From positions 448,001 through 512,000 of the forward strand of contig CAWGMA010000004.1 of NCBI GenBank assembly GCA_963823555.1: a stretch of DNA of 64,000 nucleotides. Reading direction: 5' to 3'. The notes under the pieces are model-generated. The model was not told the DNA's origin, searched no databases, and was given only the letters and a program-made list of their open reading frames with translations. A program made the translations under genes and the position numbers. The DNA is from Candidatus Eiseniibacteriota bacterium (lineage in GTDB: Bacteria; Eisenbacteria; RBG-16-71-46; CAVPCR01). This document shows positions 1 to 64,000 of this stretch, one piece after another (the stretch's first letter is position 1; the number at the start of each line of letters is the position of its first letter).

Positions 1-1185
1 CAGGTCGTTGGGCCGTTCGCCCGCTGGGTGCATGTCCACCGCTTCGAGCCGCAAGAACTCGGCGGTTGCGTGCTCGAGGATCGAGTCGAATATGCGTTGC
101 CCCTGGGTGCCCTGGGCCGCTGGGCCGGAGGTGGCTTGGCTCAGTCCGAAATCAAGCGGTTGTTTCGCTACCGGCACGCCATGACGCGCGGGGATCTGGA
201 GATTCATGCGCGATTCAAGGAGGTGGCCCCGATGCATATCGCCATTACCGGATCCCGCGGTCTCCTGGGATCGAGCCTGGTGCCCTTCCTGACCGCGGGT
301 GGACATCGCGTCACGCGGATCGTGCGCCGGCCCCGGACAGGCGGCCATCTCCCCAGCGCTTCAGGACTGAGCTGGGATACGGTGCATGGCATCAGCGATC
401 CGTCGCTCCTCGAAGGCATCGATGCCGTGGTGCATCTGGCCGGCGAGAACATCGGGGCGGGTCGCTGGTCGGCGGCACGGAAGACCAGGATCCGGCAGAG
501 CCGCGTCGACGGCACGCGACGGCTTGCGGAGACCATCGCCGGCCTCGAGCAGCCGCCACGGGTCCTCGTGTGCGCCTCGGCCATCGGCTACTACGGGAAC
601 CGCGGTGAGGAGCTCCTCGACGAGAACAGCCTCGGCGGTAGGGGCTTCCTCGCCGATCTGTGCCGGGAGTGGGAGGCCGCTGCCGAGCCCGCCGTGCGCG
701 CCGGGGTGCGGACCGTGCACCTGCGCTTCGGGGTGATCTTGAGCCCGGCGGGTGGTGCTCTAGCCAGGATGTTGCCGCTGTTCCGGCTCGGGGCCGGCGG
801 TGTCCTGGGTTCCGGCCGGCAGTTCATGAGCTGGGTGGGGATCGACGATGCGGTCGGTGCCGTCTTGCACGCCTTGGCGAGCGCATCGGTCTCCGGTCCG
901 GTGAATGTGGTATCGCCCGAACCGGTGACCAACGCCGAGTTCACGCGTATCCTGGCCCGAGTTCTGGGTCGTCCGGCGTTGATGTCGGTGCCGGCCTTTG
1001 CGCTTCGCCTCGCCTTCGGCGAGCTCGCTGATGAGACGCTCCTCTCGAGTCAGCGCGCGGCGCCGGCCCGTCTCCTGGCCACCGGCTTTCGCTTCCGCGA
1101 GGCCGGTCTCGAAGGGGCGCTGCGCGGTCTCCTGGGCCGTGAACACGAGGAGACCGCGGGGAAAGGCGCCCAGGGCGCTACGTGA
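1..1185 (+). CDS. TIGR01777-family NAD-dependent epimerase/oxidoreductase with N-terminal SRPBCC domain (5' end outside window)
   Basis: Frame open from base 1 (QVVGPFARWVHVHRF, SRPBCC-like), then Rossmann motif IAITGSRGLLG, VHLAGENI, SAIGYYG and C-terminal LLSSQRAAPARL. Confidence 0.9.
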   Translation, partial: QVVGPFARWVHVHRFEPQELGGCVLEDRVEYALPLGALGRWAGGGLAQSEIKRLFRYRHAMTRGDLEIHARFKEVAPMHIAITGSRGLLGSSLVPFLTAGGHRVTRIVRRPRTGGHLPSASGLSWDTVHGISDPSLLEGIDAVVHLAGENIGAGRWSAARKTRIRQSRVDGTRRLAETIAGLEQPPRVLVCASAIGYYGNRGEELLDENSLGGRGFLADLCREWEAAAEPAVRAGVRTVHLRFGVILSPAGGALARMLPLFRLGAGGVLGSGRQFMSWVGIDDAVGAVLHALASASVSGPVNVVSPEPVTNAEFTRILARVLGRPALMSVPAFALRLAFGELADETLLSSQRAAPARLLATGFRFREAGLEGALRGLLGREHEETAGKGAQGAT

Positions 1186-1287
1186 CCGTGCTCGGCTCGA
1201 CGAAACTCCGGCGACCGCATAGACTCCACGGCTCGAGTCCTGCCCGTAACCGGGAGCCCGGTTCCGGCCCTTCATGGTTGGAGGATC

Positions 1288-2847
1288 ATGGCGAGGGATC
1301 TACGTTCTCTGGCGGAAACGCGCGTCGGCGCCCGGGCGCGCAGCGCCCCGGATGCGCCGCGTCAGCGCGCCGCGGGTATTCTGCTGCATCCGACCTCTCT
1401 CCCCGGGCCGTTCGGCATCGGGGATCTGGGCCCGGATGCCCATCGTTTCATCGATCTCCTGGCCGACTCTGGACATCGTGTCTGGCAGATGTTGCCGCTC
1501 GGGCCGCCCGGGTACGGGAACTCCCCCTATTCGGCGCGCTCTGCCTTTGCCGGCAACGCGTTCTTGCTCTCTCCCGCGCTCCTGGCCGATGAGGGTCTGA
1601 TCGCGCCGGGCGAGCTCAAGTCGGCTCCATCCTTCCCCGCAGGGCATGTCGATTTCAGCGCCGTGGTTGCCTGGAAGGAAAGGCTCTTCCGCAGCGCCTT
1701 TCATCGCTTCCAGGATCGGGACGGACGGGCCGAGCTCGAGGCCTTCACCGCGGCGAACGCGAGCTGGCTTCCAGACTACGTGCTGTTCATGGCATTGCGA
1801 GCCCACCACCCCGGGGGATGGCACGAATGGCCGCGGGAGCTCGTGCGTCGCGAACCCGCCGCACTGGCTGGCGCCGGAGCCCAGCTCGCCGAGGAGGTGG
1901 CCTACCACACCTTCCTCCAGTCTCGCTTCGCACAGCAGTGGGCCGCGCTGAGGATCCATGCGCAAGATGCCGGCGTTCGCCTCTTCGGCGACATTCCCAT
2001 CTTCGTCGCCGACGATTCGGCCGACGTATGGGCCCATCAGAGTCTCTTCGAGCTCGATGCCAGGGGGCGCCCGCTCGTGGTCGCCGGGGTCCCGCCCGAC
2101 TACTTCTCCGCCACCGGGCAGCTGTGGGGCAATCCGGTCTATCGCTGGGATACTCTCGCCGCCACCGGATATCGATGGTGGATCGAGCGCTTTCGCCGCA
2201 CCTTCGAACTCGTCGATATGGCCCGCATCGATCACTTCCGTGGCTTCGAAGCCACGTGGCAGGTGCCCGCCGGAGAAGAGACCGCCGAGCGCGGGGCCTG
2301 GGTGCCGGGTCCCGGGCTCGAGCTGTTCCGCGGCGTCGAGAGCGAACTCGGCCGGCTTGCCATCGTGGCCGAGGATCTCGGTCTGATCACCGAGCAGGTC
2401 CGCATCCTCCGTGATGCCACTGGCTACCCTGGAATGCGCGTGCTGCAATTCGCCTTCGAGGGGGATCCCGGCCATCCTTTCCTTCCACACAACTACGTGC
2501 CCAACACGGTCGCCTACAGCGGCACGCACGACAACGACACGACCCGTGGCTGGTATGCGTCCCTGGAGACCGATGGACGCGAGAAGCTCGCTCGGTATCT
2601 CGGGTGTCCGGTCGATGGTGATCGGGTGGTGGATCACATCATTCGCCTGGCGTATCAGTCGGTTGCCGACCTGGCCGTGATCCCGATGCAGGACGTGCTC
2701 GACTTGGGCAGTGCGGCGCGCATGAACACGCCGGCCGTGCCCAACGGCAACTGGGAGTGGCGCTTTGCATGGGATGACGTGAGGCCGGAACGCTGGGCCT
2801 GGCTCGAGGCCCTCGCTCATGTTTACGGCCGCCGGCCGGATTCCTAG
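1288..2847 (+). CDS. malQ: 4-alpha-glucanotransferase (amylomaltase, GH77)
   Basis: GILLHPTSLPG, GDIPIFVA, GVPPDYFS, RIDHFRGF, AEDLG, THDNDT motifs; GGAGG RBS. Confidence 0.97.
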   Translation: MARDLRSLAETRVGARARSAPDAPRQRAAGILLHPTSLPGPFGIGDLGPDAHRFIDLLADSGHRVWQMLPLGPPGYGNSPYSARSAFAGNAFLLSPALLADEGLIAPGELKSAPSFPAGHVDFSAVVAWKERLFRSAFHRFQDRDGRAELEAFTAANASWLPDYVLFMALRAHHPGGWHEWPRELVRREPAALAGAGAQLAEEVAYHTFLQSRFAQQWAALRIHAQDAGVRLFGDIPIFVADDSADVWAHQSLFELDARGRPLVVAGVPPDYFSATGQLWGNPVYRWDTLAATGYRWWIERFRRTFELVDMARIDHFRGFEATWQVPAGEETAERGAWVPGPGLELFRGVESELGRLAIVAEDLGLITEQVRILRDATGYPGMRVLQFAFEGDPGHPFLPHNYVPNTVAYSGTHDNDTTRGWYASLETDGREKLARYLGCPVDGDRVVDHIIRLAYQSVADLAVIPMQDVLDLGSAARMNTPAVPNGNWEWRFAWDDVRPERWAWLEALAHVYGRRPDS

Positions 2848-2882
2848 ATCGAGCGGGCAGGGCCGCGCCGGTCACGGCTAGG

Positions 2883-4355
2883 TCATCCGGGCTCCGTCGT
2901 CCGGGTCAGGAATCCGCCCTTCGTCATCCGTCGCGAGTCCAGCACGCGGTCGAGCTCTTCCGGAGGCAGAACCCTCATCTCGAGGGCCACCTCGCGCACG
3001 CTGCGCCCGCTCGCCGCCGCTTCCTTGGCGATATCGGCTGCGGCATCGTAGCCGATGATCGGAGCAAGGGCCGTGGCAAGCGCCAGTGATCTCTCGATCC
3101 GATGGGCGATGGACTCCTCGTCGGCGCGCAGATCGCGCACCAGACGAGCCTCGAAGTTGCGCGTGGCGGCGGCCAGGATGCCGATCGATCCCAGGAGGTT
3201 CAGCGCCATGACGGGTAGCATCGCGTTGAGTTCGAAGTTTCCGCCAGCGCCGGCCAGCGAGACGACAAGGTCGTTCCCCATCACCTGAGCGCAGACCATG
3301 ATCAGCGACTCGGCGATGACGGGGTTCACCTTGCCGGGCATGATCGATGAACCAGGCTGCACGGCCGGCAAGATCAGCTCGCCCAGCCCGAGTCGGGGCC
3401 CCGAGCCGAGCCAGCGCAAGTCGTTCGCGATCTTGGTCAGTGCCACGGCGGTGCCGCGCAGGGCGCCCGACACCTCGACGGCGGCATCGCGAGCGGATTG
3501 GGCGGCGAAGTGGTCGGTCGCTTCGCGGAGTGGTAGGCCGGTGCGATCGGCGAGGATCCGGATGGCGCGCGGAGCGAACTCCGGGTGGGCGTTCAGGCCG
3601 GTGCCGACCGCCGTCCCGCCGAGCGGCAACTCGGTGAGGGATTCGGCGCTGCGACGGAGTCGGGCGCTGGCTTGCTCGATCTGCGTCGAGTAGCCGCGGA
3701 AGACCTGCCCCAGCGTGACCGGAGTGGCATCCTGAAGGTGGGTACGGCCACTCGTCACAATGGCAGCGAATTCGCGGCTTTTGCGTGTCAGCGTGGTCTG
3801 GAGGGTTTCAAGGGCCGGCAACAGATCGTCGCGGAGTTGTGTCAGCGCAGCGAGATGGATCGCCGTGGGGATCACGTCATTGGAGGACTGGCAGAGATTG
3901 ACGTGGTCGTTGGGATGGACTTCCCGCGAGCCGATGGCGCCGCCAAGCATCTCGATCGCCCGGTTCGCGATGACTTCGTTGGCGTTCATGTTGGTCGACG
4001 TGCCGGAGCCGGTCTGGAAGATGTCGAGCACGAACTGATCGTCATGCTGCCCGCCGGCCACTTCGCCGGCAGCGGAGATGATGGCGTCACCCCGCCGCCG
4101 ATCCAAAAGTTCGAGATCGGCGTTGGCTCGAGCCGCAGCCCACTTGATGAGTCCCAGCGCAGCGATGAATGAGCGCGGGAAACGAAGGTCCGAGATGGGG
4201 AAGTTCTCGATGGCGCGCTGGGTCTGTGCGCCGTAGTAAGCCTTGGCGGGGACGCGAACGTTCCCCATCGAGTCCCGTTCGATGCGCTCCGGACCCTGTC
4301 TTGAGCCCATGGGTTGTTTTCCTCGCCTGACCGGGGAGATGTGGTTGGCGTTCAT
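2883..4355 (-). CDS. fumC: Class II fumarate hydratase (start may be 4310)
   Basis: RIERDSMG, QTGSGTSTNMNANE, HPNDHVN, GRTHLQDA, signature GSSIMPGKVNP. Confidence 0.93.
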   Translation of the reverse strand: MNANHISPVRRGKQPMGSRQGPERIERDSMGNVRVPAKAYYGAQTQRAIENFPISDLRFPRSFIAALGLIKWAAARANADLELLDRRRGDAIISAAGEVAGGQHDDQFVLDIFQTGSGTSTNMNANEVIANRAIEMLGGAIGSREVHPNDHVNLCQSSNDVIPTAIHLAALTQLRDDLLPALETLQTTLTRKSREFAAIVTSGRTHLQDATPVTLGQVFRGYSTQIEQASARLRRSAESLTELPLGGTAVGTGLNAHPEFAPRAIRILADRTGLPLREATDHFAAQSARDAAVEVSGALRGTAVALTKIANDLRWLGSGPRLGLGELILPAVQPGSSIMPGKVNPVIAESLIMVCAQVMGNDLVVSLAGAGGNFELNAMLPVMALNLLGSIGILAAATRNFEARLVRDLRADEESIAHRIERSLALATALAPIIGYDAAADIAKEAAASGRSVREVALEMRVLPPEELDRVLDSRRMTKGGFLTRTTEPG

Positions 4356-4423
4356 CTGGAGACGCAGCCGACGATAGCATGGGCCTGCGCGCCATGGTGG
4401 GAACGGGCGGCGCGGGCACCTCC

Positions 4424-4553
4424 GGGGCGAATTGTCCCGGGATGAGGCATAATGCCCCTGAAAACTGGGGGGTGCCGGCCACCCAGCTCCAATGCTAAGC
4501 TATTAATCAACAATATGTTAAAGGATGTCATCAACATTGGCACGTTCATTGAA
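4424..4553 (+). promoter_or_regulatory. Putative sigma54 promoter: paired enhancer-like palindromes, AT-rich (IHF-like) segment and -24/-12 element
   Basis: GGGGCGAATTGTCCC (4424) and GAGGCATAATGCCCC (4444) start 20 bp apart; AT-rich 4491-4535; TGGCACG-TTCA-TTGA at 4538-4552 (GA instead of GC at -12); NtrC-family activator encoded downstream. Confidence 0.55.
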
Positions 4554-4562
4554 TAGCACCTC

Positions 4563-4845
4563 AGGCGAACGGGCCCCGGTGCAGCGCACGCAAAGGGGCG
4601 ACGCTGCCGCGAACCCCTTGAGGGCCGGGGATGGCGCGGCGCGCGCAGCGGGGCTCACCATTTTCGACTACCGGCGAACGGTCGCCGGGACAAAGCCTAG
4701 GTTCACCGGCCCCGGGGAGCGCGTCCCGGGGCCCACCTCCTCCGCGAGCTGCCGATCGTCGTGCGGGGGCGCCACATGCCTCGGCGCAGCTGCTTCGGTG
4801 CAGTTGCCCATCCCCCGGGGCGTGCTGGTGCCCCCGTCGTTTTTT
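4563..4845 (+). ncRNA. Candidate ~280-nt sRNA or structured leader (boundaries approximate)
   Basis: No credible ORF; hairpin 4708-4733; long stem 4764-4784 pairing with 4815-4836, followed by T6 (4840-4845); CACCTCCTCC at 4734-4743. Confidence 0.45.
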
Positions 4846-5048
4846 GTTGTGGTTCGTGCTCGCAGGCGCGGGTACTTCGCCGGCCAGAGTCCGGGCGGAG
4901 CGCTCCTGGCGATAGGGGCTGCTAGACTCGCTCTCGGAGCTTCGCCTCGAAGCCGGACCTCTGGAGATGTTCACTCCCTGACGGCCGGGCTGGTTGCCAG
5001 AAGTCCCAGAGTGGGACCGGCTCACCAGTCACAAGAGCCTCACCTGCC

Positions 5049-6728
5049 ATGCGCCTAGGTTATCGCCTGAGCTTCGCCCTGATCGCAGCCTCCGTGCTCG
5101 TTACCACCCTGTTCGGGGTGCTGGCGATGCGCGATGAAAGACGCGATCTGATCAACACGATGAAGCACGAGACCTGGATCACGGTGGCCACGCTCCAGCC
5201 CGCCATCGAGTTCGCTCTCGTGCGCCGCGACTCCACTCAGGTTCGAGAGCTGCTTGACGGCCTCGGGCACCAACGCATTCTCGGCGCCGCCATTTTCCAC
5301 CCCGATGGCTCCCTCATCATCGGATCCACGGCGTTGCCCGTGACGAGCGCACCAGAGGAGCCCGACGTTCATCAGGTGCTCGCCGAGACGGAACCTGCGC
5401 ACGCCTTCATCGATATGCTCGGAGAGCGGGTCTACGCCTATTCGGTGCCTCTCCTCGATCAGGAGGGCAATCCGCATGCGGTCCTGGCCGTTTATCACCT
5501 CACCGGATACCTGGAGGATGATCTGGCGCGAGAGCGGCTGGTTCTCCTCGTCACCCTCCTCGCGGGGAGCGTCATTACCGCCGGCCTCGTCTTCTTCATT
5601 GTCAACCGTGCCGTGTCGCGACCGATCGACGGCCTGATTCGCAAGGTCACCGCTCTGCGGCGGGGCGAGTTCCCTGGGGCCGTCACCGCGGGTGAGGAGT
5701 CTTCGGCGAGTGCGGACGCCGTCGAGCCGGGCGCCGCTCCGGCGGCGAGCACGCCCGTGGGGGAGCCAACCCCGGAACCGGGTCCGGTGGCCGCTGCTCC
5801 TGTCGCCGCGCACGTGACCCGCGAAACCGCGTTGCAGCCGAACGGCCAGGGGGACGAGCTCGGACGCCTGGCCCATGAGTTCGATCGTATGGCGGAGAAC
5901 CTGGAACGTTCACGCGAGGCGCTCATCGAGGAAGCGGGGAAGCGTATCATGGTGGAGCGCGGCCTGCGCCGCTTCGATCGCATGGCAACCCTCGGCCAGC
6001 TCACCTCGAATCTGGCGCACGAGGTCGGCACGCCATTGGGCGTCTTGCGGGGGCGTGCCGAGTTCCTGCTCAGCGAAGTGTCCGATCGGCCTGAAGCGCG
6101 GCGGGAGGTCGAGATCATCATCGCCCAGATCGATCGCATCACACGAACGATCGAACGGTTTCTGTCCGTATCTCGCACCTCGCCGCATGCTCCGGAGCGG
6201 ATTGTTGGTGACGAGCTGGTGCGCGAGGCGGCTGCTCTCGTCGATCTCGAATGCCGCCGCCAGGGGATCCGGCTCACGGTGGAGCCGAACGCCGGGGATC
6301 TGGCCATCCGCGGTCAGCGCGATGGCTTCATGCAGGTTCTCCTCAACATGGCGGTCAATGGCTTGCAGGCGATGGCGGAAGGGGGCGAACTACGGATCGC
6401 TTCACGGCCTGCCGAGCTCCGCGGCATCCCCGCGCTCGAGTTCGAGGTGTCCGACAACGGCAGCGGCATTCCCGAGGAAATCAAGAAGCAGATCTTCGAG
6501 CCGTTCTTCTCCACGCGCGGGACCACCGGACTCGGTCTGTTCATCTCCCACAGCATTGTGCGCGAACATGGCGGCGTGACCGTGGTGGAAAGCGAGCCGG
6601 GGCGGGGGTCGACCTTCACCGTCCGCATTCCGGTCACCGAGCAGGATGAAGGCGGCGGCGACGCCCCGACCGAGGGCGAGGATCCGGCGGGGGCCGGGGC
6701 AGCGAGCCAGCCGCAAGGAGGCAGCTAG
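5049..6728 (+). CDS. Membrane sensor histidine kinase (HAMP-HisKA-HATPase)
   Basis: Two TM segments, HAMP, H-box LAHEVGTPL, N-box QVLLNMAVNG, DNGSGI, FEPFFST, GLGL. Confidence 0.95.
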   Translation: MRLGYRLSFALIAASVLVTTLFGVLAMRDERRDLINTMKHETWITVATLQPAIEFALVRRDSTQVRELLDGLGHQRILGAAIFHPDGSLIIGSTALPVTSAPEEPDVHQVLAETEPAHAFIDMLGERVYAYSVPLLDQEGNPHAVLAVYHLTGYLEDDLARERLVLLVTLLAGSVITAGLVFFIVNRAVSRPIDGLIRKVTALRRGEFPGAVTAGEESSASADAVEPGAAPAASTPVGEPTPEPGPVAAAPVAAHVTRETALQPNGQGDELGRLAHEFDRMAENLERSREALIEEAGKRIMVERGLRRFDRMATLGQLTSNLAHEVGTPLGVLRGRAEFLLSEVSDRPEARREVEIIIAQIDRITRTIERFLSVSRTSPHAPERIVGDELVREAAALVDLECRRQGIRLTVEPNAGDLAIRGQRDGFMQVLLNMAVNGLQAMAEGGELRIASRPAELRGIPALEFEVSDNGSGIPEEIKKQIFEPFFSTRGTTGLGLFISHSIVREHGGVTVVESEPGRGSTFTVRIPVTEQDEGGGDAPTEGEDPAGAGAASQPQGGS

Positions 6729-6730
6729 GC

Positions 6731-8092
6731 GTGGCCCACTGGAATGTGCTGATCGTCGACGACGATGAGGAGATGTGCCGCCTCCTGAGTGAGCACCTGG
6801 CCCGAGAGAAGCTGTTTACGTCCTATGTGCTCAGCGCGGAGGAGGCTCTGGATCACGTCGGGCGCTTACCTTGCGATCTCGTGGTGACCGACCTCCGTCT
6901 CGGCGAGACCACCATCACTGATCTGCTGCCCGATTTCCTCCGCCTCCGGCCCGGGCTGCCGATCATCATCATCACCGCCTTCGGAACTCTCGATTCGGCG
7001 GTCCAGGCGATGAAACTCGGAGCCTTCGACTACATCACCAAACCGTTCCCCCTGGCCGCGCTGTCCCTGGCTGTGCGGCGCGCACTCGAGCACCGGGAGC
7101 TCGAACACGAAGTGCGCGAGCTGCGCCGCAAACTGGGTGAGGAGGGTAGCGCCGCCTTGCGGCTGGTCGGGCGGAGTCCAGCCATGGCCAGGCTCAGGGA
7201 CCTCGTGGGTCGTGTGGCTCAGGCCAACGCCAATGTGCTCATCACCGGGGAGAGCGGGGTGGGGAAGGAAGTGGTGGCGCGGAACCTGCATGCGGCGAGC
7301 TCGCGCGCCGAGGCGCCCTTCGTCCCCATCAACTGCGCGGCGATTCCGGAGACCCTGCTCGAGAGCGAGCTCTTTGGTCACACCCGCGGTGCCTTCACCG
7401 GGGCGTCGGCTGAACGCCGGGGGCTCTTTGCCGAGGCCAGCGGTGGCACGCTGTTCCTCGATGAGGTGGCGGAGATGGCGCCGGCTCTGCAGGCCAAGCT
7501 CTTGCGCGTGTTGCAGGATGGAGAGGTGCGCCCGCTGGGGCAATCCCGGGCGATGCGGGTCGATGTCCGCGTGATATCAGCGACCAACCGCAACCCCGAA
7601 GAGGAAATGGCCGAGGGTCGCCTGCGCGAGGATCTCTTCTACCGTCTGAGCGTGCTGCACATCGAGATCCCGCCCCTCAGGGATCGACGGGAGGACATCC
7701 TGCTCCTGGCCGAGGATCTGCTCGCCAAGGCGGCAAACGAGCAAGGGACGTCCCCGCCGCGGCTCGATGCTGAAGTGCGACGCATTCTTCTCGATTACCC
7801 CTGGCCCGGGAACGTCCGCGAGCTCGACAACGTGATGCGCCACGCGCTGGCGCTGGCCAATGGCACGGAGGTCGGCCTCGAGGTATTGCCTCCTCGATTG
7901 CTCGGGCATGATCGCGAGCGGTCACTGCTCGGGCGAGCGGCTGGATCACAGCTCACGCTCGCCGAGCTCGAACGCCTCTACATTCTGGAGGTGCTGAAGA
8001 CGGAGGGCGGCAGCCGCACCCGGGCTGCCACCGTTCTCGGGCTGGACCGGAAGACGCTCTACCGGAAGCTCAAGTCCTACGGACAGGACTGA
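6731..8092 (+). CDS. Sigma54-dependent NtrC/AtoC-family response regulator
   Basis: Receiver (VDDD...TD...TK), Walker A GESGVGKE, GAFTGA, LFLDE, WPGNVREL, C-terminal Fis-type HTH. Confidence 0.97.
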   Translation: MAHWNVLIVDDDEEMCRLLSEHLAREKLFTSYVLSAEEALDHVGRLPCDLVVTDLRLGETTITDLLPDFLRLRPGLPIIIITAFGTLDSAVQAMKLGAFDYITKPFPLAALSLAVRRALEHRELEHEVRELRRKLGEEGSAALRLVGRSPAMARLRDLVGRVAQANANVLITGESGVGKEVVARNLHAASSRAEAPFVPINCAAIPETLLESELFGHTRGAFTGASAERRGLFAEASGGTLFLDEVAEMAPALQAKLLRVLQDGEVRPLGQSRAMRVDVRVISATNRNPEEEMAEGRLREDLFYRLSVLHIEIPPLRDRREDILLLAEDLLAKAANEQGTSPPRLDAEVRRILLDYPWPGNVRELDNVMRHALALANGTEVGLEVLPPRLLGHDRERSLLGRAAGSQLTLAELERLYILEVLKTEGGSRTRAATVLGLDRKTLYRKLKSYGQD

Positions 8093-8153
8093 GCGCCGCA
8101 CGGCCATCCACCACGGAAGGACGGAGATTCGCCGTTCCCGGTCCCCTCGCGCG

Positions 8154-8582
8154 TCAGTTCCCTCGTAGCATCTTCCTTACTTCTTCGACGTGATCGGTCT
8201 CGAGGCGGACGAAGCCGCGTGCCATCTCCTCGAGCGCGATGTCATCACCGGCCAGCTTGGCGAGTTTCTTGTAGAGCTCGAGGGTCTTCTCTTCGTGGAT
8301 GAGGCTCTCCTTGAGGATCTGGTCCACCGAGTGCATGTTGGTCTCTTCGACTTGCGCCAGGACCATCGGGGGATGGCCGCCGAGCGCAGTGATCTTCTCG
8401 CCGATCATGATGGCGTGGCTCATGCTCTCCTGGGCCTGGCTGCGGAACCACTGCTGGATCGGGATTCGGTTGTGACCCATGACCATGAATGAATAATGGA
8501 GATAGCGGCTGATCCCGGCCATCTCGCCCTGGAAGATCTGGTGCAGACACTCGAGGATCTTATTGTTGGCAGCTGCGCTCAT
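8154..8582 (-). CDS. Bacterioferritin/ferritin-like diiron protein
   Basis: E...Y, ESMSH, ESLIHE, ETDH carboxylate/His pattern of a ferritin-like four-helix bundle; AGGAG RBS. Confidence 0.85.
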   Translation of the reverse strand: MSAAANNKILECLHQIFQGEMAGISRYLHYSFMVMGHNRIPIQQWFRSQAQESMSHAIMIGEKITALGGHPPMVLAQVEETNMHSVDQILKESLIHEEKTLELYKKLAKLAGDDIALEEMARGFVRLETDHVEEVRKMLRGN

Positions 8583-8815
8583 GCGCTCTCCTGTTGGTGG
8601 CCGTTTTTTGGGGGGGTTGCGGCTCCAGCCGCGCCCCGGGAGAAACCTGACGCGCCAGGCCCTGTCGCCTACCGCCCGGGGTTCGTGGCGGCTCGTGGGC
8701 GTCGAGGCGCTGGCTTCGCGAACAGAGAAGCCTAGCGGACGCGGCAGGATCGGTCAAACGGCCGGGCAGTCTGGAACGTGGCGGAGTAGCGCCCGAAGCG
8801 CCATACTCCCCGATC

Positions 8816-11584
8816 ATGACCTCAAACCCAAGGCCACGCCGGAAGTCTACCGCATGCCGCCAGGCCGTTCGCGGGTACCGCGGCGCCGCCGTGGCGCTCT
8901 CGATCGCTGTTCTCCACCTGATCCCGGTCTCCGCGGGAGCGCTCACCCTCAGCGAAAGCCGGCTCCCCAATGGCCTGCGCATCCTCTACGGCGAGAGCCA
9001 TGCCTCCGGGCTCGTGGCCGCAGCGGCGTTCGTCGGGGCCGGTGCCGCCCGGGAGACGGAGGGGATGAACGGTGCCGCCCACTTTCTCGAGCATCTTCTG
9101 TTCAACGGCACCACCCAGCGCACCCAGGAGGAACTCTATCGGGATACCGATCTCATCGGTGCCTACTCGAACGCCACGACGCGCCGCGATCACGTCGTTT
9201 ACCTGATGGTCGTGGGCGCGGAGGATCTCGATGGCGCGCTCGAGATCCAGTCCGACATGCTCTTCCATTCGGTGCTCCCGCCCGACAAGTTCGAGAAGGA
9301 GCGGGGCATCATCCTCGAAGAGCTGGCCCGGAGTCGATCGAATCGGTCCCGCTACGCCGGCGAGGAGCTGACCCGCCTCCTGGGCCAGGGCACGGCCGAT
9401 GCCCTGCCCATTCTCGGCACCGAGGAGTCGATTGCATCCCTCGATCGTGACGCCGTCCATGCCTACTACCAAGAGCTCTATGTTCCTGCGAACATGACGC
9501 TGCTGGTCCTCGGGGACTTCATCCCCGAGCAACTGCTGGCGGCGATCGGTCGACATTTCGGCTCGATCCCGGGCGGAACGGCGCCGCCCCTGGTGCAGAG
9601 ATCGGCACCCAGCGGCGTGCTCCTCCACGGGTTGGCCTCCGATCGCACCGCCCTGAGGATCCGACTTCCGGGGCCGGCGCCGGAGGACAGTGCCTTCGCC
9701 GCGCTTCTCGTGCTCGAAGATCTTCTCGCCGGGGAAGCGGGACGATTGCGCGCAGCAATGCGCCGTCCGCCGGAGCTCGCTATCCATGACATCGGAACCA
9801 GCGTGAGCCTCGAACCTGGAAAGAGCTACCTCGAGATCGAGGCCGCGTTCGATTCGACCACCAGCATCGAGGATGTGGCCGGGCGCGCCCTGGGGGCGGT
9901 GGCCGAGATCGCCCGCGACTCGGTGCCGGAGGAGGAGCTGGCCTTCGTCCGCACCCGCCGCGCGGTCAGCGAGGCGCTGGCCTCCGAGCAAATTCACTAC
10001 ATGGCCTTCACCCGCGCCGAGTTCGTGCTACATGCACCATTCCGCTATGTCGGAGAAGCGGAGGCCGTGCTGGCAGCCGTCAGCCCGGATGCGGTGGCAG
10101 GGTGTGCGACGATGCTGATGACCGATCAGGGAGCGGTGCTCGCGGCGGTCGGGCCCGGGCTGCCAACGGTCACGGAAGATCGCGACCCGCGGCAGCTGGC
10201 CGTGTTGCCGCCGCCCGGTGCGGAATCGTCCGCAGCCGTCACTGATCCGCTCGCCGGCGGCACGTCGCCGAGCCGAGCCGATGAGGACCCCACCCGGTCC
10301 CTGCCGCCGCGCGTGACCGCGGCCCGAGCTCCCATCACGGAGACGCTCGCCAACGGCATCACGCTGGTCCTTGCCGCCAACCCGGATTCCGATGTCCTCG
10401 CCATGCATCTGGCCGCTCGCGGCCGCACCTACTGCGAGCCGCCGCAACAGTCGGGTATCGCGGATCTCCTGCACCGCTCGCTGCTCCTCGGGGCCGGATC
10501 CTGGTCGCGTGAGGAGCTCGGGCGTGAGATCGACCAGGCCGGGCTCCAGATCAAGGTCACCGACAATCCAGGTATTCCCTACGACGACTACCAGACGAGG
10601 CAGGAGTACTCCTTCATCCGTCTGGAGACCGCCGACCGGTTCTACCGCAATGCGTTCTCGGTTCTCGCCGAGATGATCCGTGCCCCACGCATCGATGACG
10701 AAGGCCTGGCCGAGGTCCGCGCGGAGGCGATTGCCCTCGCCCAGCGACGGGAGACGAGCGCCAGCGAGCAATCTCAGCTGCTCCTCCGGCGCGAGTTCTA
10801 CCCGGACTCCGAGCTGCGTGCGGCGCGGCCGCCGCTGGGGACCGCCGCCGATCTGGCGCAGATCACCGTCGAAGATCTGCGCCGCTTCCATGCCAGCTAC
10901 TTCGCACCCGAGAACCTGGTCATCGCCATCGTGACCGGGCTCGATCCGGACTCCTTGCTCGCGGCGGCGCGCGCCGAGTTCATGCGGTTGCCGGCCGGCG
11001 GGCACGGCCCCTGCGCGCGCTGGGAGGATATGTTCCCCACTCCCACCACCGAGCCGGCGCGCGTGGAGGTTCCCGTGGGATCCGAGCAGTCGTGGATCCG
11101 GCTGGGAAGCGTGTTCCCGGTGGCTCCTGCGGACGCCGCGGCATTGGAGGTGTCGGCTCTGGTTCTTTCCGGCCGCATCGCCTTCGAGCTACGCGAACGG
11201 CAGGGTCTTGCCTATGCGATCGGCGCCGCCTACGGACAGCGGGGGGACCGGGCGTGGGTGACCGCCGGCATGGGCACCCGCCCCGAGAACCTGGAGCCGG
11301 CGGAGGCAGGACTGACGCAGCAATTACGGGAGTTTGCGGCGAGCGATGTGACGGATGACGAGGTGACCAAGGAGGTCAAGAGCCACCTCGGGCGGCTGCG
11401 AATGCGCCGCGTGACTCGGATCAACCAGGCGATGGGTCTGTGCCTGAATGCGCTCTCTGGATCGAACGCCGGTGAGGATGCCGAGCCTTCGACATCACTT
11501 TCGGCGGTCAAGGCGAGCGATGTGCAGCGAGTGGCCCAGACCTACCTGAGCCGCATGCCGCTCGTCACGGCCATTGCCCGCTAG
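8816..11584 (+). CDS. M16 (insulinase/pitrilysin) family zinc peptidase, exported
   Basis: Signal-like N-terminus, LPNGL, inverted zinc motif HFLEH, EKERGIILEE, LRERQGLAY; second half has a degenerate motif (DLLHR). Confidence 0.93.
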   Translation: MTSNPRPRRKSTACRQAVRGYRGAAVALSIAVLHLIPVSAGALTLSESRLPNGLRILYGESHASGLVAAAAFVGAGAARETEGMNGAAHFLEHLLFNGTTQRTQEELYRDTDLIGAYSNATTRRDHVVYLMVVGAEDLDGALEIQSDMLFHSVLPPDKFEKERGIILEELARSRSNRSRYAGEELTRLLGQGTADALPILGTEESIASLDRDAVHAYYQELYVPANMTLLVLGDFIPEQLLAAIGRHFGSIPGGTAPPLVQRSAPSGVLLHGLASDRTALRIRLPGPAPEDSAFAALLVLEDLLAGEAGRLRAAMRRPPELAIHDIGTSVSLEPGKSYLEIEAAFDSTTSIEDVAGRALGAVAEIARDSVPEEELAFVRTRRAVSEALASEQIHYMAFTRAEFVLHAPFRYVGEAEAVLAAVSPDAVAGCATMLMTDQGAVLAAVGPGLPTVTEDRDPRQLAVLPPPGAESSAAVTDPLAGGTSPSRADEDPTRSLPPRVTAARAPITETLANGITLVLAANPDSDVLAMHLAARGRTYCEPPQQSGIADLLHRSLLLGAGSWSREELGREIDQAGLQIKVTDNPGIPYDDYQTRQEYSFIRLETADRFYRNAFSVLAEMIRAPRIDDEGLAEVRAEAIALAQRRETSASEQSQLLLRREFYPDSELRAARPPLGTAADLAQITVEDLRRFHASYFAPENLVIAIVTGLDPDSLLAAARAEFMRLPAGGHGPCARWEDMFPTPTTEPARVEVPVGSEQSWIRLGSVFPVAPADAAALEVSALVLSGRIAFELRERQGLAYAIGAAYGQRGDRAWVTAGMGTRPENLEPAEAGLTQQLREFAASDVTDDEVTKEVKSHLGRLRMRRVTRINQAMGLCLNALSGSNAGEDAEPSTSLSAVKASDVQRVAQTYLSRMPLVTAIAR

Positions 11585-11616
11585 CCATCGCGGGCAAGGG
11601 AGATAGGAAGGGAATC

Positions 11617-13896
11617 ATGATCATGGGCAAGCGAACGCAACGTGCCGGCCGCGATCGTCATCCCTGCGCCGGGCTCATCGCTCTCGCAGTCGCGGTTCTC
11701 GGTGGGGCCGCGGTTCCGGCTTCGGCCGGCATCACGCACCACGATGTGGTCGTAGCGTTTGATCTCGCCACACATCGTATTGACGCCGTCGATCGCATCA
11801 CCGCGACGGCTCCCGCCGCCGGGGATACGTTGCCGGCGGGCTTCTTCCTGGCTCGCTCACTCGAGGTCAGCTCGGTCCGCCTCGACGACAGATCGCTCAC
11901 CATCGTCGACCCGGATCCGGAGGTTGCGGCGCCCGATTGGGGAGGCGCGCCCATTCGTTTCGTGCGGGTCGAGCTGCCGGAGCGGCTGAAGGGGGAGGTG
12001 CTCGTCCTCGAGGTGAGCTATAGCGGAGTGATCGACGATCACCCTGGAGCTTCGGAACAGGAATACGCCCGCAGCTTCGAGGACTCGAACGGACTCGTCG
12101 ATTCGCTAGGAGTTTTTCTTGCCGGTTCGAGCGTGTGGGTGCCGGAGATTCCGGGATCGCTCTTCGACTTCCGCCTCACCGTCGACCTGCCTCCAGACTA
12201 CCGCGCCATGAGCCAGGGCATGATGGAGCGAGGCGCAGCGCCGGCGGCGGGCGGTTCACAGGAGATCTGGAGCTGCCGGGATCCGCAAGAAGAAATCTAC
12301 CTGATCGCCGGACGCTATGTCGTGAACGAGGAGGTTCATGGGGGAATCCTCATGCAGACCTTTCTCTATGAGGACGACCCCGAGCTGGCCGGGCGCTACC
12401 TCAAGGCGACGGCCGATTACCTCGACCTCTACAACGAGCTCCTGGGTCCCTATCCCTTCGGCAAGTTCGCCCTCGTCGAGAACTTCTGGCAAACCGGATT
12501 CGGGATGCCCTCCTTCACCTTGCTCGGCGATCGCGTGATCCGCCTTCCCTTCATCATCTCGACCTCCTACGGTCATGAAATCGTCCACAACTGGTTCGGC
12601 AACGGCGTCTATGTCGATTGGGACAAGGGGAACTGGTGTGAAGGCTTGACGTCCTATCTCGCCGATCATCTCTACAAGGAAGAGGACGGTCTGGGTGCCG
12701 AGTACCGGCGCGCCACGCTCCAGGGCTATCGTGATTTCGTGCGCGGGGGGAAGGACCTGGCTCTGTCGAGCTTCCGGTCACGCAACAATCCCGTCACGCA
12801 GGCCGTCGGCTACGGTAAGGCGATGATGACTTTCCACATGCTCCGACTGAGGATCGGCGACGAGACATTCAGGGCCGGTCTCAAACGTCTGGCCGAGACC
12901 CAGCGCTTCAAGCATGCGAGCTGGGGTGATGTTCGCCAGGTCTTCGAAGGGGTCTCCGGCCTCGATCTCTCCAACTTCTTCGCCCAGTGGGTCACGCGCG
13001 TGGGGGCCCCGGAGCTCGCGCTCGGCGAGCCGCGGGTGACGCCCATGCCCGACGGATTCCGGCTCGATCTCGAAGTGCGACAGAGCGCGCCGCCCTATCG
13101 CCTCGATGTCCCCGTCGCCGTTCTCCTGGCCGGCGATCGCCAGCCCGAGCTCACCACCGTGTCGCTCACCGATACGGTGACCACCCTCTCGCTCGAAATG
13201 GCGCGGGAGCCGCTGGGGATTGCCCTCGACCCGAGTTTCGATGTCTTTCGCCGGCTGGATCGCAGCGAGATCCCGCCGTCGCTCGGCCAGGCGTTCGGTG
13301 CCGAGCGGACGCTGATCGTGCTGCCGACCGCAGCGCCCGAGCCCTTGCGCCAGGCCTACGAGCAGTTTGCGACCAGCTTCAGCGGCGCGGCGCCGGGGAC
13401 GGTGGAGATCCAGAAGGACAGCGAGGTCCAGGCCGGCGATCTCTCCGGGCGGGCGGTCTGGTTGCTCGGGGAATCCAACCTCTTGCGGCCGCGCCTCGCA
13501 GCCGCGCTCGCGCGTCAGACCCGATCCCTCGACCCCTTCAGCGGCGATTCCCTGCGGCTCGGCGGGCAGGTCTGGCCCCGGTCCGGACGCACGATCGTCA
13601 TCGCCGTGACGAGCGAAGTGGATCCCGAGGAAGCGTGGGTGGTGGTCGCGACCGATACTCCGGAGGCTCTCGCGGGGCTCGGGCGCAAGCTGCCGCATTA
13701 CCGGAAGTACGGGTTCCTGGTCTTCGAGGGCGAGGAGCCGTCGAACGTGGGGAAGGGGGAGTGGCGGGCTCAGGGTTCGCCGCTGGTGGTTCTCCTGGAC
13801 GGTGCCCGCTATGACCCGCCCGCCGAGGCGCCGGACCCCACGGCGGTACCGCCGGCGCCTCCACTCATCGCCCGCCGCGAACCCGGCTCACCCTGA
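11617..13896 (+). CDS. M1 family aminopeptidase, exported
   Basis: Signal peptide; GFGMPS, HEIVHNWFGN...WCEGL zinc motif; YGKAMMTFHML. Confidence 0.92.
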   Translation: MIMGKRTQRAGRDRHPCAGLIALAVAVLGGAAVPASAGITHHDVVVAFDLATHRIDAVDRITATAPAAGDTLPAGFFLARSLEVSSVRLDDRSLTIVDPDPEVAAPDWGGAPIRFVRVELPERLKGEVLVLEVSYSGVIDDHPGASEQEYARSFEDSNGLVDSLGVFLAGSSVWVPEIPGSLFDFRLTVDLPPDYRAMSQGMMERGAAPAAGGSQEIWSCRDPQEEIYLIAGRYVVNEEVHGGILMQTFLYEDDPELAGRYLKATADYLDLYNELLGPYPFGKFALVENFWQTGFGMPSFTLLGDRVIRLPFIISTSYGHEIVHNWFGNGVYVDWDKGNWCEGLTSYLADHLYKEEDGLGAEYRRATLQGYRDFVRGGKDLALSSFRSRNNPVTQAVGYGKAMMTFHMLRLRIGDETFRAGLKRLAETQRFKHASWGDVRQVFEGVSGLDLSNFFAQWVTRVGAPELALGEPRVTPMPDGFRLDLEVRQSAPPYRLDVPVAVLLAGDRQPELTTVSLTDTVTTLSLEMAREPLGIALDPSFDVFRRLDRSEIPPSLGQAFGAERTLIVLPTAAPEPLRQAYEQFATSFSGAAPGTVEIQKDSEVQAGDLSGRAVWLLGESNLLRPRLAAALARQTRSLDPFSGDSLRLGGQVWPRSGRTIVIAVTSEVDPEEAWVVVATDTPEALAGLGRKLPHYRKYGFLVFEGEEPSNVGKGEWRAQGSPLVVLLDGARYDPPAEAPDPTAVPPAPPLIARREPGSP

Positions 13897-13923
13897 CGGG
13901 AGGGGACCCGCTCGCGTTCGAGG

Positions 13924-15696
13924 TCAGGGGATGCGCACCACGCGAATCACACCTTGCCGTCCGCCGCTCATGAGCCGCGCGAAGTAGACGCCGCCCGCGA
14001 CGGCGTCACCTGCTTCGTTCCGTCCGTCCCAGATCGCAGTGGCCACCGTGGCGCGGCCCGAGGGTCGGGCGTGCAGCGTGCGCAAGCGGCGCCCGTGAAC
14101 ATCGTGAATGGTGATTTCGACCGTGCTCGGAGCGGAGTTCGGCGCCAGCGCCAGACGGATGGAGATCGATTCGCGAAATGGGTTGGGCGAACCATCGAGG
14201 AGTCGGGGCGCGGCTCCAGCCGCCGGCGGCGAGTCGTGCTCCACGATCTCGTCGACGTTGATCCGTCCATGCGGATCCCAGTCTGCGATCTCGATTTCGA
14301 CCTCGGTGCCGCGCAGATCGCCGATCGCCCACTCGCGCTCATCCATCTGCTCGCTGTCGCGTCCGGTCTCTCGGAACAGGATCTCACCGTCGGCGCGGCG
14401 GATGAGCGCGACGTAGGTCGACTCGATGCCGGCCGTGCCACCGACGAGAAGGCTCATCGTGGTGCCGGTGAGGACGAATGGGCGGGAACGGATGCGTCCC
14501 GTGGCGACATAACCGAGGCTCTCCCCCGGCCGCTCCGGAGGCCAGGTGAAGCGCTCGGCGGAGCCCAGATAACCCGAACCCACCGGCCCGGCACCGGGTA
14601 GCCCCCGGGCCGCGGCGTTGTCGCCGAGCGTGGGCTGAGCGCTGAAGGCGCTGCCCTCGACGATCGGCCAGTCGGCGCCGAGACCGCTCTCGTTGACGAT
14701 GGCCAGACCGGCATCATCCATGGTCAGGCGGTCGAAACCGATCAGGTAGAGACGCCGGCCGTTGAGCTCGGGGACCCGCAACAGGCGGTAGCTCTGGTGA
14801 GTGGATATCCACCCATCATGGCCATCGGACCAGACCTCCGGCGCCACGCTCTCGAGCCAGCGCCGGCGCCGGGAGAAGTCCCAAGGTCCATGGAGATCCG
14901 GTCCCTCGATCACCCAGGTCCCGCCCCGCCGATCGGACGTGAAGAGGAGAAACCAGCGCTCCCCCAGATGGACCATCTGGGGCGATTCGATGGACTCGTC
15001 GACCGCGCCGAGGAGCAGCGGGCCCTCATCACTCCAGTGGATGCCGTCGCTCGAGCGCGCGAGTCCGACCGCGCCGCGACCGTCCTTGTGGGTGGCGGTC
15101 AAGAGCATCCACCACGTGTCTTCGTGCTCGAGGACCAAGGGATCTCGACCATTGCTCCATTGCTGCTCATCCCATCGCGCCCACGTCGTGTCGGGGCGAA
15201 AGACCGGGTTCTCGGCCAGAGGCGCGAAGTGCGTGGCGCCGGCATCGAGGCTCGCCGCCTCGGCGATACCCACTGCCTGTGCGATCCGGGCATTGACGCC
15301 GTTGTAGTACAGGCGGTAGCCGCCCGTCTCGAGTCGAAGCAGTTGTGGGGCCCAGCGATTCCGTTCCTCCCAGGGTGCGCGGGGCCCGGCGAGAATCGGC
15401 GCTTCAATCTGCCAATGACGAAGGTCCAAGGATGTGGCATGCCCGAAATGCACCTCGTTTCCTGGCTGCATCCAGCGGCCCAGGGAATCGGTGCCGGTGG
15501 TGTAGACGAGGTGATAGCGGCCGTCTGCGAAGAGGACGGTGTGGTCCTTGGCATAGTGATCGAGCGGCGCGAAGACGCGCGGCTCGAAATCGAAGCGGAT
15601 CCCGCCGGCTGCGGGCAGGGAGTGGCACGCCAGCGCGAGAAGGCCGAGGATCGCAACGGCGGCGAGCCGCCGCGGGCAGCGCGGTAGCGGAATCAT
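13924..15696 (-). CDS. Secreted GH32/GH43-like beta-propeller glycoside hydrolase with C-terminal FlgD-Ig domain
   Basis: GHATSLDLRHW, WAP, RDP, ESP motifs; C-terminal SPNPF...DVHGR...WDGRN...GVYFARL. Confidence 0.75.
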   Translation of the reverse strand: MIPLPRCPRRLAAVAILGLLALACHSLPAAGGIRFDFEPRVFAPLDHYAKDHTVLFADGRYHLVYTTGTDSLGRWMQPGNEVHFGHATSLDLRHWQIEAPILAGPRAPWEERNRWAPQLLRLETGGYRLYYNGVNARIAQAVGIAEAASLDAGATHFAPLAENPVFRPDTTWARWDEQQWSNGRDPLVLEHEDTWWMLLTATHKDGRGAVGLARSSDGIHWSDEGPLLLGAVDESIESPQMVHLGERWFLLFTSDRRGGTWVIEGPDLHGPWDFSRRRRWLESVAPEVWSDGHDGWISTHQSYRLLRVPELNGRRLYLIGFDRLTMDDAGLAIVNESGLGADWPIVEGSAFSAQPTLGDNAAARGLPGAGPVGSGYLGSAERFTWPPERPGESLGYVATGRIRSRPFVLTGTTMSLLVGGTAGIESTYVALIRRADGEILFRETGRDSEQMDEREWAIGDLRGTEVEIEIADWDPHGRINVDEIVEHDSPPAAGAAPRLLDGSPNPFRESISIRLALAPNSAPSTVEITIHDVHGRRLRTLHARPSGRATVATAIWDGRNEAGDAVAGGVYFARLMSGGRQGVIRVVRIP

Positions 15697-15800
15697 GGAT
15701 CGATCATACCAGGCGGCGTTCGCCGGGCGCGCAGCGGCGCCTCCGCCTCCCCGGCCGTGCCCTTTCCCTGGGTGCCCCGGCCCCAGGGTCCGGAAGCCCT

Positions 15801-15829
15801 TTGCATGTCGCGGCCCCGCCCTTTAGACT
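15801..15829 (+). promoter_or_regulatory. Putative sigma70 promoter of pckA
   Basis: TTGCAT-17 nt-TAGACT. Confidence 0.55.
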
Positions 15830-15989
15830 GTCACGCCAGGTGCGGGTCCACCAGAGCGAGTAGCCTGTCTGGCCGACTAGGCCTTCCCGCCCGCCTGCAA
15901 TTTGTTGCCGCGCGATAGCCATTCGATCCCTGATCTTATCCGGCGGTCGTTGCTGCCCGAGCGATCGCCGCGGCGGAGGAGCCACCTGC

Positions 15990-17555
15990 ATGCCGAGCGT
16001 CAAGTCCTTGCCGGTCGCCCCCATGCGCACCCACTGGAATCCATCTCCGGATGAGCTGCGCGAGTTCGCAGTCGAGATGCCCAACGCGCGCTGGACTCTC
16101 TTCAACAACCTGAATGTGCAGACCAGGGTGGTCGCCCGCTCCAAGGCGTCCACTTATGTCGTGACCGATCGCCCGGAGGAGCACTCCGATCAGACCGTCA
16201 GCCGTGGCGAGGGCGAGCGCATGGCCCACATCCAGGACGAGTACATCCGCCACCAGGAGATGCTCGTCATCGACGGCTACATCGGCAATCAGCCCGAGTT
16301 CCGCACTCCGGCCCGTCTCATCATCGAGAAAGCCAACGCCAACGTCGCGGCGATGCAGCAGATCCTCTACTACCCGATCGCGCCCGCCGAGCGTGAGAGC
16401 TTCGTCCCCCAGCTGACCGTGATCTATACCCCCAATCTCGCCGCACCAGGGTATCCCTCCGATCGCCTGATCGCGGTCGATCTCGGCCACATGAGGACCC
16501 GCATCTTCAACTCCGACTACTTCGGGGAGTCGAAGAAGGGTGGGCTCCGCATGTGGAACAAGCTCATCTACGATCGGGGCGGGCTGGCCCTGCATGCCGG
16601 TTGCAAGATCATCCCCGCCGGCGGCCGGGAGCGAGTGGCGCTCATCGTCGGTCTCTCCGGCACCGGCAAGACCACCACCACCTTCACGCGCCAGAACGGA
16701 TCATCCCCGGTCCAGGATGATTTCGTGGCCCTCATGGCCGACGGTTCGGTCGTGGCCACCGAGAACGGATGCTTCGCCAAGACCTTCGGCCTGGACCCCG
16801 AGTTCGAGCCCACCATCTATGGAGCCGTGACCCAGCCCGAAGCCTACCTCGAGAATGTGTCGCAGGATGCGCAGGGGAAGGTCGATTTCTTCGATACCAG
16901 CTACACGCAGAACGGTCGTTCGGTATTCCCGATGGCCAAGGTGGAGGGCGCCGCCGGTGGCCAGCGGATCGGAAGCGCCGACATCCTTCTCATCCTGAAC
17001 CGCAACGAGAACGTGATCCCCGCTGTGGCCCGGCTCGATCGCGAGCATGCCGCTGCCTACTTCATGCTCGGGGAAACCAAGGGGACCTCGGCGGGCGGCG
17101 CCGAGGAGGCGGGCAAGTCGCTTCGGGTGCCCGGTACCAATCCCTTCTTTCCCCTTCTCCACGCCCAGCAGGGGAATCGCATGTTCGACCTCCTGCAGAA
17201 GCATCCGCTCGAGGTCTATCTCATGAACACGGGACGGGTCGGAGGGCCGGACGCCGACGATCGCTCCAGGAAGGTCAAGATCCCGCACTCGAGCGCCATC
17301 GTGAAAGCGATCGCCGAAGGCACCATCCAGTGGGAGCGCGATCCGGACTTCGGCTACGACGTGCCGAAGTCGGTGCCCGGGATCGCAAGCGAGGACGCCG
17401 ACATCCTCCAGCCCCGCAAGCTCTATGAGCGGCAGGGACGCGCGGACGAATACCGGCAGATCGTGAATCGCATGAAGGAAGAGCGGCTGGCCTACTTGAA
17501 GAAGTGGCCCGGTCTGCGTCCGGAGATCATCCAGGCGATTCAAACTCGCGACTGA
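15990..17555 (+). CDS. pckA: Phosphoenolpyruvate carboxykinase (ATP)
   Basis: YFGESKKG, LHAGC, P-loop GLSGTGKTT, QDD, ENGCFAKT, YLMNTG. Confidence 0.93.
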   Translation: MPSVKSLPVAPMRTHWNPSPDELREFAVEMPNARWTLFNNLNVQTRVVARSKASTYVVTDRPEEHSDQTVSRGEGERMAHIQDEYIRHQEMLVIDGYIGNQPEFRTPARLIIEKANANVAAMQQILYYPIAPAERESFVPQLTVIYTPNLAAPGYPSDRLIAVDLGHMRTRIFNSDYFGESKKGGLRMWNKLIYDRGGLALHAGCKIIPAGGRERVALIVGLSGTGKTTTTFTRQNGSSPVQDDFVALMADGSVVATENGCFAKTFGLDPEFEPTIYGAVTQPEAYLENVSQDAQGKVDFFDTSYTQNGRSVFPMAKVEGAAGGQRIGSADILLILNRNENVIPAVARLDREHAAAYFMLGETKGTSAGGAEEAGKSLRVPGTNPFFPLLHAQQGNRMFDLLQKHPLEVYLMNTGRVGGPDADDRSRKVKIPHSSAIVKAIAEGTIQWERDPDFGYDVPKSVPGIASEDADILQPRKLYERQGRADEYRQIVNRMKEERLAYLKKWPGLRPEIIQAIQTRD

Positions 17556-17592
17556 TCGCAAGGCGAGAGGCTCAGGGCCGGGGGGTAAGAGA

Positions 17593-17624
17593 AACGGGGT
17601 CTTCCGCCATGCGGAGACCCCGTT
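17593..17624. terminator. Hairpin between convergent genes, probable bidirectional terminator
   Basis: AACGGGGTCTTCCGC-CAT-GCGGAGACCCCGTT. Confidence 0.65.
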
Positions 17625-17667
17625 CGTCGTTCAAGGCCGCTCGGGGCTGTGCCCGAGCGCCCAGGGC

Positions 17668-18351
17668 CTAGTGAGTGTCGATCTTCACCTGCGAGTAGAA
17701 TTGCGTACCGAGGTTGCGCTCGTCATCGACCCCCAGCTCCATCGCCTTCTTGAAGTGATCAGCACCCATCTCGGGGTTTTCCATGGCGTACATGAAGGCC
17801 AGAGCGTAGTGAGCTTCCCCATAGTCGGGCTTGAGCTCGATGGCCTTCTTGTAGTTTGCGAGAGCGGCATCCTTGTTGAAGCCGACGTTGAACTCGGCAT
17901 ACGCCAGCCCGCGATAGGCTTCGGCGTAGTTCGGATCGAGGGCGATGGCCTTGTTGAACAGCTCCCGGGCCTGAACGTAGTCGCGCTTGCTCTGATCCGA
18001 GGTGAAGGTCAGGCGGAAACCCTGGTCATAGGCGGCCGCGGCCTCGGCTACCTGCGTCGCGGCGCGACCCCGCTCGAGCTCGGCGAGGCTACCGGAGCCG
18101 GTCTCCTTCATCGGCACCGTGCTCGGGTCGACCGGCTCGCCGCCGCCGATCGGGGGATGGCCCTCGGGGAGGGCGGCACTGCCGGGGGTGCCGCCGGCCT
18201 CGGATCCGGCAGGTGCCGATTCGACACGGCGACCCTCGTCACCGGACTTCTGGCAGGCGACCGGGCCCAGCGCAAGCACGACGCCAAGGGCGAGCAGGAA
18301 ACACGGAACGAGCAGCGGACGGGTCTGATTATGGAATGGATGGTGGTTCAT
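17668..18351 (-). CDS. TPR-repeat lipoprotein
   Basis: Start MNHHPF; hydrophobic signal ending GPVAC; LPEGHPPI motif; TPRs (AIALDPNYAEAY, AIELKPDYGEAHY). Confidence 0.85.
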   Translation of the reverse strand: MNHHPFHNQTRPLLVPCFLLALGVVLALGPVACQKSGDEGRRVESAPAGSEAGGTPGSAALPEGHPPIGGGEPVDPSTVPMKETGSGSLAELERGRAATQVAEAAAAYDQGFRLTFTSDQSKRDYVQARELFNKAIALDPNYAEAYRGLAYAEFNVGFNKDAALANYKKAIELKPDYGEAHYALAFMYAMENPEMGADHFKKAMELGVDDERNLGTQFYSQVKIDTH

Positions 18352-18424
18352 GCCGGGAAGATAGCAAATGAGAGCGATCCCGCAACAGGCAGTCTTGTCG
18401 ACCGTGGGGGCCGGCCCGGGGGGG

Positions 18425-18988
18425 CTAATCGGCGACGAGGAAGCAGATGCTCTGGCGGCCGCCGGCAGCGCCCGAGCAGGTGAGCCGGCCGGCACCGGGA
18501 TCCGCCCGGCCGTCAACCAGGATGTCCAGCCGGGTGGCCGCCCGCCTGGGGATGGCCGACAGCACGACGTACGAGTTGGAGCCACGGGTGTCGGCGCGGC
18601 CGTCGCCATCGAGATCGAACTGGCGGGTCGAATGGTGGAGATGGATGAGGCCTCCCCATGCGTTGTGAGCGGCGAGTTCCTCGAGATACGGTCCTTTCCA
18701 TGTCGTGCTCATGAGCCCGCTCTTGAGCGGCGGGATGTGCGTCAAGTTCTGCAGGTCGGGGTGGACAGTCGGATCGTAATCCGCGAAGTGGACGGGATAG
18801 CGGCCGGTATCGCGCTGGAACTCGGCGACCGCGCCCTCGATCCGCCGGAGGAAGCGGAGCGTGCGCTTGATTCGCAGGTGTTCGACACCAAGGGAGCAGA
18901 GCGAAAGGAACATCCACCCGACCACGGCCATCACCGCCAGGGACAGGACGATTTCGTTGCGTGATAGGTGACGATGGGCAAGGCTCAT
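18425..18988 (-). CDS. GspG/pseudopilin-like protein
   Basis: N-terminal TM, FQRDTGRYP, WKGPYL, NAWGG resemble the GspG domain; prepilin cleavage site degenerate. Confidence 0.65.
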   Translation of the reverse strand: MSLAHRHLSRNEIVLSLAVMAVVGWMFLSLCSLGVEHLRIKRTLRFLRRIEGAVAEFQRDTGRYPVHFADYDPTVHPDLQNLTHIPPLKSGLMSTTWKGPYLEELAAHNAWGGLIHLHHSTRQFDLDGDGRADTRGSNSYVVLSAIPRRAATRLDILVDGRADPGAGRLTCSGAAGGRQSICFLVAD

Positions 18989-19142
18989 GATCGGGGCGTC
19001 CCGCTGCGGGCCGGTGGACTCGGTTCCTCCTCAAGGATCGGCCAGGGGAGGCCCGGGCTTGATGGGTCCGCGACCGGCGATCAACAGGCGGCCCCCGCGA
19101 TGGATTTGACAGGGTCGGAGCTCGGGTGCGACGATCCGCCGG

Positions 19143-20246
19143 ATGCGCCGTTCTCCCGCCTTCGACCCACCCGAATATGTGAGCTGGCAAGCAGACCCCG
19201 AGGTGATGGCCGAGTATCGCCGTCAGCTCGCGGCCGATCCCGAGCGCGAGGCCGTCATCGCCGCACTCGGGCACGATGATCTGCTGGGGCTCTATCGCGG
19301 TCTCGTCCGCAATCGCCTGCACGACGTCATGCTGAAGCGCTGGGTCATGCAGGGGATCACGCCCAAGGCCTGGCTGGGCACCGGCGAGGAGGCCGTGACC
19401 ATCGGTGCCGTTCACGCCCTGCGCCCAGGCGATGTGGTCGGTCCGATGATCCGCAATGCGGGTGCTTGTCATGAGATGGGCATTCCGCTGTCCACGATGT
19501 TCCGCGCCTACCTCGGCACGGGAGACACGCATCTGCGCGGGCGGGATCTCCATCTCGGCGACATGAGGCATGGGGTCATGGCGCCCACCAGCATGGTCGC
19601 CTCGCTGGTTCCCGTCGCCGCCGGGGCCGCCCTGGCCATGAAACAGCAGGGGGGAGAGCGAATCGCCCTGACGTGGGTCGGGGACGGCTCGGTGCGGACC
19701 GGGGAGTTTCACGAGGGTGCCTCGTTCGCCGCGGCGCTGCGTGTGCCGCTCATCGTCATCATGCAGAATAACCAGGTGGCACTCGGCACGCCCTATCACA
19801 TGCACTCCCGGGTCGCGTTGACGCAGACCGCGAGCGCCTATGGCGGACCGTTTCTGAGCGCGGCTGGCAACAACGTTCTCGATGTGTATGCCGCGACGAC
19901 TCTCCTCGCTCGCGCCTGCCGCGCCGGGGAAGGTCCTGCGTTCCTGGTCGCCGAAACGGGTCGCATGGGTGGGCATGCGACCCACGACGAGGCCGAGGGG
20001 CGGCGCATCCTTCCTCCCGAGCACTTCGCCTACTGGGGACGGCGGGATCCGGTCGGGCTGTTCGAGACCTACCTTCTCGATGCCCTCGGTGCGGGGGGCG
20101 CCGATCTCCTGGCTCGGGCCGAAACCGAGGTCAACGCCGAGATCGAGGCCGCTGCTGCCGCCGCTCTCAGGAGTCGTAGCGAGGCGCCGCCGGATGTCGC
20201 GGGCGTGGCCGACGGTGTCATGGCTCCCGAATCGGATGCCCGGTGA
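19143..20246 (+). CDS. TPP-dependent 2-oxoacid dehydrogenase E1 alpha subunit
   Basis: GEEA, TPP motif GDGS...QNN, RMGGHATHD, RDP; TTGACA at 19106 upstream. Confidence 0.9.
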   Translation: MRRSPAFDPPEYVSWQADPEVMAEYRRQLAADPEREAVIAALGHDDLLGLYRGLVRNRLHDVMLKRWVMQGITPKAWLGTGEEAVTIGAVHALRPGDVVGPMIRNAGACHEMGIPLSTMFRAYLGTGDTHLRGRDLHLGDMRHGVMAPTSMVASLVPVAAGAALAMKQQGGERIALTWVGDGSVRTGEFHEGASFAAALRVPLIVIMQNNQVALGTPYHMHSRVALTQTASAYGGPFLSAAGNNVLDVYAATTLLARACRAGEGPAFLVAETGRMGGHATHDEAEGRRILPPEHFAYWGRRDPVGLFETYLLDALGAGGADLLARAETEVNAEIEAAAAAALRSRSEAPPDVAGVADGVMAPESDAR

Positions 20247-20334
20247 GGTGGCGCCGTCACTTCAACCGACACGATACTGGTAGAATGCCCCGGGTTGAGG
20301 CGGCCGCGCGAACCGGGCCAGGATCCCCATTGGA

Positions 20335-21363
20335 GTGAGCATGCCGTACACCCTTGGTGAGCAGACCGATTCCAGAGTGGCCGAGCTCATCGCAGACCAG
20401 GGCGGGTCCCCGAATGCCGATCTCATTCAGGAGATCCTGATCACCGGTCTCAAGCTGATTGGCGACAACCCGGATCGCGGCGACTTGAAGATCCTCAACA
20501 CGGCGCTCAAGGAGCTGAGGCATGCGCTCCGTGTCTTTGCCCCGTATCGCGATGCGCGCAAGGTGACCATCTTTGGTTCCGCGCGGTCCGGGCCGGATAC
20601 GCCCGCCTACCAAATGGCGCTCGAGTTCGCCGAGAAGATCGTCCAGCGTGGCTTCATGACCATCACCGGTGCGGGACCGGGCATCATGGAGGCCGGCAAT
20701 GCGGGTGCTGGACGCGAGAACACGTTTGGACTCGGTATCCGCCTCCCCTTCGAGCAATCAGTGAACGATTGGATCGCTGGTGATGCCAAGGTCGTCAACT
20801 TCAAGTACTTCTTCACCCGCAAGCTCATCTTCGTCAAGGAGACGGACGCCCTCGTGCTCTTCCCTGGCGGGTTCGGTACCATGGACGAGGCGTTCGAAGT
20901 GCTGACGCTGGTGCAGACGGGAAAGTCGAAGCTCATGCCGGTCTTCTGTCTCGATGTCCCGGGCGGGACCTACTGGCCGGCATGGCGGGCTTTCCTTCAC
21001 GACCATCTCTGTGGCAGCGGCAAGATCTCGCCTGCCGATCTCGATCTCTTCGAGCTCGTCGACTCGGTTGATGATGCTTGCGATCGCATCAGCCGCTTCT
21101 ACCGCAACTACCACTCCAGCCGCTTCGTCGGGCCGCGGCTCGTGATTCGCGTGCAGAGTTTCCCCTCGAAGGAGCTGATCGCGGACTTGAACCGCGGCTT
21201 TGCCGATATCCTGGCCGAGGGCGGCTTCCAGGTGGCCAAGGCTCTGCCCGAGGAGCAGCGCAACGAGCCCGAGCTCAACGACCTGCCACGAATCATCTGC
21301 ATGTTCAACCGCCATGGCTACGGGCGATTGCGAGCGGTCATCGACCGAATCAACATGGATTGA
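20335..21363 (+). CDS. LOG family (TIGR00730) nucleotide monophosphate nucleosidase, long form
   Basis: VTIFGSAR, TGAGPGIMEAGN, FKYFFTRK, PGGFGTMDE. Confidence 0.93.
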   Translation: MSMPYTLGEQTDSRVAELIADQGGSPNADLIQEILITGLKLIGDNPDRGDLKILNTALKELRHALRVFAPYRDARKVTIFGSARSGPDTPAYQMALEFAEKIVQRGFMTITGAGPGIMEAGNAGAGRENTFGLGIRLPFEQSVNDWIAGDAKVVNFKYFFTRKLIFVKETDALVLFPGGFGTMDEAFEVLTLVQTGKSKLMPVFCLDVPGGTYWPAWRAFLHDHLCGSGKISPADLDLFELVDSVDDACDRISRFYRNYHSSRFVGPRLVIRVQSFPSKELIADLNRGFADILAEGGFQVAKALPEEQRNEPELNDLPRIICMFNRHGYGRLRAVIDRINMD

Positions 21364-21370
21364 GTGAGCC

Positions 21371-22675
21371 GTGAAGAAGAACTACATCCTCGATACCAAC
21401 GTGCTCCTGCACGATCCCGGTGCGGCGCTGAGCTTCGATGATAACAGCGTCATCATTCCGATTCAGGTCGTCGAGGAGATCGACCATTTCAAGAAGGAAA
21501 TGAGCGAGCGAGGGCGGAACGCGCGCCAGATATCCCACTTCCTTGACAGCCTCCGTCACCAGGGGCACCTGGCTGAGGGCGTCCCCTTGCCCAATGGCGG
21601 GACCTTGCGCGTCGTGGTGAGCGGCGGCGAGGACGACGTTCCCGGTATCGGGCTCGACGGTACGGTCGACAATCTGATCCTCGCGCTCGGACTCCATCTC
21701 AAGCGACGGGAGCCGATGATGCCGCTCGTCCTCGTCACCAAGGATACCAACCTGCGAATCAAGGCCGACGCCATGGGTCTCATGGCCGAAGACTTCGAAG
21801 CGGGGCGAGTGCAGATCACGGAGCTCGACCGCGGTGACACCGAGGTCACGGTGGGACCCGAATTCATCGCTCGATTCAAGGAGGCCGGTACATCGCCGTT
21901 GCCGGCCGGGACCTTCTATCCCAACACCTATGTCATCTTGCGTGCCGGAGATGGGCCGCGATCGGTACTGGCGCGCGTCAATCCTGCCGCCGAAGGACTG
22001 GAGACGCTCCGCGTGCCCGGTGAACCGGTGTGGGGTATCTCTCCCCGGAACAAGGAACAGCACTACGCGCTCGATGCGCTCCTCGATGACCGCATCCAAC
22101 TGGTCACCGTGATGGGGAAGGCAGGAACGGGCAAGACGTTGCTCGCCCTGGCAGCGGGTCTGGCCAAGGTGGAGACCGAGTCCCGTTATCGGCGGCTTCT
22201 CATCAGTCGGCCGCTGTTCCCGGTCGGCAAGGACGTGGGCTATCTTCCCGGCGGCCTCGAGGCCAAGCTGGCGCCGTGGATGCAGCCGATCCAGGACAAC
22301 ATGACGCTGCTCCTCGAGCGCGTCGGTGTGCGTGACGTGGGGCATGAGCTCGATCGTTTGCTCGGTACCGTGGTCAGCGTGGAGCCGATCACCTACATTC
22401 GCGGGCGGAGCATACCCAACCAGTATATTATTGTGGACGAGGCGCAGAATCTGACGCCACTCGAGGTCAAGACGATCATCACGCGCGTCGGGGAGGACAC
22501 CAAGATCGTCCTGACCGGTGATGTCTTCCAGATCGACAATCCCTACGTCGATGAGTCCTCGAACGGCTTCAACTATGTCGTGCACAAGTTCCGGGATCAG
22601 GGAATCGCGGCCCACGTGGTCTTGCGGCGTGGTGAGCGTTCGGGGCTGGCGGAGCTGGCGGCCAACCTCCTCTGA
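21371..22675 (+). CDS. PhoH2-type PIN-domain plus PhoH ATPase protein
   Basis: PIN motifs YILDTNVLLHDP and TKDTNLRIKA; Walker A GKAGTGKT; YIRGRS, DEAQN, TGDVFQID. Confidence 0.95.
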   Translation: MKKNYILDTNVLLHDPGAALSFDDNSVIIPIQVVEEIDHFKKEMSERGRNARQISHFLDSLRHQGHLAEGVPLPNGGTLRVVVSGGEDDVPGIGLDGTVDNLILALGLHLKRREPMMPLVLVTKDTNLRIKADAMGLMAEDFEAGRVQITELDRGDTEVTVGPEFIARFKEAGTSPLPAGTFYPNTYVILRAGDGPRSVLARVNPAAEGLETLRVPGEPVWGISPRNKEQHYALDALLDDRIQLVTVMGKAGTGKTLLALAAGLAKVETESRYRRLLISRPLFPVGKDVGYLPGGLEAKLAPWMQPIQDNMTLLLERVGVRDVGHELDRLLGTVVSVEPITYIRGRSIPNQYIIVDEAQNLTPLEVKTIITRVGEDTKIVLTGDVFQIDNPYVDESSNGFNYVVHKFRDQGIAAHVVLRRGERSGLAELAANLL

Positions 22676-22775
22676 TCTCGATGCGGACCCGGCGCCAAGC
22701 GCCGAACTTAACAGGCGAATGGTAGATTCCTCTCGGCCGCCGGGTCGACCTCGCTACGCACCGCGTTTCCGGGCG

Positions 22776-22849
22776 TTATCCACAGCTTCTGTGCCGGGTT
22801 GAGCCCGGATTGCGCATGCAAGAGAGATTCCATCCACTGTTTATCCACC
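22776..22849 (+). promoter_or_regulatory. DnaA-box-like sites
   Basis: Perfect TTATCCACA at 22776-22784; TTATCCACC (1 mismatch) at 22841-22849. Confidence 0.45.
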
Positions 22850-22897
22850 GCTGGCTTCGCGACGGATGGTTTCACCGCATGTACATGCGCTTTTTCG

Positions 22898-22926
22898 TTG
22901 ACCTGACGCGAGTCCGGCGGTATTTT
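22898..22926 (+). promoter_or_regulatory. Sigma70 promoter for the large candidate ncRNA
   Basis: TTGACC (22898-22903), 17 nt, TATTTT (22921-22926); predicted +1 near G22933, the first base of the closing stem. Confidence 0.75.
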
Positions 22927-22932
22927 ACGCAC

Positions 22933-23796
22933 GGGTCGAGTGAGACCCGAGTTCGCGCGCCGACCCTCCCTCGGGAGGAGGCGCAAAACCCCAGGAGGGG
23001 CGGCGGTCTCGCGAGAGATCGCCAACCTCGGTGCCACGAAGACTCCGAGGGGCAGGGTAGGACCGCTTCGGCGAACCCACCTGAAGCCCGGGGGAGGATG
23101 ATCCGCAAGGGTCGCGGCGCCCGAGGCCATCAACCCCTGAAGGGGAGGAAACCCAGGGAAGCCAGTGTGCTGGCTCATGGTCTAACCACTGTGAGCAGGC
23201 TGCCACCCTCCGGGGGGATCAAGACCCGGGAGCCGAGCTTCGGCCAACGGCAGGCGGGTAGAGCAATCGCCGACGAGGCGAAGGCGATCTCCGGCAGGGA
23301 AGGCTTCGAAGGGCGAAAAACCTGCGAGCGCCACCGGGATGAAACAAGCCCGGACGGGTCGGGAGGAGTAAGCCGTCAGGAGGGTGAGAAACCCTGAAGG
23401 CGGAACGTTCGGGCGAGGCAAACCCGGACCGTGGACTCCCGATACCTCGAGCGCTGAGAGGGGAGAAACCTCAGGGGAGCAGTCGATCACTGGAGACAGG
23501 GTCGACGGCCCAACCTGGTGAACACTCTGAAGGGAAGCGAAAGCTCAAGAGAGGCTAGCTCACCGGATTCAATCGCGGACCGGTTGGCGCCGAGGGCGAG
23601 GAAGCCCCGTCGAGTGCGGTTCTACAAGGAGCCGTTCCCGGGGTGCCCGGTAACCAGTAGCCGGGCTACGAACCCTCGTTAGACTCTGAAGGGCAACGTA
23701 ATCCCATGAGAGGAGGTCCGTCGGTGGTGACACCGGCGGGCGGCCAGGGTGAGGCCCAAGGCTCCGGAGGGGAAAGCGAACCGACTCACTCGGCCC
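22933..23796 (+). ncRNA. Candidate large (864 nt) highly structured modular ncRNA, family unassigned
   Basis: 5' GGGTCGAGTGAG pairs with 3' CTCACTCGGCCC (12 bp, one G-U); TTCGC pairs with GCGAA; U-tract follows; many GNRA/UUCG hairpins; repeated module; only low-complexity shadow ORFs. Confidence 0.8.
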
Positions 23797-23862
23797 GTTT
23801 TCTTTTCTGCCGTTGGCTCGAATTCCGCCTGATCCTCACCTTGCGTCACCCCTCGGTTCTCC

Positions 23863-26298
23863 ATGACTGTGCAACTCCAGAAACACCTGTTGATCGCACG
23901 GCATCCCGGGTGGGGGGCACGGGTCATCTTGACCGCCATCGTCCTGGTTGAGGGCTTGCTCCTGGGCGGGAGCCCGGCCTGGGCCCGGAGCGGTGATCTC
24001 TTCGATGACCGGGTGGTGGGGATCGTGGAGGCGGTCATGGACCCCGCCGATCTGGCTCGCCTCCTGGATCCGGACAACGCCGAGAGCAACGAGTACCTGC
24101 CGGCACGGGTGCGGGTGCGGCATGGCGATCTCGATGAGCGCTTCCCGGGAGCCGGTCTCCGCCTGCGAGGCAACTACAGCCGGTATGCCCACAAGAAGGG
24201 CTTCAAGATCGCCCTCCATGCCTTCGAGCCGGGAGCCGAGATCGACGGAATCTCGAAGCTCAACCTGGTCGGCGAACACAATGACCCATGCATCGCGCGC
24301 GAGAAGATGGCGTTCGATGCACTGGCGGCGATCGGTGTTCCAGCCTCGAGAGTGAGTCACGTCCGCTTCTATCTGAACGGCGAATACCGGGGTCTCTACC
24401 TCCATGTCGAGGAAGTGGACGAAGCGTTCCTCGAGCGTCGTTTTGGATCCCCCTCCGGAAACCTCTACAAATGCCAGTATGTCAACCGCAATGCCAGTGC
24501 CGATCTCGTCTACCGGCAGGCGGAGGACTACGAGACACTCGGCGACGCCGACAAGCCGGTCTACGAGCTCACGTCCGACCGCCGCTCCGATTCATTCACG
24601 GACCTCGCGGAGCTCATCGCGGTCATCAATCGCACCCCGGACGAGCACTTCGTCCGCGAACTCGAGCGCGTGTTCGACGTCGAGGCCTTCCTGGCCACCA
24701 TGGCCTTCGACGCCCTGAGCGGCAGCTGGGACGGCTACTGGGTTGGCGCCAACAATTACTTCCTGTATCACGACCCCTTGCTCGGAAGGTTCCGCTTCAT
24801 CCCGCGCGACCTCGACATGACCTTCGGTCTCAACACGATCAGCAGCATCGACTACACGGAAGTCAACATCTACCGACTCGGTCGCTTCGATAGTCAGCGG
24901 CCGCTCGTCTGGCGGATGCTCGAGGAGGATCACTACCGGAACCTGTTCACCTTCTACGTGGAGAAGCTTCTCGCCGGCCCCCTGGATCCCCAGGTCTTCG
25001 CCGACCGGGCCGAGGAGTTGCGCACGCTGATTCGACCGGCGGCTCTCGATGACACGTATCGTACCCGCGACTTTCCCGAGCTCATCGACTACGAGGCCTT
25101 TGATCGCGCCTATGATGAGCGACTGGGCGGGCATGTGCATCATGGGCTCAAACCGTTCATGGCGGATCGGGCGGCGAGCGCGCGCCTGCAGATCGACTAC
25201 GAATCGGCCCCGCCGGCGATCTGGGGCGTGGCACCGCAGTGGGGACTTCTCGCTCCGGCGGCTCCCATGACCTTCCGGGCGGGGGCTTTCGATCCCGGAG
25301 GCCTGGATCGGGTCGAGTTCCATCTCGACGTGGGCCAGGGGTTTTCATCCTGGCCCATGCGTGACGACGGGATCAGTGGTGATGGTGCGGCGGGAGACGG
25401 GATCTGGGGCGCTGAAGTTCCAGGAGCCCCGGCCGGGGCTCGCGTCCGCTTCTACATTGCGGCTCGCGATCGATCCGGGTACCTGACGCGCTTTCCCGCG
25501 CGCGGGGGGGAGGATGCCATCGAGCTCGAGGTCCTCCGCGACGGCCCCATCATTCTCAACGAGCTCATGGCTCGGAACACGACGACGATCGGAGATGAAT
25601 GGGGAGAGTTCGAGGACTGGATCGAGCTCTGGAATCGCGGCCCGGCGGCGGTGGACCTGGGCGACTATCGGTTGACCGACAACCCCGCCGAACGCGATGT
25701 CTTCGCGCTCCCCGCGCTCCGGGTGGAACCCGGCGAGCGGGTGCTGGTCTGGGCGGATGGCGACGACGATCAGGGAGCCCACCACGCGCCGTTTCAGCTC
25801 GATGCGGACGGCGAGTGGATCGGTCTATTCAAGACAGCCGGTGGCGGTCGCTTCGATGCCATCGATGCCGTCCGGTTCGGCTCGCAGGCCGCCGATGAGA
25901 GCCATGGGCGAGTGGCGGATGGCGACCCGACCTGGGCGACCGTGCATCCGACGCCCGGGGCGCCCAACTCGCCGCAGGCCGTGGAACCCGGGTCGATGCC
26001 AGGGGATGGCGTCCCAGCGCCGCAGCTTGAGTTGCACTGGGTGCGGCCCAACCCGGTCCGCGACGAGTCGCTGATCCGCTTCGATCTCCCGGCCGGAGAG
26101 AGCGGCACGATCGATATCGTCGATGTCCACGGCCGGATCCGCCGGCAGCTTGTCGTGGACCCGGTGGCTGCGCGTTCGCAGGCGGTGTGGTGGAACGGAC
26201 GCGACGGAGATGGGCGGCGCGTGCCCTCGGGTATCTATTTCCTCCGCCTGACCGCTGCGGGCGAGTCCCGGACGACGACGCTCGTGGTGATCCGGTAG
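23863..26298 (+). CDS. CotH kinase-family protein with lamin-tail domain and C-terminal FlgD-Ig domain
   Basis: LRLRGNYSR, YRGLYLHVEEVD, WDGY...NNYFLY, IPRDLDMTFG; LTD ILNELMA...DWIELWN; C-terminal PNP...WNGRD...SGIYF. Confidence 0.9.
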   Translation: MTVQLQKHLLIARHPGWGARVILTAIVLVEGLLLGGSPAWARSGDLFDDRVVGIVEAVMDPADLARLLDPDNAESNEYLPARVRVRHGDLDERFPGAGLRLRGNYSRYAHKKGFKIALHAFEPGAEIDGISKLNLVGEHNDPCIAREKMAFDALAAIGVPASRVSHVRFYLNGEYRGLYLHVEEVDEAFLERRFGSPSGNLYKCQYVNRNASADLVYRQAEDYETLGDADKPVYELTSDRRSDSFTDLAELIAVINRTPDEHFVRELERVFDVEAFLATMAFDALSGSWDGYWVGANNYFLYHDPLLGRFRFIPRDLDMTFGLNTISSIDYTEVNIYRLGRFDSQRPLVWRMLEEDHYRNLFTFYVEKLLAGPLDPQVFADRAEELRTLIRPAALDDTYRTRDFPELIDYEAFDRAYDERLGGHVHHGLKPFMADRAASARLQIDYESAPPAIWGVAPQWGLLAPAAPMTFRAGAFDPGGLDRVEFHLDVGQGFSSWPMRDDGISGDGAAGDGIWGAEVPGAPAGARVRFYIAARDRSGYLTRFPARGGEDAIELEVLRDGPIILNELMARNTTTIGDEWGEFEDWIELWNRGPAAVDLGDYRLTDNPAERDVFALPALRVEPGERVLVWADGDDDQGAHHAPFQLDADGEWIGLFKTAGGGRFDAIDAVRFGSQAADESHGRVADGDPTWATVHPTPGAPNSPQAVEPGSMPGDGVPAPQLELHWVRPNPVRDESLIRFDLPAGESGTIDIVDVHGRIRRQLVVDPVAARSQAVWWNGRDGDGRRVPSGIYFLRLTAAGESRTTTLVVIR

Positions 26299-26332
26299 CG
26301 CTCTGCCCCCGCTGCGCCGGCCGGGGTCTGGC

Positions 26333-27850
26333 TCAGAACCCGCCTGCGGTCCGCCGCTCCCCGTCGATGCGGGCGGCATGCACGCTCACCAGCTCGAGCG
26401 CACGGCGCACGTGGCGTTCCGTGGTCCGTATGTTGCCGATCGCCATCCGGAGCGTCGTGCGGCCGCGGAGCGCCGTATGCGAGAGCATGACTTCCCCGCT
26501 TGCGTTCACCGCATCGAGCGTGGCGGTGTTGAGCGCGTTGAGGTGTTCGCGCACGCGAGGATCGTCCTCACGACCGCGGAGATCTTCGGGCCGGGCACGG
26601 AAGCAGACCGTCGACAGCGGAGTGGGGGCCAGCCGTTCCAGATCCAGTGCGGCATCGATGATCGCAGCCGCCACCTGGGCTAGACGCAGGTGTTCGCGAA
26701 TGCGCGCCGTCAGCCCGTCCTGACCGAAGGCTCGCATGACCATCCACAGCTTGAGGGCGCGGAAACGCCGGCCGAGAGAGATGCCCCAGTCCATGAGGTT
26801 GGTGACGCCTGACTCGCTCGTGCGCAGGTACTCAGGGACGAGGCTCGTGGCCCCGGTCAGGATCGCCGGATGCCGGCAGTAGAGCGCCGAGCAATCGATG
26901 GGTGTGAAGAGCCACTTGTGTGGGTTCACGATCAGCGAATCGGCGCGCTCGCATCCGGCGAGGATATGGCGCATCTCGGGGACGATCGCCGCCGTCCCGC
27001 CGTAGGCGGCATCGACATGAAGCCAGAGTTTCTCACGGGCGCAGATGTCGGCGATCGCCGGCACCGGGTCGATGGAGGTGGTCGAGGTGGTGCCCACAGT
27101 GGCCACGACTGCGAACGGGCGCCGGCCCTGGGCGCGGTCGGTGGCGATCCGGCGATCGAGATCGGCGACGTCCATCCGGTAATCGCCGTCGACGGCGACC
27201 TTCGATACCTGGTCCAGACCGATGCCAAGGACGATGGCGGCCTTGTCGATCGAGGAATGAGCCTCGCTCGAGGTGTAGAGCACGAGCGGCGCCTGATCGG
27301 GGCGCCCGAGAAGGCCGCGCGTGCGTACTGCGAGGTCGGGCACCGCCTCGCGCGCGGCGGTGAGCGCGGTCAGGCTCGATGCCGACGCTGTGTCCTGGAT
27401 GGCCCCGGCGAAATCGGGCGGCAGCCCGATGAGTTCACGGAGCCAGGCCAGCGTCACTTCCTCGAGCTCCGTACCCGCAGGTGATGTGCGCCATAGCATG
27501 GCGTTCACGTTGAGTGCGGCGGCGAGGAGCTCGCCGATGATTCCAGGCACCGATCCCGTGATACCGAAATAGGCCATGAATCCGGGGTGGTTCCAGTGCG
27601 TCACGGCGGGCACGACGAGTTGCTCGAAGTCGGCGAGGATCCTGGCGAGCGGTTCGCCGCGCCGGGGCGCGTGGGCAGGGAGGTGGGCGGAGAGTTCACC
27701 GGGTTGGACCTGCGCCAGCACCGGGAAGCGTTCGGGATGGTCGAGGAACCCGGCGATCCAGGCCAGTGCCTCTTCGCCGGCGGCCAGGAACTCCGCCGTC
27801 GGCAGATCGCCGGTCTCGATCTCCGCGCGTCCGCCGGCCTCGTCCATCAT
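26333..27850 (-). CDS. PLP-dependent group II (aromatic L-amino acid) decarboxylase
   Basis: THWNHPGFMAYF, AHSSIDKA, GTTSTTSIDP, HVDAAYGG, NPHKW, RRFRALKLW. Confidence 0.93.
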   Translation of the reverse strand: MMDEAGGRAEIETGDLPTAEFLAAGEEALAWIAGFLDHPERFPVLAQVQPGELSAHLPAHAPRRGEPLARILADFEQLVVPAVTHWNHPGFMAYFGITGSVPGIIGELLAAALNVNAMLWRTSPAGTELEEVTLAWLRELIGLPPDFAGAIQDTASASSLTALTAAREAVPDLAVRTRGLLGRPDQAPLVLYTSSEAHSSIDKAAIVLGIGLDQVSKVAVDGDYRMDVADLDRRIATDRAQGRRPFAVVATVGTTSTTSIDPVPAIADICAREKLWLHVDAAYGGTAAIVPEMRHILAGCERADSLIVNPHKWLFTPIDCSALYCRHPAILTGATSLVPEYLRTSESGVTNLMDWGISLGRRFRALKLWMVMRAFGQDGLTARIREHLRLAQVAAAIIDAALDLERLAPTPLSTVCFRARPEDLRGREDDPRVREHLNALNTATLDAVNASGEVMLSHTALRGRTTLRMAIGNIRTTERHVRRALELVSVHAARIDGERRTAGGF

Positions 27851-27860
27851 GCCGTCCCGT

Positions 27861-28907
27861 TCATTGGACTTCGATCCAGGTTGCTCCGCGCGGCACGACC
27901 TCGCCGATGCGGGATGCCCGGGGCGCACCGCGTGCGGCGAGTGCGGCCTGGAATGTGCCTTCGCCGGCGGGGGGGAGGCTCACCAGGAGTCCACCTGAGG
28001 TCTGAGGGTCGAAGAGCAGACGCTGGTCCGGAGCATCTCCCAGCTGCACATGAGGGGCCAGCGCCGCGGCGTTGTCCTTGAGGCCGCCAGGGAACACGCC
28101 CTCCCGGAAGAGCTCCAGGGCTCGCGGCAAGGTGGGGATCGCCTCCCAGCGCAGCCGGAAGGAGACGTCCGATGCCCGGGCCATGCTCACTGCGTGGCCG
28201 AGGAGCCCGAAGCCGGTGATGTCGGTGGCCGCATGCGCTCCGGCCTCGACCATGGCCGCCCCGGCGTCCCGATTGAGGGTGCGCATGGTGCGAATGAGCA
28301 CCCCAGTGGTTTCCGCGTCGAGGCGCTCGCGCTTGATCGCGGTGGAGAGGATGCCGGTCCCGAGCGGCTTGGTGAGCAGGAGCACGTCGCCGGGACGGGC
28401 TCCCCGGTTGCGCACGATGCGCTCCGGATGGATGCGGCCGGTGACGGCGAAACCGAACTTGAACTCGTTGTCCTTGACCGTGTGCCCGCCGAGGAGAGCC
28501 ACCCCTGCTGCCATGAGCACTTCCTGTGCGCCCAGCATGGTCTCGACCAGCACCTCGAGCGGCAGCCTGGTGTTGGGGAAGCAGACGACGGCGAGGGCCG
28601 TGGCCGGTTCTCCACCCATGGCATAGCAGTCGCTCAGGGCATTGGCCGCGGCCACGGCGCCGAAATCGCGCGGATCATCGACGATGGGGGTGAAGAAGTC
28701 GATGGTCTGGACAAGCGCCAGCTCGTCCGACACGCGGAACACCCCGGCATCGTCCCAGGTCTCGGTGCCCACCAGCACATCCGGATTGGGTGGGGGCGTC
28801 GGCATCCGGGTGAGGATACGGGCTAGATCCTCCAGCCCGAGCTTGGACGCTCAGCCGGCGCACTCGACCATGGCGGTCAGTTTCTGCTGGATATCGTCGC
28901 GGGTCAT
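27861..28907 (-). CDS. selD: Selenide, water dikinase with in-frame UGA (selenocysteine, codon 19)
   Basis: ATG 28907 reads MTRDDIQQKLTAMVECAG-UGA-ASKLG in frame into DDAGV, TIDFFTP, ANALSD, GGHT, DITGFGLLGH, DPQTSGGLL; the ORF track starts after the UGA. Confidence 0.93.
28819..28839 (-). promoter_or_regulatory. Putative bacterial SECIS stem-loop
   Basis: mRNA CGGGCUGG-AGGAU-CUAGCCCG begins 11 nt after the UGA at 28851-28853. Confidence 0.7.
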
Positions 28908-28986
28908 CGCCCGCAGAGCCTAGGCGGCCCGAGGCGGGGTCGCAAGAGGCATTACTGCCCCTCCCTCCGGGTCCGCCGCGCCAGCG

Positions 28987-29877
28987 CTACCGATACAGGT
29001 TCTTGATCGCGCCCCAGGTCGTCGGTCCGACCTGATCCCAGCAATCGGCAAACAGCGGCTGGGAGCAGGTCACGTCCTGGATGGTCTCGAGATCGACCCA
29101 CTCCTGGGTTTCGATGCTGAGCGGGAATCCGGCGGCGATGAGGGTGGATTCGGCCTCCCCGGGTGGTGCGAAACGGACCACGTGATACCACGCGCAGAGG
29201 TTGGCGGCACGCTCGTAGAACGCGCGGTCTTCCGGTGTCGGCGCCGCGGTCGCGAGGACCGCGAACAACCCGATGCGGTAACGCCAGGCGGATTCCAGGT
29301 CTCGCGCCGGTTCCCCCGTGTAGGCGGCGAGCCGCGCGTAGTAGAGAGGATCGCGGAGCAGCTCGATGTAGTCGCGCGCGTGGAGCGGAATCCACTCGAA
29401 CTCGTCACCGAAGGCGTAGGCCCCCGGCACCGGACCCTGGGACCCTTGCCCGTAAGTCTGCCAGTTCCATTGCCGGCAGGTCTCGATCGCGATGTGAACG
29501 CGATCCAGGCTCCACAGCACGTTCACCCAGCGGCGCTCCCCCTCCCGGTAGATGATCGCGCACGATCCGTTGCATTCGTCGCAGCCCTCCCAGCGCAGCG
29601 GGCACCAGTCCTGATTCGGATCGCCGCAGAAGACGCGGAGCAGCATGTTGGCCGGCACGTAGGCGAAGGGGAGGCACTGGTCGCAACCACCAAAGGGGTG
29701 GGGTCCGAAGGGCGGGCATTCCTCACGCTGGCGCACGAGGACCGAGTGTTCGTAGACCACGGTGCCCCAGGAATGGGCGATCCCGATGTCGGTGGCGAGC
29801 AGCAGTGTCGAGATGAGGACGGCGAGACAGGGGGGCCAGAGGGTGGAGAAAGCGGGCCGGGCGGCGAGCCGATGCAT
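28987..29877 (-). CDS. Secreted Cys-rich hypothetical protein with C-terminal TTWGAIKNLYR tail
   Basis: AAGGAGG RBS before ATG 29877; signal peptide; many Cys; terminal motif. Confidence 0.75.
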   Translation of the reverse strand: MHRLAARPAFSTLWPPCLAVLISTLLLATDIGIAHSWGTVVYEHSVLVRQREECPPFGPHPFGGCDQCLPFAYVPANMLLRVFCGDPNQDWCPLRWEGCDECNGSCAIIYREGERRWVNVLWSLDRVHIAIETCRQWNWQTYGQGSQGPVPGAYAFGDEFEWIPLHARDYIELLRDPLYYARLAAYTGEPARDLESAWRYRIGLFAVLATAAPTPEDRAFYERAANLCAWYHVVRFAPPGEAESTLIAAGFPLSIETQEWVDLETIQDVTCSQPLFADCWDQVGPTTWGAIKNLYR

Positions 29878-30005
29878 GGCGCCTCCTTGTCGCGGGTGAC
29901 TCGGGGTCGCCTTGTCTCTTACGAGCAACGTTGAGGTCGGTGGGGCGTCCTTTGCCCCCGCGTTGCTTGCAGGACTCGTGCCAGTCGCGGGAAACCCGTC
30001 TTCGA

Positions 30006-30950
30006 TCAGGGCTCGCTGGCTCCGGAGGGTTCGGTGTGGATGACGACGTCGGTCACCGTCGGGAACCGGGCGCGCAGCGCGGTCTCGACATCGTGGGTGA
30101 GCTCGTGCGCCGTGGCCACGGTCATCTCGGAATCGACGTGGATGTGCAGGTCGACGAGCACGTGGCCGCCGGCTACCCGGCTCCGCACCGCATGGCAGTC
30201 GACGACCCCGGGCAGGGAGAGCGCGACCTTGATCACTTCCTGCGGATCGAGCTCGGCCGCGTCGAGAAGGGAGTGGAAGGAGCGGCGGAAGATCTGCCAG
30301 GCCGTATGTCCGATGAGGACACAGACGACCCCGGCTGCGGCGAGGTCCGCGCTGGGATATCCCATCTTGACCCCGATGAATCCCGCCAGCACGCCCAGTG
30401 TGGCGAAGACATCGCCGAGCGTGTGACGCGAGTCGGCGATCAGGATCTCGCTTCCCAGCCGCTTCCCGACCCGGGCCTCGTAGGCGGTGACCGCCAGGTT
30501 GACGACCAGGGTACCCCCCGCGACCACGAATCCCAGGGCATCGATTCGTGGCTCCGAGAGACCACGTACCGCATCGATCATGTTGCGTGCCACCTCGATC
30601 AGACCGGCGGTGACCGAGATCCCGATGATGAGTGCGGCGATGCTCTCGACCTTGCGGTGGCCGTACGGATGCTCGGCATCGGCCGGGTGGCTGGCCACCC
30701 AGAGTGCCACCAGGCCGACCACGTTGGATCCGGAATCGAACAGGGAGTGGATGCCGTCGGCCCGGATCGCCACCGAACCGCTGATCATGCCGTAGACGAG
30801 CTTGGCGAGGGCGACGGCGAGATTGAGCCAGAGAATGATCCAGAGCACGCGACGCACGTCGCGATCAGTGCCGCGGGGTGAGGCCGGGTATCCGGGATGG
30901 CCGAGCGGGGAGGCCGATGCGGTCCCGGTGGCACTCGGCATGCGTTCCAT
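30006..30950 (-). CDS. Cation diffusion facilitator (FieF-like) transporter (alternative start 31049)
   Basis: ADGIHSLFD, HPYGHRKVE, ADSRHTLGD, DLHIHVD, AHE, IHTEP. Confidence 0.93.
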   Translation of the reverse strand: MERMPSATGTASASPLGHPGYPASPRGTDRDVRRVLWIILWLNLAVALAKLVYGMISGSVAIRADGIHSLFDSGSNVVGLVALWVASHPADAEHPYGHRKVESIAALIIGISVTAGLIEVARNMIDAVRGLSEPRIDALGFVVAGGTLVVNLAVTAYEARVGKRLGSEILIADSRHTLGDVFATLGVLAGFIGVKMGYPSADLAAAGVVCVLIGHTAWQIFRRSFHSLLDAAELDPQEVIKVALSLPGVVDCHAVRSRVAGGHVLVDLHIHVDSEMTVATAHELTHDVETALRARFPTVTDVVIHTEPSGASEP

Positions 30951-31045
30951 GGCCGCCCATCCTACGCCTGGTGAGCGTCGGGTGCCAGCCCGGGTGAGGG
31001 GTGGGCCGAGCTGGAGATCATCGAGCCGTTGCCTGGCATTCCCGC

Positions 31046-32587
31046 TCATGGATTCCGTTCGGTTGCGCGGATGAGGAGCACCCAGTCTCCTCCTTGCGGG
31101 GCGGTGAATGCGGAGTACTGCCTGCGGGTCTCCTCGGCCGGGGAGAATGTTCCGGTCCGCGGGTCGTACCATTCAGCCGTCCGCGGCAAGGGAAGGTGGC
31201 GCGGATCGAGCCCGATCTCGCCGCCTTCCCGCAGATAGGCGATGAGGACCTCGCCGGGCCTCGCGAGCACGGTGGTTGTCGCCCCAGCCGGGCCCACCGC
31301 GAGGCCGTGCCCGGGGGCCATCGTCCATGGCTCGATGGTGCGGGCGGTCAGGAAGCGCGCCAGGAACTCCAGGTCACGGCCGGGTTCCAGAAGCGGCGTA
31401 TCCGTCCACGGCGGCTCGAAGACGTTCTCCAGGATGATGTACATGCCAGCGCCCGAGGTGAACGCGGTCCACGCGGCCCGCCGCTGGTAGTCCTGGTAGT
31501 CGGCGGCCTCGTATACCTGGCCGACATCGCAGTCATATCCCACGAAGCTCCTCCGCGGCGCCAGCGTCGTGAGATCCTCGTTCATCCGGGTCAGATCGTA
31601 GCGTCCTGGCACCGGGCCGTTACCCTCGTATGGAGCGTGGATGGTGATGCCCTGGTAGCCCGGGACATCGATGCCGTACTGAGGGTAGATGGTGGTGTTC
31701 AACAGGACGACGGCGCCCGGAACCCGCTCACGGATCGTGTCGCGGACCCAGTTCATCCACTGGCGTGCTCGGCTGTTGTCCAGGCCGCGGTACTCGAACA
31801 TCTCGTTGACCGGTTGGTAGATGACGTTCTGGTGTCGGGACGTGATGTCCAGATAGCGGGAGAGGATCGCCTCCTGGACCGCCCGCATGGATCCCCGTGG
31901 ATCGAAGAAGTCCCGGCGCGCCGCCGACTGTGTCCGCCAGTCGTTGCCGCCGGCGGCTGGTCCGTTGACGCTGTTGCCGCGGTGCCAGAAGTTGTTGATG
32001 AAGCACCCATGGTGAGGCGGATCCGGTGTGCACTTGCGGTCGCCGCCGCCGAAGGGGCCCGACACGCCGAACAGCTCGCTGACGACGATGAGACCGCGGG
32101 AATCGGCTGCGCTCAGGAACGCTGCGAAGTTGTCCCAGAAGCGCGGATCGAACCGGGTCAGGTCGAAGCGCCCGCCACCATCGGCTGCGATCCTGCCGCC
32201 GCCCGTGCGCGCGTAGGGCATGGGGGTCGCCGGTGAGCCATGGTTCTGGATCCAGCCATCGGCGATGGCGAGCGCGCGCACGGTGTTGAGTCCGTGATCC
32301 GTGGCGTAGTCGAGGACACGCCGCCAGTCGCCTTGCTCGGGAGTCATGAAGCGATAGCTGCCGATGGCGAAGACGGGATTGCCGTGAACGTCGGTGAGGT
32401 AGCGCGGGTTCAGCGCATACGGCCGCACACCGCTCAGAGGAGCAGGATCGGCGGGCTGAGCCTTCGGCGCGCACTGGAAGAGGGTGGCGCTAGCGATGAA
32501 CACCACGAGGAACGTCACGATCCTCCGTCCGAAGAGCTCCATGGTGCTTCCGGTGGGGGGTCTCGCGGTCGGTTCTTCGAGTTTCAT
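31046..32587 (-). CDS. Exported GH5-like/DUF4038-type TIM-barrel protein with C-terminal beta domain
   Basis: N-terminal hydrophobic segment; NPRYLTD...G, FDLTRFDPRFW, YQPVNE; C-terminal EWYDPRTG...GDWVL. Confidence 0.6.
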   Translation of the reverse strand: MKLEEPTARPPTGSTMELFGRRIVTFLVVFIASATLFQCAPKAQPADPAPLSGVRPYALNPRYLTDVHGNPVFAIGSYRFMTPEQGDWRRVLDYATDHGLNTVRALAIADGWIQNHGSPATPMPYARTGGGRIAADGGGRFDLTRFDPRFWDNFAAFLSAADSRGLIVVSELFGVSGPFGGGDRKCTPDPPHHGCFINNFWHRGNSVNGPAAGGNDWRTQSAARRDFFDPRGSMRAVQEAILSRYLDITSRHQNVIYQPVNEMFEYRGLDNSRARQWMNWVRDTIRERVPGAVVLLNTTIYPQYGIDVPGYQGITIHAPYEGNGPVPGRYDLTRMNEDLTTLAPRRSFVGYDCDVGQVYEAADYQDYQRRAAWTAFTSGAGMYIILENVFEPPWTDTPLLEPGRDLEFLARFLTARTIEPWTMAPGHGLAVGPAGATTTVLARPGEVLIAYLREGGEIGLDPRHLPLPRTAEWYDPRTGTFSPAEETRRQYSAFTAPQGGDWVLLIRATERNP

Positions 32588-32611
32588 GATGGCCTCTCGA
32601 GGCCGGCCCGC

Positions 32612-33430
32612 TCAGAGGCGATGCGCGCCCAGGAAGCGTTCGATGGCGGCGTTCACGGTCTCCGGTTGCTCGAGCGGCGCCAGGTGGCCAGCCCCCGGAA
32701 TCTCGACCAGATCCGCGTTGGGGATGGCCGCGGCCATTTCCCGAGCCAGCTTTGGCGGCGTCACGTTGTCATCGCTGCCGACGAGGATGAGCGTGGGGCA
32801 GGAGATGGCGGCCAGCATCGGCCTGACATCGGGACGCGCGGCCATGCCTTCGAGCGCGCCGACGACACCATCGGTCGATGTGCCGAGGATCATTTCCCGG
32901 GTGAGCTCGATCGTGGCCGGGTCCACCTGGCGGCCGCCGACGAGGCGATCGAGCAGCTGATCGGCGATCGCCGCCACGCCATCGCGGCGCACGCGGGCAG
33001 ACTGGTCGGCGCGCGCCCCCCGCACCTCAGGAGTGTCGGCTCCGGCCTGGGTGTCGAGGAGCATGAGGGCGCGGAGCCTCTCGGGGTAGCGCAGAGCGAA
33101 GGCCAGGGCCACGTAGCCACCCATCGACAGGCCGGCGAGCACGACCTGGTCGAGAGCGAAGTGGTCCATGATCTGCCTGAGGTCCTCGGCCAGGCGCACC
33201 ATCGAGTAGGGAGGCGGCCCGGGCTCGCTCTCTCCGTGCCCGCGGAGATCGGGGAGAAGGAGCCGGCGCGGAGCGAGTCCAGACTGCTGGCCCCGCCACA
33301 TCCGGCGGTCGAACGGGAAGCCGTGCACCAGAAGGAGTGGAACCCCGGGTCCGCGCCGTTCCTCGACGGCGATCTCCGCATCGCCGATGGCGAGCCGGTG
33401 CACGATCGCGCTCCCGTTCGGTGAGGTCAT
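32612..33430 (-). CDS. Alpha/beta fold hydrolase
   Basis: HGFP, DLRGHG, nucleophile GLSMGG, GSDD, AGHL. Confidence 0.92.
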   Translation of the reverse strand: MTSPNGSAIVHRLAIGDAEIAVEERRGPGVPLLLVHGFPFDRRMWRGQQSGLAPRRLLLPDLRGHGESEPGPPPYSMVRLAEDLRQIMDHFALDQVVLAGLSMGGYVALAFALRYPERLRALMLLDTQAGADTPEVRGARADQSARVRRDGVAAIADQLLDRLVGGRQVDPATIELTREMILGTSTDGVVGALEGMAARPDVRPMLAAISCPTLILVGSDDNVTPPKLAREMAAAIPNADLVEIPGAGHLAPLEQPETVNAAIERFLGAHRL

Positions 33431-33448
33431 GGCGCCTCCCATTCGGGA

Positions 33449-33808
33449 TCAGATCCGCTCGATCGCCGCCGGCAACAAGACGAGCACCACGCAGCCATCA
33501 CGGCTCGCCGGACGATGGGCCGATCCCGGTGGATAATACACGTAGTCGCCGCTCTCGTAGGTGTGGTCGCCGTCCTCGAGCGTGCCGGAGAGGACGAAGT
33601 ACTCCTCGCCTCCCGGATGGCGGTGTGCTGCGTAGTCGGCGCCTGGAGCGAAGCGAAGAAGCAGGGTGAGACCGCCTCCCTCGGGGTGCCGGCGCAAGAC
33701 CTTGTAATCGACTCCCGACACATCGGGAAAGGAGCGCCAGGGGATACCATCGGTGTCGACATGGATGAAACCTGGGGCCCGGTTTCCGGTGCGCATGGGT
33801 TCGGTCAT
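33449..33808 (-). CDS. ChrR-like cupin domain protein
   Basis: HRHPGGEEYFVLSG...GDYVYYPPGSAH. Confidence 0.88.
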   Translation of the reverse strand: MTEPMRTGNRAPGFIHVDTDGIPWRSFPDVSGVDYKVLRRHPEGGGLTLLLRFAPGADYAAHRHPGGEEYFVLSGTLEDGDHTYESGDYVYYPPGSAHRPASRDGCVVLVLLPAAIERI

Positions 33809-34011
33809 GGCTCATGCCTCCTGGAGCGATGAGGAGCGAGCGTAACACAGAGGGAGGGCGGGCAAAGACGGCGGGGACGGCCGCTCGGGCTCACGCTTCC
33901 CTGCTTGCTCCATCCGGCCAGGAAGGCGACAATGCATCGCGTCGATCCGGTCGGGTCGAGCCCTCTCCGGCCGGCGAGCCAAGACTCCCGCCCCACGCAA
34001 GGAGACTGCGC

Positions 34012-35352
34012 ATGGAGCGCGAAGATCTCGAGTCGGTGCTCGATGATATTCGCTATCTCGCCGAGCACGAGGACGTCTCGAAGGTCCTCACCGTGCTCCT
34101 CGGCGCCCACCCCGCCGATGTCGCCGATATTGTGCGGCACCTGCCGGAGGATCTGGGACGCTATGTCTTCGGTCTCCTCGACGACGAACGCGCGTCCGAT
34201 GTCCTGCTCGAGCTCGACGACTTCTCCCGGGAGCGGCTCGCCGCCGGCCTCGATCGCGAGCGTCTGTCCGCGCTCATCGACGTCATGGATTCCGATGACG
34301 CGGCTGATGTCGTGTCCGATCTTCCGCCCAATGTCGCCGAGTCGGTTCTCGAGACGATACCCGCCGAGGATTCGGCCGAAGTCCGGGAGCTCCTCCAGCA
34401 CGAGGAGGACACGGCCGGCGGGCTCATGCAGCTCGAGCTCGTGGCGGTCCCGCAAGGGAGCACGGTCGACGAGGCCATTCGCGATGTGCGGCGGCACGCC
34501 GGGACCATCGAGCGCATCTACGATCTCTACGTCATCGACGAGGCCGGGCGCCTGCGTGGCGTGCTCTCCCTCGATCGGCTCCTGGCCGCTGCCGGCAATG
34601 TGCGCGTCGACACCATCATGGATCCCGACGCCATCGTGGTGAAGGCCGGAGTGGATCAGGAGGAAGTGGCCAAGCTCTTCAAGCGCTACGATCTCATCGC
34701 CCTTCCAGTCGTCGACGAGGAGGACAAGCTCGTCGGTCGGATCACCGTCGACGATGTCATCGATGTCGTGGTCGACGAGGCCTCCGAGGACATGCGCCGC
34801 CTGGCCGGTGTCGGAGAGGAGGAGTACCGGGAGACATCGCCCTTCCGCATCTCTCGCGCGCGCTTGCCGTGGCTTCTTCTCGGGCTCACGGGGGGGGTGG
34901 GATCGGCGGCGCTGCTCTCTCGCTTCGAGGGGTCGCTCGCTCGCAACCTGCCGCTTGCCTTCTTCGTGCCCGTGGTGACCGCGATGGGCGGCAACATCGG
35001 GATCCAGTCATCCGCGATCGTGATCAGCGGTCTGGCGAGCGGCGAGATCAGCTTGCGCGATTCGGGCCGCCGGATCCTGCAGGAACTGCGCGTGGGGCTC
35101 GTGAATGCGGTCGTGCTGGGGCTGGCCATCGCGCTCGTCGCGTCGCCCTGGCAGGGAACCGACATCGGAATGGTGGTGACCGCCGCCCTGGTCACCGTCA
35201 TTCTCTCGGCCTCCTTCATCGGATCGACGGTGCCTCTGGTCCTGCACCGATTGGGGCTCGATCCGAGCCTCGCCACCGGTCCTTTCATCACCGCCTCCAA
35301 CGATGTCTTCGGCCTCGTCGTCTATATGACCATCGCCGGGGTCCTGCGATGA
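34012..35352 (+). CDS. mgtE: Magnesium transporter MgtE
   Basis: AAGGAG RBS; HPADVAD, TAGGLM, CBS pair, RLPWL, MGGNIGIQ, GPFIT. Confidence 0.96.
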   Translation: MEREDLESVLDDIRYLAEHEDVSKVLTVLLGAHPADVADIVRHLPEDLGRYVFGLLDDERASDVLLELDDFSRERLAAGLDRERLSALIDVMDSDDAADVVSDLPPNVAESVLETIPAEDSAEVRELLQHEEDTAGGLMQLELVAVPQGSTVDEAIRDVRRHAGTIERIYDLYVIDEAGRLRGVLSLDRLLAAAGNVRVDTIMDPDAIVVKAGVDQEEVAKLFKRYDLIALPVVDEEDKLVGRITVDDVIDVVVDEASEDMRRLAGVGEEEYRETSPFRISRARLPWLLLGLTGGVGSAALLSRFEGSLARNLPLAFFVPVVTAMGGNIGIQSSAIVISGLASGEISLRDSGRRILQELRVGLVNAVVLGLAIALVASPWQGTDIGMVVTAALVTVILSASFIGSTVPLVLHRLGLDPSLATGPFITASNDVFGLVVYMTIAGVLR

Positions 35353-36125
35353 AGCTCGCTACCTGGAACGTGAACTCGATCCGGGCCCGCCGCGAGCGGG
35401 TCCTCGACTGGATCCGTGCCAACGAGCCCGATGTGCTCTGCCTGCAGGAGCTGAAGACCGAGGAGCGGGATTTCCCGCGCGAGGACTTCCGCGCACTCGG
35501 TTATGAGGCTGCGGTCCACGCGCAGCGCACCTACAATGGCGTGGCCATACTCTCCCGCTCGCCGCTTGCGGATATCGAGCGCGGGTTCGGCGACGGTGGC
35601 GATGAATCGCAGGCACGTTTCGTCGCGGCGACGACGGCTGGTGGCATCCGGGTCATGTCGGTGTACGTGCCGAACGGCGAGGCGGTCGGTTCCGAGAAGT
35701 TCGCCTACAAGCTCGCCTGGTGCGAGCGGCTCGTGGCCTACCTTGCTGGGCGCCTCACTCCCGATGCGCCCGGTGCCGTGTGTGGCGACTTCAATGTGGC
35801 CCCAGCCGAGATCGATGTCCACGACCCGGCCTCGTGGCAGGGCCATGTGCTGTTCTCTGCGGAGGAGCGGGCGGCCTTCCGGCGGATCATCGACTGCGGA
35901 CTGGTCGACATTGTGCGCCAGCTGAATCCCCGGGAGCCGATGTACTCCTGGTGGGACTACCGGCAGCTCGCCTTCCCGAAGAACCGCGGGCTCAGGATCG
36001 ATCACCTGCTATTGACACCGGCGCTCGCTCGGCGCGCCGCAGCGGCGCATGTCGACCGCAATGCGCGCAAGGGCAAGCTGCCGAGCGACCACGCCCCGGT
36101 CGTGGTCGAGGTCGCCGCCGCCTAG
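35349..36125 (+). CDS. xth: Exodeoxyribonuclease III
   Basis: MKLATWNVNS, LQELK, YVPNG, GDFN, GLRIDH, SDHAP; ATGA overlap with mgtE. Confidence 0.96.
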   Translation: MKLATWNVNSIRARRERVLDWIRANEPDVLCLQELKTEERDFPREDFRALGYEAAVHAQRTYNGVAILSRSPLADIERGFGDGGDESQARFVAATTAGGIRVMSVYVPNGEAVGSEKFAYKLAWCERLVAYLAGRLTPDAPGAVCGDFNVAPAEIDVHDPASWQGHVLFSAEERAAFRRIIDCGLVDIVRQLNPREPMYSWWDYRQLAFPKNRGLRIDHLLLTPALARRAAAAHVDRNARKGKLPSDHAPVVVEVAAA

Positions 36126-38500
36126 CGCACGAGCACCGCCTTCTCGACGGCGGTCCCGTGTCCCGGCTGCGCCAGCCGGAAGAAGTAGATGCCGGAGGAG
36201 GCCGGGCGTCCAGCGGCATCGAGGCCGTCCCAGGTGAAGTGATGGCGGCCGGCGCCGAGCATCCCGGGTGCGAGCTGCCGCACCTGGCGCCCGCTCGCAT
36301 CGAAGATGGCCAGCGTGACGAGGCCCCGTCCCGGCAGCACGAAATCGATCGCCGCCGACGGGTTGAACGGATTCGGACGGACGGGGAACAGCTGCAGCAG
36401 CTGCTGCGGCACGGCCGCTTCCGGCGCGGTCACGCCAGCGGTGGCAACGGGCAGGCTGCCCGACACGACGATGGCGTAGCCCTGCCGCTCGGACACGACC
36501 TGCCGGGCATGCACGTTGATCGTGTAGGTGCCCGGGGCCGGCGCCGACAGGAACACCACCTCCACGTTGTTGAGGGGGTCGAAGTCGCCTCCGGTCGCCG
36601 ATTCACCCCCGCTGAAGACGTTGCCCCTGTAGATGGGGGCCCCGGCGTCCAGGCCGGCGATCACCTCGAGATCCAGGTCGTTCACCGGCGTGTATCCGGC
36701 GCCGAGCGCGGCCGGCTCGTCGGTGAAGACGAGCGTGATCTTGAGCGGGTCGGTGCCGATGACCTCGATCTCGTGGGTGGCCATCTCATCCGTGGCGAGC
36801 CCGTAGGCGTGTCGCACGTCGACGACCTGGAGCCCGCGGCTATCGCCGTCGAAGTAGAGTGTGTTGTCGAGCAGGATCCGGCCCCAGCCCTCGCGATCGC
36901 TCGGGTAGCCGGTGACCCCGGTCATGTCGACCGTCGAGTTGACGAGTGCGGCCTTGGTCAGCGCGGCGGTGGGAATGAACGCGTCGCCGGCGGTTGGAAT
37001 CCCGCTCGGGTAGACCCCGGTCTCGAAGTACTGGCGTACGAGTGCTGCCGTGCCCATCACGGCGGGGCAGGCCATGCTGGTTCCGGTGAGCGATGTGGTG
37101 GCGCAGGTGCCGCTCGAGGACGAGACGATGCCGACCCCCGGGGCATAGACCTCCGGCTTCCGCCTGCCGTCCGCCGTCGGTCCGGCACCGCCCGAGCCGT
37201 GGTTCATCTGATTCGGAGCCTGGCGCGTGGCGCCGACCGCGAGGCAGTTCTTGGCGTTCTCGGGTGTCTTGAGCAGCGACAGGTTGGTCACCGCGAAGGC
37301 GACCAGGTTGTCCTCGAAGAGCCGGCTGAACAGATCGATGTCCCGGCACCATGCCGTGTAGGCCGTCGTCCCATCGTCTCCCCAGGAGTTGGTGTGGACG
37401 CGGGCGCCGTCCTCGGCGGCATAGGTCAGGTACTCGATGAAGTTGGACGGGCCGCCGCCCCAGCCGGTGACATCGCTGGAGTTGGCGTGCGAGATGCGCG
37501 CCCTGTAGGCGATGCCATTGTTCGAGAGGGTGCCGTTGATCGGTTCCTGGTCCCCGGCGATCGTGCAGGCGGTATGGGTGCCGTGAAGATCGGTGCCGTA
37601 TCCCGTGCTCGAGCGATAGGCGACGAGCTTGCGATGGAGCGGACCCGGGGTGTTGTCGATCGGATCGATGAAGTAGCAGCTGTTGCGGTTCAAGCGGCCG
37701 TCGATGTGCCCCACGATCTGCCCTTCCCCGGTCAAGCCGTGGTCCCAGAGCGGGGTGATCCCGGAGAGGTTCGACTGCACGACCCAGCGCGTGATGTTGT
37801 TGCGGAGCGCGAACTCCCCGAACTCCTCGAGCCACTGGATGCCTCGGATGTGCGCCAGGTCCGGGATCCGTTCGCGCGCGATCCGGACGCGGAGGCGATG
37901 GACGTGGGCGCCATCGGCGAGCCCCACGATCTCGCCGCCCACGGCCTCGACTTGAGCCGCGATGCCGAGGGGGTCTTCCCCGGCGAAGATATCGGCGGTG
38001 ATCCAGGACAGCGGATCGGCGCGGCGGGCAGGATCGGCGAAGACGCGCTCCCCGATCGCGGGCGAGAGGCGGTAGGCGGGCTCGTAGAGCCCGATCCACT
38101 GCACCTCAGGTTCAACGGCGAGCGCGGCCACCGCATCCGGGGCGAGGCGGACGAGCAACGCGTGGTTCGGGATGTAGTCGAGGATGTCTCCGTTCGCGCG
38201 TTCGATCGCCGAGCGGAACGCCGGGCCGATCGGGCCTCTGCCCTGCACGATGTAGTACTCGTGGTCGGGGAATGGGGCGGGTGCTGTACGGGTGCGCAGG
38301 CCGGCCGGAACGTCGGGGCCAACGCGGGTGTCGAAACGGGCGGCGGCGAGCAGGATCAGGTGGGGATCGGAGGCTCTGGCCCGCGCCTCGGCCGCGAGCG
38401 GGGAGCCCGATCCGGAATCGGCCTGGGCCACACCAGCCACGATGAAGAGGCCAAGGGCGAGAGACACAAGGGCGAGCGCAAGGCGGGCGCGATCGGGCAT
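36122..38500 (-). CDS. Secreted S8 subtilase with C-terminal FlgD-Ig domain
   Basis: Catalytic D (GHIDG), H (HGTHTA), S (GTSMACP); NDLDL; PNPFN...WDG...SGIYF. Confidence 0.93.
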   Translation of the reverse strand: MPDRARLALALVSLALGLFIVAGVAQADSGSGSPLAAEARARASDPHLILLAAARFDTRVGPDVPAGLRTRTAPAPFPDHEYYIVQGRGPIGPAFRSAIERANGDILDYIPNHALLVRLAPDAVAALAVEPEVQWIGLYEPAYRLSPAIGERVFADPARRADPLSWITADIFAGEDPLGIAAQVEAVGGEIVGLADGAHVHRLRVRIARERIPDLAHIRGIQWLEEFGEFALRNNITRWVVQSNLSGITPLWDHGLTGEGQIVGHIDGRLNRNSCYFIDPIDNTPGPLHRKLVAYRSSTGYGTDLHGTHTACTIAGDQEPINGTLSNNGIAYRARISHANSSDVTGWGGGPSNFIEYLTYAAEDGARVHTNSWGDDGTTAYTAWCRDIDLFSRLFEDNLVAFAVTNLSLLKTPENAKNCLAVGATRQAPNQMNHGSGGAGPTADGRRKPEVYAPGVGIVSSSSGTCATTSLTGTSMACPAVMGTAALVRQYFETGVYPSGIPTAGDAFIPTAALTKAALVNSTVDMTGVTGYPSDREGWGRILLDNTLYFDGDSRGLQVVDVRHAYGLATDEMATHEIEVIGTDPLKITLVFTDEPAALGAGYTPVNDLDLEVIAGLDAGAPIYRGNVFSGGESATGGDFDPLNNVEVVFLSAPAPGTYTINVHARQVVSERQGYAIVVSGSLPVATAGVTAPEAAVPQQLLQLFPVRPNPFNPSAAIDFVLPGRGLVTLAIFDASGRQVRQLAPGMLGAGRHHFTWDGLDAAGRPASSGIYFFRLAQPGHGTAVEKAVLVR

Positions 38501-38708
38501 GGAGCGGGCCTCCGCGTTTGGGGGATCGCTGCGGCCCGATCCCGGCTGGTAGGACGAAACAGACCAACTCTATTGTAGCATGCCGGCACCCGGGACGGCG
38601 CGGTTCGATGCTAGGATGCGCGGGTCGAGCCCGCAGGGGCGCATCCGCTTCGGGCCTCGCAGCGGAAGCCCGGCCGAGAGCACTGTACCGACGCGGAGGT
38701 CTTTCCTT

Positions 38709-39842
38709 TTGGCTAGCAGCACCGGCACTCTCTTTCGCGCCACCACCTTCGGTGAATCGCACGGCGGCGCCGTCGGGGTGGTCGTCGACGGTTGTCCGCC
38801 GCAGTTGCCGATCACGCGGGAGGAGATCCAGGCCGACCTCGATCGTCGACGGCCCGGCCAGAGCCACATCACGACGGCGCGCGCCGAGGAGGACCGAGTC
38901 CATATCCTCTCCGGGGTCGACGCTGAGGTCACGCTCGGCACGCCGATCGCTCTCGTCGTGGGCAATCGGGACGCGCGTCCCCAGGATTACACCGAGCTCG
39001 GCCGCGTTTACCGGCCTTCCCACGCCGACTACACCTACGAGGCCAAGTACGGCATCCGCGCCGTCGCCGGCGGCGGCCGCGCGAGTGCACGGGAGACCAT
39101 CGGGCGAGTTGCGGCGGGAGCGATTGCCCGCAAGCTCCTCGCGGCGCGGTCTGGAGTCGAAGTCGTGGGCTGGGTGAGACAGGTGCAGCGCGTCGTGGCG
39201 GACGATATCGACTCGCGCCGGGTGACCCGCGCCAAGGTCGAGGCCTCGATCGTACGCTGCCCGGACCCGGCGGTTGCCGCCAGGATGATCCGCCTGATCG
39301 AGCGCACACGGAAGCGCGGGGATTCGGTCGGGGGAGTGGTCGAGTGCGTTGCGCGCGGTGTGCCGCCCGGTCTCGGTGAGCCGGTGTTCGACAAGCTCGA
39401 GGCGGATCTCGCCAAGGCGGTGATGTCTCTCCCCGCGGCCAAGGGGTTCGAGATCGGCTCAGGATTCGCCGGCACCTTGCTCACCGGATCCGCCCACAAC
39501 GATCCCTTCTATGCGAGATCAGGCCGGGTGCGAACCCGGACCAACCGTTCCGGCGGCGTGCAGGGCGGGATCTCGAACGGGGAGGACATCCTGATCCGGG
39601 TCGCCTTCAAACCGACGGCGACGATCGCGCTGGCTCAGGAGACCGTCGATCGGGGGGGCAGGGCCCGAACGCTCCGCGGCCGGGGTCGACATGATCCCTG
39701 TGTTCTCCCCCGTGCGGTGCCCATGGTGGAAGCGATGGTGCTCCTCGTCCTCGCGGACCACTGGCTACGGCAGGCGGCCCTCATCGCGGGGCGGCCAGCC
39801 ACCCGGTCCGGGCGCCCCGCCCGCTCCCGGGCCGGGCGTTAG
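38709..39842 (+). CDS. aroC: Chorismate synthase
   Basis: TTG start after GGAGG; TFGESHG, RRPGQS, RPSHAD, RASARET, GGISNG, RHDPCV. Confidence 0.97.
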
Positions 39843-40229
39843 CTCCCGGAGCCCGGGACGCCCAAGAACAACGGCGTCCCGCCGGCGATCCGGCTTCCCT
39901 GCCCTGGCCACTGGGATAACTTGATACTGGATAACAGCTTGAGCCCAATCCCGGGTCCCGGCAGGAGAGGCTGGGCGGTGGGGCGCTGTTGGCGGAATGC
40001 CCCACTTTTCTTCTTTACTGGCTCAAGCCGCTCCGCCAACCGGCCGATCTGTCTCAGCGAGGGCGCAAGGAACGCGCAGCGCGCGAGTACCCGCCGCAGA
40101 GGTTCCTCCCCTCGATCCCGTCCGGTCCCACGTGCGGTCGTACGCGAGCCGGGCACGAGACAAGGAGTACCGTCCCGCACCTTGGCGGGCCGGGGTCGGG
40201 TGGTACCCCGACTAGCCATGGAGTTCAAA

Positions 40230-40775
40230 ATGACGAAAGGACTCTTCCTCACGGTCGCCTTCAGCCTGGCCCTGGTGGGTGCGGCGATGGCAGCTCCGGC
40301 GATGACGGGCAAGGGGCCGATGTCCCTTACCTTCGAGGCGAATCCCGAATCGCCCCTCATCCTCTTCGGGTGGAACATCGCCGACATGACCAAGTTCAAC
40401 ATCGGTGCCGGCTTCGTGAACTCGGAGCCGGGTGTCGAGATCACCGAACAGCCGTTGCAGACCGAGTCTGATACGAGCTGGCAGTTCCAGACCGGCGTCA
40501 ATCGCTACCTGGGCTCGATCTCGAACAACATGTTTGCACCGTACTTCGGCGCCCAGCTGAACCTGCGGGACTACGGCTCGAACTATGACACCTCGTACGC
40601 GGTTCGCGGGTACTTCGGCGTCGAGGCCTTCGTCGTCGATGCCCTCTCGATTGGCGGTAACATCGGCCTCGAGTGGCAGCAGGACGGCGATTACGTGCTG
40701 GGGGACCAGACCTACAAGGGTGATTCGTCCGTCGGCACGGGTGTGTCGTCGATCCTCGCAACGCTCTACTGGTAG
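40230..40775 (+). CDS. Small outer-membrane beta-barrel protein
   Basis: Signal peptide (AMA-A), alternating amphipathic strands, C-terminal aromatic beta-signal ATLYW. Confidence 0.7.
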   Translation: MTKGLFLTVAFSLALVGAAMAAPAMTGKGPMSLTFEANPESPLILFGWNIADMTKFNIGAGFVNSEPGVEITEQPLQTESDTSWQFQTGVNRYLGSISNNMFAPYFGAQLNLRDYGSNYDTSYAVRGYFGVEAFVVDALSIGGNIGLEWQQDGDYVLGDQTYKGDSSVGTGVSSILATLYW

Positions 40776-40864
40776 CCGGGAGCTACCCGTGGTGGCGGGG
40801 GGAGCCCCGCCAAGCGGGGCTAGAGGACGCATAGCGAACTTCACGGGCGAGCGTGCTCGCAACA

Positions 40865-40904
40865 AACGGGGGAGGTGCTCTCGAGAGGAGCTCCTCCCCC
40901 TGTT
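40865..40904. terminator. Hairpin between convergent genes
   Basis: AAACGGGGGAGGTGCTCTC...GGAGCTCCTCCCCCTGTTT with A and T tails. Confidence 0.6.
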
Positions 40905-41525
40905 TCATTGGGCACGCCGCGGCGGGATCAGGCGTACCAGCTGGAAGATGTGGGTGTGCCCGTCGGACTCCAGGGACTCGACGATGACCGAGTCGCATTC
41001 CCTCAAGTCGATGAGCTGGTCCGGAGTGACGACGACGGTGTGGGTGTGCCCGCTCGCCGAGGTCGTCGTGTAGTTGCGAACTCCAGTCGGGTCGTTCATG
41101 TCGGCCGCTGGCACCGTCATCGAGTGGCGGTGGCCCGTCAAGTCGAAGTCGGACTGGGCCGTGATGTCCGAGGCCAGGTCGGGCAGGTGAATGAGCCAGA
41201 CATGCCGGTGCCCGGCATTTTCGCTCGACTCCTTGGTCACCGAACAGCCCAGGCTCAGGCGGTCGATCTCATCTGCTGAGAGCTGGACCTCGTGGGTGTG
41301 TCCCACGTTGCTCGCGGTGTAGGTATGGTCCCCACCGCCGGCGATGTCCGCATCCGGAATGATGATGGTATGGCTGTGACCGGTCCCGTCCGGAAGCGAG
41401 GAGAACGTCTCCGCTGTCGTATCCGGCCCCGTGCCTCCGTCATCGCTGCAGCCGAGCTGACGGAAGATGAGGGGCATCGTCGCCCCGCCGATCGCCACCC
41501 GCACCAAGAACTCGCGCCGCTTCAT
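40905..41525 (-). CDS. Tat-exported His-rich (six GHxH) putative metal-binding lipoprotein
   Basis: MKRREFL twin-Arg motif, LGC lipobox-like site, two ~80-aa repeats with three GHxH each. Confidence 0.75.
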   Translation of the reverse strand: MKRREFLVRVAIGGATMPLIFRQLGCSDDGGTGPDTTAETFSSLPDGTGHSHTIIIPDADIAGGGDHTYTASNVGHTHEVQLSADEIDRLSLGCSVTKESSENAGHRHVWLIHLPDLASDITAQSDFDLTGHRHSMTVPAADMNDPTGVRNYTTTSASGHTHTVVVTPDQLIDLRECDSVIVESLESDGHTHIFQLVRLIPPRRAQ

Positions 41526-41676
41526 CGTATCGCCTCCGGGTAGGTTGATTCGCGCTCATGGGCCGGTAGCGTGGGCACCGGCGATTCAGCACACTCTCTT
41601 TCGCGACGGCATTCGACACTAGCAGGGCCTGCCGCGCCGGGGCAAGCGATCGCCCGCCGCAGGTGCATCGCGGGCA

Positions 41677-42330
41677 TCAACCCAGTGGCCGCAGGACAGC
41701 CCGCACCGGAGAAGCCTCCACTCCGGACAGGCGCAGCGGCAGCGCAATCAGCTCGTAGCGCCCGGCGCGGACCGGGCCGAAATCGAGTCCTTCGAGGATC
41801 GCCACGCCGCCGGAGAGAAGGCAGCGGTGCACCGGGAGATCGATGGCCCCGGCTCGATCCACGGACGGCGCATCGAGGCCCACGATACGCACGCCCGCCC
41901 GCACGAGCATGGCGGCGGCCTCGAGGGTCAGGTGCGCATAGCTCGGAGAGAACTCGTCGGGTGCCGGACCGCGCCGCGTGCGCAGGAGCAGCCGCTCGAC
42001 GCCCTCGAGGTCGCAAGCGGCCAGTGCCGCTCCATCCACCGCCGGAACGCCCTCGAGATCGACCACCGTGGCGGGCCCGATGAAGATCGACAGATCGAGC
42101 GACGCGATATCGGCCCCGCCGGCCAGGAGGTGGAGCGGCGCGTCGACATGGGCGCCGAGATGAGGCGTCAGGGTGATCGCCGAGAGGTTCGTCGATTCCC
42201 CGCGCTCGGTGTTCTGGGTCCAGGAGACGCGGAGGGGCGAGTCGCCGGGCCACACCGGAGTGGAGAGCGAAAGCACGGGGCTGAGATCGATCACTTGAGG
42301 AGCAGTCTGTTCCAGAGGCCGGTCGGCCAT
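41677..42330 (-). CDS. Cyclase family protein (kynurenine formamidase KynB-like)
   Basis: IDLS...PVWPGD, HLGAHVDAPLH, GLDAPSVD, ILEGL, SPVRA. Confidence 0.9.
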   Translation of the reverse strand: MADRPLEQTAPQVIDLSPVLSLSTPVWPGDSPLRVSWTQNTERGESTNLSAITLTPHLGAHVDAPLHLLAGGADIASLDLSIFIGPATVVDLEGVPAVDGAALAACDLEGVERLLLRTRRGPAPDEFSPSYAHLTLEAAAMLVRAGVRIVGLDAPSVDRAGAIDLPVHRCLLSGGVAILEGLDFGPVRAGRYELIALPLRLSGVEASPVRAVLRPLG

Positions 42331-42932
42331 GTGAACCTCCGCGACGCGGGTCGGATGCTCTCAGCCTGGTGCTCGAACCAGGCGATGTACCGGCGTTCCC
42401 CGGCGGAACGGCGCGCGATGGCTGCGGCGGCGAGCTGGTGGAGACTCGCCGCCACGCCCGGGCGGAGCCCGAGCCCGCTCGGGTCGGCGAGGCGGGCCGG
42501 CAGCTTGAGATAGAACGGGAACGCATCCACCAGGCTCACGTCGCGGGCGAGGGCGAACAGATCGCAGCTCCGCTCGCCACCAGGAACGAGCCCGCGCCCC
42601 TGCAGGAGATGCACGAGCTCGTGGGCAATCGTGTGCAGGGCCAGGCGTCGTGGGTTGAGCCAGAGCTTCTGGCCCTCGATCTCAGCGAATCCGGCGGCGC
42701 TGCGTGTGAGCCCTATGGTGAGGACGAGCCCATCGAGCTCGGGGAAGAAACGGCGTACATAGCGCACCTGGCTCAGCACGAGTGGGCCTCGCGGGTGGTT
42801 GCGCAGTGGCCCGGTGGCGACGACATCACGGGGCGCCGCAGATTCCGTGTCGCTAACCGCCACCGGCGGCTCCCCTGGCGCGGCGCGACGACCGGTGGGG
42901 AGGTTGAAGAGCGCGAGCTGGGCTCCGCTCAT
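42291..42932 (-). CDS. Hypothetical protein with HExxH zincin-like motif
   Basis: IAHELVHLLQ; ATGA-coupled to amrS. Confidence 0.65.
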   Translation of the reverse strand: MSGAQLALFNLPTGRRAAPGEPPVAVSDTESAAPRDVVATGPLRNHPRGPLVLSQVRYVRRFFPELDGLVLTIGLTRSAAGFAEIEGQKLWLNPRRLALHTIAHELVHLLQGRGLVPGGERSCDLFALARDVSLVDAFPFYLKLPARLADPSGLGLRPGVAASLHQLAAAAIARRSAGERRYIAWFEHQAESIRPASRRFTWPTGLWNRLLLK

Positions 42933-44062
42933 TCGCGGCGTCCTGGGGTCGACCACACGCCCGGGATCACCGTCTGGCAGTCCGGGCAGCGCCCCTCGCG
43001 GATCCGGTTCTCGCGCACGAAGTAGCCGTGGCGCTCGATGAGGAGCGCGCTGCAGTTCGGGCAGGATGTGTTCTCGAGATCGCCCACTCGCCCCGGGCGG
43101 TTGCCGGCGTAGACGTAGCGTAGGCCGGCGGCTCGGCCGATCTCCGCCGCCCTGAGCAGCGACCGAATCGCCGTGTCCGGGCGATCCATCATCCGGTAGT
43201 TCTGATAGAAGGCGGTGACATGCCAGGGGATGTCGCGATCGACTCCAGCGAGAAAGCGGGCAATGCCTGCAAGCTCGGCCTCCGAATCATTGAAGCCAGG
43301 AACCACCAGCGTGACCACCTCGACCCAGAACTGGCGTTCCTTGAGCCCGACGATGGTCTCGAGCACCGTCGACAGGAGGCCACCGAGCTCACGATAGCGC
43401 CGGTCATCGAACCCCTTCAGGTCGACCTTATAGAGATCCACCCATGGGCGCAAGTAGTCGAGGACGCGGGGCGTGGCGTTGCCGTTCGAGACATAGGCGC
43501 CGATCAAGCCCCGAGCCTTGCCGCGCCGGAAGACCTGGACCGCCCATTCGCTGGTGATGAGCGGTTCATTGTAGGTCGAGGTGATGATCGGGGTGCCGTG
43601 CCGCACGGCCAGCTCGACCAGCGCGTCCGCCGAGATGCGTTCCAGGGGTGCGACCGCGCTCTTGTCGCGAAGAGCCTGCGAGGTGATCCAGTTCTGGCAG
43701 TAGCTGCAGTGGTAGTCGCAGCCGAGCATGCCGAAGGAGAGGGCGGCACTGGCGGGAAGCGCGTGATAGAAGGGCTTCTTCTCGATCGGGTCGACCTGGA
43801 TCGAGGCGACGTAGCCTCCGGGAACGTAGAGCGTGCCGTCCCGGTTGGCCCGCACGCGGCAGATGCCATCGCGGCCGGGAGGGATGCGGCAGAGGTGGCC
43901 GCAAGCGAAGCAGCGCACCCAGCCCGGTTGATCGGAGAGGGGTTCGTAGAGCTCACCCGGGACGGCGTGTTCCGCGAGGAGGGTCGCAAGGGGAGAGGAT
44001 TCCCGGTTGCGGTGGGGGGGCTGTCCGGACCTGGGGGGGGACGGGTCGGGGCTCCTCGACAT
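42929..44062 (-). CDS. amrS: AmmeMemoRadiSam system radical SAM enzyme
   Basis: N-terminal CxxCxHxC, VDPIEKKPFYH, CDYHCSYCQNW, TYNEP, C-terminal CPNC...CPDC. Confidence 0.93.
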   Translation of the reverse strand: MSRSPDPSPPRSGQPPHRNRESSPLATLLAEHAVPGELYEPLSDQPGWVRCFACGHLCRIPPGRDGICRVRANRDGTLYVPGGYVASIQVDPIEKKPFYHALPASAALSFGMLGCDYHCSYCQNWITSQALRDKSAVAPLERISADALVELAVRHGTPIITSTYNEPLITSEWAVQVFRRGKARGLIGAYVSNGNATPRVLDYLRPWVDLYKVDLKGFDDRRYRELGGLLSTVLETIVGLKERQFWVEVVTLVVPGFNDSEAELAGIARFLAGVDRDIPWHVTAFYQNYRMMDRPDTAIRSLLRAAEIGRAAGLRYVYAGNRPGRVGDLENTSCPNCSALLIERHGYFVRENRIREGRCPDCQTVIPGVWSTPGRRE

Positions 44063-44210
44063 CGGACCTCGCTTTCGCTCCCGCTTGAGCTGGTGCCGCC
44101 GGTGGGTGTTCCTCCCTCCAGCCTAGGCCCCGGGGGGGCACCGTGCAACGCCCGATCCGCGGCGGTCGGGGAGAAGGACCGCGGTGCGGATCGGGTGTCG
44201 CGGGCCGCGG

Positions 44211-45122
44211 CTAGTGCTGCCGGCGCTGCAGGATCGTGATGACCGTGAACGCGCTGGTGGCGGCCAGGAGCACGACGAACCAGAAGGTCGCGGGTCGGCT
44301 CTGCATCGGGATCGGCACGTTCATCGAGAAGAAGCCGATCCAGACCGTGGGCAGCATGAGCGCGATCATGATGATGTTGAGGCGCTTGATGAGCACGTTG
44401 AGATTGTTGGATACGACCGAGACCCGCGCATCCATGAGTCCCGAGAGCACCTGCGAATAGATCTGCGCCTGCTCGTGGCATTGGTTGTTCTCGATGGCCA
44501 TGTCCTCGAGCAGTTCGAGGCTCTCCTGGCTCAGTCCCAGGCGGCCGGCGTTGGTTCGCAGGCGATCGATCACCCGGCCGTTCGAGCTGATCGCGTTCAG
44601 GTAGTAGACGAGACTCTTCTCCAGAGTGAAGAGATTGAGGAGATGGCGATTCTCCATCGCCGTGTTCACTTCCTTCTCGATGGACTCGCTGCACATGTTG
44701 ATGACCTTGAGATGGCCGAGAAAGTGGTGAATCGAGCGATAGATCAGCTTGAGCACCATGTCCTCGAGCGAGGCCACCCGGGCAAACGGTTTTCCCTCGA
44801 AGAGCTCCACGTCATCGCTGGTGATGATGACCAGGCGATCCTTGAACCAGAACATGCCGAGCGAGAGGACCTTGAACAGGAAGTTGTCGGCGGCCGAATA
44901 GTTCTTCGGGCGCTTGGTGATGATCGCGACATGATCGGGTTCGAACTCGACGCGGCCGATCTCGTCGGGATCGAGAGCCGAGGCCACCGTGTGGGGGTCG
45001 GCTCCCAGCTCATCGCTGATCCGGTGGCGCTCGGCCTCATCAGGGGCAACATAGACGGCGATGGTCCCGCCGCTTTCGCAGGCCTGTACTCGGCCGTCGC
45101 GGATGTCGAAACAGCGCAGCAT
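44211..45122 (-). CDS. CorA family Mg/Co transporter
   Basis: SALDPDE, LEKSLVY, SNNLN, two C-terminal TMs with FSMN (GMN variant). Confidence 0.88.
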
Positions 45123-45329
45123 GGGCTCCTCCTCTCCGGGGGACACTGCGCCAAAGCGTTGCCGGTGGCAAGCGGATGCATGGGCCAGGGGCGGGCTGGC
45201 AGGACCCAGCCCGTCCTTGAGTCCGCCGCCGCCAGGATGCTACGATCGCCAGCCCTCAACCGGGAGGCCCTGGCCGACCCGGTTCAACCCGCAACCCGAC
45301 GGGAAACCGCGACCCCGATCGGAGAGAAG

Positions 45330-47386
<2,057 letters not shown>

Positions 47387-47418
47387 CGATGAGCTGAATC
47401 AGAGGGGAGGTGCAGGTG

Positions 47419-48443
47419 ATGACGCATCGTCTCGCGACGGCCGCGCTCTTCATGGGTGCCGTGCTCGCTGTGCTCGTCGTCAACGCCCCGGCGCCGGTCG
47501 CCGAGATGGCGCAGCCGGTGGCCACCTTCTCCATCGTCGCCCGTGATCCGGCCACCGGCGATCTCGGCATCGCCGTGGAGAGCCGGTTCTTCGCCGTCGG
47601 TGCCGTCGTGCCCTGGGCGCGCGCCGGAGTGGGAGCCGTCGCCACCCAGGCCGCGGCCAACACGACCTTCGGGCCGCGCGGACTGGAGCTCCTGGCACGT
47701 GGGTTGGCGCCGGGAGCGGTCATCGATTCCCTCCTCGCCGGGGACGCCGAGCGTGATCAGCGTCAGGTCGGGATCGTCGACGCCAAGGGACGTTCGGCCG
47801 CGGCCACCGGTCCGGAGTGCCAGGTCTGGGCCGGACACCGCTCGGGTCCCGAGTACGCCGCGCAGGGCAACATCCTCACCGGGGAAGACGTGGTCCTGGC
47901 CATGGAGCGTGCCTTCCTGGATACGCAGGGGCATCTCGGCAGCCGGCTCCTCGCCGCCCTCGAGGCAGGACAGGCGGCCGGGGGGACTCGCGCGGGCAGC
48001 AATCGGCGGCTCTCCTCATCGTGCGCGACAAGGGCGGCTACCGCGGCCTCAACGATCGCTACTGCGATCTTCGCGTCGATGATCACGAGACGCCGATCGC
48101 CGAGCTTCGCCGCCTCTACACGCTGTGGCTTCCCAATGCCCTCATTCTCGAGGGCTACAACCTGGTCGCAGAAGAGAAGTACGGCGCTGCCATCGCGCGC
48201 GGGGAGGAGGCGATCGCCTTCGCTCCGGCAAGCGGCGAGGGCTACTATCACACGGCGTGCTATCTGGCGCGGGCAGGACGTGGGGAGGAAGCCCTCGGCC
48301 GGCTCGGCGAGGCCATCACCCGCGATCCCAAGCTCGCAGCACAGGCGGCCGGGGATCCCGACTTCGAATCGATCCGTTCGCTCCCGCGTTTCCAGGAACT
48401 CATCGCCGGCACGAAGCCGGCCCGGCCCGCCGGGACCCGCTAG
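47419..48443 (+). CDS. DUF1028 (Ntn-hydrolase-like) protein with C-terminal TPR, frameshifted at the G6 run 47980-47985
   Basis: ATFSIVARD, GAVATQA, AQGNIL; one added G restores AGGDSRGQQSAAL...DLRVDDH. Confidence 0.88.
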
Positions 48444-49416
48444 CAGCGATGCTCGCCCAGGAGAAGGCGAGCTGATCGCTGGCGGCGCGGCCGGGCGCGC
48501 GCGTGCATTCACCCTGCGTGAAGCCGTAGCGCGCGCGCAGCTTCCGGACGCGCGCCACGATCTCCTCGCGGGCCGGCCCGCGCAGGAAGGCCGAGTGAGC
48601 GTAGGCCTTGCGGTACCAGGCCAGATGCTCCGGGAAGTGAGCGGCGAGAAACGGGAAGAAGCGGCGTCGGGGTGCCGTTCGCAGGTGGAGGAGGCTCGCG
48701 TCGGCGTAGCTCGCTCCAGCATCGCGCGCGGCCGCGAAGAGGCGGGCGAGATCGGCTTCGGCATCAGTCAGGTGCGGCAGGATCGGCATGATGAAGAGCC
48801 CGGCGCGGATCCCGGCGGCACGCAGGGCGGCCAGGGCGGCGAGGCGCCGCTCAGGCGTCGGCGCCCCGGGCTCGATCGTGCGCAGGAGAGCGGCATCCAT
48901 GCTGATCAGGCTCACGTTGACGCTGAGCGGGCGCGTGCGGGCGATGGCGGCGAGCAGATCGAGGTCGCGCCGGACGAGATCGGACTTGGTGGTGATCGAG
49001 AGCTCGAGCGTGGAGCAGGGTGCGAGCGTCTCGAGCAGCTGGCGGGTGATGCCAAAGCGGCGCTCGGCCGGCTGGTAGGGATCGGTGGCCGTGCCCAGGG
49101 CCACCGGGCGCCCGCGCAGGTCCTCGCGATCGACGGTGGTGGCGAGCACGCGGGGCGCGTTCACCTTGACATGGACCTCGCGCTCGAAGTCGAGCGGGTC
49201 CTCGTAATCCATGAAGGCGTGGGTGTAGCGAGCGAAGCAGTAGGTGCACCCGATCTCACAGCCGCGGTAGGGATTGATGCCCCAGGTGAAAGGGAAGGCG
49301 GGGTTCGGATTCTTCGTGAGCACCGACCGGCAGTGCATGCGGTGGTAGGTCACGCGGCGCTTCTCACGGAGGTGCTCGGGTAAGGGCGCGATGGGAAGGA
49401 GAGCCGGGGTCGACAT
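48400..49416 (-). CDS. Rv2578c/SplB-like radical SAM protein (DNA-repair associated family)
   Basis: INPYRGCEIGCTYCFAR, TATDPYQPAE, ITTKS, RDLDLL, IEPGAP. Confidence 0.9.
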   Translation of the reverse strand: MSTPALLPIAPLPEHLREKRRVTYHRMHCRSVLTKNPNPAFPFTWGINPYRGCEIGCTYCFARYTHAFMDYEDPLDFEREVHVKVNAPRVLATTVDREDLRGRPVALGTATDPYQPAERRFGITRQLLETLAPCSTLELSITTKSDLVRRDLDLLAAIARTRPLSVNVSLISMDAALLRTIEPGAPTPERRLAALAALRAAGIRAGLFIMPILPHLTDAEADLARLFAAARDAGASYADASLLHLRTAPRRRFFPFLAAHFPEHLAWYRKAYAHSAFLRGPAREEIVARVRKLRARYGFTQGECTRAPGRAASDQLAFSWASIAASGSRRAGPASCRR

Positions 49417-49422
49417 GGGAGA

Positions 49423-49451
49423 ACCATACATATGAATAGCTCATATGTCGA
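49423..49451 (-). promoter_or_regulatory. Sigma70 promoter with a palindromic operator filling the spacer
   Basis: Minus strand TCGACA-17 nt-TATGGT-6 nt-ATG; perfect inverted repeat ACATATGA-N5-TCATATGT at 49428-49448. Confidence 0.7.
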
Positions 49452-49502
49452 TGGGGCACTACGCAGCGGGCACCCTGCCCGTCGTTGAGACTGCGTAAGC
49501 TG

Positions 49503-50204
49503 ATGTCCACCAATATCTTTACAGAGAAGCTAGGCATCGCGGGGCAGTCCGAGATCACGGTGGCCGGAGCCTACCCCACGGGGTTCCGCCCGGGAGAGAC
49601 GCCGGCCCTGGTCCTGGCCCCGGGGGCGGGAAGCGATCTTCGGACGCCCCTCCTGGTCGCTCTCGAGGAAGCGCTCGCGCCGCAGATGCTCGTCCTGCGC
49701 TTCAACTTCCCGTATCGGGAGGCGGGCCGCCGCGCGCCGGATCCGCAGAAGAAGCTCGAGGCGACCTATCGCGCCGTTCTGGCCTGGTTGCGCCAGCACC
49801 CGGAGCTGCGCCCAGGGAGGATGATTGCCGGTGGCAAATCGATGGGCGGGCGCATCGCCACCCACGTCGTGAGCGCCGGCGAGGCCCTCGATGGCCTCGT
49901 TCTCCTCGGCTATCCGCTCCATCCACCAGGACAGCCCGCGAAGCTGAGGGTGGCGCATCTCACGGATATCCGCTGCCCGCTCCTGTTCGTCCAGGGATCT
50001 CGCGACGCCCTGTGTCGCCTCGATCTCCTGGCCCCGACCCTCATAACACTCGGTTCCCGCGCCCGTCTTGTCGTGATCGATGAGGGGGATCACTCCTTCA
50101 AGGTGACCAAGCGCAGCGGCCGGAGCGAGCATGAGGTCTTCGCCGAGATCGGCGCGCGAGTCCGGGAGTTCGTTCTGGATCCCGGCGGTCGCCTTCGCGG
50201 CTGA
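49503..50204 (+). CDS. Alpha/beta hydrolase (KANL3/Tex30, dienelactone hydrolase-like)
   Basis: RFNFPY, GGKSMGGR, GYPLHPPG, QGSRD, GDHS. Confidence 0.88.
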   Translation: MSTNIFTEKLGIAGQSEITVAGAYPTGFRPGETPALVLAPGAGSDLRTPLLVALEEALAPQMLVLRFNFPYREAGRRAPDPQKKLEATYRAVLAWLRQHPELRPGRMIAGGKSMGGRIATHVVSAGEALDGLVLLGYPLHPPGQPAKLRVAHLTDIRCPLLFVQGSRDALCRLDLLAPTLITLGSRARLVVIDEGDHSFKVTKRSGRSEHEVFAEIGARVREFVLDPGGRLRG

Positions 50205-50213
50205 GGTACGACC

Positions 50214-51128
50214 GTGCGCGCGGCGCCTCCTCTCCATCCCTCGATCGATCTCCTTGGCGGCCGATTGGCGGTGATGGTCGCTGGCGAGATCACAGGTCTG
50301 GCCGCAGTGGATCCGCTGGCGCGGGCCGAGGTCTATGCGCGGCACGGGATCCTTAACGTCATCGATCTCGATGCGGCGCTTGGTAGGGGCGGCCAGGGGG
50401 GGCTCGTCGGCGAGATCTGCCGCCGGCACGAATGCTATGCGGGCGGCGGGATCCGCTCGGTCGAGGACGTGATCCAGCGCCTCGATCGCGGCGCGGTGAA
50501 GGCCATTCTGGGCAGTGCGCTGCTCGCCCCTGGCGATCTCAATCGCCCGTTCCTGGCCGATCTGGCGCGCCTGGTGCCGCGGGAGCGGCTGGTCTTTGCC
50601 CTCGACGCCGATCGGGGCGAGCTCATGACCGAGGCCTGGACGCGGAGGAGCGGCCTCGAGATCGGCCGCGTGATCGCGGAGCTCGAACCCTTCTGCTCCG
50701 AGTTCGTGATCACGGCGATCGAGCGCGAGAGCACGGTGGCCGGACCCGATCTCGCCACCCTCGATCGGCTTTGTGTCCTGACCCACAACCCGCTCCAGGC
50801 GGCCGGCGGCATCGCCACCATCGGCCACGTGCTCGCACTCGCCGAGCGTGGTCTGGGTGCCGTCCTGAGCCAGGTGATTCACCTGGGAGAGCTCGACCTC
50901 ACGGCGGCCTGGATGGCGCTCCTCGATCTCGCTCCGGATGAGACCGTCCCCGCCCGGGTCCGGACCCGCGACGGCCTCGAGCTCGCCGCCCTGTCGCTCG
51001 ACACCGATCGCATCGACCGCGCGTTGCGAGAAGGACGGATCACGGTGCCGGGGAGCGGACGGGACCGGGACGTGACGCAGGTACGCCTGAGAGGCCACCC
51101 GCCCGAGCTCCACATCACGATGATCTAG
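50214..51128 (+). CDS. HisA/HisF-related TIM-barrel protein
   Basis: PSIDLLGG, VIDLDAA, GGGIRS, TAIERE, AAGGI. Confidence 0.8.
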   Translation: MRAAPPLHPSIDLLGGRLAVMVAGEITGLAAVDPLARAEVYARHGILNVIDLDAALGRGGQGGLVGEICRRHECYAGGGIRSVEDVIQRLDRGAVKAILGSALLAPGDLNRPFLADLARLVPRERLVFALDADRGELMTEAWTRRSGLEIGRVIAELEPFCSEFVITAIERESTVAGPDLATLDRLCVLTHNPLQAAGGIATIGHVLALAERGLGAVLSQVIHLGELDLTAAWMALLDLAPDETVPARVRTRDGLELAALSLDTDRIDRALREGRITVPGSGRDRDVTQVRLRGHPPELHITMI

Positions 51129-51180
51129 GAGCCAGTGCCGGGAATCCCAGCTTCCGCGGCGTCACGGTGCGCGGTCGCCG

Positions 51181-52113
51181 ATGGTAGAGTCCCGGGTACG
51201 GATGACGGGAGGAAGCAGGTTGGATGTTCATGTCAAGCAAGCAGCGTTGATCGGCCTCGAGCGCGGCCTGCTCGCGCCGGCCGAGCGGGATCACGCGCTC
51301 GAACACCTGGAAACCTGCCCGCTCTGTCGCGAGTTGCAGGCAGAGATCCAGGCCGAGCTCGCCGCCATGGACTCGATGGATCCGGTCCCCGGTGCGGTGG
51401 GCCGCCACATACCGCCTGGGCTCCTCGCCGGCTTCGTCGCGGCTCGGGAGAGCATCGGTGAAGACCTGGCCTCCCGCATCGAGCAGCATATCGCGCGGTG
51501 CCCGCTCTGCCACGACGCAGCCGAGCGGGCAGCACGCCCCCGTCAGGAGCCACCCCCGGACTTCCAGCGGCCGATACCGCTCGCCACCTTCCTGCGCCTC
51601 CGCCGCGGCGTGGCGGTCAAGCGTGACCGGCCGCGCCGGCGCTCGCTCCGCGGTCGGGTCTGGTGGCCGGTCGTCTCCGGGCTCGTGCTCGCCGTGATCA
51701 TCGGTGGGATCATGATCCCTCGCTGGCGTGCCGAGCGTGCGGGAGCCACGTACCTGAAGATCGCCACGCCGCTCCGCCTGCTCGGCAACAAGAGTGGGAT
51801 TGCTCCTCCTCCAGCGGTGTCCCTCGCGCCGGGCACGCCGCTCGTCCTGTTCATCAAGCTCGCCGTGCCGCCGCCGGGCGATGCCCATTTCGATCTCGTG
51901 CTGCGCCGCGCGGATGGGTCCGAGCTCAAGCGCCGCATCGCCGGCACGGCTTTCGATCCCTCGGGCACGGTCGCCATCCTCGTTGCTCGCGAGGTCCTCG
52001 CCGTTGGAGAGCGGGTGGAAGTGGAACTCGTCCGGGCCGGCGACGCCACCCGGGCGGCGGTGTTCTCCGACGCCTTCACGATCAGTTCCCCACCGCCGGA
52101 TCGCACGCCGTGA
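51181..52113 (+). CDS. Putative anti-sigma factor with two zf-HC2 motifs and one TM
   Basis: HLETCPLC and HIARCPLC; TM WWPVVSGLVLAVIIGGIMI. Confidence 0.7.
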   Translation: MVESRVRMTGGSRLDVHVKQAALIGLERGLLAPAERDHALEHLETCPLCRELQAEIQAELAAMDSMDPVPGAVGRHIPPGLLAGFVAARESIGEDLASRIEQHIARCPLCHDAAERAARPRQEPPPDFQRPIPLATFLRLRRGVAVKRDRPRRRSLRGRVWWPVVSGLVLAVIIGGIMIPRWRAERAGATYLKIATPLRLLGNKSGIAPPPAVSLAPGTPLVLFIKLAVPPPGDAHFDLVLRRADGSELKRRIAGTAFDPSGTVAILVAREVLAVGERVEVELVRAGDATRAAVFSDAFTISSPPPDRTP

Positions 52114-52685
52114 TCGGTATCGGTCGCCTCGTCCTCGCCGCCGTGCTCCTGGTCGGCGCGAAGGGAGGGACACCCTTGCTCATTGATGATTTCTCTCGCG
52201 AGGACGAGCGTTCGGCGCTCGGAACGGAATGGCGTGACTTCACCGACCGGGTGATGGGGGGGCGGTCGCAGGGCGAGGCCCGGCGCGACACGCTCGATGG
52301 ACGGAGCTGCCTCCATCTCCGGGGTGAGGTCTCGCTCGCCCATGGCGGGGGATTCATCCAGGTTGCGGTGCCGCTCGAGAGCGGCGGCAAGGCGCTCGAC
52401 GCGAGCGCCTACACCGGCATTCGTCTCGTCGTGCGCGCATCCGGAGAGGGCTACTACCTTCACCTGCGCACGGGCGACACCTGGCTCCCCTGGCATCACT
52501 ACCGGGCCCCGATCCCGAGCGGGGAGGCGGGCTGGCGCGAGGTCTCGGTGCCGTTCGCCGCGTTCGAGCCGCAGGGTCTCATGAAGCCGCTCGCGCCGTC
52601 CAAGCTCGAGCGGCTGGGGATCGTCGCTGCGAAGCGGGAATTTTCGGCCGATATCGCGGTGGCGCGTATCGATCTCTATCGCTGA
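52110..52685 (+). CDS. CIA30 (complex I intermediate-associated) family protein
   Basis: GTGA overlap; TDRVMGGRS, GEVSLAHGGGF, GIRL, VPFAAF. Confidence 0.9.
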   Translation: MIGIGRLVLAAVLLVGAKGGTPLLIDDFSREDERSALGTEWRDFTDRVMGGRSQGEARRDTLDGRSCLHLRGEVSLAHGGGFIQVAVPLESGGKALDASAYTGIRLVVRASGEGYYLHLRTGDTWLPWHHYRAPIPSGEAGWREVSVPFAAFEPQGLMKPLAPSKLERLGIVAAKREFSADIAVARIDLYR

Positions 52686-52698
52686 GGATGAAGGCCGA

Positions 52699-52740
52699 GG
52701 GCCCGAGCCGGCGCGGATCTCTCCCTACCGGCTCGGGCTC
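52699..52740. terminator. Terminator-like hairpin, homologous to 62519-62560
   Basis: GGGCCCGAGCCGG...CCGGCTCGGGCTC. Confidence 0.6.
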
Positions 52741-52779
52741 CATGTCCAAGCCAATCCAGCGCCCGCCCCGCCTGATGGA

Positions 52780-52822
52780 CTACTTGAGCACGATCATGCG
52801 CCTTGTGGCGCTGAACGATCCT
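52780..52822. repeat. 43-bp direct repeat, left copy (orphan 3' end of the gene at 62595)
   Basis: CTACTTGAGCACGATCATGCGCCTTGTGGCGCTGAACGATCCT, identical to 62595-62637. Confidence 0.95.
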
Positions 52823-52935
52823 CGTTGTGTCCGAACAATCGATCGGCGGTGCGCATCTCACGCCGCCCGCCGGTGACCTGAACTAGTTACGATCTAGTTT
52901 AGTCTGACACGGCGCAAGAAGAAGAGGTGGCCATG

Positions 52936-53291
52936 CTAAGTCGCCAAGTCCCCCAGGGAGCGGTCCCGCCACTGCAGTTCCGCCATCTCCTGGAACGCCC
53001 CCACGGCATGCCAGCGGCCGCACTGCGGGCAGCGGTGGCCCCGGCGCTCGTCGCGCAGCCGAACCACCTTCACCCGTACGCCTCTTCCCCGCCGATCGGC
53101 GACCGTGTCGGTGTCCACCGCGACCACTCCGAACCCTTGCAGAGCCCAGACCCGTCTGAGATCCTCAAGTCGCTCCTGGTCTTCCATGACCGCCCTCCTT
53201 TGTCAGAGAAGGGCTCCATGGGTACGCCGAGAGCATCCGCTTCTCAACCGCCTACCCCGAACTCAGGCCCCACGGAAAATCGAGGGGAGCG
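52936..53291 (-). mobile_element. ISL3-family remnant (left end plus truncated transposase N-terminus)
   Basis: ORF 53187-52936 with CPQCG zinc finger and WRD..LG; end sequence GCTCCCCTCGATTTTCCGTGGG resembles ISL3 IRs. Confidence 0.6.
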
Positions 53292-53522
53292 CGAAGAAAG
53301 AGGGGACTTCGGGTCTCAACTTCACCTTCAACCGGAGCGCGCCCCAAGGAAAAATGCGCTTGTGCTGAAATCCGGGGAGGCGCACGATTGCCGTTGGTCC
53401 CCCGCTCAAACGCGAGCCAGGGACCAAGGCTAGACCTCACCGCCCGGCGACCCCACGCGGGTCCCGGCGCCAAGCCGCCCGACGATGAGGTTGCAAATGC
53501 TCAGTGCGACCAGGAGGCGGCT

Positions 53523-53951
53523 ATGAAAGTTCAACCAGCTTCTGCACTCCCTCAGTATCCGGCACCCAGCTCCAAGTTCCTCTTCATCCTCATGGGTGCT
53601 CTCTTGCTTGTGCCTCATGCGTCGCATGCACAAATGGACCCCTGTGATCCCGTACCTGGCCAATGCACTACCCGATGTGCGCCTCAAGGCTGGGGGATCC
53701 AGGTCGCAGTCCACCACAAGAGCTTCGAGTGTTTCCAGTTCTTCCGACAGCGCTGCGACGAATCGGGATGGACGCTAGTCTATGCGGGTCCCGACAGCAG
53801 TATTTGCGACTGCACATACAATCCCTCTTACAAGTATCGCTACCATGTAAATGGCTTCTCGGATCTGAACTACGGAACCTGTGCGAGCCTTTCTGACAGC
53901 TGCACATCGTTGTGGTGGACCGGCGCTGGCGAGATCACGAGCTGCCCCTGA
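53523..53951 (+). CDS. Small secreted Cys-rich protein (142 aa, 10 Cys)
   Basis: AGGAGG RBS; signal ending SHA-Q; lower GC than the flanking core genes. Confidence 0.65.
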   Translation: MKVQPASALPQYPAPSSKFLFILMGALLLVPHASHAQMDPCDPVPGQCTTRCAPQGWGIQVAVHHKSFECFQFFRQRCDESGWTLVYAGPDSSICDCTYNPSYKYRYHVNGFSDLNYGTCASLSDSCTSLWWTGAGEITSCP

Positions 53952-53985
53952 TCGCCAGCGCGATCCTCTATCAAGGAGGTAGACC

Positions 53986-55248
53986 ATGCGAGCTTGCAAG
54001 GTGTGCGCGTTCTTGATCCTAGCCGCGTCGGCCGGGCTCGCGAGCGCTGGCACGTGGACGGAGCAAGTGTCGAACAGCAACGGCGAACTCTACGTCGTTC
54101 ATGCGGTCAGCGGTGACATCGTGTGGGCGGCAGGCGGTAATGCCCAGGTTGTGAGGACGACTGACGGGGGGGAGCATTGGGAATCTTACCCCACTCCCTC
54201 CGGTTCCCACTCGGCGCTCTTTGCCATCGACGCCGAGACCTGCGTCGTTGCCGGATACCCTGGACTCTTCTGGCGCACGACGAACGGCGGGGCGTCTTGG
54301 GATCAGGTTCATTATGTCGACACGTACATCAACGGTATCCACTTCTTCGACGCCCAGCATGGCTGGGCGGTCGGGGATCCCGTCGGGCAGAACTGGGTCA
54401 TCATTGAGACCACGGACGGTGGCGTGCACTGGTTGCCATCGCCGACTGCACCCCCCTCAGGGCCTGGGTTTGGGCTCAGCCGCTCATTCAGCTGGGTTGG
54501 CAGCCAAATCGGCGTCTTTGGTACCAATGCGGCAGCGATCTTGCGCACAGCGAATGGCGGTACCGACTGGAGCACGGTGGCGACGAATGTCCAGCAGGTG
54601 GCGGGGCTCGTGCTGAGCGAAAGGGGGATTGGGCTTGCGGGGGGGGACCTGGACGCGCTCGATCGCAGCACGGATGCCGGCCTGACCTGGCAGGCGATCC
54701 AGAGCCCGACGCCGGCTCGGCTACTCACCTTCGACTGGGTCGCAGGAACCGACGAAGTGTGGGGCTCGACACACATGCTAGGTGTTTTCCACAGCGCGAA
54801 CGCCGGCATCGACTGGGAAGGGCATGTCTTTGGTCAACCTTACTATGTATCCGAGGATATCGATTTCGCCAGCGCCAACACGGGTTGGTCGGTCGGGTAT
54901 GACTCGCGGAACGGGATGGGCCGGGTCTGGAAGTACACGACCACGACCGGAGTTGACGAAGGCGTCAGCGCACCGACGACTCTCTGTGTTTGGAGCTGCC
55001 CCAACCCGTTCACGACCAGCATCACGTTCGCGGTGGACTTGCCATCAGACGGCCGGATTGAGGTCGCGATTTACGATCTGACTGGCCGCGAGGTGGCGAT
55101 CCTGGAAGCTATGGAAGGCGCGGGACACCGCGAATTGCACTGGGACGGACGCAACATGTTTGGCCGTCCAGTCGCCAGCGGCATCTACGCCTACCGCATG
55201 ACGACTCCGACCGGGAGGGCTGCAGGCAGGATAGTGCGAATGCGATAG
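53986..55248 (+). CDS. Secreted YCF48/BNR-repeat beta-propeller protein with FlgD-Ig domain
   Basis: AAGGAGG RBS; repeated (R/E)TxDGGxxW; C-terminal CPNPF...WDGRN...SGIY. Confidence 0.88.
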   Translation: MRACKVCAFLILAASAGLASAGTWTEQVSNSNGELYVVHAVSGDIVWAAGGNAQVVRTTDGGEHWESYPTPSGSHSALFAIDAETCVVAGYPGLFWRTTNGGASWDQVHYVDTYINGIHFFDAQHGWAVGDPVGQNWVIIETTDGGVHWLPSPTAPPSGPGFGLSRSFSWVGSQIGVFGTNAAAILRTANGGTDWSTVATNVQQVAGLVLSERGIGLAGGDLDALDRSTDAGLTWQAIQSPTPARLLTFDWVAGTDEVWGSTHMLGVFHSANAGIDWEGHVFGQPYYVSEDIDFASANTGWSVGYDSRNGMGRVWKYTTTTGVDEGVSAPTTLCVWSCPNPFTTSITFAVDLPSDGRIEVAIYDLTGREVAILEAMEGAGHRELHWDGRNMFGRPVASGIYAYRMTTPTGRAAGRIVRMR

Positions 55249-55511
55249 AGCCGCCCGAACCCCGGGGCTGGACGCGCACGTCCGTTCGGCCCTGCTCCAT
55301 GCCATCTCCCTGGCCGCCACGGAATGGACTGTCCGTTCCGAAAACTCCGTATCGCGGGTCCTTTGCACGTCTGGGGGCCTGATCGACCCCGCTGAAGCGG
55401 TCCACCGACTTCAGGATGCGGTTCGGACCCGCGATTCCTCCTGCCAGCGCGCCCGTCGCTGTGCGCCTGAGATGATCGCCACTGGCGCGGCGCACGAGAT
55501 GGCACGCGATT

Positions 55512-55800
55512 TCATTCGATTCTCGCTTCCCACGGCGTCCGCCCGCCCAACGCCTGGCTCGGTCGGTGCAGGTTGTGCCAGAAGACATACAGCGCGATCT
55601 GAGGCGGCGGGCGATCTTGAGGGTCAGGGCCTCGATCTCGGCGGTGGTGGGTGTGGGGAGCGGACCGAAGTCGAGCTGCCTCCTCCCCGATGGGCTCTTC
55701 GTCCCCCTCACCGATGGTGACCCGGACCGATGACGAGAGCGAGACCGCGGCCCTCCTCGAGGCGATCGCCGCCGCACTCCAGAGCGACCTCGCCGCTGCG
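55512..55800. mobile_element. Mosaic of transposase fragments (integrase-core C-terminus and IS91-like pieces)
   Basis: Minus strand YVFWHNLHRPSQALGGRTPWE* (rve C-terminal like) fused to LDFGPLPTPTTAEIEALTLKIARRL. Confidence 0.45.
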
Positions 55801-56202
55801 TTGTCGTGACGTCGATCGGGAACCTGCCGCGGTCCCTCTTCGTGCTGGACTCCGGATGGGTTGCGGCCCGAGGCTGGCCCCCTACCGGACGACACGCGCG
55901 CTGGCAGCCTGGAGGGCCTCAAGGTGCCGGGCCGGGGAGGACGCGGATGATTGTTGGCCCGGCCGGCCGGCCTCGCACCCGGGGCTTGACCGGCCGTCCC
56001 GGGGAGGCTTAGATAGTGGCATACGCGCGAGCGGGCCGCACGGCGGCCGCAGAACAACGGGGAGGTAGCGCACCGAACACACGAGCACCGCGTGGAGGGT
56101 CCTGAAAGGGACTGGGACCGCAAGGGCATGGGCGGTGGCACTCATCGCAAGCGACGTGGAGCGATGCTCGATCATGAGGGAGACAAGCAAAGGAGAGGTA
56201 GG

Positions 56203-56313
56203 ATGGGAGACAAGGGCAAGAAGGACAAGGACAAAGGCAAGAAACAGAAGACAAGTAAGCACGACCAAGCGGAAAAGAAGAAGCAGGAGAAGCAACCGAA
56301 GCGAACCCCGTGA
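56203..56313 (+). CDS. Small Lys-rich protein (36 aa)
   Basis: AAAGGAGAGG RBS; MGDKGKKDKDKGKKQKTSKHDQAEKKKQEKQPKRTP. Confidence 0.55.
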   Translation: MGDKGKKDKDKGKKQKTSKHDQAEKKKQEKQPKRTP

Positions 56314-56510
56314 CCTCGGTGTCCAGGTCAGGGCGAGCATCCTGACCATGGTGACACCGCTAGCGGCAGTGGCGAAAGAGACCGGGAGTGTCTGCAGTTC
56401 ATCCGCAGCCAAGGGGGCCTCGCGGGTAGACGTCGAAGCGGCAAGTCTTCTCGTTGAGCCCATGGGTGCGGAGCCACTCCCCCAGGCGTGTGGCGGGGGG
56501 AGAGTGGTCC

Positions 56511-57488
56511 ATGGCCAGAGAGCATATCGAAGCCCCGGCGGGCAGGAGGATGGCTGCCTCCTTGGCGGCGCACTGGACGGACTCATCCCCGGAATTTGAG
56601 CGGCATTTCACAAACCTGGTCTATCGGATCCGCGGGTCCTCCGGTCCCTGGTACCTGCGGATCACCCCCGTCACTCATCGATCCGAGCAGCAGATCCTCT
56701 CCGAACTGGAGGTGGTGCGCCACCTCGGTGCGTGCGGAGTCCCCTGCTCGCAGCCGGTCCCGGCGCGCGACGGCCGGCTGATGCACGTCGGCGAGATGGA
56801 TGGCCTTCCCCACATCGGATGTGTATTCGAGGCGGCCCCAGGGGTCGTGTTCACGGATGCGGCCGTGCCCGATCAGACCGCCTTTTTCAAGAGCGCCGGA
56901 AGACTCATCGGCCGAGTGCACGCGGGCCTGCGGTCCTTCGACCGGTCGCCCGAGTTCGCGCGCTTCACCGGGGACCAGGACCGCTGGGACGGTTTTGCCG
57001 ACCACGTCCCGAGAGGGGAAACGGCGGCCTGGGCGCTCCATGATGACCTCCGGGCCTGGCTGTCCGAACAGCCGAAGGACGAGACGCACTACGGGCTCGT
57101 CCACGGCGACTTCACGGTCATGAACCTGCGCATCGAAGGCCAGACCATCACCCTCTTCGACTTCGATGCGTGCTGTGATCACTGGTACGCCTACGAGATT
57201 GCGACCTTTCTCCACTACTTTGGCGCACGCCCGGACCGCCGAGAGCTGGCGTACAACAACGTCCTCGAGGGCTATGCCGCCACCTCCTCGGTCGACGATG
57301 CACTCCGGCGCCAGATCCCCCGGTTCGGCCAGATGCGCCTGCTCTACTCGTTCTTGGTGTTCGCCGAGGAATGGGGATTCGAACGACTCACGCCGGAGCG
57401 CGAGGCGTACTTCGAGCTTCGGCGGCGTCTGTTCCAGGCGAGACCGACCTGGTCGGAGCCGGGCGGAACGGCGGAAGGTAGGGTGTGA
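56511..57488 (+). CDS. APH/type II homoserine kinase-like phosphotransferase
   Basis: YLRIT, Brenner motif VHGDFTVMN, LFDFD. Confidence 0.88.
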   Translation: MAREHIEAPAGRRMAASLAAHWTDSSPEFERHFTNLVYRIRGSSGPWYLRITPVTHRSEQQILSELEVVRHLGACGVPCSQPVPARDGRLMHVGEMDGLPHIGCVFEAAPGVVFTDAAVPDQTAFFKSAGRLIGRVHAGLRSFDRSPEFARFTGDQDRWDGFADHVPRGETAAWALHDDLRAWLSEQPKDETHYGLVHGDFTVMNLRIEGQTITLFDFDACCDHWYAYEIATFLHYFGARPDRRELAYNNVLEGYAATSSVDDALRRQIPRFGQMRLLYSFLVFAEEWGFERLTPEREAYFELRRRLFQARPTWSEPGGTAEGRV

Positions 57489-57648
57489 TTGCGAGCGTGC
57501 TGGGAACGGAAGGACCCCGGGTGGAGGACAGCCCAGGTCGAAAGGACTCGCCGCATCCCATGAACTGAATGGGGCTTGTTCCGCCGGCGTACGCTGCGCG
57601 GCGAGCCGACAGCTGTTCGGAGCAGGCAAGCTTGTCAGCGCCATCCCA

Positions 57649-58389
57649 TCAGCGCGTGACGATCACCTTGACCGTCTGCGATCTTTCCCCCTGCGCGAGC
57701 CGTGCGAAGTAGATGCCGGGGTTGATCGGGCCCCGCCCGGCGAGGTCCACGACGTGCGACCCAGCACCTAGCGCGCCAACTTCCTTGGATGCCACATGCC
57801 GCCCGGCCACGTCGAAAAGCGAGAGCTCGGCCGGCGCGGCGTTCGGCAGGTTGAACGACACCTCCACTCGGTCGCCGCGCGACGGGTTCGGGGAAGCGCC
57901 CCTCAGCGCGAAATCAGCCGGAATTGGCGGGCCGTCCACGCTGGTGACGGCCGCGGTGAACAGCGCGAAGGCCGCGTCCCCGGAGGGCGCCGTGAACCGG
58001 CAGTCGGTGGGCGGCCCGTCCTTGAAGCCCTCGGTCAGGTGTTGGCAGCGGAAGTGGTAGCCGTCGCCGCCCGTGCCGCGGGCGATGCTCCAGCCCGGGA
58101 ACCCCCACTGCCATCCATCGTCGTGCCTCCGAAGACGCCCGCATACATCTCGCCGGCATTGCCGCTGTTTTCGTACTCCACCAGGGGCGGATGCGCGACA
58201 TCGGGTTCGCTCCCGCCCACGCTGGATGCGTAGATCGCCACAGTGAAGTTCACCACCGGGCTGTTTCCACCATACGCGGGGTCGTACGCTCCGCGCCATT
58301 CGACCGAGTCGACGTCCGCATCGTAGCCCAGCACAAATCGGTCCCACACGTACTCGTCGTAGTTGCTGCCATCCGGATCCCACCAGGAA
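57649..58389 (-). pseudogene. Secreted FlgD/T9SS-type C-terminal domain protein; 5'-truncated by an IS end and internally frameshifted
   Basis: SSWWDPDGSNYD...GGTTM in one frame, then WQWGFPGWS...SPNPS...PGIYFARL in another; no signal peptide; abuts the IS end at 58390. Confidence 0.65.
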
Positions 58390-59330
58390 GAGCGCATAAG
58401 ATATTTCATCGGGCTTTTGGCCTGACCTCAAGTGTAGGACGGGGGATTGGGGAAGGGCAGGAGCGTGTCGGGGGGGAGCGGAGGGGCCCATGGCGCCGCG
58501 ATGGCACGGCGGGGCGATGGCATCGGGCGTCGGTGGGCGCGGCGTACTGCGACCGCACGGAGTTGTCCCATCACTCCGGCGGGATGCGCGGAGCGTCGCG
58601 GGGTTCGCTGCCGTTTTGGGGCGGGCCGGTGGTGGTGGCATGGCTTGCCCATAGCCCCGTCACCAGCGCGGGTGAGGTGTCACGACGGTGGCGGCCGGGC
58701 CGATGGAGACCGCGAGGCGGGGGGTGCCTCACCAACATCGTCCACGCGATCGTGGTCGAGCGGCGCTGCCTCATCCCACATCTCAAGCGGGAGCTCGGTT
58801 GCGTCGGCTCGCGCCAGCGCTGGTGGTGCGGTGGGCAGGCGGAGATGGCGGAGGATCGAGGTCAGCACCTTGGGGTCGGAGATGAGGGCGAGGACGGCCA
58901 TGGCGGAGGTGCAGCGGGGACAGCGCAGGGCGTCGATGTGGAACACGCGGCAGAGCAGCTGGGCCAGGGGAGCGAGCGTCGACGGCGGGGCATGGTGGTG
59001 GCGGGTGGGGGCGCCGCAAGCGGCGCGGTCGGAGTGAGCTCGGCTTCGGGGTCACGGTGCGGCTGATCGCTGGCGGTACGAGCGAGGTCGCACCCTGGGC
59101 GTGGGGCCAGGGTCGGCGCAGGTGGTAGACGATGCGACCGTCGCTGCGGCGTGCGAGGCGGCCCTGGGCGAAGGGAGCGCGCAGGCGGTAGCGGCAGAGG
59201 CGCTCGAGGGCAAGCCGATCGCCGGCGGCGACGGCGTGGGCGGCGTGAAGGGAGAAGCCGGCGACCTTGGCGCAGAGCGGTTTGGGTTCGGGCTCCCGGT
59301 CTTCGGGAAGCGCGAGCTGGGGTGAGGGAA
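58390..59330 (-). mobile_element. IS91/ISCR-like rolling-circle element remnant with oriIS end
   Basis: Minus-strand GFSLHA...LERLCRY.LR...DGRIVY and QLLCRVFHIDALRCPRC...ILRHL with an internal deletion and frameshift; end TGAAATATCTTATGCGC resembles ISCR oriIS. Confidence 0.8.
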
Positions 59331-59337
59331 GGGGTGG

Positions 59338-60021
59338 TCAGCGCTGGTTGTCGAGGAGCCCCACCACGAGGGCGTTGCCTAAAGGATACGGTTGTCCATA
59401 GGGAACATCCTTGACGCCGTCCCAGCCGGTTTCGACCCAATGGTTGAATTTGGAGAGGCGCTTCATGAACGTAACGGTGGTGAACGGCAGCCGGCCCTGC
59501 GCCAGCAGCCCGTCCAAGAAGGCGTTGTGGCCGAGCGGGAAGGTCAAGACCGCCTTTCCGCCGGGCTTGAGGACGCGGGTCTGCAGGTTGTCGAACGCTT
59601 GGAGCACGCGTTCGGGATCCCGGGGGGCTTCGTCCCAGCCGATGTGCTCGAACGTTGAAACGCTGAGGACCGTGTCGTAGGGGTGGTGGGGATGGAAATC
59701 CGCGATGTCGGCATTGATCACGCCGGGGCCGCTTTCGTATTTGTCCAGGATGTCGTGGCGGACGGGGAAATAATGCGACAGGACGTTGCCAACCTCCAGC
59801 ACCCGCGGCCCCGCGGCGCGCAGGGCTTCGCGCGCGATGGGAATTTCCACGCACCGTTCCGACCTGGCCGTCAGATTGTAATCGGACCAAAAGTAGCCGC
59901 AGGTTTTGCCTTGGAAGACGAAAGTCGGCCGTATCGCCTGGTAGAAGAGACGCAGGACCTTGTACAGCAAGCGCCGGCTGAAGGGGGGCTTGACCGGGAC
60001 GCCCGGCGGATAAGAACTCAT
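59338..60021 (-). CDS. Class I SAM-dependent methyltransferase-like protein
   Basis: ERCVEIP, VLEVGN, YDTVLSVSTFEHIG, VLKPGG. Confidence 0.8.
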   Translation of the reverse strand: MSSYPPGVPVKPPFSRRLLYKVLRLFYQAIRPTFVFQGKTCGYFWSDYNLTARSERCVEIPIAREALRAAGPRVLEVGNVLSHYFPVRHDILDKYESGPGVINADIADFHPHHPYDTVLSVSTFEHIGWDEAPRDPERVLQAFDNLQTRVLKPGGKAVLTFPLGHNAFLDGLLAQGRLPFTTVTFMKRLSKFNHWVETGWDGVKDVPYGQPYPLGNALVVGLLDNQR

Positions 60022-60343
60022 CGCAAACTTGCAGTACGTCTCTTCATCAGGGCACGGTCCTCTGTTGGCGGATGGAATGAGGTAACTATATCAAACTTGC
60101 CGGTGAAAAACGAAGAAGCCGGTCAGGGTTTCGGGGTGCTCTTGAGGAGGGCGTTCACGCGCTCAAGGGCTTGGGAGGCGCTGGCGTGCCGGGGGTTCAT
60201 TCTGCTCATTCTCAAGACGTCTTGGAAGACGGCGCGGGTCCGCTCGCAGTCCCCATTGCCGTAAAGGCGCAGGCGCTCCCTGTATTGTCTTCGGCGGTTC
60301 CTTCCTCCACGCCGGCGGGGACGAAGAGCTTTTCGCTGCCCAT

Positions 60344-60417
60344 GAGCGCATAGGAGAATTCACCGGGCCTTTTGGCCAGATCTCGAGTGTAGGACGGGGA
60401 ATTGGGGAAGGGTAGGA
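60344..60417 (-). mobile_element. Second oriIS-like end, about 85% identical to 58390-58462
   Basis: GAGCGCATAGGAGAATTCACCGGGCCTTTTGGCCAGATCTCGAGTGTAGGACGGGGAATTGGGGAAGGGTAGGA; no adjacent transposase. Confidence 0.7.
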
Positions 60418-60695
60418 CGGCGCTTCTCGGTCATGCGCCAGGCCGGTTGCGTGCATCTTAAGCGGATCGCATCAAGCATCCGCTGCGGCTATCAGATGTG
60501 CCGTAACTGAAGTCCTGGCAGCGCGATCGTATTCTCGGACACTACGGGGACAGGGGTGAGTGGGGTGCCGGAAACCCGCGCCGCGCCGCCCGGCTCTCTG
60601 AATCGCTGCCGAGAGCCTCGCTTGTTTCACTACAGCGTCTGCTCTGGACCCCGGAAGGATACCGCATGCGAAACGCGTTGCACTCCTCGATCCTA

Positions 60696-61319
60696 CTACC
60701 AGTGTCGTGAGCTGCCGTTGCTCATCAGCCGCTTCGATCCTGCGGGCTCGGTCGTCTCACTGTAGATCGCCCAGTCCGAGACGATCCCCGTATGTCCCGC
60801 ACCGCTGTCGACGATGGTGCGATAGAAGGCACCGTCGGCGTCGCGGCCTTCGAAGACCTCGAGTGAGGCCACCTCGCCGACGGCTTGCCACCCCTCGTCC
60901 TTGAAGAAGTAGGTGCCACGCAGCTCGATCGGATACGCCCAGAGCTCCGTGCCCTCGCATGGATTCATGCGGGCAAGGTAAATCTCGAGCACCGAGCTTG
61001 TGTCATAGGTGCCGTCACGGTCGGCATCATAGTGCAGCGCCAACACCAGATCGCCAGAATAGGGGTGGGAGACCGAAAGCGCTACCATTAGGTCGCGGAT
61101 CGTCCGCGTGTTGCCTGAGAACGAAAGTGGACCGATCGTCAGCCCGGCGGGATCGTTGTCGGGGATGGCGGCCGACGTGCCTAATGTGGCGCAATCGTGC
61201 TCGGCGAGGCAGTCGGCGTACGCGTGGCCGCGGATCTCCTGAGCAGCCGGGCCGCTCGCGATGGTTCCGAGTCCCATGTGCAACGCAGCGACCGTGGTGA
61301 TCAAGCTTGGCTTCCACAT
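60696..61319 (-). CDS. Secreted proprotein-convertase P-domain protein
   Basis: GGAGGAGG RBS; AIPDND, HPYSGDL, IVDSGAGHTG...W. Confidence 0.7.
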   Translation of the reverse strand: MWKPSLITTVAALHMGLGTIASGPAAQEIRGHAYADCLAEHDCATLGTSAAIPDNDPAGLTIGPLSFSGNTRTIRDLMVALSVSHPYSGDLVLALHYDADRDGTYDTSSVLEIYLARMNPCEGTELWAYPIELRGTYFFKDEGWQAVGEVASLEVFEGRDADGAFYRTIVDSGAGHTGIVSDWAIYSETTEPAGSKRLMSNGSSRHW

Positions 61320-61552
61320 GATTCCTCCTCCGATCGACAAGGGTTGTTCCTCGACTGTGGCTAAGTTCTTGAACTGCCTACCTTGCCGTCCGATCTAGCA
61401 TGCGGATTTTTGGGTCAAGCTGTGCCAGCCAAAATGCCGGGTCCCGTTGGCCTCGTACTCGGTCCGCAAGACCTCTGTTGACCGGGGGTTGTGGGGCTCC
61501 GCCTACGGTTCTGTGCTGTATGGATGGGTCCTTCTATCGGTAGGAGAGCGTT

Positions 61553-62252
61553 TTGAGCCAGTCGGCCCCCCCCCCACGATCTCACGATACTGTTGCTCGA
61601 GCTCGGATCCGACACCTGCCGCGATCCCCGAGCCGCGTCGCGCATCTTCGAGCTGGTGCATGGCGAGCTACGACGTGTGGCGGCCGATCTCATGCGCCAC
61701 GAGCGGCCGAACCACACCCTCCAGCCCACAGCCCTGGTGAACGAGGCGTACCTGCGCCTCGTCGATGGCACGCGCGTCGAGTGGCAGAACCGGGCGCACT
61801 TCTTCGGCATTGCTGCGCGCGCGATGCGACAGATCCTTGTCGATCATGCGCGCGAGCTCGCCGCCGCCAAGCGTGGCGGTGGCTGGCAACGCGTGACGCT
61901 CGATGAGCGTCTGGACGTCGTGTCGGAGGGCGAGATCGATGTGGTCGATCTGGACGCTGCTCTGTCGCAGCTTGCCGAGATGGATGTGCGCATGGCGCGG
62001 ATCGTCGAGCTGCGGTTCTTCGCCGGGCTGACGGCGGAGGAGGTGGCCGAGGTGCTGGACATCTCGCGGCGTACCGTGCAGCGCGAGTGGCGCGTGGCGC
62101 GGATGTGGATGCGCCGGGAGCTCTCGGGAGACCGTGAGGTACCGCATGGTGTCGCGCCCAAGTCGAACGCGTTCAGGGTCCCATACGGAGGCTTGCGCAC
62201 CCGTAGACTCTCCAATCCGCAATCCCACAACGACTTCCATCCCGGAGAGTAG
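61553..62252 (+). CDS. ECF sigma factor (TIGR02999-like), frameshifted in the C10 run 61566-61575
   Basis: AGGAG RBS then TTG; HTLQPTALVNEAYLRL, RQILVDHAR, KRGG, ELRFFAGL, TVQREW; removing one C gives MSQSAPPHDLTILL. Confidence 0.85.
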
Positions 62253-62518
62253 TTGAACCTCACCCCGCTCTGCGCAGAGAACGGTTAGTACATGGTCGCA
62301 TCCGCCGACCCGGTGGACGGGGTGGGCGAAAACGGGCGGACTTGTTGAACAGGGCCTCGGTCTATTGACGGATCGGGGCCTTCGTATGTGGCGACTTCGG
62401 CCAGACATCGGGCTCTCGGGCGACGGCTTGACACCGTGATCCTTACTTGCCACAACTGCCCACGGGGTGGCCGCTCCTCGAGGCCCGATCGAGCTCTCTC
62501 GTTGAGGGAAAGAGATGA

Positions 62519-62560
62519 AGCCCGAACCGGAGGAGGATCTCTCCGTACCGGCTCGGGCTC
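62519..62560 (-). terminator. Terminator hairpin of the gene at 62595
   Basis: AGCCCGAACCGG...CCGGCTCGGGCT, followed on the minus strand by TCATCTCTTT. Confidence 0.6.
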
Positions 62561-62594
62561 CCGCGTCGAGGCGATTGAGTCTTCTATCTGGGAT

Positions 62595-62637
62595 CTACTT
62601 GAGCACGATCATGCGCCTTGTGGCGCTGAACGATCCT
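62595..62637. repeat. 43-bp direct repeat, right copy
   Basis: Identical to 52780-52822; encodes GSFSATRRMIVLK-stop. Confidence 0.95.
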
Positions 62638-64000
62638 GCCTCCAGACGGTAGAGGTAGAGTCCGCTCGGCACGCGCTGGCCGCGTTCATCGAGTCCGTTC
62701 CAGGAAACCTCGTGCCGTCCGGATGGGAGACTGGAGTCGAGAAGGGTTCGCACCAGGCGACCCTGGACGTCATAGACAGCCAGGAGCGCGTTGCTCGCCG
62801 ACTCGAGCGTGAAGGCGATGGTTGTCGTCGGGTTGAGCGGATTGGGGACATTCTGCTCGAGCTGGGCACGCACCGGAGCGCTTGTTGCCGGGTCCGCCAC
62901 CGCTGCGCCACCCTCCGGGCAAGCGCGGACGTTGTCGATCCAGAACTCCTGCCCGCCGACCTGGAACTCGCCGATCGAGCCGCCGGAGGCATAGAGCGCG
63001 CCGCAGCTCTGCCCGGGAGCCCCGTAGCTCACCACCCATACCTGCGCGCCACCGACCACCGCGCCGTTCAGGTCATCGAGGTCGGCGGCGTTGCGGCAGT
63101 CGCCGTTGATGGTGAGGTTCACGTTGCCTCCGTAGTCGCCGAAGTCGAGCGTGAGCCACTCGAGCGGCGCGCCGAAGTCGATCCGGAGGTTCACGTTGTT
63201 GAGGTTCAGCTCGCGGCCGGTGCCGCAGGCGCGGCCCACGTTCTGCACCTCGGCCCGGCCGCCGTTGAACGGGGTGGCGCAGGTGGCGCCTGGGAAGTAG
63301 AAGGTCTTGACCTCGTAGTTGGCGTTGTCGCTGGTGAAGGTCGCGCCCACCGGGTACGTGGCGCCGAGCGCGAGATCATCGAAGCTCGAGCGCAGCGGCT
63401 GCGGGCACTGGTTGCAGTAGCTGAGCTCATCGATGAACAGCTCCTGTCCGCCGATCACGAGCTGGTTGACGGTGCCGCCGAGGAAGACAGCGCCGCAGCC
63501 CTGGCCCGGCTGACCGCCGTCGAACACCTGGACACTGACCCCACCCACGATGGCGCCGTTCAGGTCCGCGAAGTTCGCGACCGAGCGGCAATCCCCGTTG
63601 ATGGTGAGGTTCACGTTGCCCCCGTACTCGCCATAGGGAATCACGACATCGCTGACCGGTCCGCCGAAGTCGAAGTCGAGGTTCACGTTGTTGACCTCGA
63701 TCTCCTTGCCGGCGCCGCAGGCGAGCCCCGAATTGCCGACCCGAGCCATGTTGGCCGTGGTCTGCCCGCTGCAGGGCCCGAGGGTCACGAAGAAGTCGCG
63801 CACGGTCACCGCGACGCCACCGGTCGTGAACATGCTCCCGCTGGGGTATGTGGCGCCGAGCGCGAGGTCTTCGAACTGGAGCTGGTTGCACGGCCCGGCC
63901 TCCGGGCCGCCGCAGTCGCCGAGGACCACGTTATCGACGCCCGCCAGGATCCCGGGTGGGGTCGGGGTGACGGGCGTCGAGATGCGCACCGAATTGAGTG
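62595..64000 (-). CDS. Secreted repeat-domain protein with C-terminal FlgD-Ig domain (5' end probably outside window)
   Basis: Two ~160-aa repeats (F(E/D)DLALGATYP...NNVNL...YGGNVNLTINGDCR...GGQE..ID); C-terminal QNVPNP...WNGLD...SGLYLYRL. Confidence 0.85.
   Translation of the reverse strand, partial: LNSVRISTPVTPTPPGILAGVDNVVLGDCGGPEAGPCNQLQFEDLALGATYPSGSMFTTGGVAVTVRDFFVTLGPCSGQTTANMARVGNSGLACGAGKEIEVNNVNLDFDFGGPVSDVVIPYGEYGGNVNLTINGDCRSVANFADLNGAIVGGVSVQVFDGGQPGQGCGAVFLGGTVNQLVIGGQELFIDELSYCNQCPQPLRSSFDDLALGATYPVGATFTSDNANYEVKTFYFPGATCATPFNGGRAEVQNVGRACGTGRELNLNNVNLRIDFGAPLEWLTLDFGDYGGNVNLTINGDCRNAADLDDLNGAVVGGAQVWVVSYGAPGQSCGALYASGGSIGEFQVGGQEFWIDNVRACPEGGAAVADPATSAPVRAQLEQNVPNPLNPTTTIAFTLESASNALLAVYDVQGRLVRTLLDSSLPSGRHEVSWNGLDERGQRVPSGLYLYRLEAGSFSATRRMIVLK

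Follow-up and report, generated by a model that had tools for sequence, protein, structure and literature searches.

A large structured RNA of several bacterial phyla, with a repeated 3x3 purine loop and DnaA-box-like sites upstream

The window analysed here is a stretch of 64,000 nucleotides from the genome of a Candidatus Eiseniibacteriota bacterium. Between a PIN-PhoH gene and a CotH/LTD gene it holds a single-copy gene for a non-coding RNA of about 864 nt (Table 1). An earlier note, made from the letters alone, had proposed an independently transcribed RNA at this place. A promoter scan found TTGACC-17-TATTTT where that note had put it, once compared with 0.1 +/- 0.3 times in shuffled sequence (50 shuffles). 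The claim that the first and last 12 nucleotides pair, together with UUCGC and GCGAA (22952/23776), held as well: the terminal helix 22931-22944/23785-23798 is 93% complementary, and both pairings are present in the minimum free energy (MFE) and centroid folds. The MFE of the RNA was -430 kcal/mol (z = -6.2), and none of 20 shuffles folded equally well. The strand is as purine-rich as had been described, with an AT skew of +0.20 to +0.47 across 23000-23749. The U-rich tail directly after helix P1 is likely to be the 3' end of the RNA; no separate hairpin terminator was called there in the terminator scan.

The earlier note had seen no credible protein in this interval, and the data agree. In a 9-sequence alignment of relatives, 16 of 189 indels were multiples of 3 and codon periodicity was absent from the substitutions (0.33/0.39/0.35); none of the three scanned ORFs overlapping the RNA matched Pfam. 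Indel lengths, the lack of a codon period and the lack of a Pfam match thus rule out a protein-coding reading of 22933-23796.

Table 1. Features of the RNA locus, in positions of the window
Feature	Position	Strand	Details
PIN-PhoH (PhoH2-type) gene	21371..22675	+	Pfam PF13638 and PF02562; upstream neighbour in this lineage
DnaA-box-like 9-mer TTATCCACA	22776..22784	+	One of 14 perfect-consensus sites in the 4.6-Mb genome
Second DnaA-box-like 9-mer	22841..22849	+	One mismatch
Sigma-70-type promoter TTGACC-17-TATTTT	22898..22926	+	Promoter scan; -35/-10 columns conserved in 9 relatives
ncRNA	22933..23796	+	About 864 nt; predicted promoter, terminal helix P1, RNA contigs
Helix P1	22933-22944 with 23785-23796	+	Folding, complementarity
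Arm D1	22989..23145	+	Loop M1 22993-95/23139-41, hairpin, inner arm with M2 23047-49/23090-92, hairpin
Arm D2	23152..23313	+	Loop M3 23155-57/23308-10, hairpin, inner helix, M4 23229-31/23252-54, hairpin
Arm D3	23320..23462	+	Loop M5 23324-26/23456-58, UGAAA (23340-44) hairpin, inner helix, M6 23378-80/23396-98
Arm D3, T-loop-like 7-nt loop	23385-91	+	Caps M6
Arm D3, hairpin	23409-23427	+	
Arm D4	23469..23772	+	Loop M7 23473-75/23766-68, hairpin, inner helix, M8 23529-31/23706-08, hairpin 23722-35
Arm D5 (inside D4)	23543..23694	+	Loop M9 23547-49/23688-90, M10 about 23609-11/23637-39
Arm D5, hairpin with conserved AACC loop	23645-23666	+	
U-rich tail	23798..23808	+	Directly 3' of P1; RNA contigs stop at 23785-23795 in 3 of 4 runs
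CotH/LTD gene	23863..26298	+	Downstream; not a conserved neighbour beyond close kin

The RNA is recurrent in environmental RNA assemblies. Among the matches listed, 20 of 24 runs contained 61-68% of the sampled words of 22700-24000, close to the RNA's own share of that interval (66%), and 15 runs are registered as RNA; these come from 12 studies, which sampled sediment, estuaries and aquatic sites. Contigs from four runs of four studies were identical to the window, with no differing letter, over 22940-23795. Their starts lie at 22940, 22941, 22946 and 22947, and their ends lie at 23795, 23793, 23785 and 23769 (a loose end in the last case), near those proposed in the earlier note, and depth in the flanking 2.1 kb was zero save for 0.66 in one bin of one run; these four runs were picked for containing the stretch, and as assembled contigs they carry no information on strand or level. 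In all four, the conserved hairpin at 23361-23408 reached a summed contig depth of 500-7,000 versus 10-330 in neighbouring bins, because many other family members map on that hairpin. The RNA family is diverse within these samples.

BLAST returned matches in 13 of 61 relatives, of which 10, the window's genome included, were full or nearly full length. Searching 185,579 species genomes with a pattern built on the best-conserved hairpin gave 14 loci, all of them homologs by profile; by record label, seven belong to Candidatus Eisenbacteria, one each to Myxococcales, Deltaproteobacteria, Acidobacteriota and Planctomycetota, and three to others. In metagenomes the pattern occurred in at least 120 stretches, and each of the 80 loci examined was a homolog (E <= 5e-13). 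Contigs of 1,001-1,283 nt, with ends close to those of the RNA, made up 67 of these 80, and we take them to be transcript assemblies. When two mismatches were permitted in the hairpin pattern, carriers numbered 10 of 206 genomes in the window's phylum, 9 of 251 in the phylum of the two myxobacterial records, apparently Myxococcota, and 6 of 17 in one class of Planctomycetota. A tenth pattern-positive genome of the myxobacterial phylum (G286, locus L209) proved not to hold a homolog. In a sample of 201 Acidobacteriota genomes, searched with BLAST only, the query genome was the single match. Neither viral contigs (two patterns) nor phage and plasmid records gave a match.

The 101 family sequences share a mean identity of 55%, and family members range from 749 nt (L021) to about 2.2 kb; the longest (L240:8330-10700, in G336) has in arm D4 a 1.3-kb insertion that itself holds few clear copies of the repeated motif described below. 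Diverged copies occur at unlinked sites within single genomes, two in G207 (L214, L218) and three in G440 (L215, L219, L220); box-like words upstream and a hairpin terminator accompany the copies that were viewed. Sequences of one phylum mostly fall together in the tree, where those of myxobacteria form two clades and the deep branches are weakly supported, a pattern compatible with, and no proof of, long vertical descent with many losses. One relative (G043, L197:3570-3645) retains a remnant of about 70 nt from which the interior is deleted, while the paired ends, promoter and DnaA-box-like cluster are intact; one further gene lies between it and phoH. If the assembly is correct here, the RNA can be lost. 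In two others (L180 and L181, from G029 and G039) the contigs break 235 and 43 nt past phoH, where the RNA would lie, which suggests that fragmented genomes may hide carriers and that carriers are therefore probably undercounted.

P1 is unrelated in sequence in homologs such as L052, L129, L234 and L237, with pairing retained, and in many loci it is preceded by a sigma-70-like promoter. Statistical support for end pairing across the family was weak, with better values than mismatched ends in 11 of 60 short contigs, whose ends are trimmed, and z < -2 in 17 of 37 genomic loci, where the test windows took in flanks.

To obtain the fold, we scored covariation by an APC-corrected G-test against a null of tree-based shuffled alignments, a procedure that is R-scape-like and not R-scape itself. 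The first alignment, of 86 sequences (95 reduced at 92% identity), gave 30 significant pairs at E <= 0.1; the second, of 101 sequences, gave 31 at E <= 0.05, comprising 29 Watson-Crick pairs and two AA/GG pairs. In the resulting fold, P1 closes a central junction with four arms, D1-D4, and a fifth, D5, is nested in D4. Each arm follows one plan: the short opening stem holds a 3x3 loop and is followed by a hairpin and an inner helix, then by another 3x3 arm and another hairpin. AA linkers are conserved 5' of the loop stems. The arms also cross-match by profile, unevenly (the D4b profile gave 59 hits on D4a and 47 on D1, reversed controls 0), a similarity that may reflect duplication or the shared loop alone. 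Arm D3 is the most conserved and holds most of the 42 columns conserved at 97% or more, with the conservation of M6 inflated because homologs were found with that stretch as search pattern. D3 has two T-loop-like loops, as the motif is defined in the accessible part of PMC4810234, and some members have a short loop in place of its UGAAA loop. None of the significant pairs belonged to a pseudoknot or kissing loop; loops of invariant sequence could form such pairs and leave no covariation.

Neighbouring A and B strands are nearly interchangeable, their local registers being mostly 70-96% pairable, and the single-sequence MFE favours several local hairpins (-430 versus -410 kcal/mol for the constrained fold). 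These local hairpins were rejected: the G-statistic was about 0 for all five, versus 24-154 for most long-range pairs. Since they do not covary, the hairpin AGC-GAAA-GCU (23536) listed by the earlier note does not belong to the conserved fold, and the single-sequence MFE fold of this copy is partly misleading; in the conserved fold, 23543-23546 covary with 23691-23694. Of the other tetraloop hairpins listed there, those at 23005, 23100 and 23722 keep their position with weak pair support, and those at 23064, 23237 and 23490 turn out to be variable arm tips. What that reading had missed are the five nested arms with their long-range pairing, the ten 3x3 loops and the DnaA-box-like sites upstream.

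The 3x3 loop has the consensus 5'-YGNAG-3' / 5'-CANGR-3' and occurs twice per arm, ten times in the five arms. In the window's copy nine loops are intact; M10 is degenerate here and present in the consensus. Covariation places the nine in the same register, and RNAalifold independently predicted every one of the 36 flanking pairs compared. In the pooled counts for nine loops, one loop pair was AA in 731 cases, GG in 93, AG in 13 and GA in 7; the other purine pair was GG in 808 and AA in 15, and the middle pair is free. Parsimony on the tree counted 10 switches between AA and GG at M9 and 8 at M2, with mixed pairs in 3 of 100 and 0 of 85 cases, respectively. According to the accessible part of one study, A:A and G:G trans Watson-Crick pairs are isosteric and interchange at the HIV Rev site, and such purine pairs form protein-contacting sharp turns there and in rRNA (10.1101/098723). 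The AA/GG exchange indicates pairs of this kind, and we infer that both purine-purine pairs of each loop are trans Watson-Crick, so that they would kink the backbone and widen the major groove. Because covariation between AA and GG trans pairs is unusual in any one context, as far as the same partial text goes (10.1101/098723), the trans geometry of the loops stays at the level of inference. The RNA defines a recurrent 3x3 motif. The HIV-1 Rev response element offers a comparison of working principle only: by the available portion of that source, it has a purine-rich internal loop with an interchangeable G:G/A:A trans pair and binds a protein helix (10.1101/098723), whereas it is a viral cis element, and the loop here is symmetric and repeated ten times in a stand-alone bacterial gene.

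Matching contig ends, homologs in several phyla and covariation together support the independently transcribed, end-paired large RNA that had been proposed, and we have next to no doubt that 22933-23796 is a real functional non-coding RNA. It is best explained as the stable, trans-acting product of a stand-alone chromosomal gene, in an RNA class not yet described. The earlier note's view that it belongs to no known class agrees with the searches. Rfam 15 covariance models gave no match in the window (best E = 0.73 in 22600-23950), and no family, GOLLD, ROOL, OLE, HEARO, raiA and introns included, reached its gathering score. In 14 diverse homolog loci the RNA was likewise without an Rfam match; the searches returned one hit at E = 0.17 and, on one metagenome contig (L079:1-142), the 5' part of an SRP RNA directly after the family RNA, as an adjacent gene or through chimeric assembly. 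RNase P, tmRNA, 6S and SRP RNAs are all found above cut-off elsewhere in the window's genome, and with no model match this excludes the RNA as one of the four or a substitute for one. As an intergenic, single-copy gene with its own promoter and no recurring linked enzyme gene, it is not a self-splicing intron or a transposon-encoded RNA either.

Among large RNAs, GOLLD and ROOL are the nearest in kind, being very large, multi-junction, free-standing, known from metagenomes, of unassigned function and variable in the 5' part. Unlike them, this RNA is built from a ten-fold repeated loop and has no tRNA island, prophage or phage context in the loci and records searched, and no covarying pseudoknot was seen among its significant pairs; there was no tRNA in the window and one in 20 neighbourhoods of up to 20 kb. 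MISL (RF03079) is similar in size, with a model of 751 positions. Run on five carrier genomes, that model gave nothing over cut-off and nothing at the RNA loci, its sole hit (E = 3.8) lying elsewhere. MISL consists mostly of independent hairpins, in contrast to the deep nesting seen here. OLE is described as a large chromosomal non-coding RNA as well, one proposed to organise a ribonucleoprotein particle; it differs in that its model does not match, it occurs in other phyla and no partner gene is shared among the neighbourhoods of our RNA. CsrB/RsmY-type sponges share the repeated motif in a stand-alone RNA and the many GGA words, whereas the repeats here lie in internal loops of long-range helices and not in hairpin loops, and CsrA is present in only 1 of 5 carrier genomes, too few for a general partner.

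The 9-mer TTATCCACA upstream of the promoter is a perfect match to the DnaA-box consensus. Its only other exact copies in the window's genome (G000) are at C1:1410731, C3:83127 and C3:99654, two of them within 12 kb of dnaA. Across 38 genomic loci the top de novo upstream words were CTGTGGA (20 versus 1 downstream) and ATCCACA (16 versus 0), both presumably belonging to the DnaA box. When up to one mismatch was allowed, boxes occurred upstream in 18 of 31 loci (36 minus 5 without a 3' end) and downstream in one, and perfect boxes in 7 versus 0; the loci are mutually related, and the downstream flank is no promoter control. No box was found in 13 of the 31, some owing to a wrong automatic start, several starts having been miscalled. 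Within 300 nt of the RNase P, tmRNA, 6S and SRP genes of the window's genome there were no DnaA-box-like sites. The placement of such sites upstream of the promoter is that expected of the DnaA regulon. The locus itself is not oriC; dnaA and the skew switch are on C3 near 95 kb.

In 21 neighbourhoods no neighbour gene was shared across phyla, and no reverse transcriptase, nuclease or transposase recurred; an HNH-domain gene lies downstream of the RNA in one locus only (L018). Ro60/Y RNA was dismissed as well, since a TROVE protein was present in 0 of 5 carrier genomes.

With ten equivalent non-canonical loops borne on radiating arms, the RNA looks better suited to multivalent binding than to a single active site, and the anatomy favours a scaffold or sponge over a ribozyme. 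We tentatively prefer, at somewhat less than an even chance, a DnaA-controlled multivalent scaffold or sponge for one protein. The 3x3 loops would present about ten equivalent docking sites to one abundant protein, arm D3 would be the tertiary core, and DnaA bound 90-200 nt upstream would set transcription of the RNA, tying its level to replication initiation or growth state. Against this stands the lack of a neighbour shared across phyla and the failure of PIN-PhoH, CsrA and Ro60 as general partners, and the repeated loops could equally be RNA packing elements. An RNA-only architecture like that of ROOL and GOLLD, in which the loops would act as bends or would receive the A-rich linkers and T-loops, and arm swapping through the interchangeable strands would build a homo-oligomeric cage, is possible yet rather unlikely. 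ROOL, GOLLD and OLE form RNA-only oligomers in the accessible parts of two reports (PMC12286853, PMC12990946), and the conserved AA linkers, the T-loop-like loops of D3 and the near-interchangeable A and B strands all fit; however, covariation fixes one partner per strand and includes no pseudoknot or kissing loop, and there is no tRNA-island or phage context. We consider it improbable that D3 is the active part of an RNA that binds a ligand or acts as a catalyst, the other arms serving as its scaffold. Interdigitated T-loops do bind the tRNA elbow in RNase P, T-boxes and the L1 stalk, as the portion available of PMC4810234 describes, and the T-loop-like pair and the conserved columns of D3 would suit such a role. 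The inflated conservation of M6, the exchange of the UGAAA loop in some members, the genome's own RNase P and the absence of a substrate-type neighbour speak against it.

The PIN-PhoH gene next door raises the question of whether the RNA is the partner, substrate or antitoxin of that helicase-RNase. The gene lies upstream of the RNA in 11 of 27 loci tested, in Eisenbacteria, an Acidobacteriota record and one unclassified record, and PhoH2 is a hexameric RNA helicase-RNase (PMC7390352, as far as its accessible text goes). Inside the window's phylum it tracks the RNA: 14 of 206 genomes have it, of which nine are RNA-positive, two are the genomes whose contigs stop 43 and 235 nt past phoH, and one carries the remnant. 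In the myxobacterial phylum, by contrast, 190 of 251 genomes have PIN-PhoH and 9 the RNA, never adjacent where seen, and only 1 of 6 RNA-positive Planctomycetota genomes has the gene. An obligate partnership is thereby ruled out, and adjacency in one lineage suffices to explain co-inheritance, which leaves a PIN-PhoH role very improbable. Hardest to credit is that selection acts on the DnaA-box cluster, as a site like datA or DARS, which the RNA only modulates through its transcription. The remnant in G043, where boxes, promoter and both RNA ends outlast the interior, would fit this; however, selection must act on the RNA itself to account for 31 covarying pairs and ten conserved non-canonical loops, and the locus is no origin.

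On the searches made, the RNA is new as a family and as a fold and, loosely, joins the large orphan RNAs; that the class is undescribed we regard as probable. The family was absent from the literature searched, mainly open-access texts, among them main-text passages of the paper on 224 motifs (PMC5737381). Bacteria have few classes of large structured non-coding RNA, and new biochemistry has come from each. This one is of GOLLD length or longer, and occurs in several phyla. Taken as a whole, the data could describe an old, multi-phylum, giant and self-similar RNA with five repeats of one arm and ten of one non-canonical loop, made under DnaA control and acting as a ten-valent particle which collects a protein or joins with its own copies; we place this just short of an even chance. 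If true, it would rank with the largest bacterial non-coding RNA classes other than rRNA and introns, its members reaching about 2.2 kb, and a large RNA particle would be tied to the control of replication. The fold gives sharp predictions, with ten equivalent loops that have A-A/G-G rescue built in and a DnaA-box-like promoter.

Elsewhere in the window, on the reverse strand, an AIRS-domain gene (27861-28805) has a short N-terminus and presumably resembles the selenophosphate synthetase gene SelD. The genome has a tRNA-Sec, and the true start of this gene may lie upstream of a recoded UGA.

Follow-up and report, generated by a model that had tools for sequence, protein, structure and literature searches.

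Among the large non-coding RNAs of bacteria, GOLLD is described as highly structured, in many cases longer than 800 nt and of unsettled function (10.1101/2024.12.08.627333), and ROOL as an RNA of 581 nt on average, with three pseudoknots, found in several phyla in a phage or tRNA context (PMC5737381). According to the 2017 survey, only rRNA, GOLLD and group II introns surpass ROOL in length and complexity (PMC5737381). GOLLD and ROOL are reported to form cages via A-minor and kissing contacts (10.1101/2024.12.08.627333, PMC12990946), and covarying kissing or pseudoknot contacts are described for both (10.1101/2024.12.08.627333). The raiA motif is described as an RNA of ~200 nt with pseudoknots (PMC12968392).

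The window, i.e. the whole stretch of 64,000 nt of DNA that was analysed, contains an RNA gene that resembles GOLLD (RF02032) in being a large, highly structured bacterial non-coding RNA, and ROOL (RF03087) in being a large multi-junction RNA present in several phyla. It differs from GOLLD, which like ROOL often lies beside tRNA genes or in (pro)phages, by giving no match to the model and none in viral contigs or phages, by having a tRNA neighbour in 1 of 60 loci (no tRNA lies within the window) and by its construction from a single repeated module. It differs from ROOL by its length of 870-1250 nt, its nested fold, its chromosomal location and the lack of a model match, the latter in one search run without a positive control. 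The raiA motif and OLE are described as abundant RNAs of unsettled function that are encoded in chromosomes, act in trans and have protein partners or a closing helix (10.1101/2024.12.08.627333, PMC12968392); the present RNA can be likened to them, but neither gave an Rfam match, the phyla are others and raiA is much shorter.

No model of Rfam 15, those of GOLLD, ROOL, OLE and raiA included, matched the window at its gathering score, the best E-value in the RNA region being 0.76, and none matched the 9 + 14 homologue loci. MISL is likewise termed an Rfam family (10.1101/2024.02.24.581671). A full-text literature search, with supplements and subscription papers beyond its reach, found no published description of the RNA, and we consider it rather unlikely that one exists elsewhere outside Rfam. 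That the RNA stands in for a missing RNase P, tmRNA, SRP or 6S RNA was rejected, all four being found elsewhere in the home genome, as was a Y RNA/Ro60 pair, PF05731 (TROVE) not being found in the home genome (92.5% complete) in a search that detected its controls. The RNA is a new family, with its own architecture, among the broad group of large, ornate bacterial RNAs.

A stand-alone non-coding RNA gene

The RNA is present in a single copy in the home genome and lies in the 1.19-kb gap between phoH2 and a CotH/LTD gene starting at 23863. The features of the locus are the following.

21371..22675, + strand: phoH2 (PIN RNase and PhoH ATPase/helicase; Pfam PIN_4, PhoH), the upstream neighbour, given as context only
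22776..22784, + strand: perfect DnaA-type box; the 4.6-Mb genome has four such copies in all
22841..22849, + strand: DnaA-type box with one mismatch, from the sequence
22898..22926, + strand: sigma70-type promoter-like site, TTGACC-17-TATTTT, from the sequence pattern
22931..23803, + strand: large non-coding RNA of ~870 nt with four predicted arms round a central junction, from fold z, contigs of RNA runs and indels
22931..22944, + strand: 5' strand of the closing helix, pairing with 23785-23798 in free and constrained folds
23785..23807, + strand: 3' strand of the closing helix followed by a U-tract, the likely transcript end, from the sequence and folds

The promoter-like site is the sole match in 22600-24000 (shuffle mean 0.0), and 9 of 10 aligned loci have a TTGAC or TTGGC word at the corresponding position. 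The ends of the closing helix are too variable in distant homologues for a covariation test. With 20 shuffles for each strand, the fold z-score was -4.7 for the + strand vs -2.2 for the - strand. Comparison with eight homologues showed that 17 of 196 indels were a multiple of three, so that the reading frame is not preserved in the way expected of a protein-coding gene. Positions 22931-23803 of the + strand are a stand-alone non-coding RNA gene, with a promoter-like site, a closing helix and a U-tract.

The RNA was also found in sequencing runs. At least half of the sampled sequence words occurred in 19 of the 24 runs listed, and 20 runs were counted as containing the RNA (14 of them recorded as RNA; 12 studies), mostly from sediment, estuary and aquatic samples. 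The contigs from eight examined runs, one of which (X14) was flagged as probably DNA, show 0-1 differences from the home sequence and cover 22940-23795, with starts at 22940-22980 and ends at 23769-23795; these contigs are evidence of presence, not of strand, ends or level. Next to no contig cover was seen in 15000-31000 outside the RNA in the examined runs, but these bare flanks were not counted toward ends, strand or level, since the contigs give presence only and there was no DNA-run control. In a metagenome collection, at least 120 matches to the core pattern were obtained. Among the 80 records taken, 69 were shorter than 1400 nt, and in these the spacing between the core and either end hardly varied (median 694 and 450 nt), as would be expected of transcript assemblies.

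Nested arms built from one purine loop module

We investigated the claim of the initial annotation that a giant RNA is built from about nine copies of one hairpin module, with a purine-rich internal loop that persists while the stems vary. The six strings that it quoted occur exactly where it placed them. The half-motifs occur together 12 times in 22931-23803, a count reached by 1 of 21,192 overlapping 873-nt windows of the genome (mean 2.4). Against 1000 dinucleotide shuffles, the excess in the RNA alone was modest, with 7 occurrences vs 2.5 for one half-motif (15 shuffles as high) and 5 vs 1.8 for the other (22 as high); it became strong across 81 homologues, in which four of the top five enriched 6-mers belong to the halves once the search anchor is removed (per RNA, CTGAAG 2.68 vs 0.48 and CATGAG 1.91 vs 0.21). 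These 81 sequences are what remains of 95 homologue records made non-redundant at 85% identity.

The halves do not pair as local hairpins for the most part. RNAalifold applied to 80 core sequences paired a CCC-ANG strand with a GNA-GGG strand that lies 130 nt further downstream, and compensatory changes accompany this pairing. A pairing matrix of 9 ANG strands against 10 candidate GNA strands was then computed over 80 homologues (the aberrant L053 left out; each strand represented by 62-80 sequences, with positions shifted by at most 3 nt to fit the consensus better), and it gave one partner per strand: 22993-23139, 23047-23090, 23155-23308, 23229-23252, 23324-23456, 23378-23396, 23473-23766, 23529-23706 and 23547-23688. 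The paired fractions are 0.81-0.99 with z 11.5-18.6, except for the invariant search anchor (0.99, z 2.3). The z values ignore kinship, which the off-diagonal cells share, and these cells serve as the control. When the matrix was computed for 57 held-out genomic loci with unrefined positions, the top z again fell on the same partner in 9 of 9 rows, the weakest being module 1 (z 3.4). The nine pairings all nest into four arms, with A-rich linkers between them.

22989..23145, + strand: arm 1, module 1 (22989-23000 with 23134-23145; 0.96, z 11.5, held-out z 3.4) enclosing module 2 (23042-23053 with 23086-23097; 0.81, z 11.7, held-out z 6.1)
23151..23314, + strand: arm 2, module 3 (23151-23162 with 23303-23314; 0.95, z 13.5, held-out z 6.5) enclosing module 4 (23224-23235 with 23248-23259; 0.97, z 18.6, held-out z 8.5)
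23320..23462, + strand: the conserved core (arm 3), with module 5 (23320-23331 with 23451-23462; 0.98, z 16.2) enclosing module 6 (23374-23385 with 23391-23402; 0.99) and two hairpins
23469..23772, + strand: arm 4, module 7 (23469-23480 with 23761-23772; 0.92, z 13.2, held-out z 12.7), module 8 (23524-23535 with 23702-23713; 0.92, z 18.6, held-out z 12.5) and module 9 (23543-23554 with 23683-23694; 0.90, z 17.8, held-out z 15.6)
23605..23642, + strand: tenth module, degenerate in the home genome; 23609/23638 is G.G in 42 and A.A in 25 homologues, and the flanking pair 23607/23640 covaries

In arm 3, 98.2% of the cells are paired and 26 of 36 pairs show double changes, vs at most 51% for slid partners, the structure being derived from the same alignment. 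Partners that had been assigned by eye in arms 1 and 4 (Y1-X1, Y2-X2, Y5-X5, Y7-X7) were overturned by the matrix.

The count of about nine copies therefore agrees with the nine modules and the degenerate tenth, but their fold does not agree with the annotation. For five of the six quoted copies, the two halves pair with each other at 0.65-0.72 with z of at most 1.6, whereas with the alternative partners they reach 0.90-0.98 and z 13-19. The copy at 23373 is indeed a local hairpin, with a strand order opposite to that of the proposed consensus, and a second local copy, at 23224-23259, had been overlooked. The three looser copies are single strands, since 22968 contains the ANG strand at 22989 and 23043 and 23762 are GNA strands. 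The A-rich terminal loop of the proposed consensus corresponds to the linkers between the arms. In favour of the hairpins, they can pair in a 4x2 register (the 23303 copy at 0.78-1.0), a mutual information of 0.77 is seen for one column pair in 22 instances, and two hairpin pairings have z 2.8 and 3.4 in the held-out set. Nevertheless, descriptor searches gave 2-5 hairpin copies in the RNA, the loosest version being at chance (5 vs 3.6), and 204 pooled instances of hairpin type gave conflicting registers. Forcing the nested map costs 4.9 kcal/mol relative to the free fold, and forcing the hairpins 17.9. Local hairpins were rejected because each half has a better covarying partner and because forcing the hairpins costs more. 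In the unconstrained ensemble, three of the nine partner helices have a probability below 0.1 and the hairpin at 23684 reaches 0.49; single-sequence folding misleads on such an RNA, whose interchangeable halves mimic hairpins.

The halves are cross-compatible at 0.5-0.88 pairing, i.e. interchangeable enough for misfolding or strand swapping. The model of arm 3 also matches arm 1, arm 2 and the inner part of arm 4 (E 1e-4, 3.5e-3 and 0.23), which points to an internal duplication or a shared design, although the shared modules alone could suffice. In the metagenome record L103, the core hairpin occurs twice (425-451 and 644-670), suggesting an internal duplication of arm 3.

The module consists of 5'-AA..C-ANG-R-3' paired with 5'-Y-GNA-G-3', forming a 3x3 internal loop (A.A, N.N, G.G) in G-C rich stems. 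Over 665 pooled instances, the closing C-G pair is found in 640, A.A in 591 (G.G in 39) and the G.G opposition in 638; the second closing pair is A-U in 501 or G-C in 120, the base after the G is A in 377, G in 201, U in 66 and C in 21, and the middle position takes all four bases. Seven to nine of the nine modules are intact in 68 of 81 homologues. At 23547/23690, 23049/23090 and 23609/23638, A.A and G.G swap jointly (A.A/G.G counts of 46/30, 44/29 and 25/42, respectively). The AA step stands before the ANG strand in 65-97% of homologues, vs a background of 19%, and before the GNA strand in 19-99%. The loop is kept at the bases of arms, within arms and in both strand orders, and this constancy across settings and orders fits the recognition of a local shape.

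Several known motifs were considered for this loop. Kink-turns have a 3-nt bulge followed by tandem G.A and A.G pairs with fixed adenines; a kink-turn, which the initial annotation had proposed to look for, was excluded since the middle base varies and the loop is a symmetric 3x3. The GNRA tetraloop receptors of 11-nt or IC3 type are described as asymmetric loops between locally paired strands of 11 or 12 nt (PMC11571812, PMC2275092). The receptor proposal did not hold either, its 4x2 reading having arisen from the local hairpin pairing, whereas the covarying partners give a 3x3 loop, and a split T-loop reading fell together with the hairpin model. The loop can be compared with stem IIB of the HIV Rev response element, a purine-rich internal loop in which G.G and A.A are interchangeable and a protein helix lies in the widened groove, the interchange being described at the protein-binding site of a Rev-RRE aptamer (10.1101/098723). 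That element is viral, acts in cis and has another loop sequence, so it is a mechanistic analogue rather than a homologue, and here nine near-equal symmetric loops are present. Considering that A.A and G.G reverse pairs are described as rarely covarying in solved structures, where they do not generally do so (10.1101/098723), the geometry of the module is uncertain.

The initial annotation also suggested a principle like that of CsrB. CsrB and RsmZ do carry, like this RNA, many equal sites on one molecule. CsrA sponge RNAs contain many GGA motifs in hairpin loops, and the sites here are double-stranded 3x3 internal loops; none of the 31 GGA in the RNA falls wholly inside a hairpin loop of the model and one overlaps a tetraloop in the covariation-constrained fold, so that the literal CsrB reading is not sustained. 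The home genome, the only one in question for this result, encodes CsrA (PF02599 over cut-off). A scan of the genome for the loop gave 125 matches, and three control loops of a comparable kind gave 85, 102 and 146, several further control loops being ignored as inflated by self-matching; as the loop is not clearly over-represented in the rest of the genome, a CsrB-style mimic of mRNA sites is unsupported.

Each loop could instead be a pocket for a small molecule or a metal, the RNA buffering a nucleotide messenger or an ion. Nine equal pockets in a trans-acting RNA would suit such a buffer, and purine-purine loops are described as often ion-binding (10.1101/098723), but there is no riboswitch family match, and a two-way loop with a free middle position would probably be small for a specific pocket. 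We regard this explanation as quite improbable.

A further reading, to which we give a real but clearly lesser chance, is that the architecture is made of RNA only, the loop and the AA step being a tertiary building block of a pseudo-symmetric particle or of a multi-chain cage like those of GOLLD and ROOL; in a variant, the interchangeable halves could swap strands between chains. The RNA is in the size and abundance class of these cage formers, AA stands beside nearly every module, the arms resemble one another, their halves are cross-compatible, and hairpin caps which we take to be T-loop-like are conserved at 23340-23348 (UGAAAYA) and 23385-23391 (UGNGAAA), although one subgroup has a short stable loop instead of the first. 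However, unlike in GOLLD and ROOL, no covarying kissing-loop or pseudoknot helix was evident among the 110 strongest APC-corrected pairs, inspected by eye, a display in which invariant contacts are invisible. A candidate GGU/ACC contact, 23516-23518 with 23654-23656, is nearly invariant on both sides and thus beyond a covariation test; the hairpin loop 23650-23661 carries a nearly invariant AACC. Moreover, homologues range over ~0.9-1.25 kb with large insertions, which a closed cage may not tolerate.

Distribution and gene neighbourhood

BLASTN detected full-length homologues in 9 of 60 relatives, three short matches being discarded, and no other full-length homologue across the home phylum. 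The exact pattern retrieved 14 genome records, which by their titles are seven Ca. Eisenbacteria, one each from Myxococcales, Deltaproteobacteria, Acidobacteriota and Planctomycetota, and three other bacteria; the single Acidobacteriota match may be a transfer or a binning error. Genome scans with a covariance model of arm 3, each count including the centre genome, matched 8 of 151 genomes in the home phylum, 29 of 151 in the G207 phylum (up to five matches per genome), 22 of 151 in the G209 phylum, 1 of 151 in the G208 phylum and 1 of 11 in the G210 phylum. No match to the exact pattern was found in viral contigs, and none to the arm-3 model in phage and plasmid collections. In genome G043, the promoter, the DnaA-type boxes and both ends are kept, and nearly all of the RNA is deleted (~70 nt left) or misassembled (L240:1560-1850). 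As G043 has lost nearly all of it and only those eight home-phylum genomes were matched, the RNA is not universally needed.

Such patchiness, with up to five copies matched in one genome, would suit a selfish or mobile non-coding element with no host role, as would the changing neighbours and the IS66 copies on either side of one locus. Against this explanation, the RNA is single-copy at home and stable in position behind phoH2 across a class, it has a promoter-like site and a likely terminator of its own and no ORF, and the viral, phage and plasmid searches were negative; we give it only a slight chance. The IS66 locus belongs to genome G572, in which the two transposase genes score identically and enclose the RNA together with an amidase gene, much like a composite transposon (L246:1183-2655 and 5767-7239).

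Divergent forms of the RNA were also observed. In G017 (L030/L012) a 5'-shortened variant apparently lacks arm 1, and only ~360 nt separate its promoter-like word (TTGACC, L030:2638) from the core anchor. Degenerate or expanded copies (downstream of the L190 core; L053; L201) carry long runs of UUCG-capped hairpins after or before the module region.

Upstream of the RNA, DnaA-type boxes are enriched. Scanning was carried out with what we take to be the DnaA box consensus, and gave 36 boxes upstream in 24 of 59 loci across phyla, where block shuffles gave 2.1 ± 1.5; downstream of the RNA the 59 loci had 0; 200 permuted 9-mers gave at most 12 upstream matches. Two other perfect boxes of the home genome flank dnaA.

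The upstream neighbour phoH2 encodes a protein described as a fusion of a PIN RNase with an RNA helicase that is ATP-dependent (PMC7390352). The RNA could be its dedicated substrate, antitoxin or folding client, PhoH2 unwinding mispaired halves or the RNA restraining PhoH2. In support of this, besides the nature of the fusion, 10 of 14 genome loci, belonging to several lineages, have phoH2 immediately upstream in the same orientation, and in a query-based search of 80 selected genomes PhoH2 was present, within the home class, in 7 of 7 genomes of RNA-bearing families vs 0 of 14 of other families. However, in the examined flanks phoH2 was found at 8 of 69 loci, all in the home class, G208 or G210, and at none in the G207 and G209 phyla. 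In the G207 phylum, PhoH2 was found in 16 of 16 RNA-bearing and 13 of 15 RNA-lacking genomes; in the G209 phylum, the RNA-bearing genomes had it in 3 of 14 cases and the RNA-lacking ones in 4 of 14. G043 retains phoH2 despite the loss of the RNA, and the adjacency is explained by shared descent or co-transfer. PhoH2 as an obligate partner was therefore rejected, its adjacency being limited to certain lineages and its presence in the G207 and G209 phyla differing little between RNA-bearing and RNA-lacking genomes, and a client relation of the RNA to PhoH2 appears improbable to us.

No neighbouring gene is common to the loci across phyla, the neighbours elsewhere being unrelated cellular genes. 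Some local regularities were observed: one gene family lies downstream of the RNA in six loci of the G209 phylum (L172, L213, L214, L216-L218), an Amidase_2 gene neighbours it in two wider loci (L246, L247), and a LOG/SLOG-family gene precedes phoH2 in the window (20335-22675), in the same order as in L031. In one genome the phoH2 upstream of the RNA was matched in two pieces (G003:C1:2302475-2303854), possibly by a frameshift or an assembly error, and in G043 an extra ORF resembling a membrane protein lies between phoH2 and the promoter. Further along the window, an AIRS-family gene at 27861-28805 (- strand), presumably similar to the selenophosphate synthetase SelD, has no obvious N-terminus and perhaps an in-frame UGA upstream.

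A possible multivalent scaffold

The explanation that we tentatively place first, at somewhat less than even confidence, is that the ~870-nt RNA is a multivalent scaffold or sponge for an RNA-binding protein. The purine-purine oppositions would form non-canonical pairs that distort the helix and open its groove, as G.G and A.A do in the HIV Rev site, and one protein, or one dimer, may bind per module; with one protein per module, approximately nine would be held per transcript. DnaA bound upstream could tie the synthesis of the RNA to replication or to the growth state, and an RNA tied to growth in this manner might store or titrate the protein in slow-growing cells.

In favour of the scaffold or sponge, the two data sets agree on the best partner for 9 of 9 rows, the loop is kept in nine settings, and the interchange of G.G and A.A has a precedent at a protein site (10.1101/098723). 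Against it, no protein partner was found and no neighbour gene recurs across phyla, and packing of RNA against RNA would account equally well for the conserved AA steps and the T-loop-like hairpin loops.

Few classes of bacterial non-coding RNA exceed 600 nt, and large ones since solved are described as having given unexpected RNA-only cages (10.1101/2024.12.08.627333). The present family is as large or larger, is chromosomal and not phage-linked, occurs in several phyla and is found as transcript-sized contigs. With one module used nine times in a frame defined by covariation, it is a clean target for cryo-EM, for the pull-down of partners and for the definition of a new motif. On balance, we lean towards the view that it represents an undescribed class of kilobase-scale RNA with no known bacterial counterpart, among the largest in bacteria, occurring across several phyla and conspicuous in transcriptomes from sediment, in which a new 3x3 purine loop, repeated nine to ten times in duplicated arms, would make a DnaA-controlled multivalent scaffold, as a ribonucleoprotein or of RNA only.
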